NCBI GenBank assembly: GCA_030669305.1
Contig: DAOVDU010000002.1
Location: forward strand, 318-64,317
Source of the DNA: Candidatus Aminicenantes bacterium
Lineage (GTDB): Bacteria; Acidobacteriota; Aminicenantia; Aminicenantales; Aminicenantaceae
Reading direction: 5' to 3'
Length of the DNA stretch: 64,000 nucleotides
The translations under genes were made by a program, and so were the position numbers. The notes below the pieces were generated by a model. The model was given only the letters and a program-made list of their open reading frames with translations. It did not search any database and was not told where the DNA came from. The stretch's first letter is position 1. Every line of letters begins with the position of its first letter. Below, piece by piece: positions 1 to 64,000 of the stretch.

Positions 1-2223
1 CGGCGTGTCCCTCACATTTTCGCCAAGAATGATCATGATCTATATTTTGCCCAAGGATATATCACTGCCAAGGATAGGCTCTGGCAAATGGAATTTCAAA
101 CCTACGCCGTTGCAGGGAGGCTGTCAGAAATTGTTGGGAAAAGAGCGCTTGAGTATGATCGCTTTCAGCGGCGCATCGGGATGGTTTATGCCGCTGAAAA
201 TTCTGTTAGAGCTCTCAATGAAAATCAGGAAAGTAAAGCAGTCATCACGGCTTATACAAGCGGCGTGAATGCATATATTAAAAGCTTAAACAGAAAAACA
301 ATGCCGTTAGAGTATAAAATATTAGACTATTTTCCTGAAACCTGGACTGTGCTCAAATCTGCCCTGTTATTGAAATATATGGCATGGGATTTAACAGGCA
401 GTAGTTCAGATTACATTATGACCCAGACTCGTGAAGCACTGGGAGATTCTGTTATGGAGCAATTATTTCCCTATTATCCACCCTTTATGAACCCAATCGT
501 TCCATCAGGAACACTCTGGGATTTTAAATCCAACATGGATCAGGAACAGAGGGAAGAATATATCAATGTCCATCGAATGAACACAAATTCAAAGGAGTCC
601 CAATACGAAAAAGGCAGCAATAATTGGGCGGTCTCTGGAAATCTGACAAAGAGCGGGTATCCGATTCTCTGTAATGATCCACATTTAGGATTGAATCTCC
701 CTTCGATCTGGTATGAGATTCAGTTGGTGTCGCCTGATGTCAATACGTATGGTGTCTCAATTCCCGGTGCTCCTGCTGTGATTATCGGATTTAACAGTGA
801 AATCGCCTGGGGACTCACGAATGCTGGATCAGATGTTCTGGACTGGTATAAGATTAAGTTCAAAGATTCGATTCGAAAGGAATATTTTTATGATGGGGAG
901 TGGCATGGGACAAAATTACGTGTCGAAGAAATCAAAGTTAGAGAAGAGAAGACGGTCCTTGATACGGTTTGTTATACACGCCATGGCCCGGTTGTATATC
1001 ATGAGGGAGAAAAGCCCTTTTATAATAATATTCCAGCAGGTTCTGCGATGCGATGGGCAGCACATGATCCATCAAATGAGCTGCAAACATTTCACATGCT
1101 TAACCGCGCAAAAAATTATAAGGACTACCTTGAAGCGTTGCGTTTTTTAGATTGTCCTGGGCAAAACCTTGTGTTTGCAGATAAGAGTGGTGATATTGCT
1201 ATCTGGCATAACGGAAAATTCCCGTTAAGATGGAAGGGCCAGGGACGCTATCTTCTTGATGGTAGCAATCCTGATGATGAATGGAAAGATTGGGTTCAAA
1301 GGGAACACAATCCTCATGTGAAAAATCCTAACCGGGGATTTGTAAGTTCGGCAAATCAGATTCCTGCTGATTCTGACTATCCCTATTATCTGGGATGGGA
1401 TTATGTGTCGTTTGAAAGGGGGACACGGATAAACGAACTCTTGTCAGCTATGAAAGACATCACTCCAGAGGACATGATTGAAATGCAGAGCGATGTAATG
1501 AATCTTCGTGCAAGAATGTTGCTTCCTCGCCTGCTTGATATATTGAAAGCAAAGAGTTTGACGCCTGAAGAGAAGCAGAGTTATGAAGAATTGAAAAACT
1601 GGAACTGTAAAAATCGAGCCGAATTAATTGCACCGACATTTTTTGAATACTTTTGGCAAGAACTCTGTGAACGTATCTGGAATGATGACATGAATACTGA
1701 TTCGGGTTCGTTGAAAAGGCCTAATAGTGGAGTTACTATTGATCTCACTTTAAACCAACCCGAGTGTCCGTATTTTGATGACAAGACTACGGCTGATAAA
1801 GAAACGCTGGATGATCTTGTATATCAGGCGTTTCAATCTGTAAATAAGAAGCTGGCAGAAGAGTTTGGATCGATTGGGCAGGCCTGGGTTTGGGGAAAGG
1901 CGCGAGGTACAGATATTCGCCACGTGGCTCAAATTCCGGGTTTAGGACGGATAAACCTAAAAACAGATGGCAATTCCTATATCATCAATGCTATATCAAA
2001 GTACTTTGGGCCATCCTGGAGAATGGTTGTGACTTTAGGCCCTGAGGTCAGAGCCTGGGGTATCTGTCCAGGAGGACAGTCTGGGAATCCGGGCTCACGA
2101 TTCTATGACAATGCTGTTAATGATTGGGTTAAGGGCAAAGCCTATGAATTGTTGTATCTTAAATCTCCGGATGAAGAGAATCCAGATGTAGCCGGGAAAA
2201 CAAAACTGAGAGGTGTGAAATGA
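1..2223 (+). CDS. Penicillin acylase family Ntn-hydrolase, 5'-partial (reading frame is open from base 1)
   Basis: Frame 1 from base 1 reads ...AQGYITAKDRLWQMEFQT, the conserved DRLWQM acylase motif. The GSNNWAV Ser-nucleophile motif follows about 180 aa into the ORF. At >710 aa the length fits the acylase family. Confidence 0.85.
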   Translation, partial: RRVPHIFAKNDHDLYFAQGYITAKDRLWQMEFQTYAVAGRLSEIVGKRALEYDRFQRRIGMVYAAENSVRALNENQESKAVITAYTSGVNAYIKSLNRKTMPLEYKILDYFPETWTVLKSALLLKYMAWDLTGSSSDYIMTQTREALGDSVMEQLFPYYPPFMNPIVPSGTLWDFKSNMDQEQREEYINVHRMNTNSKESQYEKGSNNWAVSGNLTKSGYPILCNDPHLGLNLPSIWYEIQLVSPDVNTYGVSIPGAPAVIIGFNSEIAWGLTNAGSDVLDWYKIKFKDSIRKEYFYDGEWHGTKLRVEEIKVREEKTVLDTVCYTRHGPVVYHEGEKPFYNNIPAGSAMRWAAHDPSNELQTFHMLNRAKNYKDYLEALRFLDCPGQNLVFADKSGDIAIWHNGKFPLRWKGQGRYLLDGSNPDDEWKDWVQREHNPHVKNPNRGFVSSANQIPADSDYPYYLGWDYVSFERGTRINELLSAMKDITPEDMIEMQSDVMNLRARMLLPRLLDILKAKSLTPEEKQSYEELKNWNCKNRAELIAPTFFEYFWQELCERIWNDDMNTDSGSLKRPNSGVTIDLTLNQPECPYFDDKTTADKETLDDLVYQAFQSVNKKLAEEFGSIGQAWVWGKARGTDIRHVAQIPGLGRINLKTDGNSYIINAISKYFGPSWRMVVTLGPEVRAWGICPGGQSGNPGSRFYDNAVNDWVKGKAYELLYLKSPDEENPDVAGKTKLRGVK

Positions 2224-2561
2224 TTGACCTAATAATTTGCTTTTTGCTCATGCTGCTGTTGCAAATTTTCACTCCATTCTGGTGGTGGATCATGATCGTT
2301 CCTTTTGTCTACAGCTTGCTTAAATCCAAATCAGGATGGGAGGGGTTCAGGATTGGAATGTTCAGTGCGGGATTGTTATGGTTAATCATGAGTGTCTACG
2401 CTTATTTAACTGGGAGTAAAACAATTGCTGCACGAATTTCTCAGATGTTTCAATTGGAAATCCCCTGGTTAATGATAGCTGTCACTGTTTTGGTGGCTGC
2501 GATAGCTGCTGGGATTTCTGGTATGGCAGGATATTCTGTAAAGACTCTTTTACGGCGATAG
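2220..2561 (+). CDS. Small hydrophobic membrane protein, hypothetical
   Basis: 113-aa ORF with 3 predicted TM helices and a 4-nt ATGA overlap with the acylase stop. No recognisable motif. Confidence 0.45.
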   Translation: MIDLIICFLLMLLLQIFTPFWWWIMIVPFVYSLLKSKSGWEGFRIGMFSAGLLWLIMSVYAYLTGSKTIAARISQMFQLEIPWLMIAVTVLVAAIAAGISGMAGYSVKTLLRR

Positions 2562-2666
2562 GCTAAATTTCTGATAAAATTGATAAAGATGTTTTTAAAA
2601 TGAAATAAAACAGTCCATACTCTCTTGTGTTATAATCTTAATGTTGACATAATCCGAGAGTCTAAA

Positions 2667-3185
2667 ATGGATAGAAGGTCCTTTTTCATAAGTTTCGCTA
2701 AAGTTATCACAATCGGAGCAGCTGCGGCACATGGCTTTAAATCATATGCTAAATCAACAGTTTATGAATCTTTCATAAAGAAACCCGAACAGAAAAAAGA
2801 CTCCATAGAGATTTTGAAAGAAATTTATAAAGAGGTAAAAGAGCTGGGAGCCCGTGATAATGAAGACTTTATAAAAAGAGAATTTCATATAGACCTAGAC
2901 GGAAATGAAAAAAACAGAGAAGAACATGTTGTTGTCTTGAGTTATTGCGATGGAGACAAGGAGAAAATGATAGTCCAGGTGACTTATTTCAAATCCGGTA
3001 AAAGCAGCCGTTTAATAAAGTATGCTAAAGATACAAAGAAAGTCTTATGCCACATAAAGGAAGCCCAATTAGAGATTATAAATAGTGACTATAATGAGTG
3101 TGAGATTAAGTCCTTGCTGCCAGAGATACTCAAAGGCATACGCGAAAAGAAAAAATTTCTAAAGCTTATCAACCGTAAAAAATAA
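2667..3185 (+). CDS. Hypothetical secreted protein with Tat-type signal (MDRRSFFISFAKV..AAAAHG)
   Basis: ORF 2625-3185. The likely start is the Met at 2667, which gives a twin-arginine RRSFF motif. Lys/Glu-rich, no known domain. Confidence 0.5.
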   Translation: MDRRSFFISFAKVITIGAAAAHGFKSYAKSTVYESFIKKPEQKKDSIEILKEIYKEVKELGARDNEDFIKREFHIDLDGNEKNREEHVVVLSYCDGDKEKMIVQVTYFKSGKSSRLIKYAKDTKKVLCHIKEAQLEIINSDYNECEIKSLLPEILKGIREKKKFLKLINRKK

Positions 3186-3267
3186 AAGCGAAAGTCCCCA
3201 TTATCTTTTTATTGACATTCAAATTTTGATTGAATAGAATCGGCTTGCTTAAATCCAGGAGGAAATC

Positions 3268-3690
3268 ATGAGTACTGAACAGACACCTCAGCCAATGACA
3301 AATGATGCTCACAGGCAAATATCTGGTCCTGCCACAGGACTGCTTATTACAGGAATCCTTGGGGCCTTATTATCTGTGACAGGTTTTATTGTAAACATTA
3401 TTGGCACAGGTATAAGCTCAATGGTTGTAGATTATATCCCTGATCGTTATGAAGAGCTAATCGAAGGAACAGTTGGTATTGGCATTTCATTTGTAGGAAT
3501 CTTGATAGCAGCATTTGTCATTTATGCCTCTTTGAAGATGAAGGAACTCACTCAATGGGAATTAAGCGTTGCGGCAAGTGTTCTTGCCATGATTCCTTGT
3601 ATCAGTCCCTGTTGTATTGTGGGCTTGCCTATAGGAATCTGGTGTCTTGTTGTATTATTAAGGCCTGAGGTTAGGGCAGCATTCCATTGA
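3268..3690 (+). CDS. Hypothetical small membrane protein
   Basis: 140 aa with two hydrophobic hairpins. GGAGG RBS 8 nt upstream of the ATG. Confidence 0.5.
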   Translation: MSTEQTPQPMTNDAHRQISGPATGLLITGILGALLSVTGFIVNIIGTGISSMVVDYIPDRYEELIEGTVGIGISFVGILIAAFVIYASLKMKELTQWELSVAASVLAMIPCISPCCIVGLPIGIWCLVVLLRPEVRAAFH

Positions 3691-3746
3691 GATTACCCTT
3701 ATTGTGTCATGTTAAATGGCATAAATAACTGTGTAACATTTGCTCA

Positions 3747-4178
3747 ATGAAGAGTAGTGAGCTTTCCTCACATTTTGTTGTCCTCATAATATGCTTTTGT
3801 ATTCTTGTAGGAGCTCTGATTCTAAGGCCGACAGAGCTTGGAAATTCTCATATCAGACTTGGCCGCTTTGCTCTACCTGACGTATGCATTTTTCGAGGCG
3901 TGACAGGATTGCCGTGTCCAGGGTGTGGCCTTGTTCGATCGCTTGTAGCGGCCACACACGGAGATGTAAATCTGAGTCTTTCTTATCATCGGTTGGGATT
4001 ACTGACCCTTATTTATATCTTCCTTCAATTTGTGTATCGTTTGGGATTTATTATGATCCCGAACTGGTGGACTCGAATCGTCCGTTACGAAAAGTTCCTC
4101 AATCTTGGGATAATTGTTCTCGCCATTCTTTTTATGCTGAATTGGATTCTCACTCTTTCCCTAATAATATTTTCATAG
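3747..4178 (+). CDS. DUF2752-like membrane protein (CPGCG motif)
   Basis: GLPCPGCGLVRS motif between TM helices is typical of the DUF2752 family. 143 aa. Confidence 0.5.
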   Translation: MKSSELSSHFVVLIICFCILVGALILRPTELGNSHIRLGRFALPDVCIFRGVTGLPCPGCGLVRSLVAATHGDVNLSLSYHRLGLLTLIYIFLQFVYRLGFIMIPNWWTRIVRYEKFLNLGIIVLAILFMLNWILTLSLIIFS

Positions 4179-4247
4179 ATTCTATAATATGAATCCTCTT
4201 TATTAGTATTTCAGCGCATCCAAAAAGTAAACTTCACGTGATAAGCA

Positions 4248-5189
4248 TCAAAGATATGATATGATTCCTTCCCTGTATAACTGGTTGGAGTCCTTGATTA
4301 CAAGTCCGGATGATTCTACAAAATCAATGGCCTTGTTTACAGTCTGAAGCATTTTGTCTTTGTCGCTGGGAAGGCTGCCAGCTATCCCTCTATAGATGAT
4401 GCTATTCCCGGCCCATAAGTAGTTTGTCAAGTGGTCGCTGGCAAGGAAACAGTCCTCCAGATCCAGGTTTTCGACAAATAGTTTCACCTCCTTTAACTTT
4501 TCAAGGGGAGGAGTGATGGTAAATTCGCCCTTTTCAAGCTTTTTGTCCAAAGGAGTTCCATGCTGAATAGTAAGTGTCCTTAGCCTAATAAAATCTGCTC
4601 CGGCTGCATTAAGAACCTTGGCGCTGTTTGTAGCATGTTCCTTCCATCTTTCCTTTCCGCCAGCTCCGATTAGGACATAAAAAGATACTTCGAACCCAGC
4701 TTTCCTAGCTTTTTGTCCAGCCTTAATCATTTCCTGAGGATTGGCACCTTTGCAGAGCTTCTCGAGAGTAACAGCATCTCCAGATTCAAGGCCGATGTGG
4801 ATTCTCTCGAGGCCTGCTTTCCTTACTGCTGTCAAGAATTCCATCTTGCGGTACAGAATGGTTTTTGCCCGTGCATAGGATGTTACTCGCCTGGCTTCGG
4901 GAAATGTTTCTCTGATGAAAGCAATTATCTCAGGAAGGGCTTTATGGACAAGATTGTCACTGTCTCCAAGGAAAATGGTGTCTGAAACGCCATAGATTTC
5001 CCTTGCTTTTAATACGTCGTTTCTGACTTCTTTGAGTGCTTTTGTCTTGAATTTTATTTGCTTATACATGGCGCAGAATGTACACCTGTTCCAGGGGCAA
5101 CCCCTTGTGATGCGTATAAGTGTGCTGCTAGCCTCGTTGGGAGGACGAAATGGGGGATAGTCGTATGTGTTTAAATTGCCAATCATCAT
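4248..5189 (-). CDS. Radical SAM protein (CxxxCxxC near N-terminus)
   Basis: CPWNRCTFCAMYK cysteine triad plus TIM-barrel-like length (313 aa). Subfamily not determinable by eye. Confidence 0.8.
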   Translation of the reverse strand: MMIGNLNTYDYPPFRPPNEASSTLIRITRGCPWNRCTFCAMYKQIKFKTKALKEVRNDVLKAREIYGVSDTIFLGDSDNLVHKALPEIIAFIRETFPEARRVTSYARAKTILYRKMEFLTAVRKAGLERIHIGLESGDAVTLEKLCKGANPQEMIKAGQKARKAGFEVSFYVLIGAGGKERWKEHATNSAKVLNAAGADFIRLRTLTIQHGTPLDKKLEKGEFTITPPLEKLKEVKLFVENLDLEDCFLASDHLTNYLWAGNSIIYRGIAGSLPSDKDKMLQTVNKAIDFVESSGLVIKDSNQLYREGIISYL

Positions 5190-5249
5190 CCTACAAGATT
5201 AGCGGAAAAAATGTTTACAAGCAACTTTATGCTATTATTTTTTAAAAAA

Positions 5250-5352
5250 AATTGGGGTCAAAAAAAATTGGGGTCAAACCTTGACATTTGACGGTTCGCT
5301 CCCCAATTATTCACTTATTTGTCAAATGTCAAGGTTTGACCCCAAATAATTT
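5250..5352. promoter_or_regulatory. Large perfect palindrome (about 33-bp arms, 30-nt spacer) in the divergent intergenic region, overlapping the first ATG of the downstream lipoprotein ORF
   Basis: aaaaaaaattggggtcaaaccttgacatttgac ... gtcaaatgtcaaggtttgaccccaaataatttttt. Arms contain tandem TTGAC half-sites. The spacer carries ccccaatt, the complement of the aattgggg direct repeat. Confidence 0.5.
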
Positions 5353-5372
5353 TTTTGAGAGAATATAAAACA

Positions 5373-6635
5373 ATGTTTGATTTTCTGAAAAAATCTTCTC
5401 TAGTTCTGTTGGCAGGATTGGGACTCTGCCTGTTTCTTGTCATGAGCTGCCAGCTGTTTAAAGAAAAGGAACAATTTGAATGCAGCCTGGTTGAGCTTGT
5501 GAAAAATCCTGACTCTGGATACTATGATGCCATTATCAAAGTAGAGCGCCTCATGATAGACAATGCCCAGAAAACAAGGTTTTCTTTGCTTACTCCGACC
5601 AGCTCCTACGAGATATCGAATCTTTCTTTTATTGATGATGGCCAAGATCCGGAACGGCTGGAAGCAGGAGATGTTTTTACTGTTCCCTTGTGTAAGCCTG
5701 ATTGGAAATTTTATGTCAGAGGGCAGAATGATATCTACTGCTCACACAATTTTTGGGAGATGCTGCCTGTCAGTGACCAATGGCACCCCACGAAATCAGA
5801 TGCGATGGAAATAGCCCAAAGCATTGAAGTTGAATTAGTTGAAGGCCTTCCGAAACCTGTGGCGAAAAATCTCCCTGAAGAGTGGTACCTGGTCGATGAG
5901 AGACTTCCGGATTATGATGATCCCTGCGGATATGTAATTTATCAAAAGCTGCGGGCGGAAGAAGTCAAAGAAGAAGTGAATATCAGGTATTGCTTTTTAA
6001 CTGAGCCTGAAATCAAAGAACTTTATTCAGGTTCAGATACCGAATTTCTTTCCGACTGGACAGATTGGACAAAAGAATCTGGGAAATCCGAGACAATTGC
6101 CGGGCATGATGCCATTTATTGGGACATGCAAGAGATGGGTGAGTTTGACTGGACTTACAGGTATGCTTACATCGATTCAGAAATGGTTATAGAAATTGAC
6201 ATCTATGCAGATCCCCTGGAGCTCTTCAAAACTGAACAGGAAAAGATTCTGGAAGGGAAGTCAAGAAAATTGTTGCTTCGCTATGGATATGGCCCGAAGG
6301 GAGATTCTGAATGGCAGATCATGATCGAGATCTGGATGAATGGGGAAGGAGCCTTCCATAAAAGGTCTAAGGAGGGAATTATCATACAAAAAGTCTTTCG
6401 GTTAGAGAATAGAGAGCTTGAGGAGATTCAAATATCTATTAGGCAGAATCGATTTAGGGAGTTACGTTCCCAGTCTGGCGTCCCCGGGGGAGCTACATCC
6501 TACCTCTCAGTGAGGTATGGGGACCAATACCATACAGTAGAACTGAAGAATGTTACAGTTTTACTCTATAAAAACATAGAACAGACGATAAAAGGCATCG
6601 TGTTGCCCAAGGTGGCTGAAACAGGTGTAAATTGA
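5373..6635 (+). CDS. Hypothetical acidic lipoprotein
   Basis: ORF 5355-6635. The second Met at 5373 gives a classical lipoprotein signal (LLAGLGLCLFLVMSC). No known domain recognised. Confidence 0.55.
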   Translation: MFDFLKKSSLVLLAGLGLCLFLVMSCQLFKEKEQFECSLVELVKNPDSGYYDAIIKVERLMIDNAQKTRFSLLTPTSSYEISNLSFIDDGQDPERLEAGDVFTVPLCKPDWKFYVRGQNDIYCSHNFWEMLPVSDQWHPTKSDAMEIAQSIEVELVEGLPKPVAKNLPEEWYLVDERLPDYDDPCGYVIYQKLRAEEVKEEVNIRYCFLTEPEIKELYSGSDTEFLSDWTDWTKESGKSETIAGHDAIYWDMQEMGEFDWTYRYAYIDSEMVIEIDIYADPLELFKTEQEKILEGKSRKLLLRYGYGPKGDSEWQIMIEIWMNGEGAFHKRSKEGIIIQKVFRLENRELEEIQISIRQNRFRELRSQSGVPGGATSYLSVRYGDQYHTVELKNVTVLLYKNIEQTIKGIVLPKVAETGVN

Positions 6636-6876
6636 ATCTGAGTGGAGGCAGATTCTTACTGTCAACGTCTGGTCCGGTCTGGATTACAAGGGTGCAATGC
6701 GGATGGACGAATACGAGACTCAGGAAAGAAGAGATGCACGGTATCAGGCTCTTATTGCACAAGTTAAAGAAGTTGATCCGGATGTTATTTTTATCCAGGA
6801 GGCTAATCCTGTCACAAAATATTCAGCCAGGCTTGCATCGGATATTGGTTTTGACAAGATCCATCAGGTTTTATAA
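6634..6876 (+). pseudogene. Remnant of an endonuclease/exonuclease/phosphatase (EEP) family gene: N-terminal about 80 codons only, no start codon
   Basis: Frame-1 translation ...VNVWSGLDYKGAMRMDEYETQERRDARYQALIAQVKEVDPDVIFIQEANP... matches the EEP N-terminal signature (NVW..G....R...I....DPDV..LQE). The frame opens right after a stop, has no ATG before the conserved core and ends after about 80 aa. Confidence 0.5.
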
Positions 6877-6899
6877 ATGTTGACATTTGATCCCAATTT

Positions 6900-7688
6900 T
6901 TATCTTCTAGTTTTCTTATTTAACAGATATAAAGTGAAGGATCTTCCATCAAGCTTAGTATACTTGAAATCTACATCATCATTGAAAGCTGCGCCATTAA
7001 AATTTATGGGTTCATGAAACTTAGTATATTTAAAACAAGCCTCTCCATTAAATTCAGCATTTTCAAAGTTCACGCCTAAGGGGAATTCTGTGTATTTGAA
7101 ATTCGCTAGGCGCCGGAATGTCGCTTTATCAAAATTTACAGCTTTGGGGAAATTTGTATACTTGAAGTTCGCATCATAGTAAAAATAGGCGTTTGAGAAA
7201 CTGGCTTTTGTTGAAAATTTTGCATATTTGAAGAATGCTTCTTTATGGAATTGAGTATTTTCAAAATTGGATTTTCCAAAAAATTTTGCATACTTAAACG
7301 CTGATAGCGCCTGAAAATTGCATCCCTGAAAGTCCACATCTTCATGAAAGACAGCATTATGAGTTTCATTTTTCCAATCATCATGTACATAACCAATTAC
7401 ATCCCCTATGAAAACGCAATTTATGAAAGATAAAAGGGATTTGATATGACATGAATAAGTTTTTGTCGTGTTTCTGCTCCTTAGATAGGGTTTATCCAGA
7501 GTAATGTCTTTAATGGACGTGAAATCAAGATCACCGATGATTTCTACATTTTCATATTGGACGGGTTTTCCATCATTGATTTGATCGATGATCTTGCTTG
7601 CCTTTACTTGTGATTTGGCAAAGGAAAATACAGGAACTAACATCATGACGGCCATCATTACGGTGTATGAATTTTTTGCTTTTTTCAT
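6900..7688 (-). CDS. Secreted pentapeptide-repeat protein
   Basis: Many A(N/D)FxY(A/T)xF pentapeptide units (ANFKYTEF, AYFYYDANFKYTNF...). Likely start MKKAKN at 7688, preceded by AGGAGG. Signal peptide present. Confidence 0.75.
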   Translation of the reverse strand: MKKAKNSYTVMMAVMMLVPVFSFAKSQVKASKIIDQINDGKPVQYENVEIIGDLDFTSIKDITLDKPYLRSRNTTKTYSCHIKSLLSFINCVFIGDVIGYVHDDWKNETHNAVFHEDVDFQGCNFQALSAFKYAKFFGKSNFENTQFHKEAFFKYAKFSTKASFSNAYFYYDANFKYTNFPKAVNFDKATFRRLANFKYTEFPLGVNFENAEFNGEACFKYTKFHEPINFNGAAFNDDVDFKYTKLDGRSFTLYLLNKKTRR

Positions 7689-7818
7689 TTCTACCTCCTT
7701 TTTTCCAATAAAAAGCAATTGGATTCTTTAAAGTTAGTTTATAAATATCCCATAAATATATACGGATTAACTATAAAAAGGTTTACCTTTTAGATATTCT
7801 CTGCTATAAAAAAATTAT

Positions 7819-9462
7819 TTGAAAAGGAGATCCTATATGAGGAAATTTTTATTAGAATCAAGATTGCTCGGGATTTTTCTTTTTATATCCTTTCTGGTAT
7901 CCCTTGCGGCTGCAGACGAAAACACAGACAAGGTTGATAAGCTTTTTTCTAAATGGGATTCGACTGTCTCGCCAGGAGCGGCCCTGGTAATTATCAAAGA
8001 CGGGAAAATCATCCACAAGCGCGGTTACGGAATGGCAAATCTGGAGCACAACATTCCTATCACTTCAACTTCTGTTTTTCGTATTGGGTCAACCTCTAAA
8101 CAATTTACAGCATCGTGTATCGCTATTCTTGCCTTAGAGAGAAAGATTTCTCTTGATGATGATATACGCAAGTATGTCCCTGAACTTCAAAAGCATAAAA
8201 GGCCCATTACTATCAGGCACCTGGTTCACCATACAAGCGGTATACGCGATTACCTCACGCTTGCAGATGTCGCAGCTTTGACGGAAGATCATTTCTATAC
8301 TCCAGAGGATACAATCGAACTCCTGGGCAGACAGAGAGGGCTGAATTTTCCTTCAGGTGAAGAGTTTCTCTATTCCAACTCAGGATATTTCTTGATGGGT
8401 ATTATCGTAGAGAGAGTAAGCGGAAAATCTCTTAATGATTTTGCCCAGGAGCATATTTTTAAGCCCTTAGGTATGAGGAATACTCATTTCCACGATGATC
8501 ATACAATGGTTGTAAAAAACCGTGCCGATGGCTATTCGCCCACAAAAAAGGGATTTCTCATTGCCATGACTACGCTTGACCATGTAGGCGACGGCGGCGT
8601 CTTCACCACGGTTGAAGATTTGTTTCTCTGGGATCAGGCATTTTACAACAACAAATTGGGGAAGGAACTCATGGAGCTTATTCAGACTCCTGGCGAGCTG
8701 AACAGTGGTGAAAAGCTCAATTATGCTTTCGGACTCAACATAGATGATTATAAAGGATTAAGAAGGGTGCATCACAGTGGTGGGTTTGTCGGATTCAAAG
8801 CCCAGATGATTCGTTTCCCTCAGCATAAGTTTTCTGTTGTCTGCCTAGCTAACTTTGGCACTATCAATCCCTCCAGGCTCTGCATCCAGGTTGCCGACAT
8901 TTACCTTGCCAGTAAGTTCAAAAAGACCGAAGAGGTACCTAAAAAGAAAAAGGAAATTGAGCCAGTTACTCTATCCAGGGAGGAATTAGAAGAAAAGGCA
9001 GGAAACTACCAGAATAAAAAGACCGGTGAGTGGACTATTATCTCGATAAAAGAGGACAAGCTGGAGATAGGAGAAGGAAAAAGAAAGTATGTCCTTTTGC
9101 CAGTGAGTAAGACAAGCTTTCGAGCATTGGACGCCCCATTCGATATCTCTATCGATTTTTTCCCTGAAGATAAGCAAGGAATACGCAGAGCCAAGATAAC
9201 CCTTGAAGGAGAAAAAATCAACCTGGTGAAAGCTCCCAGGCTAAAATCGCTGACTCCTTCTCAGCTCGAGGAGTATGCTGGCGAATATTATAATGACGAG
9301 CTTCCAGCTATCTATAAGCTTGTCGTTGAGAAAGGATCGCTGCTTTTCAAACACAAGAATGCTCCTAAAGATGCTTTAAAAGCCATGAGCCGGGATAAGT
9401 TTACTGTAAGATGGATGAACATAGAGTTCATCCGGAATAAAAGAAAAAAATCACAGGATTAG
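7819..9462 (+). CDS. Serine hydrolase, beta-lactamase/PBP4*-fold (SxxK, YxN), with extra C-terminal domain
   Basis: IGSTSKQFTA (SxxK), YSNSGY and HHSGG motifs. Signal peptide. 547 aa. Confidence 0.8.
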   Translation: MKRRSYMRKFLLESRLLGIFLFISFLVSLAAADENTDKVDKLFSKWDSTVSPGAALVIIKDGKIIHKRGYGMANLEHNIPITSTSVFRIGSTSKQFTASCIAILALERKISLDDDIRKYVPELQKHKRPITIRHLVHHTSGIRDYLTLADVAALTEDHFYTPEDTIELLGRQRGLNFPSGEEFLYSNSGYFLMGIIVERVSGKSLNDFAQEHIFKPLGMRNTHFHDDHTMVVKNRADGYSPTKKGFLIAMTTLDHVGDGGVFTTVEDLFLWDQAFYNNKLGKELMELIQTPGELNSGEKLNYAFGLNIDDYKGLRRVHHSGGFVGFKAQMIRFPQHKFSVVCLANFGTINPSRLCIQVADIYLASKFKKTEEVPKKKKEIEPVTLSREELEEKAGNYQNKKTGEWTIISIKEDKLEIGEGKRKYVLLPVSKTSFRALDAPFDISIDFFPEDKQGIRRAKITLEGEKINLVKAPRLKSLTPSQLEEYAGEYYNDELPAIYKLVVEKGSLLFKHKNAPKDALKAMSRDKFTVRWMNIEFIRNKRKKSQD

Positions 9463-9705
9463 TCGTAGGGGCAGGTCGTGCCGCCAATATAGAGTTTATT
9501 AAGAAATAAACCGGAGAGAATCTAGATCTTTGAAAAAGTGGTATAAACCATAAGCAAGGTCGGCTGAAAAGGAAAAATCAGCTGATTAAAATCAAATAAA
9601 ATATGGATAAAAGCATTGCAAACCTATTTATAACTCTGTGTAATAAAATTGATGATTTTTTAAAATTTTATAACAGGTAGTTATAAAGAAGGAGGAAAGA
9701 GAAAA

Positions 9706-11361
9706 ATGCAAAATAAAAAAACAATCTTAATCGCAGGCATATTTTTTGTCTCTTTTATATTTTTGGGTGTTTTCGTAAATGCTCAAGACCATTGTACTGA
9801 CATAATTGTTGGAAAGAATGCCTCTGTGGATGGATCGGTCATAACCTCCCATACAGGTTGCTGTCCCGAATGCAGGGTCCATGTGGTTCCCGCGCAGACT
9901 TTTAAGAAAGGGGCCATGGCTCCTGTTTATTATGGACTACAAGATGTCAAAAAGCCTTTGTATAAATACGGAAAGATACTCGGATATATACTCCAAGTGG
10001 AAAAAACCTATGCCTATTTTCACACAGGATATCCCCAGATGAACGAGTTTCAATTAGCCATCGGTGAGAGTACGCTCAGCCAGAGGGATGAATTAAAGGT
10101 TGATGAAACGATAGGTAAGCAGATAATGACTATTGAACAGGCTCAATTGTTTGCGCTGCAGAGATGCAAGACGGCAAGAGAGGCAATTAAATTAATCACA
10201 TCATTAGTAGAAAAGTATGGATTTTTGCCATCTTGCGGGCCTGAATCAGAGGCCCTCTGTATAGCCGATCCTAATGAAGCCTGGGTATTAGAAGTTTTCA
10301 GCGTTGGAATGGACTGGGAACCCGGGAAAGGAGAGCTTGGTGCGATATGGGCTGCTCAAAGAGTTCCGGATGACCATGTGGCGATTGTCCCCAACTGGAG
10401 TATTATTAAAGAAATTGACCTAAACAACCCAGACTACTTCATGGCTTCAGAGAATTACATGCAGGTGGCTATTGATTATGGCTGGTATGACCCGAAAAAA
10501 GGGAAGCCCTTTATCTGGCAGGAAATCTATGCACCAATACCTAGAGAATGGGCCGTTAACCGTTTGTGGCTGTTTTACAGCACGGTTGCTCCTAATTTTA
10601 AGGAATGGCCCAAGAAAAAGCTCTCCACAGCTTTCAGCGGATACAATGCATACCATCAGTATCTTGAGGATATTTCCTATTATCCCTTTTCCGTAAAACC
10701 TGAAAAGAGACTGTCAGTGCAGGATGTCATAGCCTTTCAGCGCTCTGTTTTTGAAGGGACAATCTATGACATGACTGCAGATGCTGACTGGTTTGTTCCA
10801 GATGGAAAGGGCGGAATGGTAAAAAGTCCGCTGGCTACCCCTTTTCCTACTAAGGACATGAGGGAGTTGCTGGACATAACCTGGCGTCGTATGGTCTCTA
10901 GAGGAGGCTACGGCATGGTTGCTCAGGTGAGAGGCTGGCTGCCTGATCCTATAGGAGGCGTTTACTGGTTTTACCTCGATAACCAGCATATCAGTACTTA
11001 TGTACCTATTTATGCGGGAGTTCAAGAGATTTCTCCCCTGTATAAAAACTACGACCCCGATAAATTTAGCGAGGATTCTGCCCGTTGGGCGATCGATTTT
11101 GTAGATAACCTTCTCTATCTGAGATGGCAGGATGCCATAAAGGATTTACGGGCGGTTCGTGACCCGATAGAAGCTGAATTTTTTGAAAAACAGGCATCCA
11201 TCGATGCAAAAGCTCTTGAGTTATACAAGAAGGATCCAAAGCAAGCGAAGAAATTCCTGACTGATTACACAAGATCGAACATGGAAAAGATTGTTAAAAT
11301 GTATAAAGATTTGAGAAATTTCCTTATCACAAAATACACAAATAACAAGCTAGGATTATAG
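9706..11361 (+). CDS. Peptidase family C69 dipeptidase
   Basis: Signal peptide then ...AQDHCTDIIVGKNASVDGSVITSHT, the Cys-nucleophile N-terminus typical of C69/PepD-like dipeptidases. Size 551 aa. Confidence 0.85.
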   Translation: MQNKKTILIAGIFFVSFIFLGVFVNAQDHCTDIIVGKNASVDGSVITSHTGCCPECRVHVVPAQTFKKGAMAPVYYGLQDVKKPLYKYGKILGYILQVEKTYAYFHTGYPQMNEFQLAIGESTLSQRDELKVDETIGKQIMTIEQAQLFALQRCKTAREAIKLITSLVEKYGFLPSCGPESEALCIADPNEAWVLEVFSVGMDWEPGKGELGAIWAAQRVPDDHVAIVPNWSIIKEIDLNNPDYFMASENYMQVAIDYGWYDPKKGKPFIWQEIYAPIPREWAVNRLWLFYSTVAPNFKEWPKKKLSTAFSGYNAYHQYLEDISYYPFSVKPEKRLSVQDVIAFQRSVFEGTIYDMTADADWFVPDGKGGMVKSPLATPFPTKDMRELLDITWRRMVSRGGYGMVAQVRGWLPDPIGGVYWFYLDNQHISTYVPIYAGVQEISPLYKNYDPDKFSEDSARWAIDFVDNLLYLRWQDAIKDLRAVRDPIEAEFFEKQASIDAKALELYKKDPKQAKKFLTDYTRSNMEKIVKMYKDLRNFLITKYTNNKLGL

Positions 11362-11453
11362 TTAAAGAGAATGTCTCCCTCTTTTTTGAAGGTAGATGGA
11401 TACTGAACTAAATTTTTTATATTTCGTACTATTTATTAAGGAGGCAAATCATA

Positions 11454-12161
11454 ATGAGATGTAAAAGAGTCCTAAAAATTTTACTTATAACTATAATAGT
11501 CGTAGGAATAGGTGCATGTGTAGAAGTTGGCGAGCTGAAGGAAGAAACTCATACTATTCAATTAGGTGAAGCAGAATCTGTAGAACTAGAATTACACATG
11601 GGAGCAGGGGAACTGAGACTTCAAGGAGGGGTAGGGGAACTTATGGAAGGGACATTTCTATACAATGTTGACCGATGGAAGCCTGAAATTGATTATTATG
11701 TCTCTGGCAACCGGGGAATACTCAAAATCAGACAGGGAAAAAAATCCGGTATTCCTGTGGGTAAGACACGAAATAAATGGGATATTAACTTGAGCAATGA
11801 TGTTCCTCTTGATATTGAAATCAATTTTGGAGCAGGAGAAGGAAAGCTTGATTTTAGAGGATTGACTTTATGTTCCCTTGACATTGATATGGGGGTAGGT
11901 AACCTGATTGTTGACCTTTCGGGTGAACAAAGACAGAATCTGGATGTGAACATTGACGGCGGTGTTGGTAGTGACACTCTTTATCTTCCTGAGAATATCG
12001 GTGTTCGAGTGCATGTCGATGGGGGAATTGGGTCTATCAGAACGAAAGGAATGAATAGGGATGGGAAAGTCTATACCAATGATGCATATGGAAAAACTGA
12101 TGTCTCAATTGACATTAAAATAGATGCTGGCGTAGGCAGTATTGATTTAAAATTGAAGTAA
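11454..12161 (+). CDS. Lipoprotein with repeated G-x-G beta-strand units (toastrack/LiaF-C-like, DUF4097/DUF2154-like)
   Basis: Lipobox GIGAC. Repeated (D/N)xxxGxGx(I/L) units, e.g. HMGAGELRLQGGVGEL, NFGAGEGKL, DGGVGSDTL, DGGIGSI, DAGVGSIDL. Confidence 0.45.
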   Translation: MRCKRVLKILLITIIVVGIGACVEVGELKEETHTIQLGEAESVELELHMGAGELRLQGGVGELMEGTFLYNVDRWKPEIDYYVSGNRGILKIRQGKKSGIPVGKTRNKWDINLSNDVPLDIEINFGAGEGKLDFRGLTLCSLDIDMGVGNLIVDLSGEQRQNLDVNIDGGVGSDTLYLPENIGVRVHVDGGIGSIRTKGMNRDGKVYTNDAYGKTDVSIDIKIDAGVGSIDLKLK

Positions 12162-12305
12162 GCTAATAACAATAAAAGAAGGCAAAAGAGGGAACAAAAG
12201 GGAACATTCCCCATTTTCTTGACGTTTGTTTTTTTCTGTGATAATAGCTTATTATAATAGAACCGTCCTCAATTTAAAAATTTAATAAAAGGAGAGAGGC
12301 TAAAA

Positions 12306-14015
12306 ATGTTAAAGAAACTATTGGCTATTTTAACTTCTGTTTATTTGTTATTCATTGTCATCGGGTGTACTAAGGCATACAAAGGAGAGCCTGCAGATCT
12401 TGTGATTAAAAATGCTGAGATTGTCACAATCGATAAGGACAATCCCAGGGCTGAGGCTGTTGCTGTAAAAGGAGAGTTCATAATCGCCGTGACTTCAAAC
12501 AAAAAAATTAATCAGTATATCGGCGAGGGAACCACAAAAGTGATCGATGCCAAAGGGCGCCTATTAGTTCCTAGTTTCAATGATGCACATATCCACTTCA
12601 CAAGCGGTGGACGCTCAATGATGAATCTGGATTTTCGCTATGTGCACGATGTAGAAACTATTAAACAGATGGTCAAGGAAAAAGTCGCACAGTCTAAACC
12701 CGGAGAGTTGATCGTGGGGAGAGGCTGGGAACACGAAACGTTTCCGGAAAAAAAATGGCCTACAAAAGAGATCCTAGATGTCGTTGCTCCTGACAATCCA
12801 GTAATGCTCAGCAGGGCAGACGGACATTCAGTCTGGGTGAACAGCTACATTATAAAAAGGTCCGAAATAACTAAAGATACACCTGATCCTCCAAACGGCA
12901 CGATTGTCAAAGATCCTGTTACTGGTGAGCCTACTGGCATATTTAAAGAGGGAGCAAGGCGCTTGTTGAAGGTTGAAAGTTCAGTTAAACTTACATCTGA
13001 AGAACAGGAAGAACGTGCTGACAGAGGTTTAGAACTTGCCCTGGGTGCGGCCAGGCGGACCGGCGTGACGAGCATCCAACAACTCAACGGAGAATATGAA
13101 CGTTTTCAAAGATTCAAGGACGAAAGTAAGCTTACCTTACGGGTTACTTTTAACATGGCCATGCCCGTAGATGAGCAAGGCCTTAAGAGGCTTGATGAAC
13201 TTCGCAAACGGTTCCCGCAAGAAAACAACTGGATTCGATTTGGATACTTGAAGATTTTCATCGACGGAACGCTTGGTTCAGGCACAGCTCTGATGTTTGA
13301 GCCTTTTGAAGATGACCCCAGCACAAGCGGGCTGCCTATGATGCCTTACGAGGAATACGAGCGGAGGATTGTTGCCGCAGATGCCATGGGATTTCAGACT
13401 GGCACGCATGCGATCGGCACAAAAGGAAATAACTGGGTTCTCAATGCTATTGAAAAGGCGCTGGAGGTTAACGGAAAACGTAACAGCCGCCACCGCAGCG
13501 AACATGCGCAGATTTTACTGCTCTCTGATATACCGCGATTTGCAGAGCTCGGTGTAATTGCTTCTATGCAGCCGACCCACTGCATCACTGACAAGCGGTT
13601 TGCTGAGAAGAGAATCGGCATGGAGCGGTGCAAAGGGGCCTATGCCTGGCAGAAATTTCTGGATGCTGGAGTTCATATTGCCTTTGGTACCGACTGGGCG
13701 GTTGAGCCGATCGATCCGCTGGAAGGACTTTATGCTGCTGTTACGAGAAAAGACCGTGCAGGCGAGCCGGGCGAAGGGTGGTTCCCGGATCAGAAACTAA
13801 GTATGGAAAAGGCAATCGAACTCTATACGCTTGGTTCTGCTTATGCCGAATTCATGGAAGACCGCAAAGGTATGATAAAGGTCGGGTACTTTGGGGATAT
13901 GGTCATTTTTAACAATGACTTGATGACTATTCCACACGATGAGATCATGCCTTCAAAAGTGGATTATACTATCGTGGGTGGCAAAATCGTCTTCAAAAGG
14001 GAAGGAGTAAAGTAA
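12306..14015 (+). CDS. Amidohydrolase-family metal-dependent hydrolase (amidohydrolase_3-like), lipoprotein
   Basis: VPSFNDAHIHF metal-binding HxH motif. Lipobox VIGCT. 569 aa. Confidence 0.85.
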   Translation: MLKKLLAILTSVYLLFIVIGCTKAYKGEPADLVIKNAEIVTIDKDNPRAEAVAVKGEFIIAVTSNKKINQYIGEGTTKVIDAKGRLLVPSFNDAHIHFTSGGRSMMNLDFRYVHDVETIKQMVKEKVAQSKPGELIVGRGWEHETFPEKKWPTKEILDVVAPDNPVMLSRADGHSVWVNSYIIKRSEITKDTPDPPNGTIVKDPVTGEPTGIFKEGARRLLKVESSVKLTSEEQEERADRGLELALGAARRTGVTSIQQLNGEYERFQRFKDESKLTLRVTFNMAMPVDEQGLKRLDELRKRFPQENNWIRFGYLKIFIDGTLGSGTALMFEPFEDDPSTSGLPMMPYEEYERRIVAADAMGFQTGTHAIGTKGNNWVLNAIEKALEVNGKRNSRHRSEHAQILLLSDIPRFAELGVIASMQPTHCITDKRFAEKRIGMERCKGAYAWQKFLDAGVHIAFGTDWAVEPIDPLEGLYAAVTRKDRAGEPGEGWFPDQKLSMEKAIELYTLGSAYAEFMEDRKGMIKVGYFGDMVIFNNDLMTIPHDEIMPSKVDYTIVGGKIVFKREGVK

Positions 14016-14052
14016 AGTAATAAAATTCCTATACGAATTTCCAAATGCCAAA

Positions 14053-14130
14053 CAAGCATCAAAATCCCAATGACCAAAACTAAAAAAAATTAAGATAATT
14101 AACCTTGTTTTGTAATCTTAGTAATTGAAA
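14053..14130. repeat. 78-nt repeat, copy A (second copy at 22951-23028)
   Basis: caagcatcaaaatcccaatgaccaaaactaaaaaaaattaagataatta..cttgttttgtaat.ttagtaattgaaa is near-identical at both sites. Each copy lies just 3' of a minus-strand gene stop. Confidence 0.8.
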
Positions 14131-14141
14131 CCGGCTTATTC

Positions 14142-14903
14142 CTATTTTACGATTTTTCCTTGAAGGATAAGGATCAAGGCTTTATCACCACCGTCAAGCT
14201 TGGAGACACCAACCACAGTCCTTTCTCCACTTTTTATTGTCAAAGGAGTATTAATAAGAGTTTGATATTTTTTTATTCCTTCATGGAAATAACCTGTAAA
14301 CTGCCTTAACCTCAATTCTAACTGAAAAACATCTTCTTTCTCTTCCCGGACATAACGAGGTACCAATCTAAGCTCTAAATCCAGGTCAGATCCGCCAATA
14401 CGGTGATCAGAATATCCTCCATCCTGAACTCTTAGGAAGGAAGAACCAACTTTATTGTAGTATTTGTAGCTTAATACTTTTTTTAATTCTTTTATCAGAG
14501 GATCAGATTCTAATTTCTTGTCTTGTTCCTTTGCCTTGAGAAATCGGGAAACATTGGAAGCATCCTTTGAACTTTCCCCTATCCCTAAAATCAGGTCCAC
14601 AGTGAACAGTATGTCTACAGGCTTGACGTCGATTTTCTTGAGGAGCGCAAGCATCTTCTCAACAATCTCCGGTGTATCCTGAACCGTAATTATATTCAGC
14701 TCACTCTGGATTCTAATACGGCCGAAGCCTAAGCTTTGATAACTCTGAAGAAGTTCATAGGCCTGTCTTGCCTTGATATATTTAAGCTTAACAAATTCCG
14801 TCTTCAGTTCGGGTTTTTTAGCCTGTCCGGATGAAGCATAGACATTTAAAGAAGCTCCAGCCAAAAAGCAAAGCACTAAAAGGCCTGCTAAAAATTTCTT
14901 CAT
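14142..14903 (-). CDS. Secreted hypothetical protein, possible secretin-N/NolW-like fold
   Basis: Signal peptide. The segment LKYIKARQAYELLQSY...IITVQDTPEIVEKMLALLKKID resembles secretin N-domain patterning (weak). Last gene of the ECF sigma operon. Confidence 0.4.
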   Translation of the reverse strand: MKKFLAGLLVLCFLAGASLNVYASSGQAKKPELKTEFVKLKYIKARQAYELLQSYQSLGFGRIRIQSELNIITVQDTPEIVEKMLALLKKIDVKPVDILFTVDLILGIGESSKDASNVSRFLKAKEQDKKLESDPLIKELKKVLSYKYYNKVGSSFLRVQDGGYSDHRIGGSDLDLELRLVPRYVREEKEDVFQLELRLRQFTGYFHEGIKKYQTLINTPLTIKSGERTVVGVSKLDGGDKALILILQGKIVK

Positions 14904-15421
14904 TTTTTATCCTCCAAATCGAAATTTTTATTAAAGAACCAGACTATTTTTAGCCCGGTATCTTTTGAAACTATTGTCATGGAAATTATGTCCTGTTCTG
15001 ATTTATCCTTAAAACTTTCAAAGAGCTTAGCTTGGGATTCTGCCACCATCCTTGTTCCCGGGATTACTCCCTCTTTGTAAAAACCAGGTCTTATAACAAA
15101 AAAAGTAAGCACAACGGCAAAAACAGCCATCATCACATAAGCCCAGACTTTCCTGAATGGCCACAGAGCAAGAGGCGATAACTCTGGTTCTTTGTCTCCA
15201 ATGGCTATCTTAACAACCTGCTGCCATTCCCTATCTTCCCAATCTTCTCTTTCTTTTGCGAGCCATTCCTTTGTTTTCCCCAAAGACAAAACATAAGAAT
15301 CATATTCATTCCGGCACTCCGGACATTTTTCCATATGAGCTTTAACCTCTGATACTTTGGATTTAGAAATATCAGAACCTACAATCAGAGGAAGATAACG
15401 CTGGACCTTTTTGCATTTCAT
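14900..15421 (-). CDS. Anti-sigma factor, zf-HC2 type with one TM helix
   Basis: HMEKCPECRNEYD zinc-finger motif near the N-terminus and a central TM segment. Translationally coupled to the sigma factor by a 4-nt overlap. Confidence 0.7.
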   Translation of the reverse strand: MKCKKVQRYLPLIVGSDISKSKVSEVKAHMEKCPECRNEYDSYVLSLGKTKEWLAKEREDWEDREWQQVVKIAIGDKEPELSPLALWPFRKVWAYVMMAVFAVVLTFFVIRPGFYKEGVIPGTRMVAESQAKLFESFKDKSEQDIISMTIVSKDTGLKIVWFFNKNFDLEDKK

Positions 15422-15990
15422 CTTTTTACATCCCTTACCTCTACAGGATATATTTTTTCGAATTGTGTCTTTATTTTTTGCCTGGCACGTAACAGATTAG
15501 TCCGGACACTTACAGATGAGCATCCAAGAATCTCTGACGTCTCTTTTATGGAAAATCCTTCTCCGTCCCGCAGGATAAAAACAGCTTTTTCTTTAGGACC
15601 TAAATTTTGAAGGCAGGCCTTGATTTTATTTTTTATCTCTTTATTCAGAAGCTGTTTTTCAGGATCCTGGTTTATGCTGGCAGCCAGACTTTTCTGCCTC
15701 TCTACTATTTCTTCATACTTTTTCTTCTTTCTCAAAAAATCATAGGTGGAATTCACTGTTATTTTGTATATCCAGTTTTGGAAGCTTTCCCCTTTTTTAA
15801 ATTTATAAAGATATTTATAAATTTTAATAAGAGTATCCTGGCAGACCTCTTTTGCTTCTTCCAAATTTTCTGTCATTCGATATGCCATGTTCAAGATCCC
15901 CTGGCGGTAAGGCCGGAGAAGAATCTCAAAGGAAACATCGTCTCCTCTGAGGACTTCCTCAACCAGTTCATCATCATTCTTCATCCACAT
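15418..15990 (-). CDS. RNA polymerase sigma-70 factor, ECF subfamily
   Basis: Region 2 (LIKIYKYLYKFK...QNWIYKITVN) and region 4 HTH (FSIKETSEILGCSSVSVRTNLLRARQKI) are present. Confidence 0.85.
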   Translation of the reverse strand: MWMKNDDELVEEVLRGDDVSFEILLRPYRQGILNMAYRMTENLEEAKEVCQDTLIKIYKYLYKFKKGESFQNWIYKITVNSTYDFLRKKKKYEEIVERQKSLAASINQDPEKQLLNKEIKNKIKACLQNLGPKEKAVFILRDGEGFSIKETSEILGCSSVSVRTNLLRARQKIKTQFEKIYPVEVRDVKR

Positions 15991-16086
15991 TAATATACTT
16001 GTCTTTTGCTAAAAATGTTAACCTAAATTATTCATAAAAACTGCCGATGCCATAATTCATTCTCAATAATATAAATTCTTGAGTGT

Positions 16087-16638
16087 TAGAAAAGGGGTCG
16101 CGTCTCAACATTCAACATTTCTGAGAACGGGTTCAGGTCCCATTTTTCCATACAGAGATTTAATTCATTTGTAAGGGCTTGATTTATCAAGCCCGCCGTT
16201 TATGAATAAATCAAATCCAGACATGTTATCGAAATGTAGGTTTGATGAATCAAACCCCTATATAAGTTGTTGTATTTTGAGAAACATTCTCTTATTTTTT
16301 ATTTTTCCTTTTCCAATAATAATAAACCGGTATTCCCAGTGCGGTTAAAAAGATGCCGGCCAGAGCTTCAACGGGTTTTTCTATCAGCGTATTGAGAAGA
16401 ATGCCTAGTGAAGCGAAAATGAATATAATGGGGACTGCAGGATATCCCCAGGTCTTATACGGAAAGATAAAAATTTCCTTTTTGCGATAGCACCAATTCC
16501 TCGCCATTTTCCTTTATTTTCGTCAGCTGAAATCCTGAAGTGAAAATATCACACTCAAAACGGCAGCGTCAATTGCCAGTGCTCTCCCTTCTCCTCGGCT
16601 GCCATCAGAAGTTCCTGCTGGAAGACCCGAGGTGGAGG
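16087..16638. repeat. 552-bp segmental repeat, copy 1 (copy 2 at 22453-22950, about 90% identical, lacking an internal 54-nt block)
   Basis: The two copies were aligned by eye and are in the same orientation. The repeat contains the hairpin gggcttgatttatcaagccc and a decayed permease 3' end. Confidence 0.85.
16292..16507 (-). pseudogene. C-terminal fragment (71 codons) of an APC-family amino-acid permease
   Basis: ...YKTWGYPAVPIIFIFASLGILLN...GIPVYYYWKRKNKK is a typical APC-permease C-terminus. No upstream transporter body. The copy-2 counterpart (about 22640-22800) has an in-frame stop. Confidence 0.55.
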
Positions 16639-17033
16639 AGGGCGTTGTGCATGAAAAGTGAGGTTTCCTCCTCAATTATGGGAGGATGAGCAGAGTTTTG
16701 CTCTTCAAAACCGGAAAAACATGAATCCGGCGTGATGGCAAGAGTTTCTTTGTTGAGCTCTTCCTTGAGTCTGCCAAGGGTGCTCTCCCAGCGATCTTGG
16801 AATATGTCTCCCATTGCCGTTATTACCACATTGGGCGAGGAGTTGATACAGTCGATGGCTGTGCCTGTACCCCTGCCGCCGCAACCGATGAGACCAACCT
16901 GAATTTTATCCGAACCAGAAGCACGGAGAAAGCCTGTTCTGGACACGGCGGCAGCCAGGGAAATTACTGAGGTTACTTTTATAAAGTCACGTCTGGACAT
17001 ATTCTGTTTTGTTTCCTTGCTTTTCTTATTCAT
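16605..17033 (-). pseudogene. N-terminal fragment of a Tat-exported Gfo/Idh/MocA-family oxidoreductase
   Basis: MSRRDFIKVTSVISLAAA Tat signal plus Rossmann motif VGLIGCGGRG. Terminates after 142 aa where the 552-bp repeat begins. Full-length members are about 400 aa. Confidence 0.55.
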
Positions 17034-17055
17034 GATCTCTCCTTAAAAATATATG

Positions 17056-17410
17056 GGTCAATGTTTCCTAAAAATTATCACAAGCCCGGTAGGCTTCAAT
17101 CACTGCCTTCTCTCCCTCCTTACCGGGCAGGCTTTTGCCATGATCCATGCACAGAACATCATCATACCCTTTGTTGTATATGTGCTTAAAAATATTCTTG
17201 TAATTAATCTCACCAGTGGTAGGCTCCTTACGGCCCGGTGTGTCGCCTAAATGGAAGCTGGCGATCTCCTCCCAGGCCCTGCACTATCAAAGTCCATTTT
17301 GCATAAACACGTTTGGCTGTCTCTATTGCTGCTTTCATCTTCTCTGCCAGCATCTTACGTATCTCTTTGTCCTGGGCGTATCCGGCAAATCTTTTTTTTG
17401 CTCTCTCACT
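17056..17410 (-). pseudogene. Frameshifted C-terminal fragment of a sugar-phosphate isomerase/epimerase (xylose-isomerase-like TIM barrel)
   Basis: Minus-strand translation gives ...EEIASFHLGDTPGRKEPTTGEINYKNIFKHIYNKGYDDVLCMDHGK* in one frame. The upstream part (…AKRVYAKWTLIVQGLGGD) is in another frame. Confidence 0.45.
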
Positions 17411-17712
17411 ATTCCCTCCTTATCATTTTGATTTAGATGTATTTAATAATGACCCATTATCACGAGTCATTCATTTTACGTAAGACAGAGTGACAGCCAA
17501 TCCTGTCACGGGAAAAAAGCTGCTTACTATGTGCAATTTCTTCTTGCTTTTCTGGATGGGATAATAAAAAATATAATGGCTATTTAGCCATCTAATGCAC
17601 GAATTTTTTTTAAACTCATCAAAGTCATATCAGAGAAAGGGGAAACTGATACCAAGAAAATACCGCTGATTGATAAGTTAAAATAGAAAAAACAACTAAT
17701 TGGAGGGAAGCA

Positions 17713-19650
17713 ATGAAGGTTTGGCGATTTGTTATCCTGTCTATGCTTTTTCTTTTTGCATCGAGTGTTGCTCTCGAAGCAGCACAGTTGACTCCAGAAC
17801 AAACTATGAAAAGGCGGCAGCTCTACGATCTTCGTCTTTCTCCCGATGGCTCCAGGATTGCACTGACAGTATCAGAGCCAGTTGAAGGAACCGAGCAAAA
17901 CAGAGACATCTGGGTCTTTGACATAAAGAGCCGCCATCTCAGGAAGTTCACAACTTCTCCAAAATCCGACACCCGGTCCCGTTGGTCTCCAGACGGAAAA
18001 ACGCTGGCGTTCCTGTCAGGACGATCCAAAACCACACAGATTTACATTTTAAGTATGCTTGGAGGCGAAGCAGAGGCCTTGACTGAAACCAAGACAGCAA
18101 TCCGAGCTTTTGAGTGGTCACCCGAGGGCAAACAGATTGCTTATCTCGCCACAGAGCCAGAAACGGAAGAGGAGGAGAAAAGGAAAAAAGATAAGGACGA
18201 TGCCAGAGTCGTAGATCTCGACGACAAGCATCCTCAACTCTGGATTTTAGATGTGGAATCGCGAGAAGTCCGGCAGCTTACCTATGGAAAATGGCGAATT
18301 TCAGAATTTAGCTGGGTGCCGCAGGGAGACCATCTTGTCATATCCGCAACAGATCATCCTCAACCCGAGCTGTTCACAAACCGGATCTATAGGGTCCAAG
18401 TGAGTGATGGAGAAATGAAATTGGTCTCAAGTCCACGCGGATCTTTCCATAGTCTGAAAGTTTCACCAGACGGAAAATTCATCGCCTATGTGGGGGCTCG
18501 TGTTGATGCTCCCATTGCCAGAGACATCTATCTCCAGCCTATTCCAGATGGGCAGCCACAGAATCTTACGAGTTCTTCAATCGATAGACAGATTAGGTCT
18601 TTTTTCTGGCGGAAGGACAGAAGCCTTCTGGCTCTGGTTCAGGCAGGGTTTAACAGCACGTTTTATGCCATTACACAAGACGGCAAGGCAGAAAAACTGG
18701 AAGGCTTTGATGTGAGTCCCTCGAGTTCGTTTGTAGTTGGCCCCGGGCTGCTGGCCTTTGTGGGTCAGTCGGCAACAAAGGCCCCAGAGCTATGGATTTC
18801 ACCACGGCCCGGGCATGCCGAACAGGTCTCTCACTTGAACAAGGAGTGGGACGAAATCGTTCTCACAAAACCTGAGATGCTTCGCTATTCGAGCTTCGAC
18901 GGAACTGAAATCGAAGCCACACTCCTAAAACCTGCAGGGTATAAGGAAGGCAGCCGGGTTCCTCTGTTAGTGCTGATCCATGGAGGTCCGTCAGGAGTTT
19001 GGTCCGACAGGTTCGAAGCTTGGGGCCAACTGCTTGCGGCTCGAGGTTTTGCCGTGCTCTATCCCAATATCCGGGGCTCAATCGGGTACGGCAACGCTTT
19101 TTTAGAGATGAACCGAAGGGACTGGGGTGGTGGCGATTTTAAGGACGTGATGGCAGGTGTTGATTTCCTGATCAAGCAAGGTATTGCTGACCCGGAACGG
19201 CTGGGGGTCGGTGGTTGGTCCTATGGAGGCTACATGGCCGCATGGGCTGTGACCCAAACACCAAGATTCAAGGCGGCTATCTCGGGAGCTCCGATGACCG
19301 ATCTAGCCAGTGAATACGGGACTGAATCCAGCTCCATCAACTCTTACGATACATGGTATCTCGGCACGCCCTACGAAAATCTGGACCTGTTTATCGAAAG
19401 GTCTCCCGTAACCCATGTCAAAAATGTTAGAACACCAACTCTTATTCTTTGTGGCGGGAAGGATACTACGGATCCCATTGGGCAGTGCCAACAGTTTTAT
19501 CGCGGGTTGAAGCGCTACGGTGTTAAAACCGAATTCGTCATATATCCGCGTGAAGGCCACGGAATCCGCGAGGAAAAGCACCGGATAGATTTGCTCAATC
19601 GTGTCCTCGGCTGGTTTGAAAAATATTTAGGAGGGGAGATCAGTCCTTGA
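17713..19650 (+). CDS. S9 family serine peptidase (prolyl oligopeptidase/acylaminoacyl-peptidase type) with N-terminal beta-propeller
   Basis: TolB-like SPDG repeats at the N-terminus. GGWSYGGY nucleophile motif and C-terminal D...H. Signal peptide. Confidence 0.85.
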   Translation: MKVWRFVILSMLFLFASSVALEAAQLTPEQTMKRRQLYDLRLSPDGSRIALTVSEPVEGTEQNRDIWVFDIKSRHLRKFTTSPKSDTRSRWSPDGKTLAFLSGRSKTTQIYILSMLGGEAEALTETKTAIRAFEWSPEGKQIAYLATEPETEEEEKRKKDKDDARVVDLDDKHPQLWILDVESREVRQLTYGKWRISEFSWVPQGDHLVISATDHPQPELFTNRIYRVQVSDGEMKLVSSPRGSFHSLKVSPDGKFIAYVGARVDAPIARDIYLQPIPDGQPQNLTSSSIDRQIRSFFWRKDRSLLALVQAGFNSTFYAITQDGKAEKLEGFDVSPSSSFVVGPGLLAFVGQSATKAPELWISPRPGHAEQVSHLNKEWDEIVLTKPEMLRYSSFDGTEIEATLLKPAGYKEGSRVPLLVLIHGGPSGVWSDRFEAWGQLLAARGFAVLYPNIRGSIGYGNAFLEMNRRDWGGGDFKDVMAGVDFLIKQGIADPERLGVGGWSYGGYMAAWAVTQTPRFKAAISGAPMTDLASEYGTESSSINSYDTWYLGTPYENLDLFIERSPVTHVKNVRTPTLILCGGKDTTDPIGQCQQFYRGLKRYGVKTEFVIYPREGHGIREEKHRIDLLNRVLGWFEKYLGGEISP

Positions 19651-19700
19651 AATTTGAATAATTCAAGATTCATAATTCAAGATTCAAGGGCTAACTCCAT

Positions 19701-19925
19701 TTGATAGGAGAATTCAAGATGCCGTTTTTTAGCATTTCAAAAATAGGGGCCTATGAGACCTGCCCTTTGCAGTATAAATACGCCTATATCGATAGAATAA
19801 AAGTCGAGGCAGAGGATACTGTCGAAACATTTCTCGGAAATATAGTGCACAAAGCGCTGGAGAAGCTGTACAGGGATAAGAGGTTCGAAAAATTGATGTC
19901 CCTGGAGGAGATGAGAGAGAATTGA
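19701..19925 (+). pseudogene. N-terminal fragment of a PD-(D/E)XK (Cas4/RecB-like) nuclease family gene
   Basis: MPFFSISKIGAYETCPLQYKYAYIDRI is the characteristic N-terminal motif of PD-(D/E)XK nuclease family proteins. The ORF stops after 74 aa and is followed by about 450 nt with no ORF. Confidence 0.45.
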
Positions 19926-20374
19926 AACAATTGAGGAAGTTTGGGGAGAAAGAAAAAGGATACAGGTTGAGTGTTTCGAAGAAATAAACTTTAGTTATAA
20001 ATTCTGGCGAAACAATATATAATAGAAAGGAATAATGGGATTATCGGTTCGAGGGAAAAGAGATTGTAGGATCTTCCCTCAAATTTGGAAAAAAAGTGAT
20101 TCATATGGCCTTCTTCAGGATCACCGAGAGTGAAAAGGTGGGAAAAATAGCTGGCTACAGGAGAAGAAGGGGATTTAGAACTGCTTAGTGAGCTAAAATG
20201 GAATAACTTGAAAAGAAGGGCGATTACTCTTATGTAATGTTCTTAAAGTGGCAACTTTACCCCCAAAATTGCTATTCTAAGGCCATATTTGACATAAAAT
20301 TTAGCTTTAACTCCGGAAAAATCAATGAGTTAGCGCAGTCTGACCGCATATCTTAATACGCATATCTTAATAAA

Positions 20375-21067
20375 ATGATTGGAGATGGAAAGAACAACGG
20401 AACCATCAGAATCTATAAAGTTCTTCAATTTCTGGAGAAAGAGCTTAAGGGGCCGAAGCCAGGTTTAGAAGCGCAACTTAAAATGATAACCAATCCCAGG
20501 TCTGGACATAAAGTGTATTATGAGGTGGAAGATTCGTGCAACAAGGCAGGAGTCCTTGTTCTACTGTACCCGTGGATGGACAGGCTTCATCTAGTGTTAA
20601 CTCGCCGGACTAAGCGTGTGGAGTTTCACCAAGGACAGATTTCCTTCCCAGGCGGACGTCAGGAAAAGGGGGAAAGCTTCGCACAAACAGCTCTCAGGGA
20701 AGCCCAAGAGGAGCTCGAAATAGATTCGAGCTCGACCCGAATTCTGGGGGAATTGACTCCTCTCTATATCCCGCCGAGCAACTATTGCATCTATCCAGTT
20801 GTAGCAACGATTGATGTGCGTCCTGATTTTCAGCCTTCAGCACTCGAAGTGGCTGATGTTATCGAGATCCCTCTGGATCATCTGGCCGATCCAAAAAACG
20901 CCCGGAAAGAAATGCGGACCATCAGGGGTGCTGAAGTCGAGGTCCCTTTTTATTCATTCAAAGAATATAAGATCTGGGGTGCCACCGCAATGGTATTGGC
21001 AGAGTTTGTCGAATTGCTAAAAAGGCACAAAGGAGTTAGGAGGAATAATGAAAACCAAAACCTTTAA
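20375..21067 (+). CDS. NUDIX hydrolase, CoA-pyrophosphatase (NudL)-like
   Basis: Nudix box GGRQEKGESFAQTALREAQEELEI. Upstream LLTRR..V..HQGQISFPGG is typical of CoA pyrophosphatases. Confidence 0.8.
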   Translation: MIGDGKNNGTIRIYKVLQFLEKELKGPKPGLEAQLKMITNPRSGHKVYYEVEDSCNKAGVLVLLYPWMDRLHLVLTRRTKRVEFHQGQISFPGGRQEKGESFAQTALREAQEELEIDSSSTRILGELTPLYIPPSNYCIYPVVATIDVRPDFQPSALEVADVIEIPLDHLADPKNARKEMRTIRGAEVEVPFYSFKEYKIWGATAMVLAEFVELLKRHKGVRRNNENQNL

Positions 21068-22424
21068 AATCATAATCTTTCTACTTTTTATAATGTGTTA
21101 TGTCTTTCCGGACATGGCTTTTGCAGAGGCAGAAAAAACACCATCATCCGCAGTATTTGATAAGATTCTAAAAATTATAGAAAAGGAGTATCCATCGCTC
21201 GAAACCCTGTACAAACATCTGCATGCGAATCCCGAGCTTTCTTTACAAGAAAAAAACACATCCAAACGGATCGCTTCAGAATTGGAACAGGCCGGCTACG
21301 GAGTAACCAGGAATGTCGGAGGTTATGGTGTGGTGGGAATAATGAAGAATGGAGAAGGTCCGACTGTTATGATCCGTACAGATATGGATGCACTTCCGAT
21401 CGAAGAGAAGACTGGGCTCCCTTATGCCAGTAAAGTCCGCGCCAAAGATGCACAAGGCAGGGAAGTCTGCGTGATGCACGCATGCGGCCATGATATCCAC
21501 ATGACAGTGTTCATCGGCATGGCGAAACTGCTCAGCCAGATCAAAGACCTATGGAAAGGGACGCTGGTCATGGTGGGACAACCTGCAGAAGAAAGCGGCG
21601 GAGGGGCAAGATCCATGATTGCCGAAGGACTTTTCACCCGTTTCCCCCGGCCGGATTATGCCCTCGCCCTGCATGATGCTCCATTCCCTGCTGGGATGGT
21701 TTCCACCTGTGAAGGCTATATTTTGGCCAATGTCGACTCTGTTGATATCACTGTCCGTGGAGTCGGTGGACATGGAGGGATGCCTCAAGATACAAAAGAC
21801 CCGATAGTCATGGCATCCCAGCTGGTGCTGGCACTACAAACCATAGTTAGTCGAGAAATGGATCCGAACATTCCCGCTGTGGTGACAGTAGGTTCAATTC
21901 ATGGAGGCACCAAACACAATATCATTCCTGATGAAGTTTTTCTTCAGCTCACTGTTCGTTCTTATGGAGACAATGCCCGTAAGAATATTTTGGCCTCTAT
22001 CAAGAGAATCACAAAGGGTATTGCTGTTGCTGCCGGTGTACCTGAAGACCGGATGCCGATCGTTAAAGTTGGAGAAATTCATACGCCTGCCACATACAAC
22101 GATCCAGAATTAACCCGAAGAATAACCAAGGCCTTTCGTGCCATCCTGGGGGATAAAAATGTGTTTACTAGCGAACCCGCCACGGCCGGCGAAGACTTTG
22201 CAGAATACGGCCGTGTAAAACCACGGATTCCTATATGCATATTCTGGCTTGGAGCTGTGGACTCAAAGCTCTTTTTGCGTGCTCGAATACCTGGAGAGCG
22301 GATTCCGACACTTCATTCTCCTTATTGGTCACCGCTTCCCGACATGACGATCAAGACAGGGATGAAAGCCATGGGCGCGGCTGTGTTGGAATTGATGGGA
22401 GATTTCATAGACAAGGAAAGGTGA
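21048..22424 (+). CDS. M20D-family amidohydrolase/peptidase (hippurate-hydrolase-like), secreted
   Basis: MHACGHD metal-binding motif. Signal peptide. 458 aa. Confidence 0.85.
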   Translation: MKTKTFKIIIFLLFIMCYVFPDMAFAEAEKTPSSAVFDKILKIIEKEYPSLETLYKHLHANPELSLQEKNTSKRIASELEQAGYGVTRNVGGYGVVGIMKNGEGPTVMIRTDMDALPIEEKTGLPYASKVRAKDAQGREVCVMHACGHDIHMTVFIGMAKLLSQIKDLWKGTLVMVGQPAEESGGGARSMIAEGLFTRFPRPDYALALHDAPFPAGMVSTCEGYILANVDSVDITVRGVGGHGGMPQDTKDPIVMASQLVLALQTIVSREMDPNIPAVVTVGSIHGGTKHNIIPDEVFLQLTVRSYGDNARKNILASIKRITKGIAVAAGVPEDRMPIVKVGEIHTPATYNDPELTRRITKAFRAILGDKNVFTSEPATAGEDFAEYGRVKPRIPICIFWLGAVDSKLFLRARIPGERIPTLHSPYWSPLPDMTIKTGMKAMGAAVLELMGDFIDKER

Positions 22425-22452
22425 AAAGATGAATCAAGCTCTGGATAAAGTG

Positions 22453-22950
22453 TAGAAAAGGGGTCGGGTCTCAACATTAGACATTTCTTAGAATGGGTTC
22501 AGGTCCCATTTTCCCATACAGAGATTTAATTCATTTGTAGGGGCTTGATTTATCAAGCCCGCCGTATCCCTACATAAGTTGTTGTACTTTGGGAAACATT
22601 CTCTTGTTTTTTATTTTTCCTTTTCCAATAATAATAAACCGGCTTTCCCAGTGCGGTGAGAAAGATGCCGGCCAGAGCTTCAACGGGTTTTTCTATCAGC
22701 GTATTGAGAAAAATGCCTAGTGAAGCGAAAATGAATATAATGGGGACTGCAGGATATCCCCAGGTCTTATACGGAAAGATAAGAATTTAATTTTTGCGAT
22801 AGCACCAATTCCTCGCCAATTTCCTCTATTTTCGTCAGCTGAAATCCTGAAGTGAACATATCACACTCAAAACGGCAGTGTCAATTGCCAGTGCTCTCCC
22901 TTCTCCTCGGCTGCCATCAGAAGTTCCTGCTGGAAGACCCGAGGTGGAGG
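22453..22950. repeat. 552-bp segmental repeat, copy 2 (498 bp)
   Basis: Aligns base-for-base with 16087-16638 except for a 54-nt deletion and scattered substitutions. Confidence 0.85.
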
Positions 22951-23028
22951 CAAGCATCAAAATCCCAATGACCAAAACTAAAAAAAATTAAGATAATTAG
23001 ACTTGTTTTGTAATTTTAGTAATTGAAA
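22951..23028. repeat. 78-nt repeat, copy B, directly abutting copy 2 of the 552-bp repeat
   Basis: 49 nt identical to 14053-14101, then near-identical for the rest. Confidence 0.8.
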
Positions 23029-23071
23029 TTTGTTTGGAATTTGGGATTTTGATTTTGGAATTTCATTTATA

Positions 23072-24838
23072 TCATTCCAGCGTAATTGTTTTTTCGATTT
23101 TTCCGGCATGCCTGGATTGATATTTTATTGTGACTTTTCCTTTACCCGAAATCAGGAATTGATGTTCCACTTTTCCGAAGCCGGGGATAGTCAAAAATTG
23201 AAGCTCTGGCCGGAATTTTTTATATACAACCTGGTTTCTGTAGATGTTCGTTAGCTTGCCTCCTGCTGCAACTTTAATGTTTTTGCCTGAAACAGTCAGC
23301 ATATCCTGAGCGTAAAGTTTGACTTTCTGTGCATGAAAGCTCATGGTTGGGATAGCTTTTGAATTGTGGAGTCTTGTGCGGATCCTGTAGAGATTCTTTC
23401 CTGCCTTTTTTATCTCAAAGACATCCAGGCTTACTTCAGGAGTGTGTTTTGCTGAAAAGATAATAGCAGCGGCATTACGATGAACCATGTCCTTTAACAT
23501 GAAAGGAGCAGGTAAACGGGAACTCATCTTGATCCAGCCTCCAATTTCAATATCAACGTATGTTGGGTGTTTATAAGGTTTCCACGGTTTAAACAGTTCT
23601 CCCTGAGCAAGGTGGTCATTGAATTTTAGCCTTTCTCTTTCAAACTCGTTGCCTCCTCCAAAAAACATCTCCTCCTCGGTCTGTGGTTTTGTTTTTTTCG
23701 CTTCTTTTATGCTCTTAAAAGTCTCAGCTGTGGCCTGAAACAATTCTCCTACAAAACCGTACGCTCCATTTATCATAAACATCCATTCTGAAAATTCACC
23801 GTAAGTTGCATACATGTCTTTCCAGCCGATGATATAACGGTATCCTGGAATAATCCGCTCAGATTGCTCTCCAAGATAATCATACACGGCAACATCCTGT
23901 GGAGGATACGCTCCCTGGCCTTTAGTGCTGGGTCCACGTACAAAGAGTCCACCTGAATTGTGGAAAGCCCATACCATGCAAATGTTGGGCCGTTTTCGGA
24001 TGTATTTTCCTATGGCCTTGATTCCAGTACCTGAAAAGGGATAATCACCTGCACCTTGCTGCACATACTCAGGCGCCCAGTCATAACCCCAGTTCCTGTT
24101 ACCATCCACATAGCCTTCAGAATCTTCGTTAATCTTCCCATCGCCGTCATTATCAATTCCCTCCTGACCGAGGATTGTCCATTCTCCTTTTTTGCCGGGC
24201 TTTACACGGATCATCAACCTGGGATCTTCTGGATCTGTCTTAAACTCTCCGAAAGGATCACGTTTCCTCATTGTGCAAATATTTCCATCCCCATCGAGAT
24301 CATCGGGAAAATCTTCATCTACCAGACCGTCTCGGTCATCATCCTTGGGTATGCGCAGGCTGCGATTGCTGCTCGGAGTATTGGCATCTTCAAAAAAATG
24401 AACGCGGCCGTCCACATTGACAACCGGAATCACATAAAAACATTTTTTATCTACAAGTTTTGTTATTTCATCATTCTTTCCATAATTTGTCAGGAGATAA
24501 TTGAGCAGATAGAGGGCCACTTCTCCTGCCTGAATCTCGTTTCCGTGAATATTGCCATCAACATAGATCCCGGGTTTGTCCAATTCCCTCCCGGTTTTGG
24601 GGTTATTGACCGTCAAAGCATAGATTTCCCGTCCTTCTTCGCTCTTCCCGACCATATCAAGCTTGGTCAAGTGAGGATAGGCTTTATTAAGTGCCTTAAC
24701 AGCTTCAACAACCGTCTCATAGGTGTAGTAATTATCGAAGCTGAGTGGTATGGTCACTTTATGTTTCTGATTACTTGAAAAATAAACAGCTGACAGGGAA
24801 AAAATCATTATGATTAAAAGAATAAATATTCTTTTCAT
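23072..24838 (-). CDS. M14-family zinc carboxypeptidase with Asp-rich Ca-binding-like inserts
   Basis: DGNIHGNEIQAGE (HxxE zinc site). TSP3-like DDDRDGLVDEDFPDDLDGDGN and DNDGDGKINEDSEGYVDGN inserts. Likely start MKRIFILL at 24838 (signal peptide). Confidence 0.8.
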   Translation of the reverse strand: MKRIFILLIIMIFSLSAVYFSSNQKHKVTIPLSFDNYYTYETVVEAVKALNKAYPHLTKLDMVGKSEEGREIYALTVNNPKTGRELDKPGIYVDGNIHGNEIQAGEVALYLLNYLLTNYGKNDEITKLVDKKCFYVIPVVNVDGRVHFFEDANTPSSNRSLRIPKDDDRDGLVDEDFPDDLDGDGNICTMRKRDPFGEFKTDPEDPRLMIRVKPGKKGEWTILGQEGIDNDGDGKINEDSEGYVDGNRNWGYDWAPEYVQQGAGDYPFSGTGIKAIGKYIRKRPNICMVWAFHNSGGLFVRGPSTKGQGAYPPQDVAVYDYLGEQSERIIPGYRYIIGWKDMYATYGEFSEWMFMINGAYGFVGELFQATAETFKSIKEAKKTKPQTEEEMFFGGGNEFERERLKFNDHLAQGELFKPWKPYKHPTYVDIEIGGWIKMSSRLPAPFMLKDMVHRNAAAIIFSAKHTPEVSLDVFEIKKAGKNLYRIRTRLHNSKAIPTMSFHAQKVKLYAQDMLTVSGKNIKVAAGGKLTNIYRNQVVYKKFRPELQFLTIPGFGKVEHQFLISGKGKVTIKYQSRHAGKIEKTITLE

Positions 24839-26862
24839 TTCATACCTCCTAACTCTATTTGCTTTGTATCTTGCCAAGCAATAGAGGTGAATGCCTTTAA
24901 ATTTAATCTCACTGGTTTTTCAGCATAAATGATCCAGCTTAATATTTGTTTTTTATTGCCCTCAATTCCTTTAATTAAACTCCGTTTCTTGCCTTCGACT
25001 ATTCTGAAGTTTTTTCCATCTATAGTCACAATAACGGGAAATATGCGGTTATTTCTTTTTCCCATGGCTGTGGGGTAGGGGAGATAACCAGTGTTTTCAA
25101 TCCATGCTTTTACACGATAAAGTCCTACTCCCAGAACTTTTGTTTCTGTTTTATTTATCTTGATTCGGGCCATTTTTTCTGCAATCTGAAAAACCCAGGG
25201 AACCTGTCCTTTTAAAAGTTTTTCTATCATTCGAGCAGGCGGTGTATTGGAAGCATATGGAACAACACCACCTATTTCAACTTCTCCTAAAGTCGGATGC
25301 TTATATGGTTTCCATTCGACAAATCCCTTTCCATCCAATTCCTTATCGCTGAAAGCCAGCAAGGCTTTCTCTTTCGGATCTCCGCCTTCCTTACTCTTTG
25401 GCTTGGGCATCTGCCTTAACATTTCTGCCATTTTTTTTGGTGTCATCATACCGTTTTTAACCGCATCCATGACCATCTTAGCCTTAAAATTCGAGGGAGC
25501 TCCAGATGATTTCAGGAATTCGGATATCTTTTCTTCTCCAAGTGCAATAAAATCTTCATTACTCATTTTTTCTAGTTTTTCAGGTGTGATTGCTGCCTCC
25601 TCTTTTTTTTCTTCTTTTACTTCAGGAAGTGTCCAGAAATCCATACTGAAAGAAGGCACACCAAGCTGATAATAGGCCCATAATTCAAAGGAACCGTCTT
25701 TTGCACCCGAAGTATCAAGTCGTTTGGCATCGAGTTTATTCTTTTTGAGGAATTCCTTGTATTTTTCTGAGAGCTCTTTATAAAATTTTAAATCCTCTGG
25801 AAGAGGATTCACCACAGCTCCCAGACCTAAGAAGCTTGCAATCATTGATTCTGTCACTTCCATACCAGCAGGAACAAACTGCTGGACCATATCCATGATT
25901 TCCTTCATGGTGTAAGTTTTTTCCGGGTCAATATTGAGAGCTGTAGCAAAGCGTTTCGGAATCTTGATCTTTGTAAGATCTACCTCACCCTTCCTGCCTC
26001 CTTTTGGCGGAGTTAGACAAAAATTGGTCTCTCCAAAAGTAAATGTCATCGCAATTTCTCTATGCTCTAATATGAATTTAATAAGATTATAGCTTTCCTT
26101 TTCGCTCCCTGCCCAGGAGCCCCCGGTTTTCGTAAAGAATCTAAAGAGATGTGGGAAATTAATGCCGATGTTGACACCCCCTGGGCCATCTTCATTGTAT
26201 TCTCCATCCCTGTCATTATCTATTCCTTCGGTGTAAAGCTTGTATATTCCTTTCTCACCCTTAGCCCAATCTGCCTTTTTCATCATTCTTGGGTCACCAG
26301 GTACAGGTATCCATTCTCCTTGAGGGTCCTTAACTCGCATCTGGGTAATGATACTGTTTCCATCAAAATCTTCGACACCGTCTTCATCAACTTTGTCGTC
26401 CATATCATCGTTATAAGGATGAGCGTTTCGAGCGTCCATCATCAAGGGTTTAGTGAAATATTTCTCCGCTGCATCAGGGTTTCCACAGGGTAGGATATAC
26501 CATGTTTTGTCTTTCCTGATTTCAGGCTTTTCGAGAATCAGTTGAATCAAGTACACCGCTGCTTCACTCGAGATGGGAACCGTGCCTTCCATGTTTGCAG
26601 CCACAAATACAGCAGGCTGGGTTTTCTTGTTTTTATTGACTTCAGGGCCAATCTCTATCATGTTTATTTCTATTTTGCCCGGACTTACCGAGATTTTGTG
26701 TAATGCTGTGATTTTTGGGTTTGACCTAACAAAATCTTTGAGAGCCTCATTCAGTTCAGCAGGAGTGTGATAACGGTCAAAATTGAATTTAGACTGGGCT
26801 GTCAAACCAGATAATGTGAGAAGAATAATACAGACTAAAATAAGTAGCTTTTTTTGTCTCAT
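24835..26862 (-). CDS. M14-family paralogue lacking the HxxE zinc-binding motif (putative pseudopeptidase)
   Basis: Collinear with the downstream M14 gene. The aligned site reads AANMEGTVPISSE, so His and Glu are replaced. Same Asp-rich inserts (NDDMDDKVDEDGVEDFDGN, DNDRDGEYNEDGPGG). Likely start MRQKK at 26862 after GAGGTG. Confidence 0.7.
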   Translation of the reverse strand: MRQKKLLILVCIILLTLSGLTAQSKFNFDRYHTPAELNEALKDFVRSNPKITALHKISVSPGKIEINMIEIGPEVNKNKKTQPAVFVAANMEGTVPISSEAAVYLIQLILEKPEIRKDKTWYILPCGNPDAAEKYFTKPLMMDARNAHPYNDDMDDKVDEDGVEDFDGNSIITQMRVKDPQGEWIPVPGDPRMMKKADWAKGEKGIYKLYTEGIDNDRDGEYNEDGPGGVNIGINFPHLFRFFTKTGGSWAGSEKESYNLIKFILEHREIAMTFTFGETNFCLTPPKGGRKGEVDLTKIKIPKRFATALNIDPEKTYTMKEIMDMVQQFVPAGMEVTESMIASFLGLGAVVNPLPEDLKFYKELSEKYKEFLKKNKLDAKRLDTSGAKDGSFELWAYYQLGVPSFSMDFWTLPEVKEEKKEEAAITPEKLEKMSNEDFIALGEEKISEFLKSSGAPSNFKAKMVMDAVKNGMMTPKKMAEMLRQMPKPKSKEGGDPKEKALLAFSDKELDGKGFVEWKPYKHPTLGEVEIGGVVPYASNTPPARMIEKLLKGQVPWVFQIAEKMARIKINKTETKVLGVGLYRVKAWIENTGYLPYPTAMGKRNNRIFPVIVTIDGKNFRIVEGKKRSLIKGIEGNKKQILSWIIYAEKPVRLNLKAFTSIAWQDTKQIELGGMK

Positions 26863-27088
26863 CTTCACCTCATTAATAAATTTATATTTATATACGAAAA
26901 ATCGCCCAATTTTGTTCACTTGATGAAAGATGTCCTTAAAAGTGGTAATTATAAAACAATTTTTAATGAAGAGGAAACAAAAACAAGCTACAGGCGGTTT
27001 TTATTTAATTGAAAAATTGAAGACAAGTTGATAAAGTAGATTTCAGAACTAAGCTTCATACTTAACGAAAAAAGAAGGAAAGAAACAG

Positions 27089-28630
27089 ATGAAGGCAAAA
27101 AAGCTATTTCCAGTTGTTTTGATGTCACTGATAATAGTGGCATTTACAGTTTCTTATATCTCTGCGGATTGTTTTACTATTTTGGTAGGAAAGAAAGCCT
27201 CGGCCGATGGGGCTGTGTTGTTTGGCCATAATGAACAAAATGGAGGCCGCAGGATCATAAATTATCGTTATATACCGAGAATAAAGCATAAACCAGGCGA
27301 TAGATTAACCCTTAAGAATGGCGGCTTTTTACCAGAAGTAGAAGAAACCTATGCAATGTTATGGCAACAGAACCCTGGTGTTGCATTTGGTGACTCATAT
27401 TTCAACGAATGGGGAGTCGTAGTCGCTTCAGATGGCTGTGGAACAAAGGAGAACTCTTTTGAAGAGCTGGTCGAACGAGGAGATATTACAGATGAAGGTA
27501 TAGGGTATATGCTCAGGCGGCTCGTTGCCCAGAGGGCGAAAACAGCAAGAGAAGGAGTAAGGATTGCCGGCGAGTTGCTCAATCGTTTTGGCTATTCTGC
27601 TTCGGGCAGGTCACTTATAATAGCAGATCCAAATGAAGCCTGGGTTTTGTCCATTGCAAGGGGTAAGCGCTGGATTGCGCAAAGATGTCCGGATGATGAA
27701 GTGGTAATGCTTCCAAACCTGCACATAATCGGTGCCGAGGCTGATTTGAATGATACAGAGAATGTGATAGCCTCACCTGGGCTTGTTGATTATGCCATAA
27801 AAAGAGGCTGGTATGATTCTGCCAGCGGTAAACCATTTAACTTTAGAGAAGCATTCAACAGGCCCCCAAGGAAAGGAAGCTTCATGTATAAATATGGCGC
27901 TGATCCGCGGCAGTGGTATGCTCAATCCATGGTGATCGGCAGGTTCATTGATTTGCCAATTAAAGAACAGCTTCCGTTTTCAGTAAAGCCCGCCCACAAG
28001 ATGACAGTGAATGATGTGGCTAAAATTCTCAGAAGCCATAGTGAAGGAACAGAGTTTGATACCTCAAAGAAATATAGTTTAGGTTCTCCACATAAAATAA
28101 GAGGTATGGCAGCAAATATTTGCAGCTCTGGCACACAGGAGGGGGCTGTATATCAGTTAAGAAGCTGGCTTCCAAAGGAGATAGGGTGTCTCGTATGGCG
28201 AACAACGGCTGCTCCATGTTCAGGTGTCCTTACTCCATGGTATCTGGGGATAACAGAAACGCCCAGGGCTTACTATAAACCAGGGGATATTGAAGGACAG
28301 ATGGATTTGAATCACCACTTCAATTATCCAAAAGAAAGCTTTGAGTTTGATCCAGAATTTGCGTTTGATGTCTTTAATGAGCTGGAGAATATGGCGGATA
28401 TTGATTATAAAAGAGCTATAAAAATTATCCGGGGTGTTTGGGATTCTTTTGAGGAGAAACAGTTCTCTGTGCAAGCGGCTATTGAGGAAGCTGCTTTTAA
28501 ACTGTTCAAAGAGGACAAGGCCCTGGCAAAGAAATTTCTGACAGATTATACGAATAGCCAGGCAATGCTTGCCTTGGATAAGGCTAAAGAACTTGTCAAT
28601 AAGTTAAAGACTCTGTTTTGGGCGAATTGA
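27089..28630 (+). CDS. Peptidase family C69 dipeptidase, second paralogue
   Basis: Signal peptide then SADCFTILVGKKASADGAVLFGHNEQ (Cys nucleophile). Collinear similarity to 9706-11361. Confidence 0.85.
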   Translation: MKAKKLFPVVLMSLIIVAFTVSYISADCFTILVGKKASADGAVLFGHNEQNGGRRIINYRYIPRIKHKPGDRLTLKNGGFLPEVEETYAMLWQQNPGVAFGDSYFNEWGVVVASDGCGTKENSFEELVERGDITDEGIGYMLRRLVAQRAKTAREGVRIAGELLNRFGYSASGRSLIIADPNEAWVLSIARGKRWIAQRCPDDEVVMLPNLHIIGAEADLNDTENVIASPGLVDYAIKRGWYDSASGKPFNFREAFNRPPRKGSFMYKYGADPRQWYAQSMVIGRFIDLPIKEQLPFSVKPAHKMTVNDVAKILRSHSEGTEFDTSKKYSLGSPHKIRGMAANICSSGTQEGAVYQLRSWLPKEIGCLVWRTTAAPCSGVLTPWYLGITETPRAYYKPGDIEGQMDLNHHFNYPKESFEFDPEFAFDVFNELENMADIDYKRAIKIIRGVWDSFEEKQFSVQAAIEEAAFKLFKEDKALAKKFLTDYTNSQAMLALDKAKELVNKLKTLFWAN

Positions 28631-28651
28631 TACTCGTTATTGGAGGCAGTC

Positions 28652-30418
28652 ATGTCGTATACAGGAAAGTGGATACATATCGATCTTTCTGCTGGAAAAC
28701 ATGAGGTTGGAGAGACTGATAGGAATCTTTTGGAAAAATATATAGGGGGAAAAGGATTAGGATTTGCATTGCTTGAGAGCATGGCTCCAAATCCAGAGCC
28801 ATTTGGGCCAGAAAACCCTTTGATTTTTGTCAACGGACCTTTCACAGGCACTAGAGTTCAAACAAGTGCCCGAACCTGCCTGGTTACTCGTTCTCCTCTG
28901 ACTGGCTCCATTCTTGATTCACACTGCGGTGGACACATTGGGCCGCGGTTAAAGGCGGCTGGATTCGATTATCTGGTTATCACTGGAAAAGCTGAAAAGC
29001 CTGTTTATATCTATTTGACCGACGAAAATGTAGAAATTAAGGATGCTTCTGATTTCTGGGGAAAGGGCATATTTTACACCCATGATGAATTGCTTAATCG
29101 TCATTCCGGTAGAAATCCAAGAGTGGCTTGTATCGGACCTGCAGGTGAGAATCTTTTAAAAATTGCTTGCATCGGTGTTGATAAATACCGCCAGTATGGT
29201 AGGGGAGGAGTTGGTGCAGTGATGGGTTCGAAAAACTTAAAAGCCATTATCCTTGATGGCAGTGCCCCGGTAAATTATTACGATAAAGAAAAATTTCAGG
29301 ATATAAACAGTAAGCTCACAAAAGATATCCTGAACAATGATGGTATAAAATTCCGCCGCCAAAAAGGAACGATGAAGTGTGTGCGCAGCGGTCAGGAATA
29401 TGAATTTCTCCCAACGAGAAACTTCCAAAAAGTCCAGTTTGATGACTTTGAAAGAATTTCATCCGAAACCTGCAGGGAGGAATTGAACTGGGTGGATACC
29501 GGGTGTTTTAATTGTGCAATTCAATGTTCAAAGATTGCAAAATGGAATGGACATGAAGTTGAAGGGCCTGAATATGAGACGGCTGCGTTTCTTGGCTCAG
29601 GATGCGAGATATCAGATTGTAAGGATTTAACTTGGGCAAACGAGATCTGCGATGATTTGGGTATTGATACAATCAGTGCTGGTGTAACTTGCTCCTTTGC
29701 GATGGAGTGTTTTGAGAAAGGTTTAATCAATGACTGGGGTGATTTGAAATTAGAATGGGGAAATGCTGCTGCTCAAAGAGAATTTTTAAAGCTTATGGTT
29801 CGCAGAGAGGGAATTGGTGATATATTTTCCAATGGAACAAGAATTGCTTCTCAACGGATTGGGAAGGGAAGTGAGGAATTCGCGATAAATATTTTTGGGA
29901 TGGAGATATCCGGTGTTAATCCGAAGGGCAGCCTTACAATGGGAGTCGTTCTGTCAGTCGCAGATTTTGCCAGCCATACACGGCTTTGGTGTACAGAGAC
30001 TGAGATGGGGACTGATTTCAAAATCGAAGATATTCCACAAACTGCTGCGGATGGATTGGACGAAATTAATACTCGAAATTGCCTTATCATTTGCGATTTT
30101 GTGCCGTATGGACTTGATAGATTAGCACCTATATTAAACGCTGTAACTGGCTTTAATCACACTCCGGAATCATTGAGAGAAATCGGAGCAAGAATAACGA
30201 ATTTGGCCCGCAGATATAACTTACGGAATGGAAGAAAGCATAAGGATGATATTCTACCCGAACGATTCTTTAAGGAAGAATCTCTTTCAGGTTTTATGAG
30301 AGGGAAGAAGCTTGATAAAGAATTTTTTAGGTCAATCATACAGAAATACTATGTTGTCCGCGGATGGAACGAAAAAGGTGAGCCGACAGAAGAAGTATTA
30401 AAAAAATATGGGCTTTAA
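28652..30418 (+). CDS. Aldehyde:ferredoxin oxidoreductase family (tungstopterin enzyme)
   Basis: N-terminal MSYTGKWIHIDLSAGKHEV...YIGGKGLGFALL is typical of AOR. Cys-rich central region. About 590 aa. Confidence 0.85.
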   Translation: MSYTGKWIHIDLSAGKHEVGETDRNLLEKYIGGKGLGFALLESMAPNPEPFGPENPLIFVNGPFTGTRVQTSARTCLVTRSPLTGSILDSHCGGHIGPRLKAAGFDYLVITGKAEKPVYIYLTDENVEIKDASDFWGKGIFYTHDELLNRHSGRNPRVACIGPAGENLLKIACIGVDKYRQYGRGGVGAVMGSKNLKAIILDGSAPVNYYDKEKFQDINSKLTKDILNNDGIKFRRQKGTMKCVRSGQEYEFLPTRNFQKVQFDDFERISSETCREELNWVDTGCFNCAIQCSKIAKWNGHEVEGPEYETAAFLGSGCEISDCKDLTWANEICDDLGIDTISAGVTCSFAMECFEKGLINDWGDLKLEWGNAAAQREFLKLMVRREGIGDIFSNGTRIASQRIGKGSEEFAINIFGMEISGVNPKGSLTMGVVLSVADFASHTRLWCTETEMGTDFKIEDIPQTAADGLDEINTRNCLIICDFVPYGLDRLAPILNAVTGFNHTPESLREIGARITNLARRYNLRNGRKHKDDILPERFFKEESLSGFMRGKKLDKEFFRSIIQKYYVVRGWNEKGEPTEEVLKKYGL

Positions 30419-30480
30419 AGGAATACTTAAAAGCTCAAAGCTCAAAACTCAAAAAAATAAAATTAGGAGGTCATATAGTT

Positions 30481-33366
30481 ATGAAAGCTCTGAGGATTTT
30501 TGCATTGTGTTTAATCATTTCGGTTTTGATCTTCTCAGTTCCGGGTTTAAACGGGAAGATTAAGAATTCAACAAAGCGTTCTCTTACTCATGAGGATTAT
30601 GACTCCTGGAAATCGATTGTGAGTGCTACAATTTCAGCCAATGGACATTGGGTCCTTTACCTCGAAACACCTCAGGATGGAGAAGCTGATCTTGTAGTGA
30701 AGAACTTGAAGAGTAAAAAGGAGTACCACCATACGATCGGCTACTCGGGCGAAGGCACAGATTCTGAAAGAGCCGCTAAAGCTCAATTCAGCTATGACTC
30801 GACTAACGTTGTATTCTTGATCTCTCCGTCCGAAGCAGAAATTAAAAAAGCCAAGAAGAATAAAAAGGAAAAGTCAGAGGAGAAACTCAAGAAAAAACTG
30901 GGAATCATGGATCTTTCTGATGGCAGTGTAACCATAATCAAGCGGGTGAAAAGCTTTGGGCTTCCCGGAGAGGCGGGAGGATGGGTGGCTTATTTAAAAG
31001 AGGCGCCTCCAAAGTCAGAGAAAAAAGAAGAAGAAAAAGAAAAGAAGGAAGAAGAGAAAGCTGAAGAAGAGAAGAAAGAAGAGGAGAAAGACAAGAAAAA
31101 AAAGGAATACGGAACTCAGATGGTTCTTCAATCCCTTAAAGATCAGGTCGAAACAGAGTTTGAGTCTGTGATGGACTATCGCTTTACTAAGAACGGGAAA
31201 TTCCTTCTTTACATCGTCTTTAGTAAAGAGAAACCGGAAACAGATGGTGTTTATAGCCTTTGTCCTGGAAAAGGCCCCAGTACGGCTCTATTGACTGGAA
31301 AAGGCAACTATAAAAAGTGGGCAATGGACAAGGAAGAAACCATCCTGGCTTTTCTTACTGACAAAGATGACCAGGATGCTGATGAGCCTACCTTTAATTT
31401 ATACGGTTGGAAGGCAGGGGGCCAGGAGTCTTCCTTATGGGTCTCTCATACTTCCTTTCCTGGCTTTCCAGAGGGAATGGCTGTCAGTGACAAATCTGAT
31501 ATTTCTTTCAGCGAGGATGGCCGAGTTGTGATGTTCGGAATCAAAGAAATTCCTGAACCCAAAAAAAAGCACGATGAAGAAAAAGAAGATGATAAAGAAG
31601 AGGAAGAAGAAGCCAAGTTTGACCTTTGGCATTGGAACGACCCTTACCCCCAACCTCAACAGAAAAAGATGGCTGAAAGAGTGCGAAATAATACCTGGGA
31701 GTCGGTTTATTATCCTGACAGCAAGAGTTTTGTAAAGCTTGCTGATAAGGATATTCCTGATGTTCAGCTATCTAGGAATGGGAAAGTAGCTTTTGCTCAA
31801 AGCATTCTGCCTTATACAAAGCTCGTCTCATATGACAGCACTTATCAGGATGTCTATGTTATCGATCCGAAGAGCGGTGAGCGGGCTCTTGTGAAAAAAC
31901 AACTCTATGGAAGAGCAAGACTTTCGCCAAATGGAAAGTATGTCTGCTGGTTTCAGGAGAAAGACTGGTATGTTTACAATATTGCTGCAAAAACCACGGA
32001 GAATATCACAGCTTTGATGGATGTTCGATTTGAACGGGAAGACTGGGACACTCCGAATCCACCTTATGGTTACGGGATTGCAGGCTGGACCGATGACGAT
32101 GCATCGATTCTGGTCTATGACCGATACGATATCTGGGAGATTAAGCCTGACGGCTCAAATGCCTGTATGATTACAGAAGGATTTGGGCGCAAGAATGATC
32201 TTTCATTTCGGTACATAAAATTGGACCCGGAAGAAATTACAATTGACCCCAAAAAGACAATGCTGCTTCGTGCGACAAACGAGGAAACAATGGCCCAGGG
32301 GTTTTTCCAGGACCGTGTAAACGGTACGAAACTTCCAAAGAAACTAATCATGGCTAACAAGGGATTCATGTCGCTGAGGAAAGCAAAAAAGGCCGACAGG
32401 ATTTTGTTTGCACGTTATTCGTTTGATGAATATCCTGACTTGTGGGTGAGTGATGTTGATTTTAAGAACCCGGACAAGATAACTAATCTTGGTTCACAGA
32501 TGAATCCTTTCATCTGGGGAAAAGCTGAGCTTTGTTCTTTCTACAGCGCTGATGGAAAAGCATTAAAAGGCATCCTGATAAAACCGGAAAACTTTGATCC
32601 CAATAAGAAATATCCTTTGATGGTTTACATTTACGAGACCCTCCATCAAAGGCTGAACTCCTTCCGTCATCCCTCTCCTGGTTCATCTGTAAATCCCTCG
32701 TATTATGTCAGCAACAGCTATGTGATGTGGATGCCTGATATTGAATATGATACTGGCTATCCAGGGAAAGATGCTCTTAAATGTGTCTTGCCAGGTATTC
32801 ATATGCTGGTCAGGGAAGGATTTATCGATCCTGAAGCAATCGGGATACAGGGCCATTCCTGGGGTGGCTACCAGATAGCATACATGATTACTCAAACCAA
32901 CATATTTGCTGCTGTTGAGGCAGGAGCACCTGTTTCCAATATGACCAGTGCCTATGGAGGAATCCGGTGGGGGAGTGGTATGGTTCGGCAATTCCAGTAT
33001 GAGCGGACACAGAGTCGCTTAGGAGCAAGCCTTTGGGAAGTGCCGATGCGTTATATCGAGAACTCGCCGATTTTCTGGGCAGACAAGGTCCAGACGCCAA
33101 TCCTGATGATGCATAATGATGAGGATGGAGCTGTGCCTTGGTATCAAGGAATTGAGTACATCATGGCTCTAAGGCGCCACAGGAAGGAAGCCTATATGTT
33201 CAACTACAACGGAGAAGCCCATGGTTTGCGTAAGAGAGTTAACCAGAAAGACTGGACAAGACGTATGGCAGAATTTTTCGACCATCACCTGAAAGGAGCT
33301 CCAGCTCCAGATTGGATGACCAATGGAATAAAGGCCTGGGAGAAAAAGGAAGAAGAAAAGAAGTGA
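30481..33366 (+). CDS. Large S9-family serine peptidase with long N-terminal beta-propeller region and K/E-rich inserts
   Basis: GHSWGGYQ nucleophile motif with D and H downstream. 961 aa. Signal peptide. Confidence 0.8.
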   Translation: MKALRIFALCLIISVLIFSVPGLNGKIKNSTKRSLTHEDYDSWKSIVSATISANGHWVLYLETPQDGEADLVVKNLKSKKEYHHTIGYSGEGTDSERAAKAQFSYDSTNVVFLISPSEAEIKKAKKNKKEKSEEKLKKKLGIMDLSDGSVTIIKRVKSFGLPGEAGGWVAYLKEAPPKSEKKEEEKEKKEEEKAEEEKKEEEKDKKKKEYGTQMVLQSLKDQVETEFESVMDYRFTKNGKFLLYIVFSKEKPETDGVYSLCPGKGPSTALLTGKGNYKKWAMDKEETILAFLTDKDDQDADEPTFNLYGWKAGGQESSLWVSHTSFPGFPEGMAVSDKSDISFSEDGRVVMFGIKEIPEPKKKHDEEKEDDKEEEEEAKFDLWHWNDPYPQPQQKKMAERVRNNTWESVYYPDSKSFVKLADKDIPDVQLSRNGKVAFAQSILPYTKLVSYDSTYQDVYVIDPKSGERALVKKQLYGRARLSPNGKYVCWFQEKDWYVYNIAAKTTENITALMDVRFEREDWDTPNPPYGYGIAGWTDDDASILVYDRYDIWEIKPDGSNACMITEGFGRKNDLSFRYIKLDPEEITIDPKKTMLLRATNEETMAQGFFQDRVNGTKLPKKLIMANKGFMSLRKAKKADRILFARYSFDEYPDLWVSDVDFKNPDKITNLGSQMNPFIWGKAELCSFYSADGKALKGILIKPENFDPNKKYPLMVYIYETLHQRLNSFRHPSPGSSVNPSYYVSNSYVMWMPDIEYDTGYPGKDALKCVLPGIHMLVREGFIDPEAIGIQGHSWGGYQIAYMITQTNIFAAVEAGAPVSNMTSAYGGIRWGSGMVRQFQYERTQSRLGASLWEVPMRYIENSPIFWADKVQTPILMMHNDEDGAVPWYQGIEYIMALRRHRKEAYMFNYNGEAHGLRKRVNQKDWTRRMAEFFDHHLKGAPAPDWMTNGIKAWEKKEEEKK

Positions 33367-33400
33367 TAGGGGTTTTATCTGGAAAAAGTAAATGGACTTG

Positions 33401-34087
33401 CTAATCAAAGAATTTATACTTGAATATATGGAATATGGCAGAGACCCCGTCTTTCCAGCGTATTTTCTTTCCTTCGCTGTAGTCTCTTCCTGAATAAGAA
33501 ATAGGGACTTCATAAATCCTGCACTTTAATTTAGCAAGTTTGATTGTAATTTCTGGTTCAAAACCGAATCTTTTCGATTTAAGAGTGATTTTATCCAGTA
33601 TTTCCTTTTTGAAGACTTTATAGCAAGTTTCAATATCTGTTAGGTTCAGGTTAGATGTCATATTGGTAAGTGTTGTCAGAATTTTATTGCCCACATAGTG
33701 CCAGAAGAAAAGAACAGGATGTGGGCCACAGAGAAAACGGGAGCCGTAGACAGCATCTGCACGGCCATCCAGGATTGGCTCCAGAAGTCTGGGGTATTCT
33801 CTCGGGTTATATTCTAAATCGGCATCTTGGATGAGGATAATATCCCCTTCTACATTTGAGAATCCTGTCTGAAGAGCTGCTCCCTTTCCTTGGTTTTTTG
33901 AGTGGAAATAGACTTTTATGTTGTTTTGAGCAATTTTTTCTAGAATCTCACGGGTTCCATCATTAGAACAATCGTCAACCAAAATAATTTCTTTTTTTAT
34001 ACCTACATCTACTGACTGAATGCGAGAAATTATTTCTTCTATTGTGTTTTTTTCATTAAATACAGGCATGACAATTGAAAGTTTCAT
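33401..34087 (-). CDS. Family 2 glycosyltransferase (polyprenyl-phosphate sugar transferase-like)
   Basis: IVMPVFNE...DDCSNDGT...DADL GT2 motifs. 228 aa. Confidence 0.8.
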   Translation of the reverse strand: MKLSIVMPVFNEKNTIEEIISRIQSVDVGIKKEIILVDDCSNDGTREILEKIAQNNIKVYFHSKNQGKGAALQTGFSNVEGDIILIQDADLEYNPREYPRLLEPILDGRADAVYGSRFLCGPHPVLFFWHYVGNKILTTLTNMTSNLNLTDIETCYKVFKKEILDKITLKSKRFGFEPEITIKLAKLKCRIYEVPISYSGRDYSEGKKIRWKDGVSAIFHIFKYKFFD

Positions 34088-34365
34088 CGAATTTGATTAT
34101 CCTCTATAAAAATCCAATTATTCTCTGAAGTAAGCAATGGTTTTCCTTGATCAGACGAAACTATAAACTGAAATAACAGTAACAAAATCAGGAAATGAAA
34201 TCAAGGTCACTTTGGTTCTATTCTTATACTTGCTATGATTTTAGGGGTTTTTAAATTTTCCCATTAATAATTTTCTTATATACAATAATAAATTATTTAT
34301 TATCAATAATTATATATTGAATAACATTATAATATTACCATTTTCCATTAACCATTAACTATTTT

Positions 34366-35244
34366 CTAAGCAATGATTTGTGCCATACGCTTGATATAGT
34401 CCGGATTTGTCCCGCAGCATCCACCGATGATGTTAGCACCGTTTTTTATCATTTCAGGAATAAAACTAACATAATCATCAACATTCTGAGAATATGTCAC
34501 GTTGCCATCGGATAAAAGCACAGGCTGTCCTGCATTTGCTTGGGCAATGAGGGGTAGGGCAGTGGTATCTCTCATAATTTTAATCAAATCGACCATATCT
34601 TTGCTATCAAGCGTGCAGTTTGTTCCAACGGCAGGTACGTCTTTGGCTTCTAACTCTTCTATACATTGAGAAGCACTGTTTCCCATGAATGTAAAGAAGC
34701 CTCTTGGATTTCGGTTAAAAGTCATTGTGACAAAAACAGGTAAATTGGAAGATCTTCTAGCTGCCCTCAATGCACATAAAGCTTCTTTTAAGTCATACTG
34801 GGTCTCGATTAACAGAAAATCCACTCTTCCTTCTGTTAAGGCCTTGGCTTGTGTGGAATAGGCATCTTCAAACTCTTCTTCAGTGAATTCGCCTTGTGGT
34901 TTGAGGAATTTACCTGTAGGCCCCATGCTTCCTGCTACAAATTTGCCTGAAGGTTTTACTTCATTTGCAAGTGATGCAGCAGCATAATTTAATTCGTAGC
35001 ATTTTTCTTCCAAGCCGTGCGAGGCAAGTTTGATTTCACTTCCTCCAAAACTGTTTGTTAAAACCACATCAGAACCAGCATCATAATAGTTCTGATGAAT
35101 TTTTTTCACTATTTCTGATTTTTCTACATTCCATGATTCGGGACACTCTCCTTGGGATAAGCCGTGTCTTATAAGCTCTGTTCCCATGCCTCCATCAAGA
35201 AGAACAACTCTATTTTTTACTAATTCGAGAAAAGAGACTGTCAT
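34366..35244 (-). CDS. Homocysteine S-methyltransferase domain protein (MmuM/MetH-N-like)
   Basis: VVLLDGGMGTEL N-terminus and GGCCGTNP zinc-binding C-terminus. 292 aa. Confidence 0.75.
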   Translation of the reverse strand: MTVSFLELVKNRVVLLDGGMGTELIRHGLSQGECPESWNVEKSEIVKKIHQNYYDAGSDVVLTNSFGGSEIKLASHGLEEKCYELNYAAASLANEVKPSGKFVAGSMGPTGKFLKPQGEFTEEEFEDAYSTQAKALTEGRVDFLLIETQYDLKEALCALRAARRSSNLPVFVTMTFNRNPRGFFTFMGNSASQCIEELEAKDVPAVGTNCTLDSKDMVDLIKIMRDTTALPLIAQANAGQPVLLSDGNVTYSQNVDDYVSFIPEMIKNGANIIGGCCGTNPDYIKRMAQIIA

Positions 35245-35369
35245 TCGATTACTCCTTAAACAGAAGATATTTCACAATAATAGCTTTAGATAGATTGGAT
35301 GTCAAAAAAATAAAACTAAATTTCAAAAAATAAATGAATAGCAATTAGTGAAAAGCTCAAATCTGATTT

Positions 35370-35505
35370 CAGTTAGTCTGTTACTCGGTTAATCAGTTAA
35401 TCAGTTAGTCTGTTAAATATTTTAATTAAAATAACAGACTAACAGACTAACCGATTAACAGTTCGTTTTATCGCATTTTTAACTAGACAAACCAGATAAA
35501 CCAGA
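35370..35505. repeat. Composite inverted array of 8-bp TAAC-core repeats (YNGTTANT x6 / ANTAACNG x4) around a palindromic centre, followed by the caaaccagataaaccaga motif
   Basis: cagttagt ctgttact cggttaat cagttaat cagttagt ctgttaaa tattttaattaaaa taacagac taacagac taaccgat taacag. Member of a family also at 57262-57532, 63148-63276 and 49921-49965. Confidence 0.8.
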
Positions 35506-35634
35506 AAGACCTGATGATTAGAATATTTTTATTTTGAGAATTTGGACTATATCATTGACTAAATAACATTTAACCATACAATGTGATATAGAAAAAGTTT
35601 ACAAATGTAAATAAGTTCAGTTAAGGAGACAATC

Positions 35635-36405
35635 ATGCGTGGATTGAAAGACAAAAGAGTTCTCATTACCGGGGGAGCAAGAGGAATCGGGGAGGCTATA
35701 GCGGCTCGTTTTCTGGAAGAAGGATCGTGCGTGGTGATCCTGGATAAAGATGAAGCAGGATGTCGCGATATTAAACAAAAGATACCAGCTTTAACAGGGA
35801 CATTAGTTGCCGATGTCTCTAATCCTATAGAGGTTGAACAAGCTTTTATTGAAATGGACCAGATGATGAATGGATTAGATATACTTATCAATAATGCAGG
35901 GATCAGCATGCGAAAGCCATTTTTAGAGATTGACCCTAAAGAGTGGAGCGAAGTTATCCAGGTGAATCTTAACGGCTTGTTCTTTATTGCACAGAAGGCG
36001 GCCCGGATCATGCTGATTGGGGAGGGGGGAGTCATTCTAAATATGGGCTCAACAAATGGCTTAATGGGTTATCCGTTCTATGCGGCTTATAATGCATCGA
36101 AAGCCGGTGTCATAGAGTTGACAAGGTCAATGGCACTGGAGTTAGCTCCAAGCGTACGTGTAAATGTTATATGTCCTGGTTACATCTTGACACAGATGCA
36201 GAAAGCGGAATACACTTCTGAAATGCTGCGAGATTGTGAAAAAAGAGTGCCTCTCGGAAGACTTGGTAAACCAGAAGAAGTTGCTGCCCTTTTTGTTTTT
36301 CTGGCTTCCGATGATGCAGAATTTATCACCGGGCAATATTTTGTGATTGATGGAGGAGAGATTGCAGGAGGACTGGCAAGCCAAAGTCCAACAAAAAAAC
36401 TGTAA
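35635..36405 (+). CDS. SDR-family oxidoreductase (FabG-like)
   Basis: TGGARGIGEAIA Rossmann motif, NNAG, and the YAAYNASK catalytic Tyr-x3-Lys. Confidence 0.85.
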   Translation: MRGLKDKRVLITGGARGIGEAIAARFLEEGSCVVILDKDEAGCRDIKQKIPALTGTLVADVSNPIEVEQAFIEMDQMMNGLDILINNAGISMRKPFLEIDPKEWSEVIQVNLNGLFFIAQKAARIMLIGEGGVILNMGSTNGLMGYPFYAAYNASKAGVIELTRSMALELAPSVRVNVICPGYILTQMQKAEYTSEMLRDCEKRVPLGRLGKPEEVAALFVFLASDDAEFITGQYFVIDGGEIAGGLASQSPTKKL

Positions 36406-36499
36406 AATGTCGGCATGCCGACATTCAGAGAATTATTTTCTTGATATTTTATTTTTTTTCATATATTTTACATGTGGACATAAATGTTGGAGGAGATGT

Positions 36500-37264
36500 T
36501 TGATCATTGCAATTGCTAACCAGAAAGGTGGAGTAGGTAAAACAACTACTGCTTTAAACGTATCGGCTGCGCTTGCATTTATGGGAAAAAATACTCTTTT
36601 AGTTGATACGGATCCACAAGGACACAGCACTGTATCTTGTGTGAATGATCCTCATAGGTATGGAAAATCTCTCTATAATGTGATGGTTAACAGGCAGGAA
36701 AAGATAGAAAATATTATAGTAAAATCAACGATTCCAGGTCTAGATGTAGCCATATCAAAAATATCTATGGCTAAATTAGAGCCTTCTTTGCTTGGGGAAA
36801 TTGATGGACACTTTAGGCTTAAAGATGTGCTAGAGAATGTTAAAAAGAAATATAAATTCATTATTATAGATACACCTCCTACTTTAGGGCTGCTAACACT
36901 TAATGCATTAGTAGCTGCAGACGCAATAATAATACCGATTCAGTCATCATACCTCTGTTTAGAGGGAACAGACGACCTTCTGGAGACAATAGATAAAGTA
37001 AAGAGGGTAACAAATACTAATTTGAGGATTATTGGAGTACTAATAACTCTTCATGATAAAAGAACAAATATATCAAAGGATGTGGTAAAAAGAATAAAAA
37101 AGGTATTCGGAAAAAAAGTTTTTAATACATATATATCAAGAAGTGTAAAATTAGAGGAAAGTCCTGCATATAAGGAGTCAATTTTTACATATGCTCCTTA
37201 TTCTGTAGGGGTATTGCAATACAAAAAAGTTGTAGAGGAGATAATAAGACGTGCAAAGAACTAG
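36500..37264 (+). CDS. parA: ParA/Soj-family partition ATPase
   Basis: Deviant Walker A IANQKGGVGKTTT. The ORF track extends to 36347 over the SDR gene. The probable start is TTG at 36500, 7 nt after GGAGGAG. Confidence 0.75.
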   Translation: MIIAIANQKGGVGKTTTALNVSAALAFMGKNTLLVDTDPQGHSTVSCVNDPHRYGKSLYNVMVNRQEKIENIIVKSTIPGLDVAISKISMAKLEPSLLGEIDGHFRLKDVLENVKKKYKFIIIDTPPTLGLLTLNALVAADAIIIPIQSSYLCLEGTDDLLETIDKVKRVTNTNLRIIGVLITLHDKRTNISKDVVKRIKKVFGKKVFNTYISRSVKLEESPAYKESIFTYAPYSVGVLQYKKVVEEIIRRAKN

Positions 37265-38084
37265 AAAAAGCGGGTTACCGCATTATGTAGGAATGAGACA
37301 CGATGATCATTTCGTAGATCTCATATCATCAAGAAGTGCAGGGCCAAGGATACGAATGATTTCTTTGACAGAAATTGATCCAAATCCACATCAGGCGAGA
37401 AGTGAATTGGGGAATATGAAAGAGTTAATGGCTTCTATTAAGAAAAAGGGTGTTCTTGAACCGATACTTGTAAGACCTAAAGAGGGAAGATATGAAATAA
37501 TTGCAGGTGAAAGACGATATGTTGCATCACAAAGAATTGGATTGGGTGAGATTCCTTGCATAGAGATGAATGTTGAGGATAATGAAGCTATGGAATTAGC
37601 ATTGATAGAAAATCTTCAAAGAAGGGATTTAGATATGTTTGAAGAATCTGATGGTTTAAGATCACTTATTGAAATTTACGGATACAACCACAACCAGATA
37701 GCTGAAATAATTGGAAAAGCAAGATCTACAATAACAGAAATAATAAGTGTAGGAAAAATACCAAATGATATAAGAAAAATTTGTAAGCAGTTTGGGATAA
37801 CAAGCAGAAGCACTTTGGTTGAGATAGCTAAACAAAAAGACAAAGATAAAATGTTTAAGCTTATAACTGAAATAAAAGAAAGAGAATTAAGAAGAGAAGA
37901 TACGAGAGAATTATCTAAAAAGATAAAAGGAAAAACAAAAGGTTTAGGGCATTTTGTTTATAACTATAAGCCATCAAGTGCAGAATATTATAAATTAAGG
38001 ATTGAATTTAAAAGAAAAAGCGTAAGTAAGGATGAAATAATTAAGGTACTAGAAGAAATTATTAAAAGGTTAAAATCGAAATAA
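37251..38084 (+). CDS. parB: ParB/Spo0J-like protein (ParB N-terminal nuclease-like domain + HTH)
   Basis: LEPILVRP....EIIAGERRYVAS ParB box. Overlaps the parA end by 14 nt. Lys-rich C-terminus. Confidence 0.7.
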   Translation: MQRTRKSGLPHYVGMRHDDHFVDLISSRSAGPRIRMISLTEIDPNPHQARSELGNMKELMASIKKKGVLEPILVRPKEGRYEIIAGERRYVASQRIGLGEIPCIEMNVEDNEAMELALIENLQRRDLDMFEESDGLRSLIEIYGYNHNQIAEIIGKARSTITEIISVGKIPNDIRKICKQFGITSRSTLVEIAKQKDKDKMFKLITEIKERELRREDTRELSKKIKGKTKGLGHFVYNYKPSSAEYYKLRIEFKRKSVSKDEIIKVLEEIIKRLKSK

Positions 38085-38210
38085 TATAAAAGTTAATTTT
38101 TTTAAGATTAAAAAGTTAACATAATAACCCTTATGCGACGTTTTATCTTATCAAATATATCAAAATCCAATTAATTTTATTGTAAATTATTGATAATAAA
38201 GCATTAAAAT

Positions 38211-39491
38211 CTAAAGTCCTTTGCTCATTGCTCCTAAAAAGTCGGAATTTTTCTTTGTTTTCGATAATTTTTCAAGTAAAAGTTCCATTGCTTCGATTTC
38301 ACTTAGCTGGCTAAGAACTTTTCTTAGAACCCATATCCTTTTAAGATCTTGATCGTTCAACAAAAGCTCTTCTTTTCTTGTTCCTGATCGACTAATATCG
38401 ATTGCCGGGAAAAGCCTTTTGTCTACTAATCTTCTATCTAGATTGATTTCCATATTTCCTGTTCCTTTGAATTCTTCAAAAATAACTTCATCCATTCGGC
38501 TTCCTGTGTCAATGAGAGATGTTGCTATTATGGTTAAACTACCGCCTTCTTCAAGCTTTCTTGCAGATCCAAAGAATTTCTTTGGTTTATTTAGAGCGTT
38601 AGCATCTATACCTCCTGATAAAACTTTTCCAGACGGAGGAATGATTGCGTTATGGGCTCTAGCAAGACGAGTTATACTATCGAGTAAAATAGTAACATCT
38701 CTTTTAAGTTCGACTAGTCGTTTTGCCTTTTCTAGGACAATGTTTGCAACTTGAGCATTCCGTATAGGAGGCTCATCAAAAGTTGAAGCCACAACTTCCC
38801 CTTGTATGCTTCTTTGAAAATCTGTAACTTCTTCGGGTCTCTCAGCTACCAATAGAACAATCAAATATATCTCTGGATGGTTTTCTTCGATTGATTTTGC
38901 GATTGTTTTTAATAGGGTTGTCTTTCCTGCTCTAGGTGGTGAGACAATTAATCCTCTCTGGCCTTTTCCGATCGGGGTGAGCAGATCCATGACTCTAGCA
39001 TTTAAATTTTTAGAATCCGAGTCTTCTAAATTAATTTTTTCATTCGGATATAAAGGGGTTAAATTGTCAAATTTAAGATTTCTCCTGGCTTTAAATATGA
39101 AGTCAGGGTGGGAAAAGTTTATGGCTTCTATTTTAATTAGAGCAAAATATTTTTCTCCATTTTTAGGAGGACGCACAATTCCTGATATGGTATCTCCTGT
39201 TCGAAGCTGAAATTTTCTGATTTGGGAAGGAGAAACATAAATGTCATCTTGACTTGGAAGATAACTGAATTCAGGAGCTCTTAGAAATCCAAATCCGTCA
39301 TCAAGGCACTCAAGAACACCTTCAGAAAAAAGCAAACCGTTTTTTTTTGCTTGAGCTTCTAAAATCTTAAAAGAGAGATTTTGCCTGTTTGAATCATTAA
39401 TATCTTTGTCTTTGAGACCAGCTTCACTAGAAATTTTCAATAATTCATCAGTCTTTTTTTCTTCAAGCTCGGCTAAATTATAATCTTTCAT
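38211..39491 (-). CDS. rho: Transcription termination factor Rho
   Basis: [20 protein letters not shown] Walker A and an N-terminal RNA-binding domain. 426 aa. Confidence 0.9.
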
Positions 39492-39568
39492 TTGTTTACC
39501 TCTTTAATGGTTGATTTTGTGGTATTAATATTATATAAATTGAAAAATGTGCCTTAACTTATTAATTA

Positions 39569-41995
39569 TCAATGAGTTAAAGGTGGCTCTTGAGAGCCTT
39601 CTCCCCCATCTATTGCTTCTCTTGTTCTTGGAAGTTCTGGGGAAAGAGGAGAGGCTCCAGACTTTTTTGTAATTTTTTTTATTAGAGCAATTTTTAAAAC
39701 TTCATCCATATTTTCAACAAAGTGAATGGTAATATTATCTTTAATTTTTTTGGGAACATCTTTGAAGTCAGGCCTGTTTTTAAGAGGAAAAATGACCTCT
39801 TTAATTCCATCTCTGTGGGCAACTAATAATTTTTCTTTTATTCCTCCGACAGGTAAAACCTTTCCTTTTAGAGTAATCTCTCCACTCATGGCTATTTTTT
39901 TGCTCACTGGAATTCCCGTTAGAAGAGAAATAATAGAGGTTGCAAGTGTTATCCCTGCTGAAGGCCCTTCCTTAGGTATGGCTCCTTCAGGAACATGAAC
40001 ATGGATATCGAAGTTTTTATGTAAATCTTTAGCGATATTCAGTTCAAACATTTTTCCTCGAACATAACTAAATGCAGTTTGAGCAGATTCCTGCATGATT
40101 TCCCCGAGCTGACCGGTTAGAATGAAATTTCCCTTTCCGTAGACTTTAGTAACCTCGAAAGTTAAGAGTTCTCCGCCAAATTCAGTCCAGGCCATACCAA
40201 CGGCAACACCTATTTCGTCTTTTTTATCTATCTCTGACCGTTTAAATCTTGGGATACCTAAATATTTTTCCAAATTTTTGGGCGTTACTATCTCTTTATA
40301 ATCTTTCCCTTTTGTGACAACTTTCTTCACAATTTTACGGCATATTGAACCTATTTCGCGCTCTATATTCCTGACTCCTGCCTCTCTGGTGTACTCACAA
40401 ATGAGTTTCTTAATGGCTTGATCAGTGATTTTGATCTTATGATCTTTGAGGCCATGAGCTTTCAACTGTTTTGGTAAGAGAAAGTGTTTAGCGATCTGTT
40501 GTTTTTCATCCTCTGTGTAGCCTGGAATTCGAATAACTTCCATTCTGTCTAACAAAGGTTTAGGGACAGGATCGATTATATTCGCTGTTACTATAAACAT
40601 GACTTGAGAAAGGTCAAAATCGGTGTCAATATAGTGATCTAAAAAAGTACTGTTTTGTTCAGGGTCTAAAACTTCCATCAATGCTGAGGCAGGGTCTCCT
40701 CTGAAATCCATACTCATTTTATCCACTTCGTCGAGCAGAAAGACTGGATTTTTGTATCCAGCCCTTTTAATCATCTGAATTATTCTTCCAGGATAAGCTC
40801 CAATGTAAGTCCTTCTATGTCCCCTGATTTCAGCTTCATCCCTAACTCCCCCTAACGATAAACGAACAAATTTTCTTCCTGTTGCGCGGGCAATAGAATG
40901 GCCAAGAGAGCTCTTCCCTACCCCGGGAGGCCCTATAAAGCCTAAGATGAGACCTTTTGGATTTCTTACAAGCTGTCTAATGGAAAGATATTCTAAAATC
41001 CTTTCTTTAACTTTTTCTAATCCATGGTGATCTTCATTCAAGATTTTTTCCGCCTCTTTCAAGTTTCTTTTTTCTCTAGATTTTTTGTTCCAGGGTAAAA
41101 AAATGAGCCAGTCTAGATAATTGCGGCATACCGTTGCTTCTGCGGACATAGGGGGCATCGCTTCTAACCGTTCAATCTCTTTGTTGGCTTTTTCTTCAGC
41201 GTCCTTTGGCATTTTGGATTTCGCAACATTTTTTCGGAATTCTACTATTTCATTTTGTTGATCTTCTTTTTTGAAATTTAAACCCGAGGGGAATATTTTT
41301 TGTCCTGGTTCCCTAAAAGGAAGCTTGTTGCGGGCAGGTTTTTTGCCATCTTTTCCTAATTTTGAATGAATCTTTAAAATCTCATTTTCTAGAACAAAGT
41401 TAAGTCTTCGCATTCTTTCAAGGGAGTTTATAGTCTCAAGTAGATTTTGTTTTTCATCTAGGGGTAAGTACATGTGAGATGATATAATATCGGCGATTCT
41501 GCCTGGATTATTGTCCCTTAAAGCTGGTATGATTGACTCGAGGTTTGCATTTTGGCTAAGCTTTAAATAATCCTCAAAGAGAGTCAAGACTCTTTTTAAA
41601 ATCTCTCTTATCTCTACACTGTCGCATTCAACTTCTTTTACTTCTTTTGCAAGAACTTGGTAAAAGGGATATGTGCTTAGATATTCAAGGATTCGGGCTC
41701 TATTTTTCCCTTCAACGATGACTTTAATATTCTTATCATCCATTTTGATCGCACGGATAATCTTTGCATTTACTCCCATAGAATGAATATCTCTCGGGCG
41801 GGGGTTATCTAAAGAAGGATCCATCTGTGCTGATAGAAAAACAGTCTTATCTTTTTTTGAGGCTCTCTCAATTGCCTGGATTGAAGAAGGGCGGCCTATG
41901 ATAAAAGGCACAAGTGTTGAGGGGAAAACCACAAGGTCCCTCAAGGGAATTAAAGGAATGTTTTTGATGATTTCAGAGTTATTTTTTGTTTGCAT
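39569..41995 (-). CDS. lon: ATP-dependent protease Lon
   Basis: Lon N-domain, AAA+ motif GPPGVGKSSLG, and protease-domain active-site KDGPSAGIT-like PKEGPSAGITLATS. 808 aa. Confidence 0.9.
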   Translation of the reverse strand: MQTKNNSEIIKNIPLIPLRDLVVFPSTLVPFIIGRPSSIQAIERASKKDKTVFLSAQMDPSLDNPRPRDIHSMGVNAKIIRAIKMDDKNIKVIVEGKNRARILEYLSTYPFYQVLAKEVKEVECDSVEIREILKRVLTLFEDYLKLSQNANLESIIPALRDNNPGRIADIISSHMYLPLDEKQNLLETINSLERMRRLNFVLENEILKIHSKLGKDGKKPARNKLPFREPGQKIFPSGLNFKKEDQQNEIVEFRKNVAKSKMPKDAEEKANKEIERLEAMPPMSAEATVCRNYLDWLIFLPWNKKSREKRNLKEAEKILNEDHHGLEKVKERILEYLSIRQLVRNPKGLILGFIGPPGVGKSSLGHSIARATGRKFVRLSLGGVRDEAEIRGHRRTYIGAYPGRIIQMIKRAGYKNPVFLLDEVDKMSMDFRGDPASALMEVLDPEQNSTFLDHYIDTDFDLSQVMFIVTANIIDPVPKPLLDRMEVIRIPGYTEDEKQQIAKHFLLPKQLKAHGLKDHKIKITDQAIKKLICEYTREAGVRNIEREIGSICRKIVKKVVTKGKDYKEIVTPKNLEKYLGIPRFKRSEIDKKDEIGVAVGMAWTEFGGELLTFEVTKVYGKGNFILTGQLGEIMQESAQTAFSYVRGKMFELNIAKDLHKNFDIHVHVPEGAIPKEGPSAGITLATSIISLLTGIPVSKKIAMSGEITLKGKVLPVGGIKEKLLVAHRDGIKEVIFPLKNRPDFKDVPKKIKDNITIHFVENMDEVLKIALIKKITKKSGASPLSPELPRTREAIDGGEGSQEPPLTH

Positions 41996-42184
41996 GTTTA
42001 TACTCCGACTGCTTTTATCATGCTATAAAAATCCGTTTCACTCTTTTCAACTATTTTCTCTGTTATTTTAAGTGCGGTGTTTATATTTTTGTTGATTGCT
42101 CTTACACATGGTTGCTCTATTAATTTAGCTTTTTCCTTCTTGATCTATCATAATGGGGATAAATTAAAATCATGAGGAAACTAG

Positions 42185-43444
42185 TTATTCTATTATAGCG
42201 CATTCAACTAAAAAGTCAACTGTCTTTTTGATAAGTATATTGTCTCGCAATTCCTCTTTTTTTCCCTCTTTGTTAATACTATCAATAACTTGTGCTAAAG
42301 AAACATTATTAGTTTCTGCAATAGCTCTTAATTCTTCAGTAATTTCTTCTTCAGATACCTTTAAATTTTCATTTTCAGATATTTTTCTCAAAACTAAATG
42401 ATTTTTTAGATTTTTCTCTGCTTTCTTCTTCGCTTCACTTTTTAAATTTTCAATATCTTCTTTCTTTAAGCTCTGTTGAGGTTGTGAAGAGAGAAATTGT
42501 CTTAAAACAGATAACTGCTCCTGTTGGATTATTATCTCTGGTAATTCGAAAGATAATTTCTCGGAGATATTTTCAACAATTTCCTCTGCTATTTCTCTCT
42601 TCACAATACTTTCCTTCGATGAAATAAGATCCTTGTTAATTTTCGTTTTTAATTCTTTTAAGCTTTCAAATTCTCCAAGATCTTTGGCGAAGTCATCGTT
42701 AATTTCCGGGAGGCTTTTTTCTTTAATCGAAATGACTTTTAGATTATATTCGATTTTCTTTCCTGCTAACTTTTTGTTCTGATGATCCTTACCATAGTGA
42801 ATAGTAAAATTGGTTTCTTCGTTTTCTTTTAGTCCTATCAGGCTTTCGTTTAATATTTTTTCATTTTCTATATGACCAGCAAGTATGACTACCTTTTCTG
42901 TAGGAAGGTGTTTTTTTGTCTTTGTGTCTTTTCCCTTTATTTCAGCCACTACGTAATCTTCTTCAGCCACTCCCCTTCCCTCAACTGGTATGTATTGGGC
43001 TGATTTTAGCCTGAGTTCTTCTAAAGATTCGTTCACTTCTTTCTCTGAAACTGAAGTTATTTTCTTTTTTACTTTAATGTTTTTATACTCTGGAAGGCCA
43101 AACTCTGGCCATACTTCAAATTGCGCTTTGAATCGAAGAGGATGTCCTTCTTTGAAAGAAAAGTCATTGATTATAGGCATTCCTGCAAGGCTGAGATTTA
43201 ATGCTTTAAGCTCGTTATTCAAAGCCTTTGGCGCAAGAGAATTAATAAGAGATTCTTTTATTTCGGAATAATACATGCGTTTTATGATTTCTTTAGGGGC
43301 TTTTCCAGGCCTGAACCCTCGAATTTTTGATCTGGTTGAATACTGAACGATAATTTTTTCGAATTCTTCTGTGACTTCGTTTTCTGGGATTTCTAGTTCG
43401 ATTTCTCTTTTACATTCACTGAGTTTTTTTACATTTGATTTCAT
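42185..43444 (-). CDS. tig: Trigger factor
   Basis: N-terminal ribosome-binding domain (..EIELEIP..), central PPIase-like region and a C-terminal helical arm. 419 aa. Sits next to tRNA-Leu as in many bacteria. Confidence 0.85.
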   Translation of the reverse strand: MKSNVKKLSECKREIELEIPENEVTEEFEKIIVQYSTRSKIRGFRPGKAPKEIIKRMYYSEIKESLINSLAPKALNNELKALNLSLAGMPIINDFSFKEGHPLRFKAQFEVWPEFGLPEYKNIKVKKKITSVSEKEVNESLEELRLKSAQYIPVEGRGVAEEDYVVAEIKGKDTKTKKHLPTEKVVILAGHIENEKILNESLIGLKENEETNFTIHYGKDHQNKKLAGKKIEYNLKVISIKEKSLPEINDDFAKDLGEFESLKELKTKINKDLISSKESIVKREIAEEIVENISEKLSFELPEIIIQQEQLSVLRQFLSSQPQQSLKKEDIENLKSEAKKKAEKNLKNHLVLRKISENENLKVSEEEITEELRAIAETNNVSLAQVIDSINKEGKKEELRDNILIKKTVDFLVECAIIE

Positions 43445-43489
43445 TTTATAATTAAATTTTTCCTATTTTTTAACGAAATATAATAAAAA

Positions 43490-43574
43490 TGGGCAGAGCG
43501 GGACTCGAACCCGCACTCCTTCAACAGGAACTAGGTCCTAAGCCTAGCGCGTATGCCAATTTCGCCACCTGCCC
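43490..43574 (-). tRNA. tRNA-Leu, anticodon TAG (class II with long variable arm)
   Basis: Minus-strand sequence GGGCAGGTGGCGAAATTGGCATACGCGCTAGGCTTAGGACCTAG..GCGGGTTCGAGTCCCGCTCTGCCCA folds as a cloverleaf. Anticodon loop is CTTAGGA. T-loop is GTTCGAGTC. 7-bp acceptor stem. No encoded CCA. Confidence 0.8.
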
Positions 43575-43819
43575 TTAGTTTTGTTTTGATATTTATATTA
43601 AATAGAGACAATAATTTAGGCTCCAAATCACGTTGCTTTAATGAGATGAGGTTTAATTATGAAATTTGAGGCCTGATAATAGTATCTATTCCTACCATAA
43701 TCTTGAACTTTTGTCAAATTCCACATAAATTTAGTCAGTTTTAATTTAGTTTTTAGCTCCCTTCTTCTCTTTTTGCGTTTTATTTTTCTCCTTACTCCTC
43801 ACCCATTACTTAAATCTAA

Positions 43820-43900
43820 GTTTTGAGATTTGAGTTTATTTTACCTTAAACCTTCAACATTAAACCAAATATGTTTTGATTTTCTGCTTACGGCTTAAGA
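43820..43900. repeat. About 80-nt 3'-flank repeat, copy 1 (copy 2 at 45011-45099)
   Basis: gttttgag(atttgag)tttattttaccttaaaccttcaacattaaacc...aaatatgttttg.ttt.c..tacggctta occurs immediately 3' of both 43904-44911 and 45101-46513. Confidence 0.75.
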
Positions 43901-43903
43901 AAT

Positions 43904-44911
43904 TTAGAGCGTAACCGAAGTAGGAGCTAGATCTTTCATAACTTTAATACCCGAAGGAGCCTCTACTGCCTTAGGGATAGTATTAATAGTCACGGCTACT
44001 GTTCCGATATCTCCGTTAACTCCCCCGATGATCTTTTCATGAAGGTTAGGGACTCCTTTGATAATTATTTCATCATATTCTTCATCAACATCAGCATTGG
44101 CGTTGAATTCGAGAGTGATGATTTCTTTGCCTTTTTTCTTACCGAAAGCTATACTTTTTAATCCTATAACATTACCTGCCTTGACGGTACCTAAACCTGT
44201 ATTTATTTCTCTATCGCTTATGAATGGTTCAGGAAGTAGTTCTGTAGCTTCATCAAGTTCCAAACCAAGCCCTTCAGCAATCATGTTGATAGATTCCAGA
44301 AGTCCAACATGTCCGGTGATAATCTTATTGTCAATTTTTTTCCTGAATTCTTCTTGGGTCAATCCTGTTCCGATTTTAACCTGGAAAGGAATGCGCCTTT
44401 TTGCTGAATTCATCGATCGTGTGACTTTAATGGAATCAACCTTGAGACATGGCGCAGTTAGAATTAGAGGAAGGGTATCCATTAAATAACCTGGATTAAT
44501 ACCTGTACCTACAACAGTGACCCCATGCTTTTTTGCCAGTTTGTCGATCTTTTGAGCAAGCTCTGGAGAACGCTTCCAAGGAAAAGAGAGTTCCTCACAG
44601 GTGGAGATAATATTTAATCTTGCTTTTACACACTGAGTTATCTGAGGAAGAATGCTCTTGAGATGAGAAGTCGTTGTAAGCAAAACAGCATGAGCATAAA
44701 CTTTTGAAAAGAGTGAATTGGCATCTTTTTCAATAGTAATGCCCAATTTTTTTGGGGAGTCAAGAATTTCTCCTAATTCCATTCCAACAAGCTTAGGGTC
44801 TATATCTACAGCTCCGACAATCTCAAAACTTTTTTTATCTAAAAGAGCTTCAGTGATTTTGCGGCCCATGACACCACATCCATAAATTATAACGTTAATT
44901 TTTTTTATCAA
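43904..44911 (-). CDS. NAD(P)-dependent oxidoreductase, DapB-like/amine-dehydrogenase-like Rossmann protein
   Basis: N-terminal IIYGCGVMGRKI Rossmann motif. 335 aa. Family assignment is tentative. Confidence 0.45.
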   Translation of the reverse strand: MIKKINVIIYGCGVMGRKITEALLDKKSFEIVGAVDIDPKLVGMELGEILDSPKKLGITIEKDANSLFSKVYAHAVLLTTTSHLKSILPQITQCVKARLNIISTCEELSFPWKRSPELAQKIDKLAKKHGVTVVGTGINPGYLMDTLPLILTAPCLKVDSIKVTRSMNSAKRRIPFQVKIGTGLTQEEFRKKIDNKIITGHVGLLESINMIAEGLGLELDEATELLPEPFISDREINTGLGTVKAGNVIGLKSIAFGKKKGKEIITLEFNANADVDEEYDEIIIKGVPNLHEKIIGGVNGDIGTVAVTINTIPKAVEAPSGIKVMKDLAPTSVTL

Positions 44912-45010
44912 TTTTCCTCCTATTACGGTCTATTCAGTCTATATAAACAAGACAGGTAAGAGAAAAAACCAGTTTTTGTTCCTTGCTATTCATTCCTTGC
45001 TTCTCATTTT

Positions 45011-45099
45011 TTAACAAGTTTTGAGTTTATTTTACCTTAAACCTTCAACATTAAACCTTAAACTAAATATGTTTTGTTTTTTCGGTTTACTACTCACGG
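45011..45099. repeat. About 80-nt 3'-flank repeat, copy 2
   Basis: See 43820-43900. Confidence 0.75.
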
Positions 45100-45100
45100 C

Positions 45101-46513
45101 TTACGGCTTACTAAGATGTAAGTTGTATTTATGCCATTTCTTGACTATCCTTTCCACAGCATCCAGTGAAGCTTGAATTTCGCTTTCAGTGTGAGCATAA
45201 GAGATTGCACCATAACCGTGAAAGATGTTGAATCCTTCTTCGAGCATAGCTAATTTAAAAACTTTCTCCCTTATTTCACAATCGCAAACTTCTGGGTTCC
45301 AAACCTGATCAGGAGATGTAATCCGATCAATATGTTCATGAAGAAAATGCACGCCGATAAGGGAGCTGTGTTTAGTGATATTATCGCCGTAACCAGTGCA
45401 CTTCACGTTGAATCCGTAAGTCGAAAATACCTCTTGAATTCCTTTGCGGACTTTTGCTCCCAGGTGTCCTATTTTCGGATATATTTCATTCTCATGTTCC
45501 ATCAGATATTTAATAAATGTGATTCCAGCAAATAAAGAAGCCGGATGGGCGGAAAAAGTTCCGCCTTCAAACTTAACTTTTTCATCAGGTTTTGCTTCAG
45601 GGCTGCAGAGGGCCATTATATCATTCTTTCCTGCAATTGCACTGACTGGCATCCCGCCTCCAATAGCTTTCCCAAAAACCGATAGATCTGACTTGATGCC
45701 ATATAAGGTTTGAATGCTTCCAGCATGAAATCGAAGCCCTGATACAACTTCGTCTAATATGAGTAATGTTTTAAATCGGCTGGTTAATTCTCTGGCTCTC
45801 TGTATATATTTTTTATGGCCAAATATAAAGCCTCCAGCGCCCATAAAAGGTTCCACAATTAAGCAGGCAATTCGTTCTCCGTATTTTCTGAATTTTTCTT
45901 CAAGGTCTTCAATATCATTAAATTTGGTCATGATTATCGAGGAATCAATTCCTATGGGAAGTCCTGCAGATTCTAATTGATTTAAGCCCTGTTTGTAGAT
46001 TGATATTCCTTTTAATAAAAAGGGCTGGGAACCATGCCAACCTCCTCCTACTTTCATCACCAAATCTCTCTTTGTAAAAGCTTTGGACAACATGATGGCA
46101 TACATCGAGGCTAAAGTACCGCTTGTAGTAAAGCGGATCTTATCTGCATCAATTCTCTTGAGTATCAATTGTGCCAATTCCTTTTGGTAGATACCCGGGA
46201 ACCCGGTTGCTAACCCTTCTCCTTTTTTAAAATACTCGAGTAAAGTATCGAGGACTATTTTTGGATTATGCCCTAAGATATTGGCAAAATGCCCTTGCCA
46301 AAAATCTATATAGGTATTTCCGTCTATATCTGTAACTTTAGAACCGCTGCAAAAGACATCATAGAAAGGGAAAGGAGCAAAAAAACGAAGATTATGGCTT
46401 CCTCCTATGATTAGGTATTGGCTGCTTTCCTTGAAAAGCGCCTTAGATTTTTTATGACTCTGAATATAGTGTTCGATGAGTTTATTCATAATGCTTTTTT
46501 TATTCATGTTCAT
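45101..46513 (-). CDS. Class III PLP-dependent aminotransferase family (GSA-aminomutase/racemase-like)
   Basis: Typical class III layout (..FWQGHFANILGH.., ILDEVVSGLRFH.., GKAIGGGMP). 470 aa. Confidence 0.8.
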   Translation of the reverse strand: MNMNKKSIMNKLIEHYIQSHKKSKALFKESSQYLIIGGSHNLRFFAPFPFYDVFCSGSKVTDIDGNTYIDFWQGHFANILGHNPKIVLDTLLEYFKKGEGLATGFPGIYQKELAQLILKRIDADKIRFTTSGTLASMYAIMLSKAFTKRDLVMKVGGGWHGSQPFLLKGISIYKQGLNQLESAGLPIGIDSSIIMTKFNDIEDLEEKFRKYGERIACLIVEPFMGAGGFIFGHKKYIQRARELTSRFKTLLILDEVVSGLRFHAGSIQTLYGIKSDLSVFGKAIGGGMPVSAIAGKNDIMALCSPEAKPDEKVKFEGGTFSAHPASLFAGITFIKYLMEHENEIYPKIGHLGAKVRKGIQEVFSTYGFNVKCTGYGDNITKHSSLIGVHFLHEHIDRITSPDQVWNPEVCDCEIREKVFKLAMLEEGFNIFHGYGAISYAHTESEIQASLDAVERIVKKWHKYNLHLSKP

Positions 46514-46579
46514 TCCAATATTTAAATAGCCTCTATATTTATACTAATTGCCAATAGTATCACAAAGTCATTTGTAATT

Positions 46580-47689
46580 TTAAGGTTTAAATACTTCGTG
46601 TTTTAGAGTGGCCTTCTTGATTCTATTCTCCTGGGGTGATACACCTATTCCTGGTGAATTTGGAACCTTAATCGTTCCCTGACTGGATATTTTAATATCT
46701 GGCTCGATTAAATCTTCCGCATAGTATCTTTTGCTAGCTGAAAGATCATTGGGAAATTTGAAATTCTGCAGTGTGGCAAGATGAAGGTTATGTGCGCGGC
46801 CTATTCCAGACTCAAGCATACCACCGCACCAGACAGGGAGAGAATTTTCCTGGCAGAAATCATGAATCTTTATTGCCTCAACAATCCCTCCTACTCGTCC
46901 GGCCTTTATGTTTATGATCCGACAACTCCCCATCTCATAGGCTTTTCGAACAGAATCTGCAGAAAGTGCACTCTCATCAAGACACAGCGGTGTCTTCATC
47001 TCCATCTGTAATCTACTGTGATCCCACAAATCATAAGGCGGAAAAGGCTGCTCAAGCATCAATAGATTGAATGCATCCAGTTTTTTTAGGATTTCTTTTT
47101 CATTAAAGCTGTAAGCTCCGTTGGCATCTGCTTGAAGGAGAATATCAGGAAATTCTTTCCGTATTTCATTGCAGATATCAATATCCCAACCTGGCTTAAT
47201 CTTGATTTTAATTCTCTGATAGCCTTGGTTAAGAAACAAATGAATTCTTTCTAAAAGTTGAGTGACAGAATCCTGAATCCCTACACTGACTCCAGATGGA
47301 ATTTCTGTTTTTATGCCTCCATAAACCTTCCACAGTGGGTGATTTTCTTTCTTGGCTTGAAGGTCCCATAGGGCAAGTTCAAGTCCGGCTTTAGCCATGG
47401 GATGTCCTTTGTATTTTTTTACGCCTTCATAAAACTCCTGAGGATGAATAATGGATTTTTTAAACACATAGGGAATCAAATAATCCTTCAAGAGAAGCCA
47501 TGCGGTTGAAGTCGTCTCGTAACTATACAAGGGATCTGTTTCGGCTACTACCTCTCCATACCCACAAATTCCTTCAGCATAAGCCTTTACAAGGATGAAG
47601 GTCCGCTCTTCTTCTCGGCCAAAGCTTGTTTCAAAAAAATGAACAAAGGGAAGCTTTAAAAGTGATAATTCAATCCTCTCAATTTTCAT
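46580..47689 (-). CDS. Enolase-superfamily enzyme, MR/MLE family (OSBS / N-acylamino-acid racemase / dipeptide epimerase-like)
   Basis: N-terminal capping domain MKIERIELSLLKLPF..., KIK..., and the metal-ligand region DANGAY..EQP. 369 aa. Confidence 0.8.
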   Translation of the reverse strand: MKIERIELSLLKLPFVHFFETSFGREEERTFILVKAYAEGICGYGEVVAETDPLYSYETTSTAWLLLKDYLIPYVFKKSIIHPQEFYEGVKKYKGHPMAKAGLELALWDLQAKKENHPLWKVYGGIKTEIPSGVSVGIQDSVTQLLERIHLFLNQGYQRIKIKIKPGWDIDICNEIRKEFPDILLQADANGAYSFNEKEILKKLDAFNLLMLEQPFPPYDLWDHSRLQMEMKTPLCLDESALSADSVRKAYEMGSCRIINIKAGRVGGIVEAIKIHDFCQENSLPVWCGGMLESGIGRAHNLHLATLQNFKFPNDLSASKRYYAEDLIEPDIKISSQGTIKVPNSPGIGVSPQENRIKKATLKHEVFKP

Positions 47690-47928
47690 CTCAATCCCGC
47701 TTTTTTCCTATCTGATAAAGCCTTTTTTTTCCTTCAGTGCTTTTTCTTTCACTTTGCTAGAACATAGTAACCGGGTCAAAAGAGATGATGTAAAATACCC
47801 CAGTTTTTACATGTACGAGTAAATAATTTTATCAGCATAAAATCAGCAGGAAAAATCTCACATATAATCTTAAAGCTTTGTTTCCATATGGATATCAGAA
47901 ATATTTCGCTGTAAACCCTAGATCCTGA

Positions 47929-49761
47929 TCAAAATAATTTTAATAACTTTTGAGCAAGATTTGGATCAATAGTTTTCAATTTTTTATAAATTTCTCTTGC
48001 ACTGTATTTGTCGCGGAGGTTCAAGTATGTAATTGCCAGATTGTAATAGGCTACGCCGCTATTAGGATTTAGTTCGGTTGCTTTAAGAAAGGGTTCAACA
48101 GCAGACGAGAATTTTTTTTGCTGCATGTAGCCAATCCCAATGCTAAGCCAAGCACCAGCATTGTCAGGGAAAATTTCCAAAAGTTTTTCATAAGCTTTTA
48201 TAGATTCATTGTATTTTTTTAAATTGCTGTAGCAGAAGCCGAGATTTGAATAAGCATATTCAAAGTCTGGCCTAATTTCTACGGCCTTTTTAAAAGCTTC
48301 GATAGCTTCATCATATTGTTTAAGTTTAACATACATATACCCAGTGTTATAAAATGCATCAGCATCATTTGGGTCAAGCTCGGTAATTTTTTTTGAGGCT
48401 TCGATAGCCTTATCAGGCATATTGGCCACATCATACATTCTTATAATGTTGTTAAAATAAACCTTTGCATCTTCAGGGCTGAGTTCAGCGAGGAAATTGT
48501 AGGCTTCAGCCGCCTTATCAAACTGGGATGCTTTCTGATAGGCCTGGGCTAACACAAAATTCATCCTAATATCCTGAGGTTTTTCTTTTAATGCTTCTTG
48601 AAAAGAATTAATGGCATTCTCAAACTGATTGATCTCCATTTGACATAGGCCAAGGCGGTTATAGACTTCCCCTGAATTTTCAGGATTTAGACTTAGATAT
48701 TTTTCATAGGCTTCAGCCGCCTTATCAAATTCCTTGAGTTCTTCATAAACGCTTCCGATTTGGAAATAGGCCTCTTTATTATCGAGATTGAGCTCTACGG
48801 CTTTTTCTAAGGGAACAATGGCATCTTTCCAGCGCATCATCTTTATATAGACGGTCCCCAACCCTAAATGAGCACTATCCAAAGACGGATTTAACTCGAT
48901 AATTTTCTTGTATGTAGAGGCAGCGGATGAATAATTTCTTTGGTTTATGTAAACAGATGCTAATAGAATGTAAGTTTCAAGGTCGTTGGGCTTTTGTGCC
49001 GTGACTTTTTTCAAGAATTTCTCGGCATTGTTTGTATCCTTTAGCGCAAGAAATACCCTCCCCGCAAGAAAAGATCCTTCAAGAGTTGAAAAGTAATCCT
49101 CAGGCTTCCAATCTTTAAATTTAGTTGCAGTGCTTTTCTTCGGCAAAGTTTTTATCACATTAGACGGAAGAACAAATTTTGATCTCCTGTCGAGAAAGAC
49201 AATCATTCCAAATACCTGCCCATTTGAATCGATTAGAGGGGCTCCGCTAAAACTTTCTGGAGTTGCCAGAGTCGTAGCAATCATTTTTTGATTTGGAGAA
49301 ATTTCAAGAAGACTATGTATCTCTCCATCGAGGACTTTGATCTCTCCTGACTCATTACTTCCTATCACAAAGATTTCTTTACCTTCCTCTGCATCATCAG
49401 AATTACCAAACAAGAGTGCTGGTGCTTTACTTTTAATTTTTACAAGGGCTATATCGAAATTTTTATCAATAGCCACAATCCCTTCAACCTTTACTTTTTT
49501 CCCTTTAAAGTTCCTTCCTTCTACAGATTTAGCTTGACTGATGGAATGGAAGCTTGTTGCCATAATTCCGGCGCTTATTACAAATCCTGTTCCCCTGGAA
49601 ATTTCTTCTTTGTTTTCCCCTAAAGAAACAAAAGATATGATGCTTCCTTTGTTTTTTTCAAAAATTTTTAAGGCTTTTTCTGATTGAGAAAGAAGCAATG
49701 AAAATGGAATAAATACAAGAGTAAAAATTGAAATGACTGCTACTTTTTTATATTTTTTCAT
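47929..49761 (-). CDS. Secreted trypsin-like serine protease domain fused to a long TPR array
   Basis: N-terminal GTGFVISAG..H, D, GFSGAPL (GxSGxP) catalytic triad context, followed by more than 8 TPR repeats. Signal peptide. Confidence 0.7.
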   Translation of the reverse strand: MKKYKKVAVISIFTLVFIPFSLLLSQSEKALKIFEKNKGSIISFVSLGENKEEISRGTGFVISAGIMATSFHSISQAKSVEGRNFKGKKVKVEGIVAIDKNFDIALVKIKSKAPALLFGNSDDAEEGKEIFVIGSNESGEIKVLDGEIHSLLEISPNQKMIATTLATPESFSGAPLIDSNGQVFGMIVFLDRRSKFVLPSNVIKTLPKKSTATKFKDWKPEDYFSTLEGSFLAGRVFLALKDTNNAEKFLKKVTAQKPNDLETYILLASVYINQRNYSSAASTYKKIIELNPSLDSAHLGLGTVYIKMMRWKDAIVPLEKAVELNLDNKEAYFQIGSVYEELKEFDKAAEAYEKYLSLNPENSGEVYNRLGLCQMEINQFENAINSFQEALKEKPQDIRMNFVLAQAYQKASQFDKAAEAYNFLAELSPEDAKVYFNNIIRMYDVANMPDKAIEASKKITELDPNDADAFYNTGYMYVKLKQYDEAIEAFKKAVEIRPDFEYAYSNLGFCYSNLKKYNESIKAYEKLLEIFPDNAGAWLSIGIGYMQQKKFSSAVEPFLKATELNPNSGVAYYNLAITYLNLRDKYSAREIYKKLKTIDPNLAQKLLKLF

Positions 49762-49990
49762 CCTATCCTCCTTTTTTTATAATTTTTGTCAAATAACAAA
49801 TTAAACTAGGAATAAATTTACACTTTTGAAGAGTGCTCTGTCAAATATTTCGCAAATTCCTCAAAAAAAACTAGACTAGTCGCTAAATGTTTTTTGGATC
49901 ATTGCAATAATGGATACCTGTTTTTTTATTGATTTATCTGATTAAACTGACTAAACTGTCAAAATTGACTCAACGGAATTGCTTTATAGT

Positions 49991-50474
49991 TATGAAAGCA
50001 AAAAACAAAGTTCTTCTCGTATATATTTCTACACTTTTTGGAATAATCATTTGGTTAGCAGCAATTTTTCTTGCTCCTTATCTCAGGAGCCAATCATTAA
50101 ATTTAAACGATCTCATTTATGCTATATTCTCTTCAATATGTCATCAAATTCCTTCTCGCTGTTTTTCTGTTTTTGGACATCCTCTTGCTGTTTGCGCACG
50201 CTGTTTTGGAATCTATTTTGGATTCTTGATAGGCACCTGGATCTACCCCTTCATAAGAGGTTTCTCCTCGGTATCAGTGCCTAAAACAAGGACGTTTATC
50301 CTAATTTCTCTGCCCGTAGTAGTTGACACAGCAGGGAACATTTTTTCTTTCTGGATGACTTCTAACTGGTTAAGGTTCTTTTTTGGATTTATATGGGGAA
50401 TCATTCTCCCTTTTTATTTTATCTCTGGTATATCTGATGCTTTTATTACACAAAAAGATGCAAGAAAGATTTAG
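49991..50474 (+). CDS. DUF2085-like membrane protein
   Basis: CHQIPSRCF...CARCFGIYFG Cys motif of DUF2085 plus 4 TM segments. Start taken at MKAKNK. Confidence 0.5.
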
Positions 50475-50647
50475 GTCTTTAAAAAGATAAATTTTCGAGT
50501 TTCTTTCATTGGTGCTTGGGATTTTATGCTTTTTTTTCTTAGCAAACCCTCAATGGTCTATCCGGACTAAACGTATGTTAAAATATCTCTTGAAATTAGA
50601 ATATGAATCAAAATAGAATAATAGAAACAAATTAGGAAGGAGGAAAA

Positions 50648-51169
50648 ATGAGCAATCAAAGACCAGGAATGTTTGTTCCAGCTTTGACAGGTGGAGCTGT
50701 AGCGGGAGTTCTATCAGGGATTCCATTTGTGAACTGTCTCTGCTGTATCTGGATCATAGGAGGAGCAATGCTCGCTTCCTATTTACTTGTTAAGAATTCG
50801 CCCGTGGCTCTAAGTGCTGGTGATGGAGCCATCGTCGGAATTTTTACAGGGATTATTGCAGCAGTAGTTGATGCTATTGTCAGTATACCTTTTGGAGCTA
50901 TGAGCAGCGAATTTTTCCGAGATATCATGGAAAAGGTTAGCGAGTACGCTGATGAAATGCCTTCTGGGTGGGAAACCTGGCTGGAAAGAGGAGCTATCGG
51001 AACATCTGTTTCCTGGCATATGCTTGGATTTGTGATTTCTGTTGTTATTTTTTCTGCGTTAGGAGTTTTGGGGGGAATTATCGGTATCTCTCTCTTTAAG
51101 AAAAAGAAAGTTCAAGAGACTCAAGGAGCAATAGATGTTCCTAAAGACACAAGTGATAGTCAATCCTGA
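50648..51169 (+). CDS. Hypothetical membrane protein
   Basis: 173 aa with 4 hydrophobic segments and a good RBS (AGGAAGGAGG). No motif recognised. Confidence 0.45.
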   Translation: MSNQRPGMFVPALTGGAVAGVLSGIPFVNCLCCIWIIGGAMLASYLLVKNSPVALSAGDGAIVGIFTGIIAAVVDAIVSIPFGAMSSEFFRDIMEKVSEYADEMPSGWETWLERGAIGTSVSWHMLGFVISVVIFSALGVLGGIIGISLFKKKKVQETQGAIDVPKDTSDSQS

Positions 51170-51179
51170 ATCTCACCAG

Positions 51180-51560
51180 GGGGCTCATCACAATAATGAG
51201 CACCTAGAACAGTTTGGAATGTCTTACTACAGACAGAATCTGAGAAGGAGTCAGAGCGACATCGGAGGATTTAGCCTTTCCGAGTTGTTCCTCGAGGGAA
51301 GCCCGAAGGGCCCCGAGGACTGTCTGAGCACGCTAGATTCAACCGGGTGGTGTTAGGGATGGTTGAGGGACATCATTGCGGGTGTACGAATAAACAGGCG
51401 GAGTTCCACAGGGCCGAGAGGAATGGCGAGGGAATGGCGTTAAAAATCCGACTGGAGCGATACCCTTCTCAGATTCTTCGGTCATATTGGCATTGTTATA
51501 TTCAGGTATCCATTATTGCGAAGAACCCACCAGGGATATGTACTGGATTTGATTTTAGCA
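51180..51560. ncRNA. Candidate structured non-coding region (GC-rich island with nested hairpins) between convergent genes
   Basis: Local GC is well above the flanks. Nested stems include cctcgagggaagcccgaagggccccgagg. Only short ORFs with no recognisable product. Strand unknown. Confidence 0.2.
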
Positions 51561-51568
51561 GAGTGAGT

Positions 51569-52186
51569 TTAATTTGAGTTAGTGTTTTGTTTCTTTTTAT
51601 TTAACAAATAATAGGTGCGATCGTTTGTAAAGATCAATCTTCCTGATTTGTCATAAAATTTATAGATTATAGTTTTTCTTCTTATGGTTGATTTTTTGTG
51701 GGAACCATTCACTTTTTTTATATAATTAATTGTTTCGGGATAAGGAGGAATTCCGCCATACTTTTTTATGGCTTCCTGACCAGCATTATAGGCTGCGAGC
51801 ACTAAGTCTTTTCTGTTGTTATAAAGCTTGCATAAATAATCGAGGTATTTTACTCCCCCCTCGATATTTTCTTTGGGATCATATAAATTTTCCACTCCAA
51901 ATTCTTTTGCCGTCTCTGGCATTAGCTGCATGAGGCCTACAGCTCCTTTTGGAGAGACTGCTATACTGTTATAGTTTGACTCAGCACGTATTATTGAATG
52001 AATAAGCTTAGGATCAACATTATATTTTAAAGCAAGCGGTTCAATGATATCGTTATATTTCGATTTAAATTCTTGATTAGCCTGAACTTCCATTTTTAAG
52101 GATGGAAGAACAAAAAGCAAGAGAACTCCTAATGAGAAGATTTTCTTGTGAAAGAGAAGCCTTAAAACTGTTTTTCTTTCTTTCAT
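51569..52186 (-). CDS. Lytic transglycosylase (SLT domain)
   Basis: ES...AVSPKGAVGLMQLMPETA...AYNAG motifs. Signal peptide. Confidence 0.8.
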   Translation of the reverse strand: MKERKTVLRLLFHKKIFSLGVLLLFVLPSLKMEVQANQEFKSKYNDIIEPLALKYNVDPKLIHSIIRAESNYNSIAVSPKGAVGLMQLMPETAKEFGVENLYDPKENIEGGVKYLDYLCKLYNNRKDLVLAAYNAGQEAIKKYGGIPPYPETINYIKKVNGSHKKSTIRRKTIIYKFYDKSGRLIFTNDRTYYLLNKKKQNTNSN

Positions 52187-52304
52187 CGTCAGTAAAGTAT
52201 ATGTATAATGTCAGAATTTTAAGATTAAATCAATCCTCTTTTGGGGTGATATTTATAAAAGTTCCCTCCCATAATATTGAGTTTTTAATTTTATATTTGT
52301 GATT

Positions 52305-54944
52305 CTATTTAACCATATTTTTTAAAATTGAATAGCTTTTCTCTAATGCCTGGTTCAAATTATTTGGCTTTGTTCCTCCAGCCTGGGCGAATTCTGAACG
52401 CCCTCCTCCCCCACCCCCTATAATTGGTGCAATCTTTTTGATGAATTCATTTGCCTTTATACGTTTGGTTAAATCCTTTGTTACGGCTGTTATGAGGAAA
52501 ACTCTCTCTCCAGAAAAAGAACCTAAAACAACAATTCCAGAGCCGATTTTTTGTTTAAGAGAATCAGCCAGCTCCCTGAGTTCAGAGTTGTTCAACCCTT
52601 CAACCCTCTGGATGATGACGGAGATTCCCTTGACTTTCTGAACCAGTTCCTCTTTTTTTTGGTACCGGATATTTGCAAGTTTTTGCCTCAATGATTTGCT
52701 TTCTCTCTCTATCTCTTTTAAGGAGTCCCTTAACTTCTCAATTTGAATTAGAATTTCTTTTCTTGGAGAATTTAATGTCTGCTGAACTTCTGTCAAAATA
52801 TCCTCGATTTCCTGGATGTATTTTATGGCTTCTTCTCCTGTCAAAGCATCTATTCTTCTCATTCCGGCAGCAACACTTGTTTCTGATGTAATCTTAAAGA
52901 GACCGATTTCTCCTGTATTAAACACGTGGATGCCGCCACAAAGCTCTTTACTGAAGTCGCCGATTGTAATCATCCGTACTTTTTCTCCATACTTTTCCTC
53001 GAAAATAGCAACAGCACCATTTTTTATTCCCTTTTCTAGAGAAGTCACAGTCGTTTCTACTTTAATATTGTCTTGAATTTTTTCGTTGACAAGGGATTCG
53101 ATTTGTCTCAATTCTGAAGTGCTTAAAGGAGAGAAATGGGTAAAGTCAAACCTGAATCGTTTGGAAGATACTAAGGAACCGGCTTGCTTTACATGATCTC
53201 CAAGAACTTGTCTTAAAGAAGCGTGTAGAAGGTGAGTTGCTGTGTGATTTTTACTTATAGCCTTTCGCTGTGAGAGATTGATCGAAGCTTCCACTATATC
53301 ATTGACTCGAATTTTTCCTGAAATCACTTTGATTTTATGTGCTATAGCTCCAGGTATGGGGAAATAAACGGTATCTACCGATGCAGAAAAATGCGCATTT
53401 TTTAAAATCCCTGAATCCCCGACCTGGCCTCCAGATTCTGCATAAAAAGGCGTCTTGTTTAGGAATATTTCTCCGGAATCGCCTTCTTTAAGCTCCTGAA
53501 CAATTGTTCCATTTTTTACTATAGCGACCACTTTTGCCTCTGGAATTTTTACTTCATCGTATCCTACATATTGAGTCGGGCTATCTTTCAGTTTTTCGTA
53601 ACATTTTTTTTCTTTTTGTCTGGCATCTCCCTTCCAGGCCAGGCGCGCCCGCTTACGCTGTTTCTCCAATTCTTTAAAAAAGCCTTCCTCATCTACAGTC
53701 ATATTTTCTTCTTCTGCTAATTCTTTTGAAAGGTCAAGAGGAAAACCATATGTGTCGTATAATTTAAATAATTTTGATCCTGGGAGTATTTCTTGATTGG
53801 CTCTCTTGGTTTCTAGGACATACTGGTTAAAAGTACGAAGGCCTGAAGAGAGAGTGAGTGAGAAACGCCTTTCTTCAGAAAGACAGACTTTCGAAATGTA
53901 GTTTGAGGAAGACAACAGCTCTGGATAGGCATCTTTCATTGTGTCGCTTACTACTCCCACTATCTTGTACAGGAAAGGTTCTTTTATTCCTAAGAAATTC
54001 CCGTGACGAAAGGCGCGGCGAATCAGCTTCCGTAAAACATAGCCTCGTCCGTCGTTAGAAGGCATAATACCATCTCCGATTAAAAAGGAAATAGCTCTAA
54101 TATGGTCAGCAATAATCCTAACGGAAATATCTGCTTCCTCACTTGATGGATATTCTTTACAGCAAATATTGCTTATGGCTTCGATAAGAGGAAGAAAAAG
54201 GTCTGTGTCAAAATTGTTCTTTTTACCTTGAAGTGTAGCAGCTACCCTTTCAAGTCCCATCCCTGTGTCGATAGAGGGAGATGGGAGAGGATGCAATTGC
54301 CCCTTCTCATCTTGGTGATATTGCATAAAGACCAAATTCCATAATTCAAAGAAGCGGTCACTTCCATTCTCAATCAAGGTGCAGGGATCTCCTTTTTTGA
54401 TTCCTGGATCTAAGTCATAATGGATTTCAGAACAAGGCCCGCAAGGCCCTGTTTCTCCCATAGCCCAGTAATTGTCTTCCTTCCCGAAGCGAAATATTCT
54501 GTTCGTAGAAATTCCAATGTCCTCATTCCAAATCTTAAAGGTTTCCTCATCTTTTTCATAAACAGTTATATAGAGTTTGTCCTTTTTCATATTGTAGATT
54601 TCTGTGATTAGCTCCCAAGCATATTCAATAGCTTCTTTCTTGAAATAGTCACCAAAAGAAAAATTACCGAGCATTTCAAAAAAAGTATGGTGTTTATTCG
54701 TTTTTCCAACCTGATCTAAGTCGTTATGCTTGCCACTCACCCGCATACATTTTTGGACTGATGTGGCTCTCTTGTAGCTTCTTTTTTCAAGCCCCAAAAA
54801 TATGTTTTTGAACTGATTCATTCCTGCGTTGGTGAACAAAAGGGTAGGATCATCCTTTGGAAGGAGCGAAGAACTCTTAATTATTCTATGATTTTTTTTG
54901 GTAAAAAAATCTAAAAATGTTTCTCTGATTTCCTGAACATTCAT
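52305..54944 (-). CDS. alaS: Alanine--tRNA ligase
   Basis: N-terminal FLDFF..KNH..SSLLP.DDPTLLFTNAGMNQFK, editing-domain HxxxH, and C-terminal DHHA1 GGGGGR. 879 aa. Confidence 0.9.
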   Translation of the reverse strand: MNVQEIRETFLDFFTKKNHRIIKSSSLLPKDDPTLLFTNAGMNQFKNIFLGLEKRSYKRATSVQKCMRVSGKHNDLDQVGKTNKHHTFFEMLGNFSFGDYFKKEAIEYAWELITEIYNMKKDKLYITVYEKDEETFKIWNEDIGISTNRIFRFGKEDNYWAMGETGPCGPCSEIHYDLDPGIKKGDPCTLIENGSDRFFELWNLVFMQYHQDEKGQLHPLPSPSIDTGMGLERVAATLQGKKNNFDTDLFLPLIEAISNICCKEYPSSEEADISVRIIADHIRAISFLIGDGIMPSNDGRGYVLRKLIRRAFRHGNFLGIKEPFLYKIVGVVSDTMKDAYPELLSSSNYISKVCLSEERRFSLTLSSGLRTFNQYVLETKRANQEILPGSKLFKLYDTYGFPLDLSKELAEEENMTVDEEGFFKELEKQRKRARLAWKGDARQKEKKCYEKLKDSPTQYVGYDEVKIPEAKVVAIVKNGTIVQELKEGDSGEIFLNKTPFYAESGGQVGDSGILKNAHFSASVDTVYFPIPGAIAHKIKVISGKIRVNDIVEASINLSQRKAISKNHTATHLLHASLRQVLGDHVKQAGSLVSSKRFRFDFTHFSPLSTSELRQIESLVNEKIQDNIKVETTVTSLEKGIKNGAVAIFEEKYGEKVRMITIGDFSKELCGGIHVFNTGEIGLFKITSETSVAAGMRRIDALTGEEAIKYIQEIEDILTEVQQTLNSPRKEILIQIEKLRDSLKEIERESKSLRQKLANIRYQKKEELVQKVKGISVIIQRVEGLNNSELRELADSLKQKIGSGIVVLGSFSGERVFLITAVTKDLTKRIKANEFIKKIAPIIGGGGGGRSEFAQAGGTKPNNLNQALEKSYSILKNMVK

Positions 54945-54950
54945 TTACCG

Positions 54951-56156
54951 TTATGTTTTTTCTTTTTTTTCTTCTTCTTCAGTTTCTTCTTCTTCTTTTT
55001 TTTCTTCTTCTTTGGCCTTTTCTTGTTCTCTCCTGTCTATTTGGCCCATCTGTTTTTCCATATCGTCCATAGCAACATCCAAAGTCGAACGGATCCCCAT
55101 GACCCTTAATTTAAAATTATCAGGACTAGATGAATATCTCAACCCTTGTTCATAAGAAATGTAGCCTTCTTTGTAAAGATGGTAAATTGACTGGTCAAAT
55201 GTTTGCATTCCATACTGCGAAACTCCCGCAGAGATCGCATCTCTAATAAGAACGGTTCTTTCCCTGTCGCGTATACATTCTGCAATGTAAGGAGTGTTAA
55301 TCATCACCTCAATAGCTGGGACTCTTCCTTGTCCATCCTTTTTAGGAATGAGTCGCATAGAAATGCAGGCCTTAATAATAGTGGAGAGTTGAAGCCTGAT
55401 TTGTCTCTGATGATGTGGAGCAAAGACTGAAATTATGCGATTGATTGTTTCAGGTGCGTCCAGTGTATGAAGAGTGCTCATGACAAGATGTCCTGTTTCA
55501 GCGGCTAAAAGAGCTGTTTCGATTGTATCCTTATCCCTCATTTCACCAACGAGAATGACATCCGGGTCTTCTCTTAGAGAAGCCCTGAGTCCACGAGCAA
55601 AACCCGTTACGTCAACTCCAACTTCTCTTTGACTGATCGTACTCTTTTTATCGCGGTGAAGATATTCTATCGGATCTTCTATAGTAATGATATTTTCTTT
55701 CCTGCGTTCATTGATATAATCAATCATTGCCGCCAGAGTCGTTGTTTTTCCGCTCCCAGTCGTTCCAGTGACAATTACCAAACCTCTCTGCTCTGAAGCA
55801 ATATTCTCCAGGATTTCAGGCAGCAAGAGTTCTTTGATTTTTTTAACCTCCAATGGAATAATTCTCAGAACAATGGCTAAACTTCCTCTTTGGTAGAAAA
55901 TACTTCCTCTAAATCTTCCAAATCCTGGAAGACTATAAGCAAGATCCAAATCTAGCTCTCTTTTTAATTCTTCCTTTTGATAGTCAGATATGATCTGATT
56001 TGCAAGTTCGTGTGTGTTATTTGGACTTAATCTTGGGAAGTTGGTTAAAGGCTTTAGACGGCCATGGATGCGAATAATCGGAAAATTCCCTGCTTTTATA
56101 TGGAGGTCCGAAGCATCGCTTTCGATAGCAATTTTTAAAAATTCATCAATATCCAT
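54951..56156 (-). CDS. pilT: PilT-family twitching-motility ATPase with acidic/lysine-rich C-terminal tail
   Basis: Walker A GTTGSGKTTT and the Asp/His boxes. About 345-aa core plus a KEEEKKEEEETEEEEKKEKT tail. Confidence 0.8.
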   Translation of the reverse strand: MDIDEFLKIAIESDASDLHIKAGNFPIIRIHGRLKPLTNFPRLSPNNTHELANQIISDYQKEELKRELDLDLAYSLPGFGRFRGSIFYQRGSLAIVLRIIPLEVKKIKELLLPEILENIASEQRGLVIVTGTTGSGKTTTLAAMIDYINERRKENIITIEDPIEYLHRDKKSTISQREVGVDVTGFARGLRASLREDPDVILVGEMRDKDTIETALLAAETGHLVMSTLHTLDAPETINRIISVFAPHHQRQIRLQLSTIIKACISMRLIPKKDGQGRVPAIEVMINTPYIAECIRDRERTVLIRDAISAGVSQYGMQTFDQSIYHLYKEGYISYEQGLRYSSSPDNFKLRVMGIRSTLDVAMDDMEKQMGQIDRREQEKAKEEEKKEEEETEEEEKKEKT

Positions 56157-56177
56157 GATTACCCCCAGATAAAAAAA

Positions 56178-57104
56178 TTAATTTAAATATGTGAGCCATT
56201 GATACTTATCTCCTTTGTCTCCATTAATATAAGCAAAAAAAATGTCTTGAATTTTTTTGGTTATCGGGCCTCTTTTTCCTTTTTCGATGAGTATTTTATC
56301 AATAGACCGGATTGGTGTAATTTCTGCTGCAGACCCTGTGAAAAAAACCTCATCAGAAACATAAAGCATTTCTCTTGGGATGGTTTCCTCGATGAGAGGA
56401 ATTTCGAATTCTTTAGCTAACTGAATCACACTATCTCTTGTAATGCCAGGTAATACAGAAGAAGATAACGGAGGAGTATATATTGTTCCATCCATTACAA
56501 TAAAAATATTCTCTCCACTTCCCTCACTTACATGCCCTCTTACATTGAGAGCAATCCCTTCCACGTAGCCATCTGATATAGCTTCCATTTTTATCAACTG
56601 GGAGTTCATGTAATTGGCTCCAGATTTAGCCAAAGCGGGAAAAGTATTTGGAGCCATTCTCTGCCAGGAAGACACTCTAACGTCGACTCCATTCTCCAGG
56701 GCGTCTTCTCCCAAATATTTTCCCCATTCCCAAACAAGAATAGCACAGTCAACAGGATTTGGAAAGGGGTTAACTCCTAAAGTTGCATAACCTCTGTATA
56801 CTATGGGTCTGATATAGCAAGATTTGAGTTTATTTGCTGCAATAGTGTCTATGACTGCCTGGTTAAATTCTTCATGAGCGTAGGGAATTTCCATTCTGTA
56901 CATTTTGCAAGAATTATAGAGCCTTTTTATATGAGCTTTAAGCCTAAAAATTACACTTCCTTTTGGGGTTTCATAGGTCCTGAACCCTTCAAAAAGAGAG
57001 CTTCCATAATGGATAACATGAGAGGCGATATGGATATTAGCCTCTTTCCAGGGAACTAATTTTCCATTCATCCATATTATTCCGTTTTCGTTGAAAGGAC
57101 TCAT
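56178..57104 (-). CDS. ilvE: Branched-chain amino acid aminotransferase (class IV PLP)
   Basis: Fold-type IV motifs including EGxxxNxF and the GS.E.TP region. 308 aa. Confidence 0.85.
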   Translation of the reverse strand: MSPFNENGIIWMNGKLVPWKEANIHIASHVIHYGSSLFEGFRTYETPKGSVIFRLKAHIKRLYNSCKMYRMEIPYAHEEFNQAVIDTIAANKLKSCYIRPIVYRGYATLGVNPFPNPVDCAILVWEWGKYLGEDALENGVDVRVSSWQRMAPNTFPALAKSGANYMNSQLIKMEAISDGYVEGIALNVRGHVSEGSGENIFIVMDGTIYTPPLSSSVLPGITRDSVIQLAKEFEIPLIEETIPREMLYVSDEVFFTGSAAEITPIRSIDKILIEKGKRGPITKKIQDIFFAYINGDKGDKYQWLTYLN

Positions 57105-57261
57105 CTATTATTGCTCCTATTTTAAAATATAAATTCTATAAGCTCCATTGTTAATTTTTCGTAGTTCATAGGCAAAATAGGAAAAGATTGCCACTTTTTA
57201 AGATTATCAGGATTTTTATCTTATCTAAATTAGATTTTTAAGTCAATCTTATCCTTTTTAC

Positions 57262-57532
57262 CAGTTAGTCTGTTAGTCGGTTAATCAGTTAATCCGTTAG
57301 TCTGTTTATCTGTTAATAAGTTTAATTCATATAATTGATAAAAAAGAAATTATATCAAAATGACGATATCAATAATTACCTATTATCCCTACAAATGGAA
57401 GAAGACCCAAATAAGATAACCGACTAACAGTCTAACCGATTAACAGTCTAACAGTCTAACTGATTAACTGACTAACCGTCTAACCGATTAACTGACTAAC
57501 AGTCTAACTGATTAACTGATTAACCGATTAAC
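57262..57532. repeat. Largest inverted array of 8-bp TAAC-core repeats: 7 units, about 100-nt AT-rich spacer, then about 15 inverted units
   Basis: Left arm: cagttagt ctgttagt cggttaat cagttaat ccgttagt ctgtttat ctgttaat. Right arm: gataaccg actaacag tctaaccg attaacag tctaacag tctaactg attaactg actaaccg tctaaccg attaactg actaacag tctaactg attaactg attaaccg attaacaa. Confidence 0.85.
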
Positions 57533-57537
57533 AAATA

Positions 57538-58476
57538 TTAAACAGTTTCTCCACAGTGGGGACAATTTTTTGCTTTATAAGGTAAAGGTCTTCTACAGTT
57601 CCAGCAAAAATCTGCTTTTCTCCTTTCCCGTGCTTTTATCCTTCCCCATATGTCCTCAATTTCTGACTTTGCAGAGTTTTTTCCCTTAAATGAGGAAAGA
57701 TCTTTTATTATTCCTGAAGCCTTCTGATATCTTTCTTCAATCTTGGAGGAAAGGCATTTCATGATTATTTTGTCAATTTCTTTCGGAATTTTATTGTTTT
57801 TTAGACGAGGCGGTGTTATTTCCCCTTTTTGCGCCTTTTCCAGGATCTTAAAGGGGTCAGGATCAAATATGGGAGGCCTCCCGATAATCATCTCATAAAA
57901 AATGCATCCGATAGAATAAATGTCTGATCTAAAAGTTGCCTTTCCTAAAAATTGTTCTGGTGCCATATATGGAGGAGATCCAATTCGAGTTGATGCATAT
58001 GGAATATTGTTCAGCCAAGCTGAAGTTCCGAAATCCGTGATTTTAATTTTTCCTTCATCTGAAATGATTATGTTTGAAGGCCTTAAATCCCTGTGAACGA
58101 TCTTATTCGAATGTGCATGATTAACAGCATCTGAAATTTGTATGATATAATCAATAGCAGTTTCAGCATCGAGGACTTTATCCTTTTCTAATATTTTTTC
58201 CATTGTTTTTCCTTTAATATACTCCATAACCATAAAGAAAACTTTGTTTTCCTTTTCTGCAGAAATCATGCGTACGATATTAGGATGGTTCAAGGCAGCT
58301 TGAAGTCTTGACTCTTTAAGAAGCTTAAACAGCTCTGTAGATTGCTTGTGGGGAACCTTTATAGCCACCTTAATATTGAGCCAGGTGTCTTTGGCAAGAA
58401 ATACAGAACCAAAACCGCCGCTTCCAAGTGAGCGTAGAATCTGATACTTGCCTACTTTTTGACCTTGAAGAAACAT
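57538..58476 (-). CDS. Ser/Thr protein kinase with C-terminal zinc-ribbon
   Basis: GSGGFGSV, VAIK, HRDLRPSNI, DFG and APE motifs. C-terminal CWNC...CPHCG zinc ribbon. Confidence 0.8.
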   Translation of the reverse strand: MFLQGQKVGKYQILRSLGSGGFGSVFLAKDTWLNIKVAIKVPHKQSTELFKLLKESRLQAALNHPNIVRMISAEKENKVFFMVMEYIKGKTMEKILEKDKVLDAETAIDYIIQISDAVNHAHSNKIVHRDLRPSNIIISDEGKIKITDFGTSAWLNNIPYASTRIGSPPYMAPEQFLGKATFRSDIYSIGCIFYEMIIGRPPIFDPDPFKILEKAQKGEITPPRLKNNKIPKEIDKIIMKCLSSKIEERYQKASGIIKDLSSFKGKNSAKSEIEDIWGRIKARERRKADFCWNCRRPLPYKAKNCPHCGETV

Positions 58477-58515
58477 ATTATATATTCCAAAAATGAGATA
58501 TTATTGCCAAACTAA

Positions 58516-58710
58516 TTAGAGCCGCGTATCGCTTTTTCCAATTTCTTCAAATCTGGCCAAATAGTTGATGCCGTTTGCATCAAAGAGCCAAACTGTTTTT
58601 TTTGGTTTTATCCTGGCTACTTTGCTTAAATGGTGATGCTCATCTCCGTCTAGAAGAATGTAAGAAGAATGAATGTTGCTATCTTTTATAAAGAAACGAT
58701 TCGAAGTCAA
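58516..58710 (-). pseudogene. rsmE: N-terminal 64-codon remnant of 16S rRNA methyltransferase RsmE
   Basis: MTSNRFFIKDSNI...LDGDEHHHLSKVARIKPKKTVWLFDANGINYLARFEEI matches the RsmE N-terminal PUA-like domain. The ORF ends after 64 aa, only about 40 nt before the kinase start. Full length would be about 240 aa. Confidence 0.5.
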
Positions 58711-58718
58711 AATTTACT

Positions 58719-59852
58719 CTAATGAAATATATTTTTCACTTTGCCAATAATGCTTTTGTCAACAACTTCAGAATTTTCTCCTAAAGAATCAGCAAATTTC
58801 CGAAGCAATTGCTTTTGTTCGTTTGTTAAATTTTTTGGGGTCTCCACATTAACTTTAATAAATAAATCTCCCTTTCTATAGCTGTGAAGGTCTTTTATGC
58901 CTTTTCCTTTTAATCTGAAAGTTTCTCCTGGCTGGGTTCCTGGTGGAATTTTCAATATTTCATTTTCCTCAATTGTAGGAATTTCTACGGTTGTTCCCAA
59001 AGAAGCTTTAGAAAAAGATATTGGAATTTGACAATAGAGGTTATTGTCTTCCCTATTAAAAAATTTATGTTTTTTTACATGTATGATGACATAAAGGTCT
59101 CCACGCGCTGCTCCTTTATCTCCAACTTCCCCTTCTCCCTCGATTCTAAGCTTTGTACCGTTGTCGACTCCAGCTGGAATTTTCATATGTAAATATTTCT
59201 TCTCTTTTACTTTGCCTGTACCTTGGCATCTTTCACAGGGAGATGTTATTACCTCGCCGTGGCCATTGCAATTGGGACAGGTGCGGGAAATTGTAAAAAA
59301 ACCCTGGTTGTAGCGAACCTGGCCTCTTCCTTGGCAATGCTGACATACAGTTTTTTTTGATCCAGGAAGCATCTTCGAACCATGGCAAACCGGACAGAAT
59401 TCTAATTGGTTAAGCTTAATTTCTTTTTCTACACCAAGAGCAGCTTCCTCCAATGTGACTTCAAACTCAAGGGCAAGGTCTCTTCCCCTATTTGGATAAT
59501 TCCCTCTTCTTTGATGTCGGTTGCTAAATAAGTCTCCGAAGCCAAAGTTAAAAAAATTTCCGAGAATATCTTCAAAACCCTCAAAAATTGATGAATTAAA
59601 ACCTGAAAATCCGTTGAAACCTTCTCCTCGCAGCCCTTCATGACCGAATCGATCATAAATAGACCTCTTTTCTGGATCGATCAAGACACTATAAGCTTCA
59701 GCTGTTTCTTTAAATTTTTCTTCTGCTTTCTTATCTCCAGGATTTCTGTCAGGATGGTATTTGAGGGCCATTTGACGGTAGGCCCTCTTAATTTGTTCTG
59801 AAGAAGAATTGTGAGAGATTCCTAAAATTTCATAATAATCCTGTTTAGTCAT
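58719..59852 (-). CDS. dnaJ: Chaperone DnaJ (J-domain, G/F region, four CxxCxGxG zinc-finger repeats)
   Basis: HPD motif in the J-domain (YHPDRNPGD) and four CxxCxGxG repeats. 377 aa. Confidence 0.9.
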
Positions 59853-59877
59853 CCTACTCTACCTCAAGTTCTTCGAT

Positions 59878-61425
59878 TTAAGTTCTTTTGATGATCTTGT
59901 TAATTTCTTCTTGGGTAAGACCAAAAGAAGGTCTAACCTCAATCTTTTGTTCTTTACCAGTATATACATCTTTGGCGGATACCTTTGCTAATCCATCAGA
60001 GTCTATTTCAAATGTTACATCTATTTGTGGAACGCCGGCTGAAGCAGATTCGATTCCGACCAAATCAAACACAGCCAAAGGTTTGTTTTCAGAGCTTTTT
60101 TCACTTTCTCCCTGCAGGACTTTAACCTTCACTCTTCTTTGGTTATGTTCAACAGTCGTAAAGGAACGGCTCTTTTTACATGGGATGGTTGTATTTTTTT
60201 CAATTATTCTGATAAATATATCGTTTTCAGTATCTATACCTAACGATAAAGGAGTAACATCAAGGAGAAGAATGAGATCTTTCATTTTGCCCTTCAGAAT
60301 TCCTGACTGGATTGCTGCTCCCATAGCCACAATTTCATCTGGATTTATATGTTCAAGTGGTTCTTTCCCAAAAAATTCAGTAATTGTCTTCCTTATCAAT
60401 GGCATTCGTGTTTGTCCTCCCACAAGGATAACCTCATCAATGTTTTCGCATCCTAATTTACTGTCATTGAGAGCCTGCTCTATGAATGGAAGCGCTTTGT
60501 CTACAAGATCCCTGGTCAACTCTTCGAGCTTTTTTCTTGTGAGATTTTTTCTTATGTGTTTGGATCCTGATTTTTCTGAACATATGAAAGGAAGATGAAT
60601 TTCGCTTTCAAGAGTAAAAGAAAGCTCTCGTTTCGCTTTTTCAGCTGCTTCCTTTATTCTCTGAAGGGCCAACTTATCCTGAGAAAGATCGATATTATTC
60701 TCTTTCTTAAATTCATCTATCAACCAATCCAATATGCGATTATCAAAATCTTCTCCTCCAAGGTATGTGTTTCCGTTTGTTGCCAATACTTGGAAAATAC
60801 CATCATTGATTTCCATTAGTGTTATATCAAAGGTGCCACCGCCTATATCGAAAACAGCGATTGTAGCATTTTTTTTCGTGTTAAACCCATAGGTTAAGCT
60901 TGCGGATGTAGGCTCATTAATGACTCGAATTACTTCTAAGCCAACAATTTTGGCTGCATCTTTTGTTGCTTGCCTTTGATGGTCATCAAAGTGAGCAGGA
61001 ACTGTAATAACTGTTTCAGTGACTTTGTCTCCTAAGTAAGATTCAGCACACTCTTTCAAATATTTCAGAATCATAGCTGATATTTCCTGAGGGCTTATCA
61101 AGCGTGAATCGAGTTCAACTACAGCGTCGCCGTTTGGCGATTCGGCTAATCTGTAGAGTATCCTATTTTTCGTGTCGTTCACCTCTTCTGAATTGAATTT
61201 CTTCCCCATCAGCCTCTTTATAGCAATGATGGTATTTTCAGGATTTGTAATAGCCTGCCGCATGGCTAGATTACCGATGAGCCTTTCACCGGACGTGGTG
61301 AAACTCACAACCGAAGGCGTTGTTGAGAGACCATCAAGATTGGGGATAATTCTTGGTTCGTTCCCTTCTAGATAAGCAACGCAGGAATAGGTCGTTCCCA
61401 GGTCTATACCTATTATATGTCCCAT
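59878..61425 (-). CDS. dnaK: Hsp70 chaperone DnaK, ending right after the substrate-binding beta-domain (no helical lid)
   Basis: IGIDLGTTYSCVA, DLGGGTFD and the VLLLDVTPLSLGIDT linker are present. The C-terminus is ...VSAKDVYTGKEQKIEVRPSFGLTQEEINKIIKRT* at 515 aa, against about 610-640 aa for canonical DnaK. Only 25 nt separate it from dnaJ. Confidence 0.85.
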   Translation of the reverse strand: MGHIIGIDLGTTYSCVAYLEGNEPRIIPNLDGLSTTPSVVSFTTSGERLIGNLAMRQAITNPENTIIAIKRLMGKKFNSEEVNDTKNRILYRLAESPNGDAVVELDSRLISPQEISAMILKYLKECAESYLGDKVTETVITVPAHFDDHQRQATKDAAKIVGLEVIRVINEPTSASLTYGFNTKKNATIAVFDIGGGTFDITLMEINDGIFQVLATNGNTYLGGEDFDNRILDWLIDEFKKENNIDLSQDKLALQRIKEAAEKAKRELSFTLESEIHLPFICSEKSGSKHIRKNLTRKKLEELTRDLVDKALPFIEQALNDSKLGCENIDEVILVGGQTRMPLIRKTITEFFGKEPLEHINPDEIVAMGAAIQSGILKGKMKDLILLLDVTPLSLGIDTENDIFIRIIEKNTTIPCKKSRSFTTVEHNQRRVKVKVLQGESEKSSENKPLAVFDLVGIESASAGVPQIDVTFEIDSDGLAKVSAKDVYTGKEQKIEVRPSFGLTQEEINKIIKRT

Positions 61426-61427
61426 AT

Positions 61428-62039
61428 TTAATTCCCTTTTTTAGGAACAACAACTTTGACCAAGGCTGGGCGCAGCAGTCTGTTATGAAGGGTATAGCCT
61501 TGCTGTAATTCTTCAATAACCTCTGCATCTTCTACCTCATCAGATTCTTCCGTGATGAAGGCCTGATGGAGATGAGGATCAAATTTTTTCCCTTTGCTTT
61601 CAATAGGGGTAACTCCTTGTTTTATCAACAGACGTAGACACTGCTTATAGATCAATTCAATGCCTTCCTGGAAGCTTTTGGTGTCCCTTTGGTCTTTGCT
61701 TTTTATGGCTCTTTCAAAATTATCGAGTACAACAAGAAGCTCTTTTAATAGATCAATGAGAGCATATTGGTAGAATTCATTTTTTTCTCTTTCTAACCTT
61801 TTTCTTGCATTTTCTTTATCGGCTATGGCCCTTAAGTAGTCTTCTTTGATTTTTTTCATTTCTTTCTTGAGCTTCTTAATTTCTGTTTCTTTCTTTTTTA
61901 ATTTATTCTTCAATGTTTTGGTTTCATTCTGTTTATCTTTATGCTCTATATCTTTGTCGATTATATATTCAATCTCAATCTCTTTTTCCTGTTTTTCCCC
62001 TTTTGCTTCTACAGATTGCGTTCCGATTCTCTTTGGCAT
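61428..62039 (-). CDS. grpE: Nucleotide exchange factor GrpE
   Basis: Coiled-coil N-terminus and a C-terminal beta-domain. Position between hrcA and dnaK. 203 aa. Confidence 0.85.
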   Translation of the reverse strand: MPKRIGTQSVEAKGEKQEKEIEIEYIIDKDIEHKDKQNETKTLKNKLKKKETEIKKLKKEMKKIKEDYLRAIADKENARKRLEREKNEFYQYALIDLLKELLVVLDNFERAIKSKDQRDTKSFQEGIELIYKQCLRLLIKQGVTPIESKGKKFDPHLHQAFITEESDEVEDAEVIEELQQGYTLHNRLLRPALVKVVVPKKGN

Positions 62040-62048
62040 CTTTCCTCC

Positions 62049-63092
62049 TTATTGAGAAAAACTAATAGTTTGGCTCAACTTTTTGGCCATATAATCCACT
62101 AAAGGGATGATTTTTTTGTATGGAATTCTTTTCGGGCCTATTATGCCCAAGGAGCCTAATACCTGTCTGTCATATCCATAGTGGGAAAGAACAATGGAAC
62201 AGTCTGAAATATTTGGAAGATTCAGTTCTGTTCCGATCAATACTTTGACTCTGTCAAGAATGATAAAATCAGAAAGGAGTTTCGCGAACTTTGTCCTTTC
62301 CTCAAAGTTTTGGAAAAGGGACTTCAGGATTTCGGTCTCGAAAAGTTCAGGTTTTTCCAATAATTTTGAAGTTCCTCGTAAAAAGATTTGGTTTTCTCTT
62401 TCTTCCTGAAAAATATAAGCTCTAAGAAGGGAAATTATTTTACGAATGGTATTCTCGTATCTCACCCTAAATTTAGGCACTTCCCTTAGAAGGTAATTGC
62501 GAATAAAAACCAGGTTGTTTCCCCTAAAATTTTCATTAATGTAATGCGAAGCTCTATCAAGTTCGACTTGTGTAAAATAGCTCGTTGTCTCTACGATTTC
62601 GGTTAAAACGAGATTAGAGGATGTGATCAAAATAATCATGACCTTTTCTTCAGATACTTTGATAAAGCGGATATGATGAAAATTTATTCTAGATATTCTA
62701 GGTGAGAGGACGAATCCAAGATTATCAGAATGCTCTGATAGTATTTTTGAAACATGAACAAGGAGAGAGTTGAAATCGCCTTTTTTGAGAATAAAATCTT
62801 CGGTTGAGAAGTTGACTTGTTTTTCTGGAAAGATGGCTTCTTCAAACAAATTATTGACGTAAAATCTAAAGCCTTTATCTGATGGAATGCGTCCTGCGGA
62901 TGTATGAGGTTGATCAAGGTATCCTTGATTCTCTAGCTTGACCATTATATTTCTAACTGTAGCAGAGGAAACAGAGATACTGCTAATTTGAGCAATATAT
63001 CTTGAGCTTACTGGCTTTCCAATTTTAAGATAGCTCTCAACAATTAATTGGAGTATATGTTTGTCTTTTTGTCTTAGTAATTGTTCCTGCAA
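62049..63092 (-). CDS. hrcA: Heat-inducible transcription repressor HrcA
   Basis: N-terminal winged HTH (..ILQLIVESYLKIGKPVSSRYIA..) and HrcA C-domain. 347 aa. First gene of hrcA-grpE-dnaK-dnaJ. Confidence 0.85.
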   Translation of the reverse strand: MQEQLLRQKDKHILQLIVESYLKIGKPVSSRYIAQISSISVSSATVRNIMVKLENQGYLDQPHTSAGRIPSDKGFRFYVNNLFEEAIFPEKQVNFSTEDFILKKGDFNSLLVHVSKILSEHSDNLGFVLSPRISRINFHHIRFIKVSEEKVMIILITSSNLVLTEIVETTSYFTQVELDRASHYINENFRGNNLVFIRNYLLREVPKFRVRYENTIRKIISLLRAYIFQEERENQIFLRGTSKLLEKPELFETEILKSLFQNFEERTKFAKLLSDFIILDRVKVLIGTELNLPNISDCSIVLSHYGYDRQVLGSLGIIGPKRIPYKKIIPLVDYMAKKLSQTISFSQ

Positions 63093-63147
63093 TGTGTTTC
63101 CTCTGAATAAAATTATATCATTAAATCTTAAAAATCTTCAAATTACT

Positions 63148-63276
63148 TTAGTCGGTTGAGTCCGTTTAGTCCATTATGTTAATTCCCGTTTATCTGGTTT
63201 ATCTGGTTTGTTTTGTTTCTCTGCTTCATTAATTTACTTTGTTAAATAACAGACTAACCGATTAACCGACTAACAG
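63148..63276. repeat. Third composite inverted TAAC-octamer array, containing tctggtttatctggtttg (inverse of the motif at 35487-35504)
   Basis: tagtcggt tgagtccg tttagtcc ... cgtttatctggtttatctggtttg ... gttaaataacagactaaccgattaaccgactaacag. Confidence 0.75.
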
Positions 63277-63290
63277 AAATAAGTTTTGAG

Positions 63291-64000
63291 TTATTTTACT
63301 ATCCTGATTCCGGCGTAGCCAACGACTTCAAGATTATTTCCGGTGATATCCCCTGAAGTTTGATATTTTATAAGCTCTGCTTTTTTTGCACCTAATTCCT
63401 TTGAAGCAACTAGGGCTGCAGTAGTTGGTTGAAAGCCGCACATGCTGATTTCTTCAATTTTTACAACAGAGTAAAGTCCTTCTGCATCAAGCGTCATTAT
63501 TTTTTCGATTGCTGAAAAATCTTTTTTTTTCGCGACTTCCTGGCTTACATAATGACTCATATCTGTACTGGCTACAATCATAACTTCTTCACCAAGCTCC
63601 TTGATGGCTTTAGATATGGCTTTCCCTAATTCATTCATGTCTTCAAGAGAGGAATAAAACGCAATAATTATAGGGACAATAGAAATGTCGCTTTTGAAAT
63701 ATTGAATAAAGGGAAGCTGAACCTCAAGGGAATGCTCGTGGGAATGCGCTTTATCATCTTCTGTGATGAGTGCGGAATGTTTCATAATGAGCTTAGACAA
63801 ACGAGTGTCAACAGGAACATCTCCTAAAGGAGTTTCCCAAATGCCCTCTTTCATTATAGCAAGATTAGTTGCCACGTTTTTATGGCTGGGGCCTAAGATG
63901 ACGAACTTATTAGGAAGATAAACAGAAGAAAAAACCGCACCAGCAACACTTCCTGAGTATTCAAATCCTGCATGCGGGGAAATCACACAGACTGCTTTTT
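63291..64000 (-). CDS. MEMO1-family protein (AmmeMemoRadiSam system protein B-like), 5'-partial: the frame stays open to the window edge
   Basis: ISPHAGFEYSGSVAGAVF and ...MSHYV...H motifs of the MEMO1/dioxygenase-like family. The conserved HAG motif normally lies about 45 aa from the N-terminus, so the true start is beyond 64000. Confidence 0.7.
   Translation of the reverse strand, partial: KAVCVISPHAGFEYSGSVAGAVFSSVYLPNKFVILGPSHKNVATNLAIMKEGIWETPLGDVPVDTRLSKLIMKHSALITEDDKAHSHEHSLEVQLPFIQYFKSDISIVPIIIAFYSSLEDMNELGKAISKAIKELGEEVMIVASTDMSHYVSQEVAKKKDFSAIEKIMTLDAEGLYSVVKIEEISMCGFQPTTAALVASKELGAKKAELIKYQTSGDITGNNLEVVGYAGIRIVK

What the first reader, a model, noticed from the sequence alone, without database searches (positions are those of the whole stretch)
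14053..23028. Permuted repeat arrangement: [78-nt]-ECF operon-[552-bp] at one site versus a seamless [552-bp][78-nt] joint at the other
At 22951 the 552-bp repeat is fused without a gap to a 78-nt repeat (...ggtggagg|caagcatcaaaatccc...). The only other copy of that 78-nt sequence (14053-14130) lies on the far side of the ECF sigma / anti-sigma / secreted-protein operon, whose other flank is copy 1 of the 552-bp repeat.

The 22950/22951 joint is therefore exactly what circularisation or tandem duplication of the segment 14053-16638 would create. That segment contains the ECF module. Possible explanations are a past tandem duplication with subsequent deletion, an excision/reintegration event of the sigma-factor cassette, or recombination between dispersed repeats.

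The DNA between the two sites (16.6-22.4 kb) is rich in gene remnants.
Basis: seen in the sequence. Interest (0 to 1): 0.7.

Follow-up and report, generated by a model that had tools for sequence, protein, structure and literature searches.

The report
Nested repeats at a strain-variable rearrangement hotspot
The permuted repeats are real, but they are scars of successive DNA insertions and duplications at a fragile hairpin between two genes of an uncultured Aminicenantes bacterium, not the ends of a mobile sigma-factor cassette, so this is ordinary genome plasticity seen in unusual detail.

Summary
Repeat A is 78 nt (14053-14130 and 22951-23028, 75/78 identical). Repeat B is 552 bp at 16087-16638 and 498 bp at 22453-22950 (95% identical, one 54-nt indel). 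B2 abuts A2 with no gap, and the same joint occurs in an independent metagenome contig.

The ECF-cassette reading is not supported.
- A is the 5' arm plus loop of a stem-loop that natively sits between the convergent amidohydrolase and M14 peptidase genes. One related contig joins amidohydrolase-A-arm-M14 directly.
- The ECF operon (14132-16047) is a copy or relocation from a conserved native locus (FBPase, M23 | ECF | M28, Na/Ala symporter) that carries neither A nor B.
- In sister strains the ECF block is followed by its native upstream flank, not by B.
- B flanks a separate 5.8-kb block running from the TAT-signal ORF to the M20 gene.

At least seven structural alleles of this locus exist among strains 96-99% identical to the window. 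Several breakpoints lie at the edges of the stem. The 64-kb window encodes no integrase or transposase.

Best reading: nested insertion-plus-duplication events at a fragile hairpin, followed by recombination between the resulting repeats. Interest is low to moderate.

The parts
12306..14015 (+). Amidohydrolase gene, left anchor of the variable locus. It is convergent with the M14 gene in the 'empty' allele.
   Evidence: Pfam Amidohydro_3, E = 1e-117. Adjacent to A in L025, L026/L027 and L028-L031.
14053..14130 (+). A1, the 78-nt repeat. It is the left arm (14058-14070, ATCAAAATCCCAA) plus the loop of the native intergenic stem-loop. Its right arm is missing because the ECF block begins at 14131/14132.
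14132..16047 (-). ECF block: a 253-aa Secretin_N-like protein (14142-14903), a zf-HC2 anti-sigma factor (14900-15421), an ECF sigma factor (15418-15990) and about 57 nt of promoter region. This is the segment homologous to the native locus in L010.
   Evidence: 95.9% identical to L010 8857-10769 and nothing else of L010 matches the window. Pfam and NCBIfam hits.
16048..16086 (.). 'p': 39 nt shared with sister strains L029/L030. After it the window continues with B1, whereas L029/L030 continue with the native upstream flank U.
16087..16638 (+). B1 (552 bp). Sub-parts: a 54-nt segment absent from B2 (16200-16253); a C-terminal remnant of an APA-family amino-acid permease on the minus strand (16292-16507, 71 aa); and a 17-mer, ATCAGAAGTTCCTGCTG (16604-16620), shared with L029/L030.
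16639..22452 (+). Block N (5.8 kb) enclosed by B1 and B2. Contents: a 142-aa ORF with a TAT signal, probably a truncated 5' gene fragment (16605-17033, minus strand, whose 3' end runs into B1); S9 peptidase (17713-19650); PD-(D/E)XK fragment (19701-19925); NUDIX (20375-21067); M20 peptidase (21048-22424).
   Evidence: Pfam. The same block is in L001-L004, L021, L026/L027 and L032.
22453..22950 (+). B2 (498 bp). Its permease remnant is broken by a stop codon. The 17-mer lies at 22916-22932.
22951..23028 (+). A2, the 78-nt repeat, contiguous with its native right arm. The left arm is at 22956-22968.
   Evidence: Present in L007 and L024.
23029..23071 (+). Right side of the stem-loop. The right arm TTGGGATTTTGAT is at 23041-23053. 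The M14 stop codon follows at 23072.
   Evidence: Inverted repeat I1. Fold with a 13-bp perfect stem, z = -2.7. Coordinates.
23072..24838 (-). M14 carboxypeptidase gene, right anchor of the variable locus.
   Evidence: Pfam Peptidase_M14. Found as the exact 588-aa protein in L007-L009. Adjacent to A in L024 and L025.

Best explanation
The region is a strain-variable rearrangement hotspot in the chromosome of an Aminicenantes species. Its centre is an AT-rich stem-loop (13-bp perfect stem, about 75-nt loop) between the convergent amidohydrolase and M14 peptidase genes. Repeat A is the left arm plus loop of that stem-loop.

**Step 1 (order inferred).** A 2.0-2.3 kb copy of the ECF sigma / anti-sigma / Secretin_N-like operon came from its conserved native locus and was joined in just 5' of the right arm. 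The sequence to the left of the insertion point was duplicated. That duplicate survives as 78 nt (A1/A2) in the window and as at least 205 nt, including the last 185 nt of the amidohydrolase gene, in sister strains.

**Step 2 (inferred).** In the window's lineage, the native flank that came with the operon was replaced by B. B is a mosaic containing a permease 3' remnant.

**Step 3 (inferred).** A 5.8-kb block (TAT-signal ORF to M20) was then added with B duplicated on both sides.

The seamless B|A joint is therefore where the inner repeat pair meets the outer one, at a reused breakpoint 5 nt outside the left arm of the stem-loop. It is not a circle or tandem junction of an ECF cassette.

**Mechanism.** The window encodes no recombinase. 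I infer illegitimate or homology-anchored recombination, or template switching, at a hairpin-prone site for the joins. Ordinary homologous recombination between A1/A2 and B1/B2, plus local deletions, would then produce the other alleles.

**Shown versus inferred.** Shown: the repeat anatomy, the alternative alleles, the native ECF locus, the hairpin, and the absence of recombinase genes. Inferred: the order of events and the molecular mechanism.
For: **1. A is native intergenic sequence.** L025 (a 65-kb JGI contig, 96-97% identical to the window) reads amidohydrolase-A-right arm-M14, with 14131-22950 absent. A plus the right arm folds into a 13-bp perfect stem.

**2. The ECF block has a conserved native locus.** L010 matches the window only at 14132-16047, at 95.9% identity. 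L010 and L011 are syntenic over about 20 kb around the operon. The neighbouring genes there are FBPase, an M23 peptidase, an M28 peptidase and a Na/Ala symporter.

**3. Sister strains show an earlier state.** L029/L030 (98.6% identical in the ECF block) read amidohydrolase-A'-ECF-p-U-17-mer-95 nt-amidohydrolase 3' copy-spacer-A'.
- U is homologous to L010's native upstream flank (E = 1e-29).
- The amidohydrolase 3' copy is 96.6% identical to that strain's own gene end.
- The 17-mer reappears 18 nt before the right end of both B1 and B2, and in L024.

**4. B travels with M20, not with ECF.** This is seen in L021/L022, L026 and L001-L004; L032 keeps only the two ends of B. The B copy in L021 mixes B1-type and B2-type variants, so it resembles their common ancestor.

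**5. The B|A joint is old and independent of the window assembly.** It is present in L024.

**6. Breakpoints lie at the stem edges.**
- The B|A joint is 5 nt 5' of the left arm.
- A 25-nt deletion in L028-L031 ends 1 nt before the left arm.
- The ECF insertion point is 5 nt 5' of the right arm, measured on the L025 allele.
- An indel next to the right arm distinguishes the window from L025.

**7. No mobile-element signal.**
- The ORFs of 130 aa or more across the 64-kb window show no integrase or transposase domain.
- A was found in only four of 241 million metagenome records, all from this locus.
- There are no viral, plasmid or phage matches.
Against: - The 'empty' allele rests on one contig (L025). 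An assembler could have produced it by jumping between two A copies.
- The right-hand A' of L029 is seen for only 21 nt before the contig ends. What follows it (presumably the right arm and M14) was not observed.
- The B1|16639 joint has no independent confirmation.
- The single-B intermediate (amidohydrolase-A-ECF-p-B-A-M14) required by the model was not found.
- The exact coincidence of the B1/B2 and A1/A2 homology ends at 22950|22951 is explained only by invoking breakpoint reuse at the hairpin. That is plausible but untested.
- No microhomology longer than 3-4 nt was seen at the joints.
- The breakpoint clustering is descriptive. It rests on a handful of events and has no statistics.
- I could not determine whether the window's genome also keeps the native ECF locus.
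Confidence: 0.6

Rival explanations
1. Nested Campbell-type integrations. A circular DNA carrying a copy of A plus the ECF block, and later a circle carrying B plus the 5.8-kb block, integrated by single homologous crossovers. Each event duplicated its homology segment on both sides of the insert. The reverse crossovers would regenerate the shorter alleles. B2|A2 would then be sequence that was contiguous on the incoming circle.
For: Both inserts are flanked by direct repeats of 78 nt up to about 550 bp, as a single crossover predicts. L025 looks like the excision product of an A1 x A2 crossover. The left end of block N cuts into an ORF that retains only a TAT signal, as expected for a random genomic fragment.
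Against: The model needs pre-existing circles that already join the homology segment to the insert, so it moves the origin problem back one step. No replicon or conjugation genes are in the inserts. It does not explain why B's right end coincides to the base with A's left end.
Confidence: 0.18
2. A-ECF-B (14053-16638) is or was a mobile cassette, and its circularisation or tandem duplication produced the B|A joint. The second copy was later stripped of the ECF genes.
For: The joint has exactly the permuted geometry expected. The ECF operon has indeed changed location relative to related genomes.
Against: - At its native locus the ECF block carries neither A nor B.
- In L029/L030 it is followed by its native flank U, not by B.
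- A is native to the amidohydrolase/M14 spacer and pairs with an arm that lies beyond A2.
- B lies next to M20 on contigs that show no ECF operon.
- A2 is followed by the right arm and M14, not by ECF, so an exact secondary deletion would be required.
- The copies differ by 4-5%, so they are not a live circle junction.
Confidence: 0.05
3. Assembly artefact. The 64.7-kb MAG contig threads two or more co-existing strain alleles in series through shared repeats, so the arrangement does not exist in any one genome.
For: - Several alleles of this locus co-exist in public metagenomes.
- Short-read contigs from the same study break at or inside the repeats.
- The B1|16639 joint is unconfirmed, and its ORF was not on record.
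Against: - No k-mer overlap exists that could falsely join the end of B to the start of A, or the end of B to 16639, so reads containing these joints must exist.
- B|A is present in an independent assembly of a different strain.
- B1 and B2 each carry their own variants, and these are reproduced at 99.6-100% identity in single-run Logan contigs linked to ECF and to M20 respectively.
Confidence: 0.1
4. Site-specific capture. The A/right-arm hairpin is an att-like or attC-like site at which a recombinase encoded elsewhere inserts cassettes one after another. The recombinase could be a tyrosine integrase or a hairpin-recognising HUH/Y1 enzyme of the IS200/IS605 kind.
For: - There is a structured hairpin at the insertion point.
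- The breakpoint is reused.
- An IS200-like Y1 transposase fragment sits at the B breakpoint in allele L026.
- The array has a cassette-like order: A-[ECF-B]-[N-B]-A.
Against: - No recombinase is encoded in 64 kb.
- The seven joints share no core sequence.
- The insert ends look arbitrary: one lies inside an ORF and one lies 10 nt after a stop codon.
- The duplicated segments have different lengths in different strains (78 nt versus at least 205 nt).
- A is not found at any other locus.
- The Y1 fragment is truncated, is fused to a MacB-type gene, and occurs in only one allele.
Confidence: 0.05

Closest known systems
Tandem-duplication and rearrangement join-points at intergenic palindromic (REP-type) sequences in enterobacteria
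   Same: An intergenic inverted repeat between convergent genes acts as a recurrent breakpoint. The products are direct duplications that can later recombine. No element-encoded recombinase is involved.
   Different: Within the data available, the hairpin here is a single-locus sequence and not a dispersed repeat family. Here the duplications enclose kilobase-scale foreign blocks and are not simple tandem copies.
Sequential displacement arrays built by homology-facilitated illegitimate recombination (T6SS effector-immunity arrays of Vibrio cholerae, PMC5361080; Rhs/CDI orphan arrays)
   Same: Successive insertions occur at one site. They leave orphaned 3' gene fragments (the amidohydrolase 3' copy in L029/L030, the permease 3' remnants in B) and repeated junction sequence. 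Many alleles exist among close strains. No integrase is involved.
   Different: The contents here are not toxin-immunity modules but a regulatory operon and peptidase genes. The anchoring homology is short (78-550 bp). The mechanism is inferred in that paper and here, and was demonstrated in neither.
Merodiploids and tandem duplications generated by unequal crossing-over at repeats during natural transformation (Streptococcus pneumoniae, PMC3784515)
   Same: Direct repeats border a duplicated or inserted segment. The structures form and resolve by homologous recombination between the repeats.
   Different: Those duplications are 100-900 kb, lie between IS-derived repeats and are unstable. Here the units are 2-9 kb, the copies have diverged by 4-5%, and they are shared across samples. 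They are therefore old and stably inherited.
Integrative islands flanked by att direct repeats
   Same: An 8.9-kb strain-specific segment is flanked by 78-nt direct repeats. An apparently empty site exists in a related strain.
   Different: There is no integrase or excisionase. The target is not a tRNA gene or a gene 3' end. The repeat length differs between strains. The insert is itself a mosaic with gene fragments at its edges.

Membership tests
Integron / gene-cassette array | IntI tyrosine integrase with attI next to the array | tested here: not met
   No integrase domain in any ORF of 130 aa or more across the 64-kb window.
Integron / gene-cassette array | Each cassette ends in a short attC hairpin site; cassettes are mostly single promoterless ORFs | tested here: not met
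   The repeated unit B is about 500 bp and contains a permease remnant. The 'cassettes' are a 3-gene operon with its own promoter region and a 5.8-kb multi-gene block.
Site-specific integrative element (genomic island, prophage, ICE/IME) | Flanking direct repeats (attL/attR), with an empty site in relatives | tested here: met
   A1 and A2 flank 14131-22950. L025 reads amidohydrolase-A-M14. Caveat: this is a single contig.
Site-specific integrative element (genomic island, prophage, ICE/IME) | Element-encoded integrase or recombinase and defined element ends | tested here: not met
   Genes inside are ECF sigma, anti-sigma, a Secretin_N-like protein, S9, NUDIX, M20 and fragments. The duplication is 78 nt in the window but at least 205 nt in L029.
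Insertion sequence / MITE / composite transposon | Transposase or terminal inverted repeats, a short target-site duplication, and multiple dispersed copies | tested here: not met
   No transposase in the window. A and B occur twice each and only here. The A 23-mer hits four metagenome contigs, all from this locus. No viral hits.
IS200/IS605 (Y1 HUH transposase) element | Y1_Tnp gene with subterminal hairpins; insertion next to a short target sequence without duplication | tested here: not met
   A truncated Y1_Tnp fragment (positions 1-88 of the 121-position profile) is found only in allele L026, fused to a MacB/FtsX gene. None is in the window. The inserts here are flanked by duplications.
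Simple tandem duplication of 14053-16638 | Two head-to-tail copies with one novel joint, and homology continuing across the joint into the second copy | tested here: not met
   After B2|A2, homology to the first copy stops at 23028. The right arm and M14 follow, not ECF. The copies are separated by 5.8 kb of unrelated DNA.
ECF sigma / anti-sigma module | Sigma-70 regions 2 and 4 only, co-transcribed with an anti-sigma factor carrying a zf-HC2 (ZAS) motif | tested here: met
   Sigma70_r2, Sigma70_r4_2 and TIGR02937 hits. zf-HC2 at residues 3-37 of the next ORF, which overlaps the sigma gene by 4 nt.
Palindrome / REP-associated rearrangement join-point | Inverted repeat able to form a hairpin, located at the breakpoints | tested here: met
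   13-bp perfect stem, fold z = -2.5 to -2.7. Three independent breakpoints lie within 5 nt of a stem edge, and an indel abuts the right arm. This is descriptive and has no statistics.
Palindrome / REP-associated rearrangement join-point | Member of a dispersed family of intergenic palindromes | tested here: not met
   No other copy in the 64-kb window. Exact 23-mer hits elsewhere come only from this locus. The rest of the genome was not available.

The most novel reading that the evidence does not exclude
The stem-loop between the amidohydrolase and M14 genes could be a dedicated capture site. At it, a recombinase encoded elsewhere (hairpin-recognising, for example HUH/Y1-like or an integron-type integrase) would stack multi-gene cassettes, each ending in a B-type site. 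The ECF regulatory operon would be one such cassette that has recently spread among strains: it is 98.5% identical between strains whose flanking genes are about 96.6% identical. That would be an integron-like system for operon-sized cassettes in an uncultured phylum.
Probability: 0.06. Interest if true: 0.6.

Novelty: new member of a known kind. Interest (0 to 1): 0.3.

Why it matters
The case shows, base by base, how a chromosomal hotspot in an uncultured Aminicenantes population accumulates and loses operon-sized blocks without any mobile-element genes. A conserved ECF sigma / anti-sigma operon was copied or moved from a core locus into a flexible, peptidase-rich region.

There are practical consequences.
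- The nested repeats break short-read assemblies at this locus. Most public contigs carrying it are under 6 kb.
- MAGs of this group are therefore likely to under-report the region, including a possible second copy of the ECF operon.
- The case is a caution against reading permuted repeats as circle junctions when related alleles have not been examined.

It does not open a new mechanism or resolve a long-standing question.

Tried and rejected
1. **Structured RNA, tRNA or terminator explanation for A or B.** Rfam at E <= 1 over 13500-23500 gave only a chance lncRNA hit. The only tRNA is at 43490. Consensus promoter and terminator scans were uninformative.

2. **'The last 36-46 nt of B are the start of an amidohydrolase pseudogene.'** A local alignment of the 46-mer against the amidohydrolase gene's 3' region scored 9, and 969 of 2000 shuffles scored as well. 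MAFFT placement was not convincing. Only the 17-mer is shared with L029/L030. Rejected.

3. **'The 142-aa ORF at 16605-17033 is a Gfo/Idh/MocA oxidoreductase N-terminus.'** This was my reading of the GCGGRG motif. Pfam, NCBIfam and PDB sequence searches support only a TAT signal. It is kept as 'TAT-signal ORF, probably truncated'.

4. **Exact-protein look-ups that found nothing.**
   - The 601-aa M14 ORF from its TTG start. The 588-aa version from the ATG start worked.
   - The amidohydrolase.
   - The 142-aa ORF.

5. **Ancestral full-length permease context.** The search with the 71-aa remnant returned only short or partial proteins. L023 shares only the coding 161 nt with B. L020 has a frameshifted full-length permease followed by an amidohydrolase gene, at only 69% nucleotide identity to the remnant. 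The origin of B's left and right parts remains unknown.

6. **Genome-wide relatedness of the window's genome to the L010 MAG.** This could not be measured. I therefore cannot say whether the ECF block was copied (both loci kept) or moved.

7. **Mobile-element association.** Plasmid, phage and viral-contig searches found no match.

8. **Common core sequence at the seven joints.** None was seen by eye.

Full report
**1. The observation**

The repeat finder reports the two repeats at the stated coordinates.
- A is 78 nt, at 14053-14130 and 22951-23028.
- B is reported in two pieces, 16087-16199/22453-22565 and 16256-16555/22568-22867. Direct reading extends it to 16638/22950.
- A global alignment of the B copies gives 474/498 identical positions and one 54-nt gap, at 16200-16253, which is present in copy 1 only. 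A is 75/78 identical.
- A 42-nt core of A occurs exactly twice in the 64-kb window, against 0.00 expected. A whole-window repeat scan finds no further copies of A or B.
- At 22950|22951 the text is ...CCGAGGTGGAGG|CAAGCATCAAAATCCC.... B1/B2 homology stops and A1/A2 homology starts at the same phosphodiester bond.

**2. Gene content and organism**

From left to right the locus reads as follows.

| Window coordinates | Strand | Feature |
|---|---|---|
| 12306-14015 | + | amidohydrolase |
| 14053-14130 | | A1 |
| 14142-14903 | - | Secretin_N-like protein |
| 14900-15421 | - | zf-HC2 anti-sigma factor |
| 15418-15990 | - | ECF sigma factor |
| 16087-16638 | | B1 |
| 16605-17033 | - | 142-aa ORF with only a TAT signal |
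| 17713-19650 | + | S9 peptidase |
| 19701-19925 | + | PD-(D/E)XK fragment |
| 20375-21067 | + | NUDIX |
| 21048-22424 | + | M20 peptidase |
| 22453-22950 | | B2 |
| 22951-23028 | | A2 |
| 23072-24838 | - | M14 peptidase |

- B contains a 71-aa ORF (16292-16507, minus strand) that is the C-terminal end of an APA-family amino-acid permease. In B2 the same frame is interrupted.
- The rest of the window is ordinary chromosome: parAB, rho, lon, tig, tRNA-Leu, alaS, dnaK-dnaJ-grpE-hrcA and many peptidases. No integrase or transposase domain was found.
- Close relatives are annotated as Candidatus Aminicenantes.
- The window's own protein is on record from an NCBI contig of 64,690 nt.

**3. Independent assemblies of the same strain**

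Logan contigs from SRR26080958-SRR26080964 are 99.6-100% identical to the window. They confirm these links:
- amidohydrolase-A1-ECF-B1 up to 16324 (L005, L006);
- block N-M20-B2 up to 22636 (L001-L004);
- A2-M14 (L007-L009).

Each contig carries the copy-specific variants of its repeat, and each stops inside a repeat, as de Bruijn contigs do.

**4. The ECF operon has a different, conserved home in relatives**

- A scan of species-representative genomes with the 253-aa protein returned six loci.
- The closest, L010 (a Black Sea Aminicenantes MAG), matches the window only at 14132-16047, at 95.9% identity. tblastx finds nothing else of its 20.7 kb in the window.
- L010 and the more distant L011 are collinear over essentially the whole 20 kb around the operon. 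The neighbouring genes there are FBPase, an M23 peptidase, an M28 peptidase and a Na/Ala symporter.
- The 253-aa protein has 818 homologues at E <= 1e-20, mostly in Aminicenantes, so the operon appears to be widespread in Aminicenantes.

The operon in the window is therefore a copy or relocation of a core operon. Its homology to the native locus ends 1-2 nt from the end of A1 and about 40 nt before B1. A and B are not part of what moved.

**5. Alternative alleles of the locus in strains 96-99% identical to the window**

An exact 23-mer of A hits four of 241 million JGI metagenome records, and all four come from this locus. Together with contigs found through homologues, they give the following alleles.

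| Allele | Contigs | Structure |
|---|---|---|
| W | window | as described in section 2 |
| E | L025 (65-kb contig) | amidohydrolase-A-right arm-M14; all of 14131-22950 absent |
| K | L026, L027 (two assemblies) | amidohydrolase-A(1-55)\|17464...M20-B(first 78 nt)\|truncated IS200-type Y1 transposase fused to a MacB/FtsX gene |
| F | L024 | GT4 glycosyltransferase ... right part of B (100 nt longer than in the window)\|A-right arm-M14, so the B\|A joint exists in another strain and assembly |
| G | L021, L022 | NUDIX-M20-B, with the 54-nt segment and an intact 69-aa ORF; its variants are a mixture of B1-type and B2-type states |
| H | L032 | 16650...M20-B, with about 385 nt of B deleted |
| J | L028-L031 | amidohydrolase-A'-ECF, with a 25-nt deletion ending 1 nt before the left stem arm |

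In L029/L030 the J allele continues to the right of the ECF block. The homology to the window stops at 16084 and is followed by these pieces:
- about 220 nt (U) homologous to L010's native upstream flank;
- the 17-mer ATCAGAAGTTCCTGCTG;
- about 95 nt of unknown origin;
- a copy of the last 185 nt of the amidohydrolase gene, the spacer and the start of A'.

This last copy is 198/205 identical to the same strain's genuine gene end. The 17-mer occurs elsewhere only 18 nt before the right end of B1, B2 and the B part of L024.

**6. What A is**

In allele E, and at A2 in the window, A is followed by TTGGGATTTTGAT. This is the perfect complement of ATCAAAATCCCAA at A positions 6-18. The predicted fold is a 13-bp stem enclosing about 75 nt, with z-scores of -2.5 to -2.7 on either strand of the window's A2 region (-1.6 for the allele E sequence). 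A1, cut off from the right arm by the ECF block, does not fold (z = +0.4).

A is therefore the left arm plus loop of a stem-loop native to the spacer between two convergent genes. It exists twice because DNA was inserted 5 nt 5' of the right arm (position measured on allele E) and the sequence to the left of that point was duplicated.

**7. Reconstruction (inferred)**

The simplest order consistent with all the alleles is as follows.

1. Start from allele E.
2. The ECF block, with its native flank U and a short segment beginning with the 17-mer, is inserted. At least 300 nt is duplicated: the amidohydrolase 3' end, the spacer and A. This gives the J state seen in L029/L030.
3. In the lineage of W and F, U is replaced by the body of B, and most of the duplicated amidohydrolase end and spacer is deleted. 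That leaves 17-mer + 18 nt | A.
4. The 5.8-kb block N is added with B on both sides. This gives W.
5. Later losses give the other alleles: K (deletion from 14108 to 17463 plus an IS-associated truncation of B), H (deletion inside B2), the 54-nt loss in the window's B2, and possibly E again through an A1 x A2 crossover.

Four observations fit this order.
- ECF-p-[U]-17-mer in J is collinear with ECF-p-[body of B]-17-mer in W.
- F keeps 100 nt that both B1 and B2 lack, so the B duplication came after that loss.
- The left end of N lies inside an ORF that retains only a TAT signal, as expected for an arbitrary fragment.
- Divergence between duplicate pairs (3.4-5%) is similar to divergence between strains (amidohydrolase 96.6-97.5%, M14 96.2-98%). 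These are therefore old, inherited structures and not live intermediates.

**8. Mechanism**

No recombinase is encoded in the window, the seven joints share no core, and the insert ends are arbitrary. A site-specific system is therefore unlikely.

Breakpoints recur at the stem edges:
- the B|A joint, 5 nt outside the left arm;
- the J deletion, ending 1 nt from the left arm;
- the insertion point, 5 nt before the right arm;
- an indel abutting the right arm.

I therefore favour illegitimate, homology-anchored or template-switch joining at a hairpin-prone fragile site. The resulting repeats would then supply substrates for ordinary homologous recombination.

The closest documented analogues are these.
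- REP-associated duplication join-points (from my own knowledge).
- Arrays built by sequential displacement with orphaned 3' fragments, attributed to homology-facilitated illegitimate recombination (PMC5361080).
- Repeat-mediated unequal crossing-over (PMC3784515).

A Campbell-type origin, with circles integrating through A and through B, gives the same end product and cannot be excluded.

**9. Why not the ECF-cassette circle**

That model predicts that A and B travel with the ECF operon and that the sequence after B|A is, or once was, ECF. The data show otherwise.
- The native ECF locus has neither repeat.
- Sister strains have ECF without B.
- B is seen next to M20 on contigs that show no ECF operon.
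- A occurs with neither ECF nor B.
- A2 continues into its own native right arm.

**10. Caveats**

- Allele E rests on one contig and could in principle be a path through two A copies.
- The second A' of L029 is seen for only 21 nt.
- The B1|16639 joint has no independent confirmation.
- The single-B intermediate was not found.
- I could not measure genome-wide identity to the L010 MAG, nor check whether the window's genome keeps the native ECF locus.
- The hairpin-breakpoint association is descriptive.

**11. Verdict**

This is a real and unusually well-documented structural-variation hotspot. It is explained by known kinds of recombination and is not a new mobile element. Interest is 0.3.

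Noticed in passing
window 35362-35480, 57246-57536, 63239-63294: Arrays of tandem 8-nt units (TAACAGTC / TAACCGAT / TAACTGAT and their complements). One pair of oppositely oriented arrays is separated by 159 nt (57271-57322 and 57482-57533). One array lies just upstream of the SDR/parA-parB region. Function unknown.
   Followed up: no
window 43826-43866 and 45017-45057: A 41-nt direct repeat (98% identical) brackets the gene at 43904-44911 (2,4-diaminopentanoate dehydrogenase-like), next to tRNA-Leu at 43490-43574.
   Followed up: no
window 14142-15990 compared with 12306-14015; loci L028-L031: Between the window and the L028-L031 strains the ECF block is 98.4-98.6% identical, while the adjacent amidohydrolase gene is 96.6% identical or less (92-95% in its 3' end). 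The operon may have spread between strains more recently than its flanks, or it is under stronger constraint.
   Followed up: partly
window 19090-19592 and about 19347-19432; loci L026/L027 and L002: The S9 peptidase gene is itself structurally polymorphic. Contigs L026/L027 lack about 500 nt of its 3' part, and Logan contig L002 lacks about 86 nt.
   Followed up: no
L016-L019 (81-aa ORF at L016 10001-10246); L020 9051-10357: Isolated C-terminal fragments of the same APA permease family recur in other Aminicenantes contigs. One is a stand-alone 81-aa ORF between a racemase gene and a 799-aa gene on contigs of up to 80 kb. Another is a frameshifted full-length gene followed by an Amidohydro_3 gene. 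A search with the 71-aa remnant returned no full-length protein.
   Followed up: partly
L026 592-2193 (minus strand): A truncated IS200-type Y1 transposase (profile positions 1-88 of 121) is fused in frame to a MacB/FtsX-type ABC permease, exactly where B is cut off after 78 nt in that strain.
   Followed up: partly
L010 about 8520-8600; L029 about 315-400 (locus coordinates): A stretch of about 80 nt upstream of the ECF sigma gene (...CCACAGCTTC...CTCGTGAATAATCCATGTTAAGTAAAAAATGAGATCAG) is conserved between the native locus and the relocated copy, although the surrounding non-coding DNA has diverged. It could be a regulatory element of the operon. It is absent from the window, where B1 replaces it.
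   Followed up: no
window 59878-61425: The DnaK ORF is only 515 aa and matches positions 1-512 of the 599-position HSP70 profile. It may be truncated or frameshifted at its 3' end.
   Followed up: no

What the first reader, a model, noticed from the sequence alone, without database searches (positions are those of the whole stretch)
16087..16638. 552-bp segmental repeat (two copies about 6.4 kb apart) carrying a decayed permease 3' end and a conserved hairpin
16087-16638 and 22453-22950 are about 90% identical and in direct orientation. Copy 2 lacks a 54-nt block that in copy 1 holds the palindrome gtttgatgaatcaaac. Both copies keep the hairpin gggcttgatttatcaagccc.

Both copies include the last about 70 codons of an APC-type permease, but neither is attached to a permease body. 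Copy 1 still has an intact 71-codon ORF and copy 2 has acquired a stop.

This pattern suggests duplication or mobilisation of a gene fragment followed by decay.
Basis: seen in the sequence. Interest (0 to 1): 0.65.

Follow-up and report, generated by a model that had tools for sequence, protein, structure and literature searches.

The report
Duplicated permease relic with REP hairpins
A real two-copy, half-kilobase direct repeat in an uncultured Aminicenantes genome is a dead remnant of an amino-acid transporter gene, fused to non-coding DNA and tailed by common bacterial "REP" hairpins; it brackets a block of compositionally distinct genes and looks like ordinary genome rearrangement and decay, not a new kind of element.

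Summary
The repeat is real. 16087-16638 and 22453-22950 are direct copies, 474/498 (95%) identical, plus one 54-nt indel, with sharp ends. Independent assemblies of the same population support five of the seven junctions.

Each copy has three parts:
- A 175-nt head with no protein or permease homology, carrying promoter-, RBS- and ATG-like signals.
- Only the last ~57 codons (not ~70) of an APC/APA amino-acid permease. This block is 93% identical to a real Aminicenantaceae permease gene.
- A tail built around GTAG-tagged REP palindromes.

Both copies share the same head|permease breakpoint, so the truncation came before the duplication. Later, copy 2 gained a stop codon and lost 54 nt holding REP units; a ~95%-identity relative still has them.

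The "conserved hairpin" is not private to this repeat. The same 20-mer occurs more than 120 times in MAGs of many phyla, 87% of the time with the CTAC/GTAG tag.

A second 78-nt repeat (14053-14130 and 22951-23028) abuts copy 2. The layout is therefore nested: R2-[sigma operon]-R1-[5.8-kb block]-R1-R2. The inner block holds the four highest-GC genes in the window. No integrase, transposase, terminal inverted repeats or target-site duplication were found.

Most likely cause: recombination-mediated insertion or duplication in a decaying peptidase island. Interest is low.

The parts
16087..16638 (-). R1a: copy 1 of the 552-nt composite repeat. Read on the minus strand it runs head > permease relic > REP tail.
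   Evidence: left junction and the 54-nt block confirmed by independent unitig L133
22453..22950 (-). R1b: copy 2 (498 nt), lacking the 54-nt REP block
   Evidence: left junction and absence of the 54 nt confirmed by L010/L011. The orthologous copy in a ~95%-identity relative (L007/L008) still has the 54 nt.
16463..16638 (-). Head of R1a (copy 2: 22775-22950). Non-coding, origin unknown. Carries promoter-like TTGACG/TTGACA-N16-18-TAT(T/G)TT, an AAGGA Shine-Dalgarno-like motif and an ATG. Its last 70 nt are identical in the two copies.
   Evidence: no similarity to permease DNA or protein above shuffles; a six-frame chimeric query found no protein hit at E<=10; promoter-like sites; fold not unusual, z -1.3
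16292..16462 (-). Permease relic: last ~57 codons (PYKTWGYP...KRKNKK*) of an APC/APA-family amino-acid permease (copy 2: 22604-22774)
   Evidence: 93% nt identity to the real permease 3' end in L006, 78% to L001, 69% to L005, all ending at 16462/63; matches residues 371-426 of a ~437-aa permease only; protein hits named APA antiporter / amino acid permease
16292..16507 (-). 71-codon ORF of copy 1 (14 non-permease codons + 57 permease codons). Its counterpart in copy 2 (22604-22819) has TTG for ATG and a TAA at 22787-22789.
   Evidence: no Pfam hit; intact in relatives L007/L008 as P0001
16171..16194 (+). REP unit A in copy 1: tag GTAA (mutated GTAG) + palindrome GGGCTTGATTTATCAAGCCC
   Evidence: the same 20-mer gave >120 exact hits in GTDB genomes, 122/141 followed by CTAC
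22537..22560 (+). REP unit A in copy 2: GTAG + GGGCTTGATTTATCAAGCCC
16200..16253 (+). 54-nt block present only in copy 1. Contains REP unit B (GTAG 16236-16239 + GTTTGATGAATCAAAC 16240-16255) and a degenerate half unit (ATAAATCAAATCC).
   Evidence: the 22-nt palindrome recurs in >=30 places in other genomes; present in L007/L008, so it was lost from window copy 2
16087..16170 (-). Non-REP distal part of the tail, private to this lineage. The whole tail 16087-16300 is strongly structured as RNA.
   Evidence: fold z -5.2; no match in any fetched locus; no Rfam match at E<=1
14053..14130 (+). R2a: 78-nt second repeat, 12 nt downstream of the Secretin_N gene's stop. Lacks the inverted partner arm.
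   Evidence: both junctions confirmed by L133
22951..23028 (+). R2b: 96% identical to R2a and directly abutting R1b. With the inverted arm 23033-23068 it forms a long hairpin just after the M14 peptidase stop, so it is probably the native copy.
   Evidence: hairpin z -4.2; R2b|D junction confirmed by L216-L218, with L216 ending exactly at 22951
14131..16086 (-). Block B between R2a and R1a: ECF sigma factor, zf-HC2 anti-sigma and Secretin_N protein. Low GC (0.378).
   Evidence: Pfam; GC
16639..22452 (.). Block C bracketed by the two R1 copies: truncated Gfo/Idh/MocA oxidoreductase (16605-17033, minus strand; homology ends about 16710), S9 peptidase, PD-(D/E)XK nuclease fragment (19701-19925), NUDIX and M20 peptidase. 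These are the four highest-GC genes in the window.
   Evidence: Pfam; GC 0.468-0.504 against a mean of 0.40; GC3 0.455-0.531 against 0.353+-0.059, Mann-Whitney p 8e-4

Best explanation
R1 is a low-copy segmental repeat made of dead DNA. I do not think it is a mobile element or a functional locus.

Shown directly:
- Each copy is a composite. It has a 175-nt non-coding head with promoter-, RBS- and ATG-like signals, the last ~57 codons of an APC/APA amino-acid permease, and a tail organised around GTAG-tagged REP palindromes.
- Both copies share the same head|permease breakpoint. One internal deletion therefore destroyed the permease first, and the relic was duplicated afterwards.
- After duplication the copies diverged by ~5%. 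Copy 2 lost its start codon, gained a stop, and lost a 54-nt stretch made of REP units.

Inferred:
- Locus b (M14 gene > R2 hairpin > head > relic > REPs < M20 gene) looks like the permease's native site.
- The present layout is A-R2a-B-R1a-C-R1b-R2b-D. That is two nested pairs of direct repeats around two compositionally different gene blocks.
- In bacteria, this layout is the footprint of homologous-recombination events. Either circular or tandem intermediates integrated Campbell-style through R1 and through R2, or tandem duplications were followed by deletions. The setting is a flexible, decaying peptidase / amino-acid-catabolism island.
- Once present, the direct repeats allow RecA-mediated loop-out of block C (6.4 kb) or of the whole 8.9-kb insert.
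- The REP hairpins originally served as the 3' extragenic elements (terminator/stabiliser type) of the permease. They explain the indel, but they did not move the repeat.
For: Repeat and sharp ends.

Independent assemblies support five of seven junctions and break at homologous points inside the repeats.

Permease origin limited to ~57 codons, with the same breakpoint in both copies.

Head non-coding. Promoter/SD-like signals.

REP identity of both palindromes. Family definition: PMC3733652.

The 54 nt are present in the relative's ortholog of copy 2.

No integrase or transposase in 1-39.5 kb.

R2 repeat abuts R1b, and the R2b hairpin sits in its native context.

Block C is compositionally distinct.

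Other gene relics in block C (truncated oxidoreductase, PDDEXK fragment, and a population variant with a 98-nt deletion in the S9 gene).
Against: - The historical pathway is not resolved. No single duplication or insertion produces R2-B-R1-C-R1-R2, and no close relative with an 'empty' site was found (the metagenome scan gave only <=61%-identity M20 homologs with no synteny).
- The copy number of R1 in the rest of the source genome could not be counted, because the source genome was not among the fetched loci.
- The right-hand junctions of both R1 copies are not independently confirmed.
- Block C's GC3 is only the extreme of a generally GC-richer left half of the window, so a foreign origin is suggestive, not proven.
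- The hint that A-R2-D was once contiguous (an extra 10/11-bp stem) rests on low-complexity sequence, and the fold energies are mixed.
- The 71-aa ORF is intact in copy 1 and in two relatives, so some function is not excluded.
Confidence: 0.6

Rival explanations
1. R1 is a non-autonomous mobile element (MITE/REPIN-like, or mobilised by a REP-associated Y1 transposase) that captured a permease fragment and transposed to a second site.
For: Sharp, identical ends in two contexts, and in the relative L007, where the flank at the tail end differs by ~30 nt. The unit contains GTAG REP units, which are proposed substrates of RAYT transposases.
Against: No terminal inverted repeats and no target-site duplication at the four ends. 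REPs lie at one side only, and the head end has no REP or hairpin shared by both copies. There are only two copies in 64 kb, and REP units of this family occur nowhere else in the window. No transposase or RAYT was detected in the annotated part of the window. No hits in viral contigs. The head, the tail's non-REP part and R2 are absent from all 120 REP-bearing loci of other genomes.
Confidence: 0.07
2. The two R1 copies are attL/attR-type repeats of an integrative island (block C) that targeted the 3' end of the permease gene.
For: Direct repeats containing a gene's 3' end bracket a 5.8-kb block of distinct composition. This is the classical look of islands inserted into gene 3' ends.
Against: No integrase or recombinase in block C or nearby. 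Neither repeat is joined to an intact target gene. Both copies carry the same prior deletion junction and the same 175-nt head, so the repeat is far larger than, and different from, an att core. The repeat lengths (~500 and 78 nt) fit homologous rather than site-specific recombination.
Confidence: 0.1
3. R1 is a duplicated functional minigene. Its own promoter and RBS drive a 71-aa two-helix membrane micro-protein derived from the permease C-terminus, with REP hairpins as terminator.
For: Promoter-like and SD-like signals lie upstream of an in-frame ATG. The ORF is intact in copy 1 and in L007/L008. The last 53 residues are 94% identical to a real permease, with mostly synonymous differences.
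Against: Copy 2 in this genome has lost the ATG and carries a stop at codon 11. Substitutions between the copies are not biased towards synonymous changes: 3 non-synonymous and 2 synonymous nucleotide changes in the 57-codon block, and the rate in the ORF (4.2%) is similar to the flanking non-coding parts at 2.3-6.2% (read). Promoter-like matches are only modestly above shuffle expectation (23 against 15.5). No Pfam family. The synonymous bias against L006 is what an inherited, recently dead gene end would also show.
Confidence: 0.08
4. Assembly artefact: the MAG contig mis-joins or duplicates a single repeat. For example, the true state could be a chromosome without block C plus a separate circular C+R1 molecule.
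For: MAG contigs are prone to errors at repeats. The two right-hand junctions (16638|16639 and 22950|22951) are not covered by any independent contig, and all short-read unitigs stop inside the repeats.
Against: The copies differ at 24 positions plus a 54-nt indel, spread along the unit. Copy-specific left flanks are reproduced in unitigs from at least 5 sequencing runs. A ~95%-identity relative has the copy-2 arrangement next to M20, and its contig also breaks in R1. The longest identical stretch at the right end is only 70 nt, shorter than a read.
Confidence: 0.05

Closest known systems
Gene remnants / segmental direct repeats flanking flexible genomic islets, generated by homologous (Campbell-type) recombination or by tandem duplication followed by deletion
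   Same: Low copy number, direct orientation, hundreds of bp, ~95% identity, no recombinase, bracketing a compositionally distinct gene block, and lying among other pseudogene fragments.
   Different: Two different repeats (552 and 78 nt) are nested and abut each other at one end. The repeated unit is itself a deletion product (non-coding head fused to a permease end). The donor or empty-site state has not been observed.
GTAG-tagged REP elements (repetitive extragenic palindromes; Di Nocera et al. 2013, PMC3733652; Nunvar et al. 2010, PMC2817692)
   Same: The two palindromes in R1 are 16-20-nt perfect palindromes preceded by an unpaired GTAG. They sit downstream of a (former) ORF between convergent genes. 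Identical units are multi-copy in other Aminicenantes and many other phyla, often as inverted pairs with covarying stems.
   Different: In this window the family occurs only inside R1 (3 units). No RAYT was looked for or found. The REPs are passengers in the 552-nt repeat, not its cause. The same exact 20-mer across more than 10 phylum-level labels is broader than the genus- or order-level spread usually described.
APC-superfamily APA-type (basic amino acid/polyamine antiporter-like) permeases of Aminicenantes, e.g. MGB2845871.1 and MCK4431373.1
   Same: The last 53-57 residues (final two transmembrane helices and the basic tail) are 94% / 74% identical.
   Different: About 380 N-terminal residues are missing, there is no Pfam domain hit, and one copy has a stop codon. 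It is a pseudogene fragment, not a transporter.
Integrative islands that duplicate the 3' end of their target gene (attL/attR)
   Same: Direct repeats containing a gene's 3' end on both sides of an inserted block.
   Different: No integrase, no intact target gene, and the repeat includes unrelated head sequence and a pre-existing deletion junction.

Membership tests
APC/APA amino-acid permease (gene) | Sequence homology to the family | tested here: met
   phmmer hits at E 1e-10 to 1e-38, named APA antiporter / amino acid permease. tblastn against residues 371-426 of a full permease, E 3e-21. 93% nt identity to L006.
APC/APA amino-acid permease (gene) | Complete ~12-helix transporter body (AA_permease_2 domain) | tested here: not met
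   No Pfam hit for the 71-aa ORF. Only the last ~57 codons are present, and there is no other permease sequence in the window.
APC/APA amino-acid permease (gene) | Open reading frame maintained | tested here: not met
   Copy 2 has ATG>TTG and a TAA at 22787-22789. Copy 1's ORF starts in non-permease sequence.
GTAG-tagged REP | Short (20-40 bp) palindrome able to form a stem-loop | tested here: met
   DNA folds of -8.5, -8.4 and -5.4 kcal/mol, z -4.1 to -5.0.
GTAG-tagged REP | Unpaired GTAG tetranucleotide at one end | tested here: met
   GTAG at 22537-22540 and 16236-16239; GTAA (one change) at 16171-16174. 122/141 occurrences in other genomes carry the tag. 254 GTAG+palindromes against 1-20 for control tags.
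GTAG-tagged REP | High copy number within a genome | tested here: inconclusive
   At least 11-12 exact copies in the sampled parts of two other Aminicenantes MAGs (CS1-C017, HyVt-373). Only 3 units in this window, all inside R1. The rest of the source genome was not available.
GTAG-tagged REP | Extragenic, downstream of ORFs / between convergent genes | tested here: met
   The units lie after the permease relic's stop and face the M20 3' end at locus b.
GTAG-tagged REP | Associated RAYT (Y1 transposase) gene in the genome | not tested
   None in the annotated ORFs of 1-39.5 kb. The genome-wide search was not possible.
MITE / non-autonomous transposon | Terminal inverted repeats | tested here: not met
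   No inverted arms at the ends of R1 (ends read).
MITE / non-autonomous transposon | Target-site duplication | tested here: not met
   The flanks of the two copies share no short direct repeat (GAGTGT|...|AGGGCG against AAAGTG|...|CAAGCA).
MITE / non-autonomous transposon | Many dispersed copies | tested here: inconclusive
   Two copies in 64 kb. None in viral contigs or in 120 REP-bearing loci. The source genome was not searchable.
Integrative island with att repeats | Integrase/recombinase in or beside the bracketed segment | tested here: not met
   Pfam on all ORFs >=130 aa across 1-39.5 kb found none. The small ORFs in the gaps were listed but not scanned; the PDDEXK_1 call for the 19701-19925 fragment comes from precomputed Pfam hits on the L009/L010 contigs.
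Integrative island with att repeats | One repeat continuous with an intact target gene | tested here: not met
   Both copies have the same head|permease deletion junction.
Integrative island with att repeats | Cargo of atypical composition | tested here: met
   GC and GC3 of block C are the highest in the window, p 8e-4.

The most novel reading that the evidence does not exclude
The repeated unit is not junk but a minigene born from a dead transporter. Its own promoter and RBS would drive a 71-aa two-helix membrane micro-protein, made of 14 new codons fused in frame to the last two helices of an APC permease, and terminated by REP hairpins. It would then have been duplicated and be in the course of losing one copy.
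Probability: 0.07. Interest if true: 0.45.

Novelty: new member of a known kind. Interest (0 to 1): 0.22.

Why it matters
It matters little as a mechanism. It is a clear example of how pseudogene ends and REP clusters persist and get duplicated in flexible regions of an uncultured lineage (Aminicenantes).

It is useful in practice:
- The repeats are points where short-read assemblies of this population break.
- They predict recombinational loss of a 6.4-kb or an 8.9-kb segment, i.e. strain-level gene-content variation in a peptidase island.

The by-product may be worth more than the finding. One exact GTAG-tagged REP 20-mer, together with covarying relatives, is spread over MAGs labelled with more than ten phyla of mostly anaerobic uncultured bacteria. 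That deserves a dedicated REP/RAYT survey.

Tried and rejected
- **Synteny in relatives.** I searched JGI metagenome contigs with the neighbouring M20 peptidase. Only <=61%-identity homologs turned up, without synteny. Dead end.
- **Source genome.** I looked for it among the 120 genome-contig hits and did not find it. Exact-protein look-ups failed for the 71-aa ORF, the sigma factor, the 142-aa ORF and P0022. The listing of cluster members gave no accession for the source contig.
- **Is the head decayed permease?** DNA Smith-Waterman against L006, L001 and L005 scored no better than shuffles, and tblastn showed no upstream segments. Rejected.
- **Is the head the end of another gene, e.g. the truncated oxidoreductase?** A six-frame chimeric protein query gave nothing at E<=10. 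The oxidoreductase search returned only short N-terminal fragments, so its C-terminus could not be compared.
- **tRNA-like or known RNA in the tail.** ARAGORN and Rfam, at gathering score and at E<=1, found nothing. Rejected.
- **Phage or viral origin.** Zero hits for tail and head probes in IMG/VR.
- **Permease end plus REP tail as a native arrangement elsewhere.** None of the 120 REP-bearing loci has a permease 3' end.
- **Single-step models.** A single tandem duplication, a circle junction, and a triplication followed by deletions each fail to give R2-B-R1-C-R1-R2. At least two events are needed.
- **Reconstructed A|R2|D hairpin as proof of an ancestral empty site.** It gives an extra 10/11-bp stem, but in low-complexity sequence and with mixed energies. 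I keep it only as a weak hint.
- **'Recurrent standalone permease ends in Aminicenantes'.** I rejected this as a pattern. The short hits are an ascertainment effect of a short query: contig-edge partials, one nonsense mutant (L215), one frameshift (L005) and one 5'-deleted relic (L001-L004).

Full report

Yes. Self-comparison of the window finds two direct repeats that together make the reported unit: 16087-16199 / 22453-22565 and 16256-16555 / 22568-22867. A global alignment extends them to 16087-16638 and 22453-22950, and similarity is lost abruptly on both sides.

Identity is 106/113 before and 368/385 after a single 54-nt gap, i.e. 474/498 = 95%.

The specific claims check out:
- Copy 1 alone has the 54 nt (16200-16253), which hold GTAG+GTTTGATGAATCAAAC.
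- Both copies have GGGCTTGATTTATCAAGCCC.
- Copy 1 has an intact 71-codon ORF (16292-16507, minus strand).
- Copy 2 has TTG for ATG and a TAA at codon 11 (22787-22789).

**2. Is it an assembly artefact?**

Largely excluded. The window comes from a 64,690-nt NCBI MAG contig (P0022). Logan unitigs from several other sequencing runs of the same population (99.6-100% identity) reproduce the copy-specific flanks:
- L133 equals window 13980-16324. It spans A|R2a, R2a|B, B|R1a and the 54-nt block.
- L009-L012 run from block C into R1b. L010 and L011 cross the indel site and lack the 54 nt.
- L216-L218 run from the M14 gene through R2b, and L216 ends exactly at 22951.

All of these stop inside the repeats at homologous positions (16324 and 22636), as expected for a true two-copy repeat in a de Bruijn graph. 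A ~95%-identity relative (L007, L008) has the copy-2 arrangement beside M20/NUDIX, and its contigs also break inside R1.

Only the two right-hand junctions (16638|16639 and 22950|22951) lack independent support.

**3. Anatomy**

Read on the minus strand, R1 has three parts.

*(a) Head (16638 to 16463).* It shows no similarity to permease DNA or protein beyond shuffled controls. No protein homolog appears in any of the six frames, in a search of 5.8 billion proteins at E<=10. Its fold is unremarkable (z -1.3). It does carry a promoter-like TTGACA-18-TATGTT (copy 2; TTGACG in copy 1), an AAGGA motif and the ATG of the ORF.

*(b) Permease relic (16462 to 16292).*
- It is 93% identical to the 3' end of a real, in-frame permease gene of an Aminicenantaceae MAG (L006). 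It is 78% identical to L001 and 69% to L005.
- Every alignment stops at 16462/63 in copy 1 and at 22774/75 in copy 2.
- Against a full ~437-aa permease, only residues 371-426 match, once per copy and nowhere else in the window.
- Pfam does not recognise the 71-aa ORF.
- So the relic is ~57 codons, not ~70.
- Both copies share one deletion junction. The gene was therefore already dead when it was duplicated.

*(c) Tail (16291 to 16087).* It is strongly structured (RNA fold z -5.2). It has no Rfam or tRNA match.

**4. The hairpins are REPs**

The hits are in GTDB genomes labelled Aminicenantes, Omnitrophota, Atribacterota, Elusimicrobia, Planctomycetes, Thermodesulfobacteriota, Nitrospirota, Zixibacteria, Riflebacteria and others. 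Many genomes carry several copies.

Further properties of these hits:
- In 122 of 141 occurrences the 20-mer is followed by CTAC, i.e. GTAG+palindrome on the other strand.
- It is often paired in inverted orientation with a second GTAGGGG-xxxGATTyATCxxx-CCC hairpin whose stem differs by compensatory changes (TCG/CGA, TTC/GAA, CGC/GCG, TTT/AAA).
- In the 854 kb fetched there are 254 GTAG+perfect palindromes, against 1-20 for control tetranucleotides.
- The palindrome inside the 54-nt block is a second subtype of the same family and recurs at least 30 times in those loci.

These are the defining features of GTAG-tagged REP elements: a short palindrome, an unpaired GTAG tag, a position downstream of ORFs between convergent genes, and frequent dimers (PMC3733652).

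In this window the family occurs only inside R1. The 54-nt indel is therefore the loss of REP units from copy 2. The relative's ortholog of copy 2 still has them.

**5. Context: a second, nested repeat**

A 78-nt repeat, 96% identical, lies at 14053-14130 (R2a) and at 22951-23028 (R2b). R2b abuts R1b with no gap.

The layout on the plus strand is:
- amidohydrolase (A)
- R2a
- block B: Secretin_N protein, zf-HC2 anti-sigma, ECF sigma
- R1a
- block C: truncated TAT-signal Gfo/Idh/MocA oxidoreductase, S9 peptidase, 68-74-aa PD-(D/E)XK fragment, NUDIX, M20 peptidase
- R1b
- R2b
- M14 peptidase (D)

(Pfam.)

R2b pairs with an inverted arm (23033-23068) to form a long hairpin immediately after the M14 stop (z -4.2). 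R2a has no such partner, so R2b looks native and R2a derived.

At locus b the order is M14 > hairpin > promoter-like head > relic > REPs < M20. This reads like an intact intergenic organisation, which suggests the permease originally lay there.

The four genes of block C have the four highest GC values of 43 genes (0.468-0.504 against a mean of 0.40). Their GC3 is 0.455-0.531 against 0.353+-0.059 (p 8e-4). Block B is low (0.378).

No integrase or transposase is present among the ORFs of 130 aa or more in 1-39.5 kb. The wider region is a peptidase / amino-acid-catabolism cluster: penicillin amidase, beta-lactamase-fold protein, two C69, two S9, M20 and two M14 peptidases, an amidohydrolase and an aldehyde:ferredoxin oxidoreductase.

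**6. Mechanism**

Shown:
- The repeated unit is a composite relic.
- Truncation preceded duplication.
- After duplication there was ~5% divergence, a stop codon and REP loss.

Inferred:
- Two nested pairs of direct repeats (78 nt outside, ~0.5 kb inside) around two gene blocks of different composition are the typical footprint of RecA-dependent events. These would be Campbell-type integration of circular or tandem intermediates through R2 and through R1, or tandem duplications trimmed by deletions.
- No single event generates R2-B-R1-C-R1-R2, so at least two are needed.
- There is a weak hint that A-R2-D was once contiguous. The A-side flank (GAATTTCCAAA) can extend the R2b hairpin by 10 of 11 bp. 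This sequence is low-complexity, and the fold energies do not consistently favour the reconstruction.
- The repeats now allow recombinational loop-out of 6.4 kb or 8.9 kb.

**7. Rivals**

| Rival | Main evidence against | Probability |
|---|---|---|
| Mobile element (MITE/REPIN-like) | No terminal inverted repeats or target-site duplication; REPs at one end only; two copies; head, distal tail and R2 are private to this lineage; no viral hits | ~0.07 |
| Integrative island with att repeats | No integrase, no intact target gene, shared deletion junction | ~0.1 |
| Functional 71-aa minigene | Copy 2 is disrupted; substitutions are not biased to synonymous sites. The ORF is, however, intact in copy 1 and in relatives | ~0.08 |
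| Misassembly | See section 2 | ~0.05 |

**8. Comparison with known kinds, and novelty**

The unit is a permease pseudogene fragment. It meets the homology test but fails the domain and ORF-integrity tests. It carries passenger GTAG REPs and sits in a recombination-shaped flexible islet. All of these are known kinds, so this is a new instance in a poorly studied phylum. The cross-phylum identity of the REP 20-mer is the most unusual thing seen, but it lies outside the finding itself.

**9. Verdict**

The feature is ordinary genome decay plus recombination. Interest 0.22.

Noticed in passing
window 16171-16194, 16236-16257, 22537-22560; loci L013-L132: The hairpin GGGCTTGATTTATCAAGCCC with a GTAG tag is an exact-match, multi-copy REP in MAGs labelled with more than 10 phyla (Aminicenantes, Omnitrophota, Atribacterota, Planctomycetes, Nitrospirota, Thermodesulfobacteriota and others). 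It is often paired with covarying GTAGGGG-xxxGATTyATCxxx-CCC partners. This phylogenetic spread is unusually broad for one REP sequence. No RAYT was looked for.
   Followed up: partly
window 35362-35479, 57246-57536, 63239-63294: Intergenic arrays of 8-nt units (GTTAGTCT/GTTAATCA and, inverted, TAACAGTC/TAACCGAT) are arranged as long inverted repeats around AT-rich centres (arms 57271-57322 / 57482-57533, 85% complementary). One array lies just upstream of an SDR gene and parA/parB (36347-38084). Function unknown.
   Followed up: no
window 16605-17033 (minus strand) and 19701-19925 (plus strand): Two more gene relics lie inside block C. One is the N-terminal ~108 aa (TAT signal + Rossmann start) of a Gfo/Idh/MocA oxidoreductase, cut off about 70 nt before R1a. 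The other is a 68-74-aa N-terminal fragment of a PD-(D/E)XK nuclease.
   Followed up: partly
L010 against window 19335-19432: A unitig from run SRR26080964 lacks 98 nt of the S9 peptidase gene, with 12 nt of microhomology at the join. This would frameshift the gene, so a subpopulation may be losing this gene.
   Followed up: no
L215 (about 632-634), L005 (about 9930-10046), L001-L004 (about 9975-10246): The orthologous permease is broken in other Aminicenantes assemblies: CAA>TAA nonsense at GTFE*IF (L215), a frameshift in a T-run (L005), and a 5'-deleted ~90-codon relic between a racemase gene and a 799-aa gene (L001-L004). In L005 and L215 the permease sits directly upstream of an Amidohydro_3 gene. 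Probably an ascertainment effect of searching with a short query.
   Followed up: partly
window 1-33000 against 33000-64000: The left half (peptidase / amino-acid-catabolism cluster) has clearly higher GC3 (about 0.36-0.53) than the right half, which holds housekeeping genes such as parAB and rho (about 0.22-0.36). The whole peptidase region may be a compositionally distinct island.
   Followed up: no
window 43826-43866 and 45017-45057: A 41-nt direct repeat (98% identical) flanks the 335-aa ORF at 43904-44911, just beside tRNA-Leu (43490-43574).
   Followed up: no
window 22425-22452 against L007: Between the M20 stop and R1b the window has about 30 nt (containing GATGAATCAAGC, which resembles a REP half-site) that the ~95%-identity relative lacks. 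In the relative, the M20 stop codon is the TAG that begins R1.
   Followed up: no

What the first reader, a model, noticed from the sequence alone, without database searches (positions are those of the whole stretch)
57262..57532. Family of composite inverted arrays of 8-bp TAAC-core repeats at three to four intergenic sites
Tandem 8-mers with a fixed TAAC/GTTA core (consensus about NNGTTANT) form a left array that is mirrored by an inverted array (ANTAACNG) after an AT-rich spacer. The loci are 57262-57532 (7 + about 15 units), 35370-35462, 63148-63276 and a weaker copy at 49921-49965.

Two loci also share a second motif, TCTGGTTTATCTGGTTTG, in opposite orientations (35487-35504 and 63191-63209). 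The 8-bp phasing, strict core conservation and arm symmetry are not explained by any coding feature, and there is no spacer/repeat alternation as in CRISPR.

Candidate functions include REP/BIME-like extragenic elements, arrayed binding sites for a DNA-binding protein (a partition centromere or a nucleoid-associated protein), cruciform-forming recombination hotspots, or the footprint of a non-autonomous mobile element. I do not recognise this unit from described repeat families.
Basis: seen in the sequence. Interest (0 to 1): 0.8.

Follow-up and report, generated by a model that had tools for sequence, protein, structure and literature searches.

The report
Dispersed octamer-repeat hairpin elements, Aminicenantes
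The window holds copies of a genome-wide, strain-variable family of non-coding hairpin elements built from tandem 8-bp GTTARTCD units in an uncultured Aminicenantes bacterium. This is an unusual variant of the known intergenic repeat families (REP/BIME, STRR, TAACTGA repeats), and its function is unproven.

Summary
Arrays of the 8-bp unit GTTARTCD face inverted arrays at 35372-35459, 57264-57532 and 63147-63278.

The window is a chromosomal contig of an uncultured Candidatus Aminicenantes. A 23-nt array signature hits 19 loci on 15 large contigs of one related metagenome population, so the family is genome-wide.

Strains with 95-98% identical flanking proteins differ at all three loci in unit number. 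One lacks about 105 bp of an element, and one has an inverted loop. Relatives at 73-81% protein identity have no arrays at the syntenic sites.

Elements are never inside ORFs. They abut stop codons (median 11 nt) and stay away from start codons (median 144 nt). Arm polarity is always GTTA-array, loop, TAAC-array (35:0).

Six of eight unit positions are about 90% conserved, and the two free positions are not compensated between arms. A separate MITE (8-bp TSD) landed twice in the hairpin loop, and a remnant sits in the 57320-57416 spacer.

Best reading: a REPIN/BIME-like, slippage-prone, non-autonomous repeat, probably recognised unit by unit by an unknown protein. It is not a centromere, CRISPR array, canonical terminator or known Rfam family.

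The parts
35355..35371 (+). Outer flank gctcaaatctgatttca. It is a degenerate CTCAAAR/partial-unit motif that precedes the GTTA arm in many copies (consensus CTCAAAACTGATTTCT).
   Evidence: Recurs before GTTA arms in L221, L223, L230, L233, L252, L257 and L262, and at window site 4.
35372..35415 (+). Site 1 left arm: five GTTARTCD units plus a terminal GTTA.
   Evidence: It matches the site 3 left arm at 43 of 46 nt (read from the sequences).
35416..35431 (.). Site 1 loop aatattttaattaaaa, the canonical AT-rich palindromic loop of the short-loop subfamily.
   Evidence: The same loop is in L218, L223, L224, L230, L233, L241, L263, L265 and L266. It is inverted in strain L272-L274.
35432..35459 (+). 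Site 1 right arm: TAAC-type units (GTTA units on the minus strand), 4 cores.
   Evidence: The hairpin has z = -6.2 (+ strand) and -8.3 (- strand).
35481..35505 (-). Array of the 9-bp variant (GTTTRTCTG, about 2.8 units).
   Evidence: It is expanded to about 5 units in L272-L274.
49921..49965 (.). Solo array of the 9-bp variant (CTGAYTAAA, about 4 units). A weak member.
   Evidence: period 9, 3.2 copies. The unit is the reverse complement of TTTARTCAG.
57264..57319 (+). Site 3 arm of 7 units (GTTA on the + strand). It lies next to the BCAT promoter-like -35 box at 57246-57241.
   Evidence: It has 6 units in strains L195-L197.
57320..57416 (.). Site 3 spacer (97 bp): cargo in the hairpin loop. 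It contains one terminal inverted repeat of MITE family 'X'.
   Evidence: The same spacer is 98% identical in L195-L197 and 95% identical at a different locus in L232/L241.
57387..57408 (-). X-like MITE terminal inverted repeat (GGGTCTTCTTCCATTTGTAGGG on the minus strand), abutting the arm.
   Evidence: Aligns with the TIRs of complete X copies in L218, L221, L246 and L257.
57417..57532 (-). Site 3 long arm: 15 GTTA cores on the minus strand. It starts 5 nt after the stop codon of the Ser/Thr kinase gene (57538-58476, minus strand).
   Evidence: Only 5 units in L195-L197. The whole element folds with z = -7.9 and -8.4.
63147..63210 (+). Site 4 arm made of units with 9-bp period (TTTAGTCGG ... 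ATCTGGTTT). It ends just upstream of the hrcA promoter-like TTGAAG-N18-TATAAT, which I read by eye from the sequence.
   Evidence: Only its outer 3 units are present in L195-L197.
63211..63246 (.). Site 4 spacer.
   Evidence: Present in L252, absent in L195-L197.
63247..63278 (-). Site 4 arm of 4 GTTA units on the minus strand.
   Evidence: Part of the roughly 105-bp segment that strains L195-L197 lack.
63275..63290 (-). Outer flank motif CTCAAAACTTATTTCT (minus strand), directly after the stop codon of the Memo-like gene at 63291.

Best explanation
These loci are copies of a lineage-specific, non-coding, dispersed repeat family of an uncultured Aminicenantes genome.

Structure: each copy is a long imperfect palindrome. 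It has a run of tandem 8-bp units (GTTARTCD, or the 9-bp variant GTTTARTCD), then an AT-rich loop (canonically TTTTAATTAAAATATT, sometimes with cargo), then the inverted run.

Shown:
- Copies are spread over many intergenic sites.
- They are gained, lost, resized and flipped between very close strains.
- Whole composites recur at unrelated loci.
- They sit only in promoter-free gaps: just after stop codons, or between back-to-back -35 boxes.

Inferred:
- Arrays grow and shrink by replication slippage and unequal recombination.
- The inverted arms recombine with each other, which explains the loop inversion.
- Copies spread by an unidentified trans-acting activity in the way REPINs or MITEs do.
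- That activity, or a host DNA-binding protein, reads each 8-bp unit. This would keep 6 of 8 positions constant and fix the head-to-head polarity of the arms.
- For the host the elements are mostly neutral. Their side effects are stable stem-loops at mRNA 3' ends, cruciform-prone DNA and landing pads for other MITEs.
For: Family and dispersal:
- The array signature GTTASTCGGTTAATCNGTTARTC hits 54 metagenome loci. Nineteen of them lie on 15 large contigs of one JGI sample, the sample that also holds a strain with 98% identical HrcA.
- The site 1 and site 3 arms match at 43 of 46 nt.
- The arms plus the 97-bp spacer of site 3 recur at 92-95% identity at a locus with unrelated flanks.

Turnover:
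- Site 3 has 15+7 units here and 5+6 in L195-L197.
- Site 4 has about 105 bp that L195-L197 lack and L252 keeps.
- Site 1 differs in unit numbers and has an inverted loop in L272-L274.
- Relatives at 73-81% protein identity with conserved synteny have 84-85-bp array-free spacers at site 3 and no arrays at all.

Placement:
- 0 of 43 elements lie inside ORFs.
- Distance to a facing 3' gene end has a median of 11 nt (23 of 35 within 20 nt).
- Distance to a facing 5' end has a median of 144 nt (3 of 37 within 20 nt).
- Site 1 lies between two divergent promoter-like sites, and site 3 ends 16 bp upstream of a -35 box that relatives retain.

Unit constraint:
- Positions 1-4, 6 and 7 are 87-94% conserved, while positions 5 and 8 are free.
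- The free positions are complementary between arms only at chance level (18 of 44 observed, 17.7 expected).
- Pair polarity is 20:0 in the metagenome loci and 15:0 in other phyla.

Hairpin potential: z = -6 to -8.

Target for other elements: MITE X carries a perfect 8-bp TSD, TAAAATAT, in the loop at two loci whose internal sequences differ.
Against: - No transposase or other recurrent gene was found next to arrays in about 300 kb of sampled loci.
- No target-site duplication or sharp element boundary could be defined, because the arrays fray outward.
- Mobility is therefore inferred from dispersal and polymorphism and has not been shown.
- The same lineage is rich in several other short tandem-repeat families: 34 arrays per 100 kb against 8 per 100 kb in relatives. 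A general slippage-prone genome could account for part of the pattern without any dedicated enzyme.
- No binding protein is known.
- Site 4 folds poorly (z = -2.0 and -0.9).
Confidence: 0.55

Rival explanations
1. The arrays are functional operator or architectural sites. A lineage-specific DNA-binding protein, for example a ribbon-helix-helix protein or a nucleoid-associated protein, binds one 8-bp unit per subunit and polymerises head-to-head along both arms. This would regulate neighbouring promoters or organise the nucleoid.
For: - Six of eight unit positions are conserved, and the free positions are uncompensated between arms.
- Arm polarity is strictly convergent.
- At sites 1, 3 and 4 the arrays end 5-65 bp upstream of -35-like boxes.
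- From general knowledge, an 8-bp register matches MetJ met boxes and ParG/parH, and omega protein prefers convergent over divergent heptads.
- The authors of PMC2700814 guessed at global-regulator sites for similar Geobacter arrays.
Against: - Unit number and even presence vary between strains with 95-98% identical flanking proteins, and the arrays are absent from relatives with the same genes and promoters.
- Most copies abut stop codons rather than promoters.
- The flanking genes are unrelated housekeeping genes.
- No candidate protein has been identified.
Confidence: 0.2
2. The function is at the RNA level. The hairpins are 3'-UTR stem-loops selected as transcription terminators or as barriers to 3' exonucleases, as shown for REP elements.
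For: - Twenty-three of 35 facing 3' gene ends lie within 20 nt of an element.
- The predicted stems are very stable.
- A GTTA array stops any reading frame within 24 nt, so it can sit on a stop codon.
Against: - Only 1 of 10 hairpins that follow a gene has a U-tract.
- Site 1 lies between divergent promoter-like sites and is probably untranscribed.
- Solo arrays next to 3' ends show no clear strand bias (9:5).
- The arms are unequal (15 against 7 units) and the free positions are not compensated.
- Relatives do without the arrays.
Confidence: 0.15
3. Plain microsatellite noise: independent replication slippage at each locus in a slippage-prone genome, with no shared origin and no recognition by any protein.
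For: - Copy number is hypervariable.
- The lineage carries many other 7-9-bp array families.
- In viral contigs, tandem octamers with permuted cores are as common as GTTA octamers: 25, 24 and 16 loci against 16.
Against: - Arms at different loci are near-identical mosaics of unit variants, and a whole arms-plus-spacer composite is duplicated elsewhere.
- Variation is confined to 2 of 8 positions.
- Polarity is 35:0.
- The loop sequence is conserved among many copies.
Confidence: 0.07
4. A partition centromere or ParB loading site for the adjacent parAB operon.
For: - Site 1 lies about 0.9-1.2 kb upstream of the parA start.
- No canonical parS was found in the window even with 3 mismatches.
- From general knowledge, known plasmid centromeres such as parH and parC are arrays of short repeats.
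Against: - Copies are scattered over 15 contigs totalling about 1.6 Mb.
- A relative with parAB has no arrays nearby.
- From general knowledge, chromosomal ParB proteins with this domain set bind a 16-bp palindrome.
Confidence: 0.03

Closest known systems
TAACTGA heptanucleotide direct repeats of marine Beggiatoaceae, some Cyanobacteria and Bacteroidetes (MacGregor 2015, PMC4679880)
   Same: - Intergenic tandem arrays with nearly the same letters: TAACTGA against TAACNGAY.
- Many sets per genome and a sporadic distribution across phyla.
- Relatives have shorter, repeat-free spacers.
- Arrays create stop codons in all reading frames.
- The function and the binding protein are unknown.
   Different: - The period here is 8-9 nt, not 7. 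No tandem TAACTGA occurs in 298 kb of this lineage.
- Here the arrays are organised as inverted pairs, whereas the BOGUAY genome had a single inverted case.
- Here they abut stop codons. In BOGUAY they sit in forward orientation 1 to a few nt upstream of start codons.
Paired tandem octanucleotide sites of Geobacter metallireducens ('class 1-3 global regulator binding sites', Aklujkar et al. 2009, PMC2700814)
   Same: - Tandem octamers (GTTGCTYN) in two sets on opposite strands at variable distance, dozens per genome and species-specific.
- A co-occurring 8-9-bp class and a heptamer class.
- Insertion sequences sit at a fixed distance from the sites. Here, analogously, MITE X lands in the loop.
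   Different: - The unit sequence and the phylum differ.
- The Geobacter sites have only 3-5 units; here there are up to 15.
- Their polymorphism and polarity were not analysed, and the IHF/HU binding proposed there is untested.
REP / BIME / REPIN elements of Proteobacteria
   Same: - Extragenic and high in copy number.
- Inverted doublets form hairpins with fixed polarity.
- Mosaic combination with other short motifs.
- Located at 3' ends of genes.
- Used as targets by other insertion elements.
- No TSD.
   Different: - A REP is one 20-40-nt imperfect palindrome with a GTAG head.
- Here each arm is a tandem array of non-palindromic 8-mers of variable number.
- No RAYT gene was seen, although it was not searched for exhaustively.
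Cyanobacterial STRR heptamers and 'long simple sequence repeats' of 5-11 nt (Mazel 1990 from my own knowledge; Mrazek 2007 as summarised in PMC4679880)
   Same: - Several families of 7-9-nt tandem repeats fill intergenic regions of particular lineages only.
- They are prone to slippage, and their function is unresolved.
   Different: STRR and LSSR arrays are described as direct arrays. A strict inverted pairing, a conserved loop and composite duplication are not part of that description.
MITEs
   Same: - Short, AT-rich and non-coding.
- Inverted ends.
- Multi-copy.
- Presence/absence polymorphism between strains.
   Different: - No TSD, no sharp termini and no related autonomous element were found.
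- The ends are variable-number tandem arrays.
- The true MITE in these loci (family X, with TIR and 8-bp TSD) is a different element, nested in the loop.
Arrayed RHH operators and centromeres (MetJ met boxes, ParG-parH, omega heptads). This is a works-like comparison made from my own knowledge.
   Same: - Contiguous 7-8-bp units in direct and convergent orientation.
- A conserved 4-6-bp core within each unit.
   Different: Those arrays occupy one or a few loci tied to a cognate gene and are conserved. The arrays here are genome-wide, unstable and without a known protein.

Membership tests
LSSR / STRR-type intergenic tandem repeats | Head-to-tail copies of a 5-11-nt unit, longer than chance allows | tested here: met
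   27 hits against 0.16 expected. TRF reports period 8 with 6-14.6 copies.
LSSR / STRR-type intergenic tandem repeats | Copy number differs between close strains | tested here: met
   15 against 5 units, 7 against 6 units, and 2.8 against about 5 units.
LSSR / STRR-type intergenic tandem repeats | Many intergenic loci in a particular lineage, few in relatives | tested here: met
REP / REPIN | The unit is a single 20-40-nt imperfect palindrome with a conserved GTAG-type head | tested here: not met
   The arms are tandem non-palindromic 8-mers.
REP / REPIN | Inverted doublets with fixed polarity that form a hairpin | tested here: met
   Polarity 35:0. Fold z = -6 to -8.
REP / REPIN | A cognate RAYT (Y1 transposase) gene flanked by the repeats | tested here: inconclusive
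   No recurrent gene lies next to arrays in about 300 kb. The whole genome was not available, and a single-copy gene would not register as recurrent.
MITE | Terminal inverted repeats | tested here: met
   The inverted arrays make up both ends.
MITE | Target-site duplication flanking the element | tested here: not met
   No duplication at site 3 (compared with L198/L202), at site 4 (compared with L195), or at the second copy in L232. The nested family X does have 8-bp TSDs.
MITE | Presence/absence polymorphism at orthologous sites | tested here: met
   Site 4 is partly absent in L195-L197 and present in L252. Site 3 is absent in L198/L202.
MITE | A related autonomous element encoding a transposase | tested here: inconclusive
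   None seen in the sampled loci. The collections could not be scanned again.
TAACTGA repeats (MacGregor 2015) | Heptamer TAACTGA in tandem | tested here: not met
   No (TAACTGA)2 or longer in 298 kb of the lineage. The period here is 8-9 nt.
TAACTGA repeats (MacGregor 2015) | Forward orientation within a few nt upstream of start codons | tested here: not met
   Median distance to facing 5' gene ends is 144 nt, while the elements abut 3' ends.
Geobacter metallireducens class 1 paired octanucleotide sites | Tandem octamers in two sets on opposite strands at variable distance | tested here: met
.
Geobacter metallireducens class 1 paired octanucleotide sites | Unit consensus GTTGCTYN | tested here: not met
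   The unit here is GTTARTCD.
Partition centromere (parS / parC / parH) | One or a few clustered loci linked to the par operon or origin and kept in relatives with the same ParB | tested here: not met
   Dispersed over 15 contigs. Absent next to parAB in L275.
CRISPR array | Repeats of 24-48 nt alternating with unique spacers | tested here: not met
   Contiguous 8-nt units without spacers.
Intrinsic terminator | Stem-loop followed by a U-tract | tested here: not met
   One of 10 has a T-run. The consensus scan calls no terminator within the arrays or spacer; its only call in the scanned range lies outside the element, inside the kinase gene.
Any Rfam family | Match at the gathering score | tested here: not met
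   Only a tRNA in the window. In E-value mode there are only generic hairpin (miRNA-precursor) hits far below threshold.

The most novel reading that the evidence does not exclude
Each 7-9-bp TAAC/GTTA-core unit is the binding site of one subunit of an unidentified, horizontally spreading sequence-specific protein, either transposase-like or RHH-like. The protein loads head-to-head on the two arms. The same protein-repeat partnership would then explain three things: the Aminicenantes hairpins, the identically polarised GTTA...TAAC array pairs seen in Bacteroidota, Saprospiraceae, Hyphomicrobiales, Ectothiorhodospiraceae, Phycisphaerae and Gemmatimonadales (15:0), and the long-unexplained cross-phylum TAACTGA repeats.
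Probability: 0.12. Interest if true: 0.8.

Novelty: new variant of a known kind. Interest (0 to 1): 0.45.

Why it matters
- It adds a well-anatomised case from an uncultured phylum to an unsolved class of bacterial intergenic repeats (STRR, TAACTGA, the Geobacter octamer pairs). Three features constrain the mechanism: six fixed and two free positions per unit, no compensation between arms, and invariant head-to-head polarity.
- Practically, these arrays break short-read assemblies of this lineage. Every Logan contig examined ends at or in one.
- They are natural VNTR markers for strain tracking.
- They act as landing pads for another MITE and as sites of local inversion, so they contribute to genome plasticity.
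- If a cognate protein exists, it could link octamer, nonamer and heptamer TAAC-core repeats across phyla.

Tried and rejected
- **Cross-phylum family claim.** A genome-contig scan with (GTTARWCN)3GTTA returned more than 114 loci in many phyla. In viral contigs, however, permuted-core controls were as frequent (16 against 25, 24 and 16). The wide distribution alone is therefore not evidence of one family.
- **Autonomous element.** An outward-facing array pair 2.9 kb apart in L045 turned out to be TAAC/TGAC tetramer satellites. An all-against-all comparison of ORFs near arrays gave no recurrent gene.
- **Rfam.** Nothing in gathering or E-value mode.
- **Literature search for exact 16-mers of the arrays.** No paper.
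- **parS and CIRCE.** Neither is in the window, so neither explains sites 1 or 4.
- **Terminator reading.** No U-tracts.
- **RNA-stem selection.** No compensatory pattern.
- **Strand bias of solo arrays next to 3' ends.** 9:5, not significant.
- **Myb-like YAACNG, IHF, CtrA, GANTC and MetJ consensus comparisons.** Done by eye only. None fits, and they were dropped.
- **Exact-protein look-ups with the BCAT and Rho proteins.** They gave nothing, or only fragmented Logan contigs.

Full report
**1. Observation**

The sequence at the reported coordinates is as described.
- Site 3 has seven GTTA-type octamers at 57264-57319, a 97-bp AT-rich spacer, and fifteen TAAC cores at 57417-57532.
- Site 1 has five units plus a terminal GTTA core at 35372-35415, a 16-nt loop, and four TAAC cores at 35432-35459.
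- Site 4 has four units at 63247-63278, facing a degenerate arm at 63147-63210.

GTTAN4GTTAN4GTTA with at most one mismatch occurs 27 times against 0.16 expected, and all but one hit lie at these loci. Tandem Repeats Finder reports period 8, with sub-periods of 16, 24 and 48.

The 18-mer 'second motif' occurs exactly twice, in opposite orientation. It has a 9-bp period (GTTTRTCTG). In a related locus it runs straight into an 8-bp GTTA array in the same orientation (L263). The left arm of site 4 and the weak copy at 49921-49965 also have the 9-bp register. I therefore treat them as one family with 8-bp and 9-bp variants.

Over 313 units from this lineage the unit is G-T-T-A-R-T-C-D. Positions 1-4, 6 and 7 are 87-94% conserved. 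Position 5 is G or A. Position 8 is T, G or A.

**2. Context**

The window is a bacterial chromosome segment with housekeeping genes (Pfam labels).
- Site 1 lies between a divergently transcribed homocysteine S-methyltransferase gene and an SDR-parA-parB cluster.
- Site 3 lies between a Ser/Thr kinase gene and a branched-chain aminotransferase (BCAT) gene.
- Site 4 lies between a Memo-like gene and hrcA-grpE-dnaK-dnaJ.

NCBI labels homologues of HrcA and of the methyltransferase as Candidatus Aminicenantes. A 100% identical methyltransferase sits on an NCBI contig of 64,690 bp, presumably the source of the window. The only Rfam family reaching its gathering score is a tRNA. In E-value mode the arrays hit only generic hairpin models far below threshold.

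**3. It is a genome-wide family**

A metagenome scan with a 23-nt signature shared by the three sites returned 54 loci. Nineteen lie on 15 large contigs of JGI sample 3300024353 (about 1.6 Mb summed). That sample also holds a strain with 98% identical HrcA.

The recurrent anatomy reads, in order:
- the stop codon of a gene;
- often a CTCAAAACTGATTTCT-like flank;
- 3-15 GTTARTCD units;
- the loop TTTTAATTAAAATATT;
- 2-6 inverted units.

Window site 1 is this canonical type.

The left arms of sites 1 and 3 match at 43 of 46 nt. The arms plus the 97-bp spacer of site 3 recur at 92-95% identity at another locus whose flanks do not match the window (L232, L241). These are therefore copies of one element, not independent slippage products.

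Short-read Logan assemblies of the window's own strain end at or inside the arrays, as expected for a dispersed repeat.

**4. Turnover**

Gene order around sites 3 and 4 is conserved in a close strain (98% HrcA identity) and in two relatives (about 73%).

| Site | Window | Close strains (95-98% protein identity) | More distant relatives (73-81%) |
|---|---|---|---|
| 3 | 15 + 7 units | 5 + 6 units, same spacer | 84-85-bp spacer, no arrays, same TTGACT -35-like box |
| 4 | full element | L195-L197 lack about 105 bp (the GTTA arm, the spacer and part of the 9-mer arm); L252 has them | unrelated spacer |
| 1 | about 2.8 nine-mers | different unit numbers, about 5 nine-mers, loop inverted relative to unchanged flanks | different gene order, no arrays |

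At site 3 the element therefore sits between the kinase stop codon and the BCAT promoter. The site 4 data come, and the site 1 data.

Relatives have no GTTA arrays in about 110 kb. Short-period arrays of all kinds number 34 per 100 kb in the lineage against 8 per 100 kb in relatives. The other families include ACCTTAA, CTCAAAR, TTAAAAC and AGTTAGG. The lineage is thus generally rich in long simple sequence repeats.

**5. Placement**

Among 43 elements in the lineage none lies inside an ORF. Where a gene's 3' end faces the element, the median distance is 11 nt (23 of 35 within 20 nt). Where a 5' end faces it, the median is 144 nt (3 of 37 within 20 nt).

At site 1 the element lies between two divergent promoter-like sites. 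At site 3 it ends 16 bp upstream of the -35-like box.

This is the pattern expected if insertions are tolerated only where they do not disturb promoters. It would also fit a role at 3' ends. However, only one of ten gene-following hairpins has a U-tract, and solo arrays show no clear strand bias next to 3' ends (9:5).

**6. Constraints that point to recognition of the unit**

- The hairpins are very stable on paper: z = -6.2 and -8.3 for site 1, -7.9 and -8.4 for site 3, but only -2.0 and -0.9 for site 4.
- At the two free unit positions the arms are complementary only at chance level (18 of 44; shuffles give 17.7 ± 3.0). Arm lengths are also unequal. Stem perfection is therefore not what is conserved. 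The unit sequence is.
- Paired arrays always read GTTA-array, loop, TAAC-array: 20:0 in the metagenome loci and 15:0 in the cross-phylum loci, and never the reverse (examples). Both arrangements could form hairpins, so this asymmetry calls for a directional reader such as a transposase or a polymerising DNA-binding protein. That step is inference. No such protein was found, and no recurrent gene lies beside the arrays in about 300 kb.

**7. A second, true MITE uses the loops**

A family I call X has 22-25-bp terminal inverted repeats (GGWTCWTCTCC...) and 8-bp AT-rich target-site duplications. Two copies with different internal sequences sit at exactly the same place in GTTA-hairpin loops, with the perfect duplication TAAAATAT (L218 6305-6534, L221 5248-5496). 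Other copies lie outside hairpins (L257 with TSD ATAAATTA; L218 457-662).

The window's site 3 spacer begins with an X-like terminal repeat (57387-57408) next to the arm. [quoted passage not shown]

**8. Comparison with known families**

- The closest in letters are the TAACTGA heptamer repeats of Beggiatoaceae, Cyanobacteria and Bacteroidetes (PMC4679880). The core is the same and the sporadic distribution and unknown function are shared. The period there is 7 nt, the arrays are direct, and they sit just upstream of start codons. No tandem TAACTGA exists in 298 kb of this lineage.
- The closest in architecture are the paired tandem octanucleotide sites of G. metallireducens (PMC2700814).
- REP/BIME/REPIN elements share the extragenic hairpin-doublet logic, but their unit is a single palindrome.
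- MITEs share the inverted ends and the polymorphism, but no TSD, sharp terminus or parent element was found here.
- Centromere, CRISPR, intrinsic terminator and Rfam membership all fail on tested features (see the membership table).

**9. Caveat on the cross-phylum hits**

The genome scan found similar arrays in many phyla. In viral contigs, octamers with permuted cores are just as frequent. Breadth alone therefore proves nothing, and I could not run the same control on bacterial genomes.

Two observations from those loci remain unexplained. The first is the 15:0 pair polarity. The second is a 19:5 excess of TAAC-sense orientation for solo arrays next to start codons, which matches the 'forward' orientation reported for TAACTGA.

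**10. Verdict**

This is a real, lineage-specific, hypervariable family of tandem-octamer hairpin repeats. It is best filed as a new variant of known extragenic repeat families. Its mode of spread and any function are unproven. Interest is moderate.

Noticed in passing
L218 6305-6534 and 457-662; L221 5248-5496; L257 377-598; L246 219-383; window 57387-57408 (remnant): A bona fide MITE family ('X') of 165-249 bp with 22-25-bp TIRs (GGWTCWTCTCC...) and 8-bp AT-rich TSDs. Two copies with different internal sequences sit at the same TAAAATAT in GTTA-hairpin loops. The parent IS family was not identified.
   Followed up: partly
window 43815-43885 and 45015-45085: A dispersed repeat of roughly 40-60 bp (38 bp identical in the BLAST match) containing ACCTTAA heptamer runs lies next to two neighbouring minus-strand genes. 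The same heptamers recur in related loci (L222, L233, L266).
   Followed up: partly
window 19661-19688, 23033-23063, 30425-30454, 34337-34363; L195 4513-4713, 6159-6247, 8974-9084: Several other 7-9-bp tandem repeat families (ATTCAAG, TTTGGAA, ACTCAAA, ACCATTA, GTTTAAG, TTAAAAC, AGTTAGG, GAATAGACC) fill intergenic regions. There are 34 such arrays per 100 kb against 8 per 100 kb in relatives, so the lineage is generally rich in long simple sequence repeats.
   Followed up: partly
window 35416-35431 compared with L272 about 5843-5857: The hairpin loop of site 1 is inverted between close strains while the outer flanks keep their orientation. This suggests recombination between the inverted arms.
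   Followed up: partly
window 5244-5355: A direct 16-bp repeat (AAAAAAAATTGGGGTC x2.2) leads into a long inverted repeat (ttggggtcaaaccttgacatttgac ... gtcaaatgtcaaggtttgaccccaa) in the intergenic region upstream of the ORF at 5355-6635.
   Followed up: no
window 58516-58710: A 64-aa ORF (weak PUA_4 match only) sits between dnaJ and the kinase gene. Relatives encode a full 251-253-aa RsmE-type methyltransferase there (L198, L202), so the gene looks truncated in this lineage.
   Followed up: partly
window 63093-63146 and the whole window: No CIRCE element (TTAGCACTC-N9-GAGTGCTAA, up to 3 mismatches) occurs anywhere in the window, including upstream of hrcA-grpE-dnaK-dnaJ. No canonical parS (up to 3 mismatches) occurs either, although parAB is present.
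   Followed up: partly
cross-phylum loci L002-L115: Solo GTTA-core octamer arrays lying within 30 nt of a start codon are TAAC-sense to that gene 19 times against 5. This is the same 'forward' orientation reported for TAACTGA heptamers in Beggiatoaceae.
   Followed up: partly
L057 2732-2798; L096 685-760 (Saprospiraceae MAG GFS_3868): Seven-bp versions (GTTAATG ... TAACCAT) form the same 'array, loop, inverted array' hairpins. This genome has array hits on at least eight contigs.
   Followed up: no
window about 1-34000 compared with 34000-64000: G+C drops from about 0.42 to about 0.36 near 34 kb, and all GTTA arrays lie in the lower-GC half. The genes there are housekeeping genes, so this is not an obvious island.
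   Followed up: no
window 59878-61425: DnaK is only 515 aa here (520 aa in relatives), shorter than I would expect for a bacterial DnaK.
   Followed up: no
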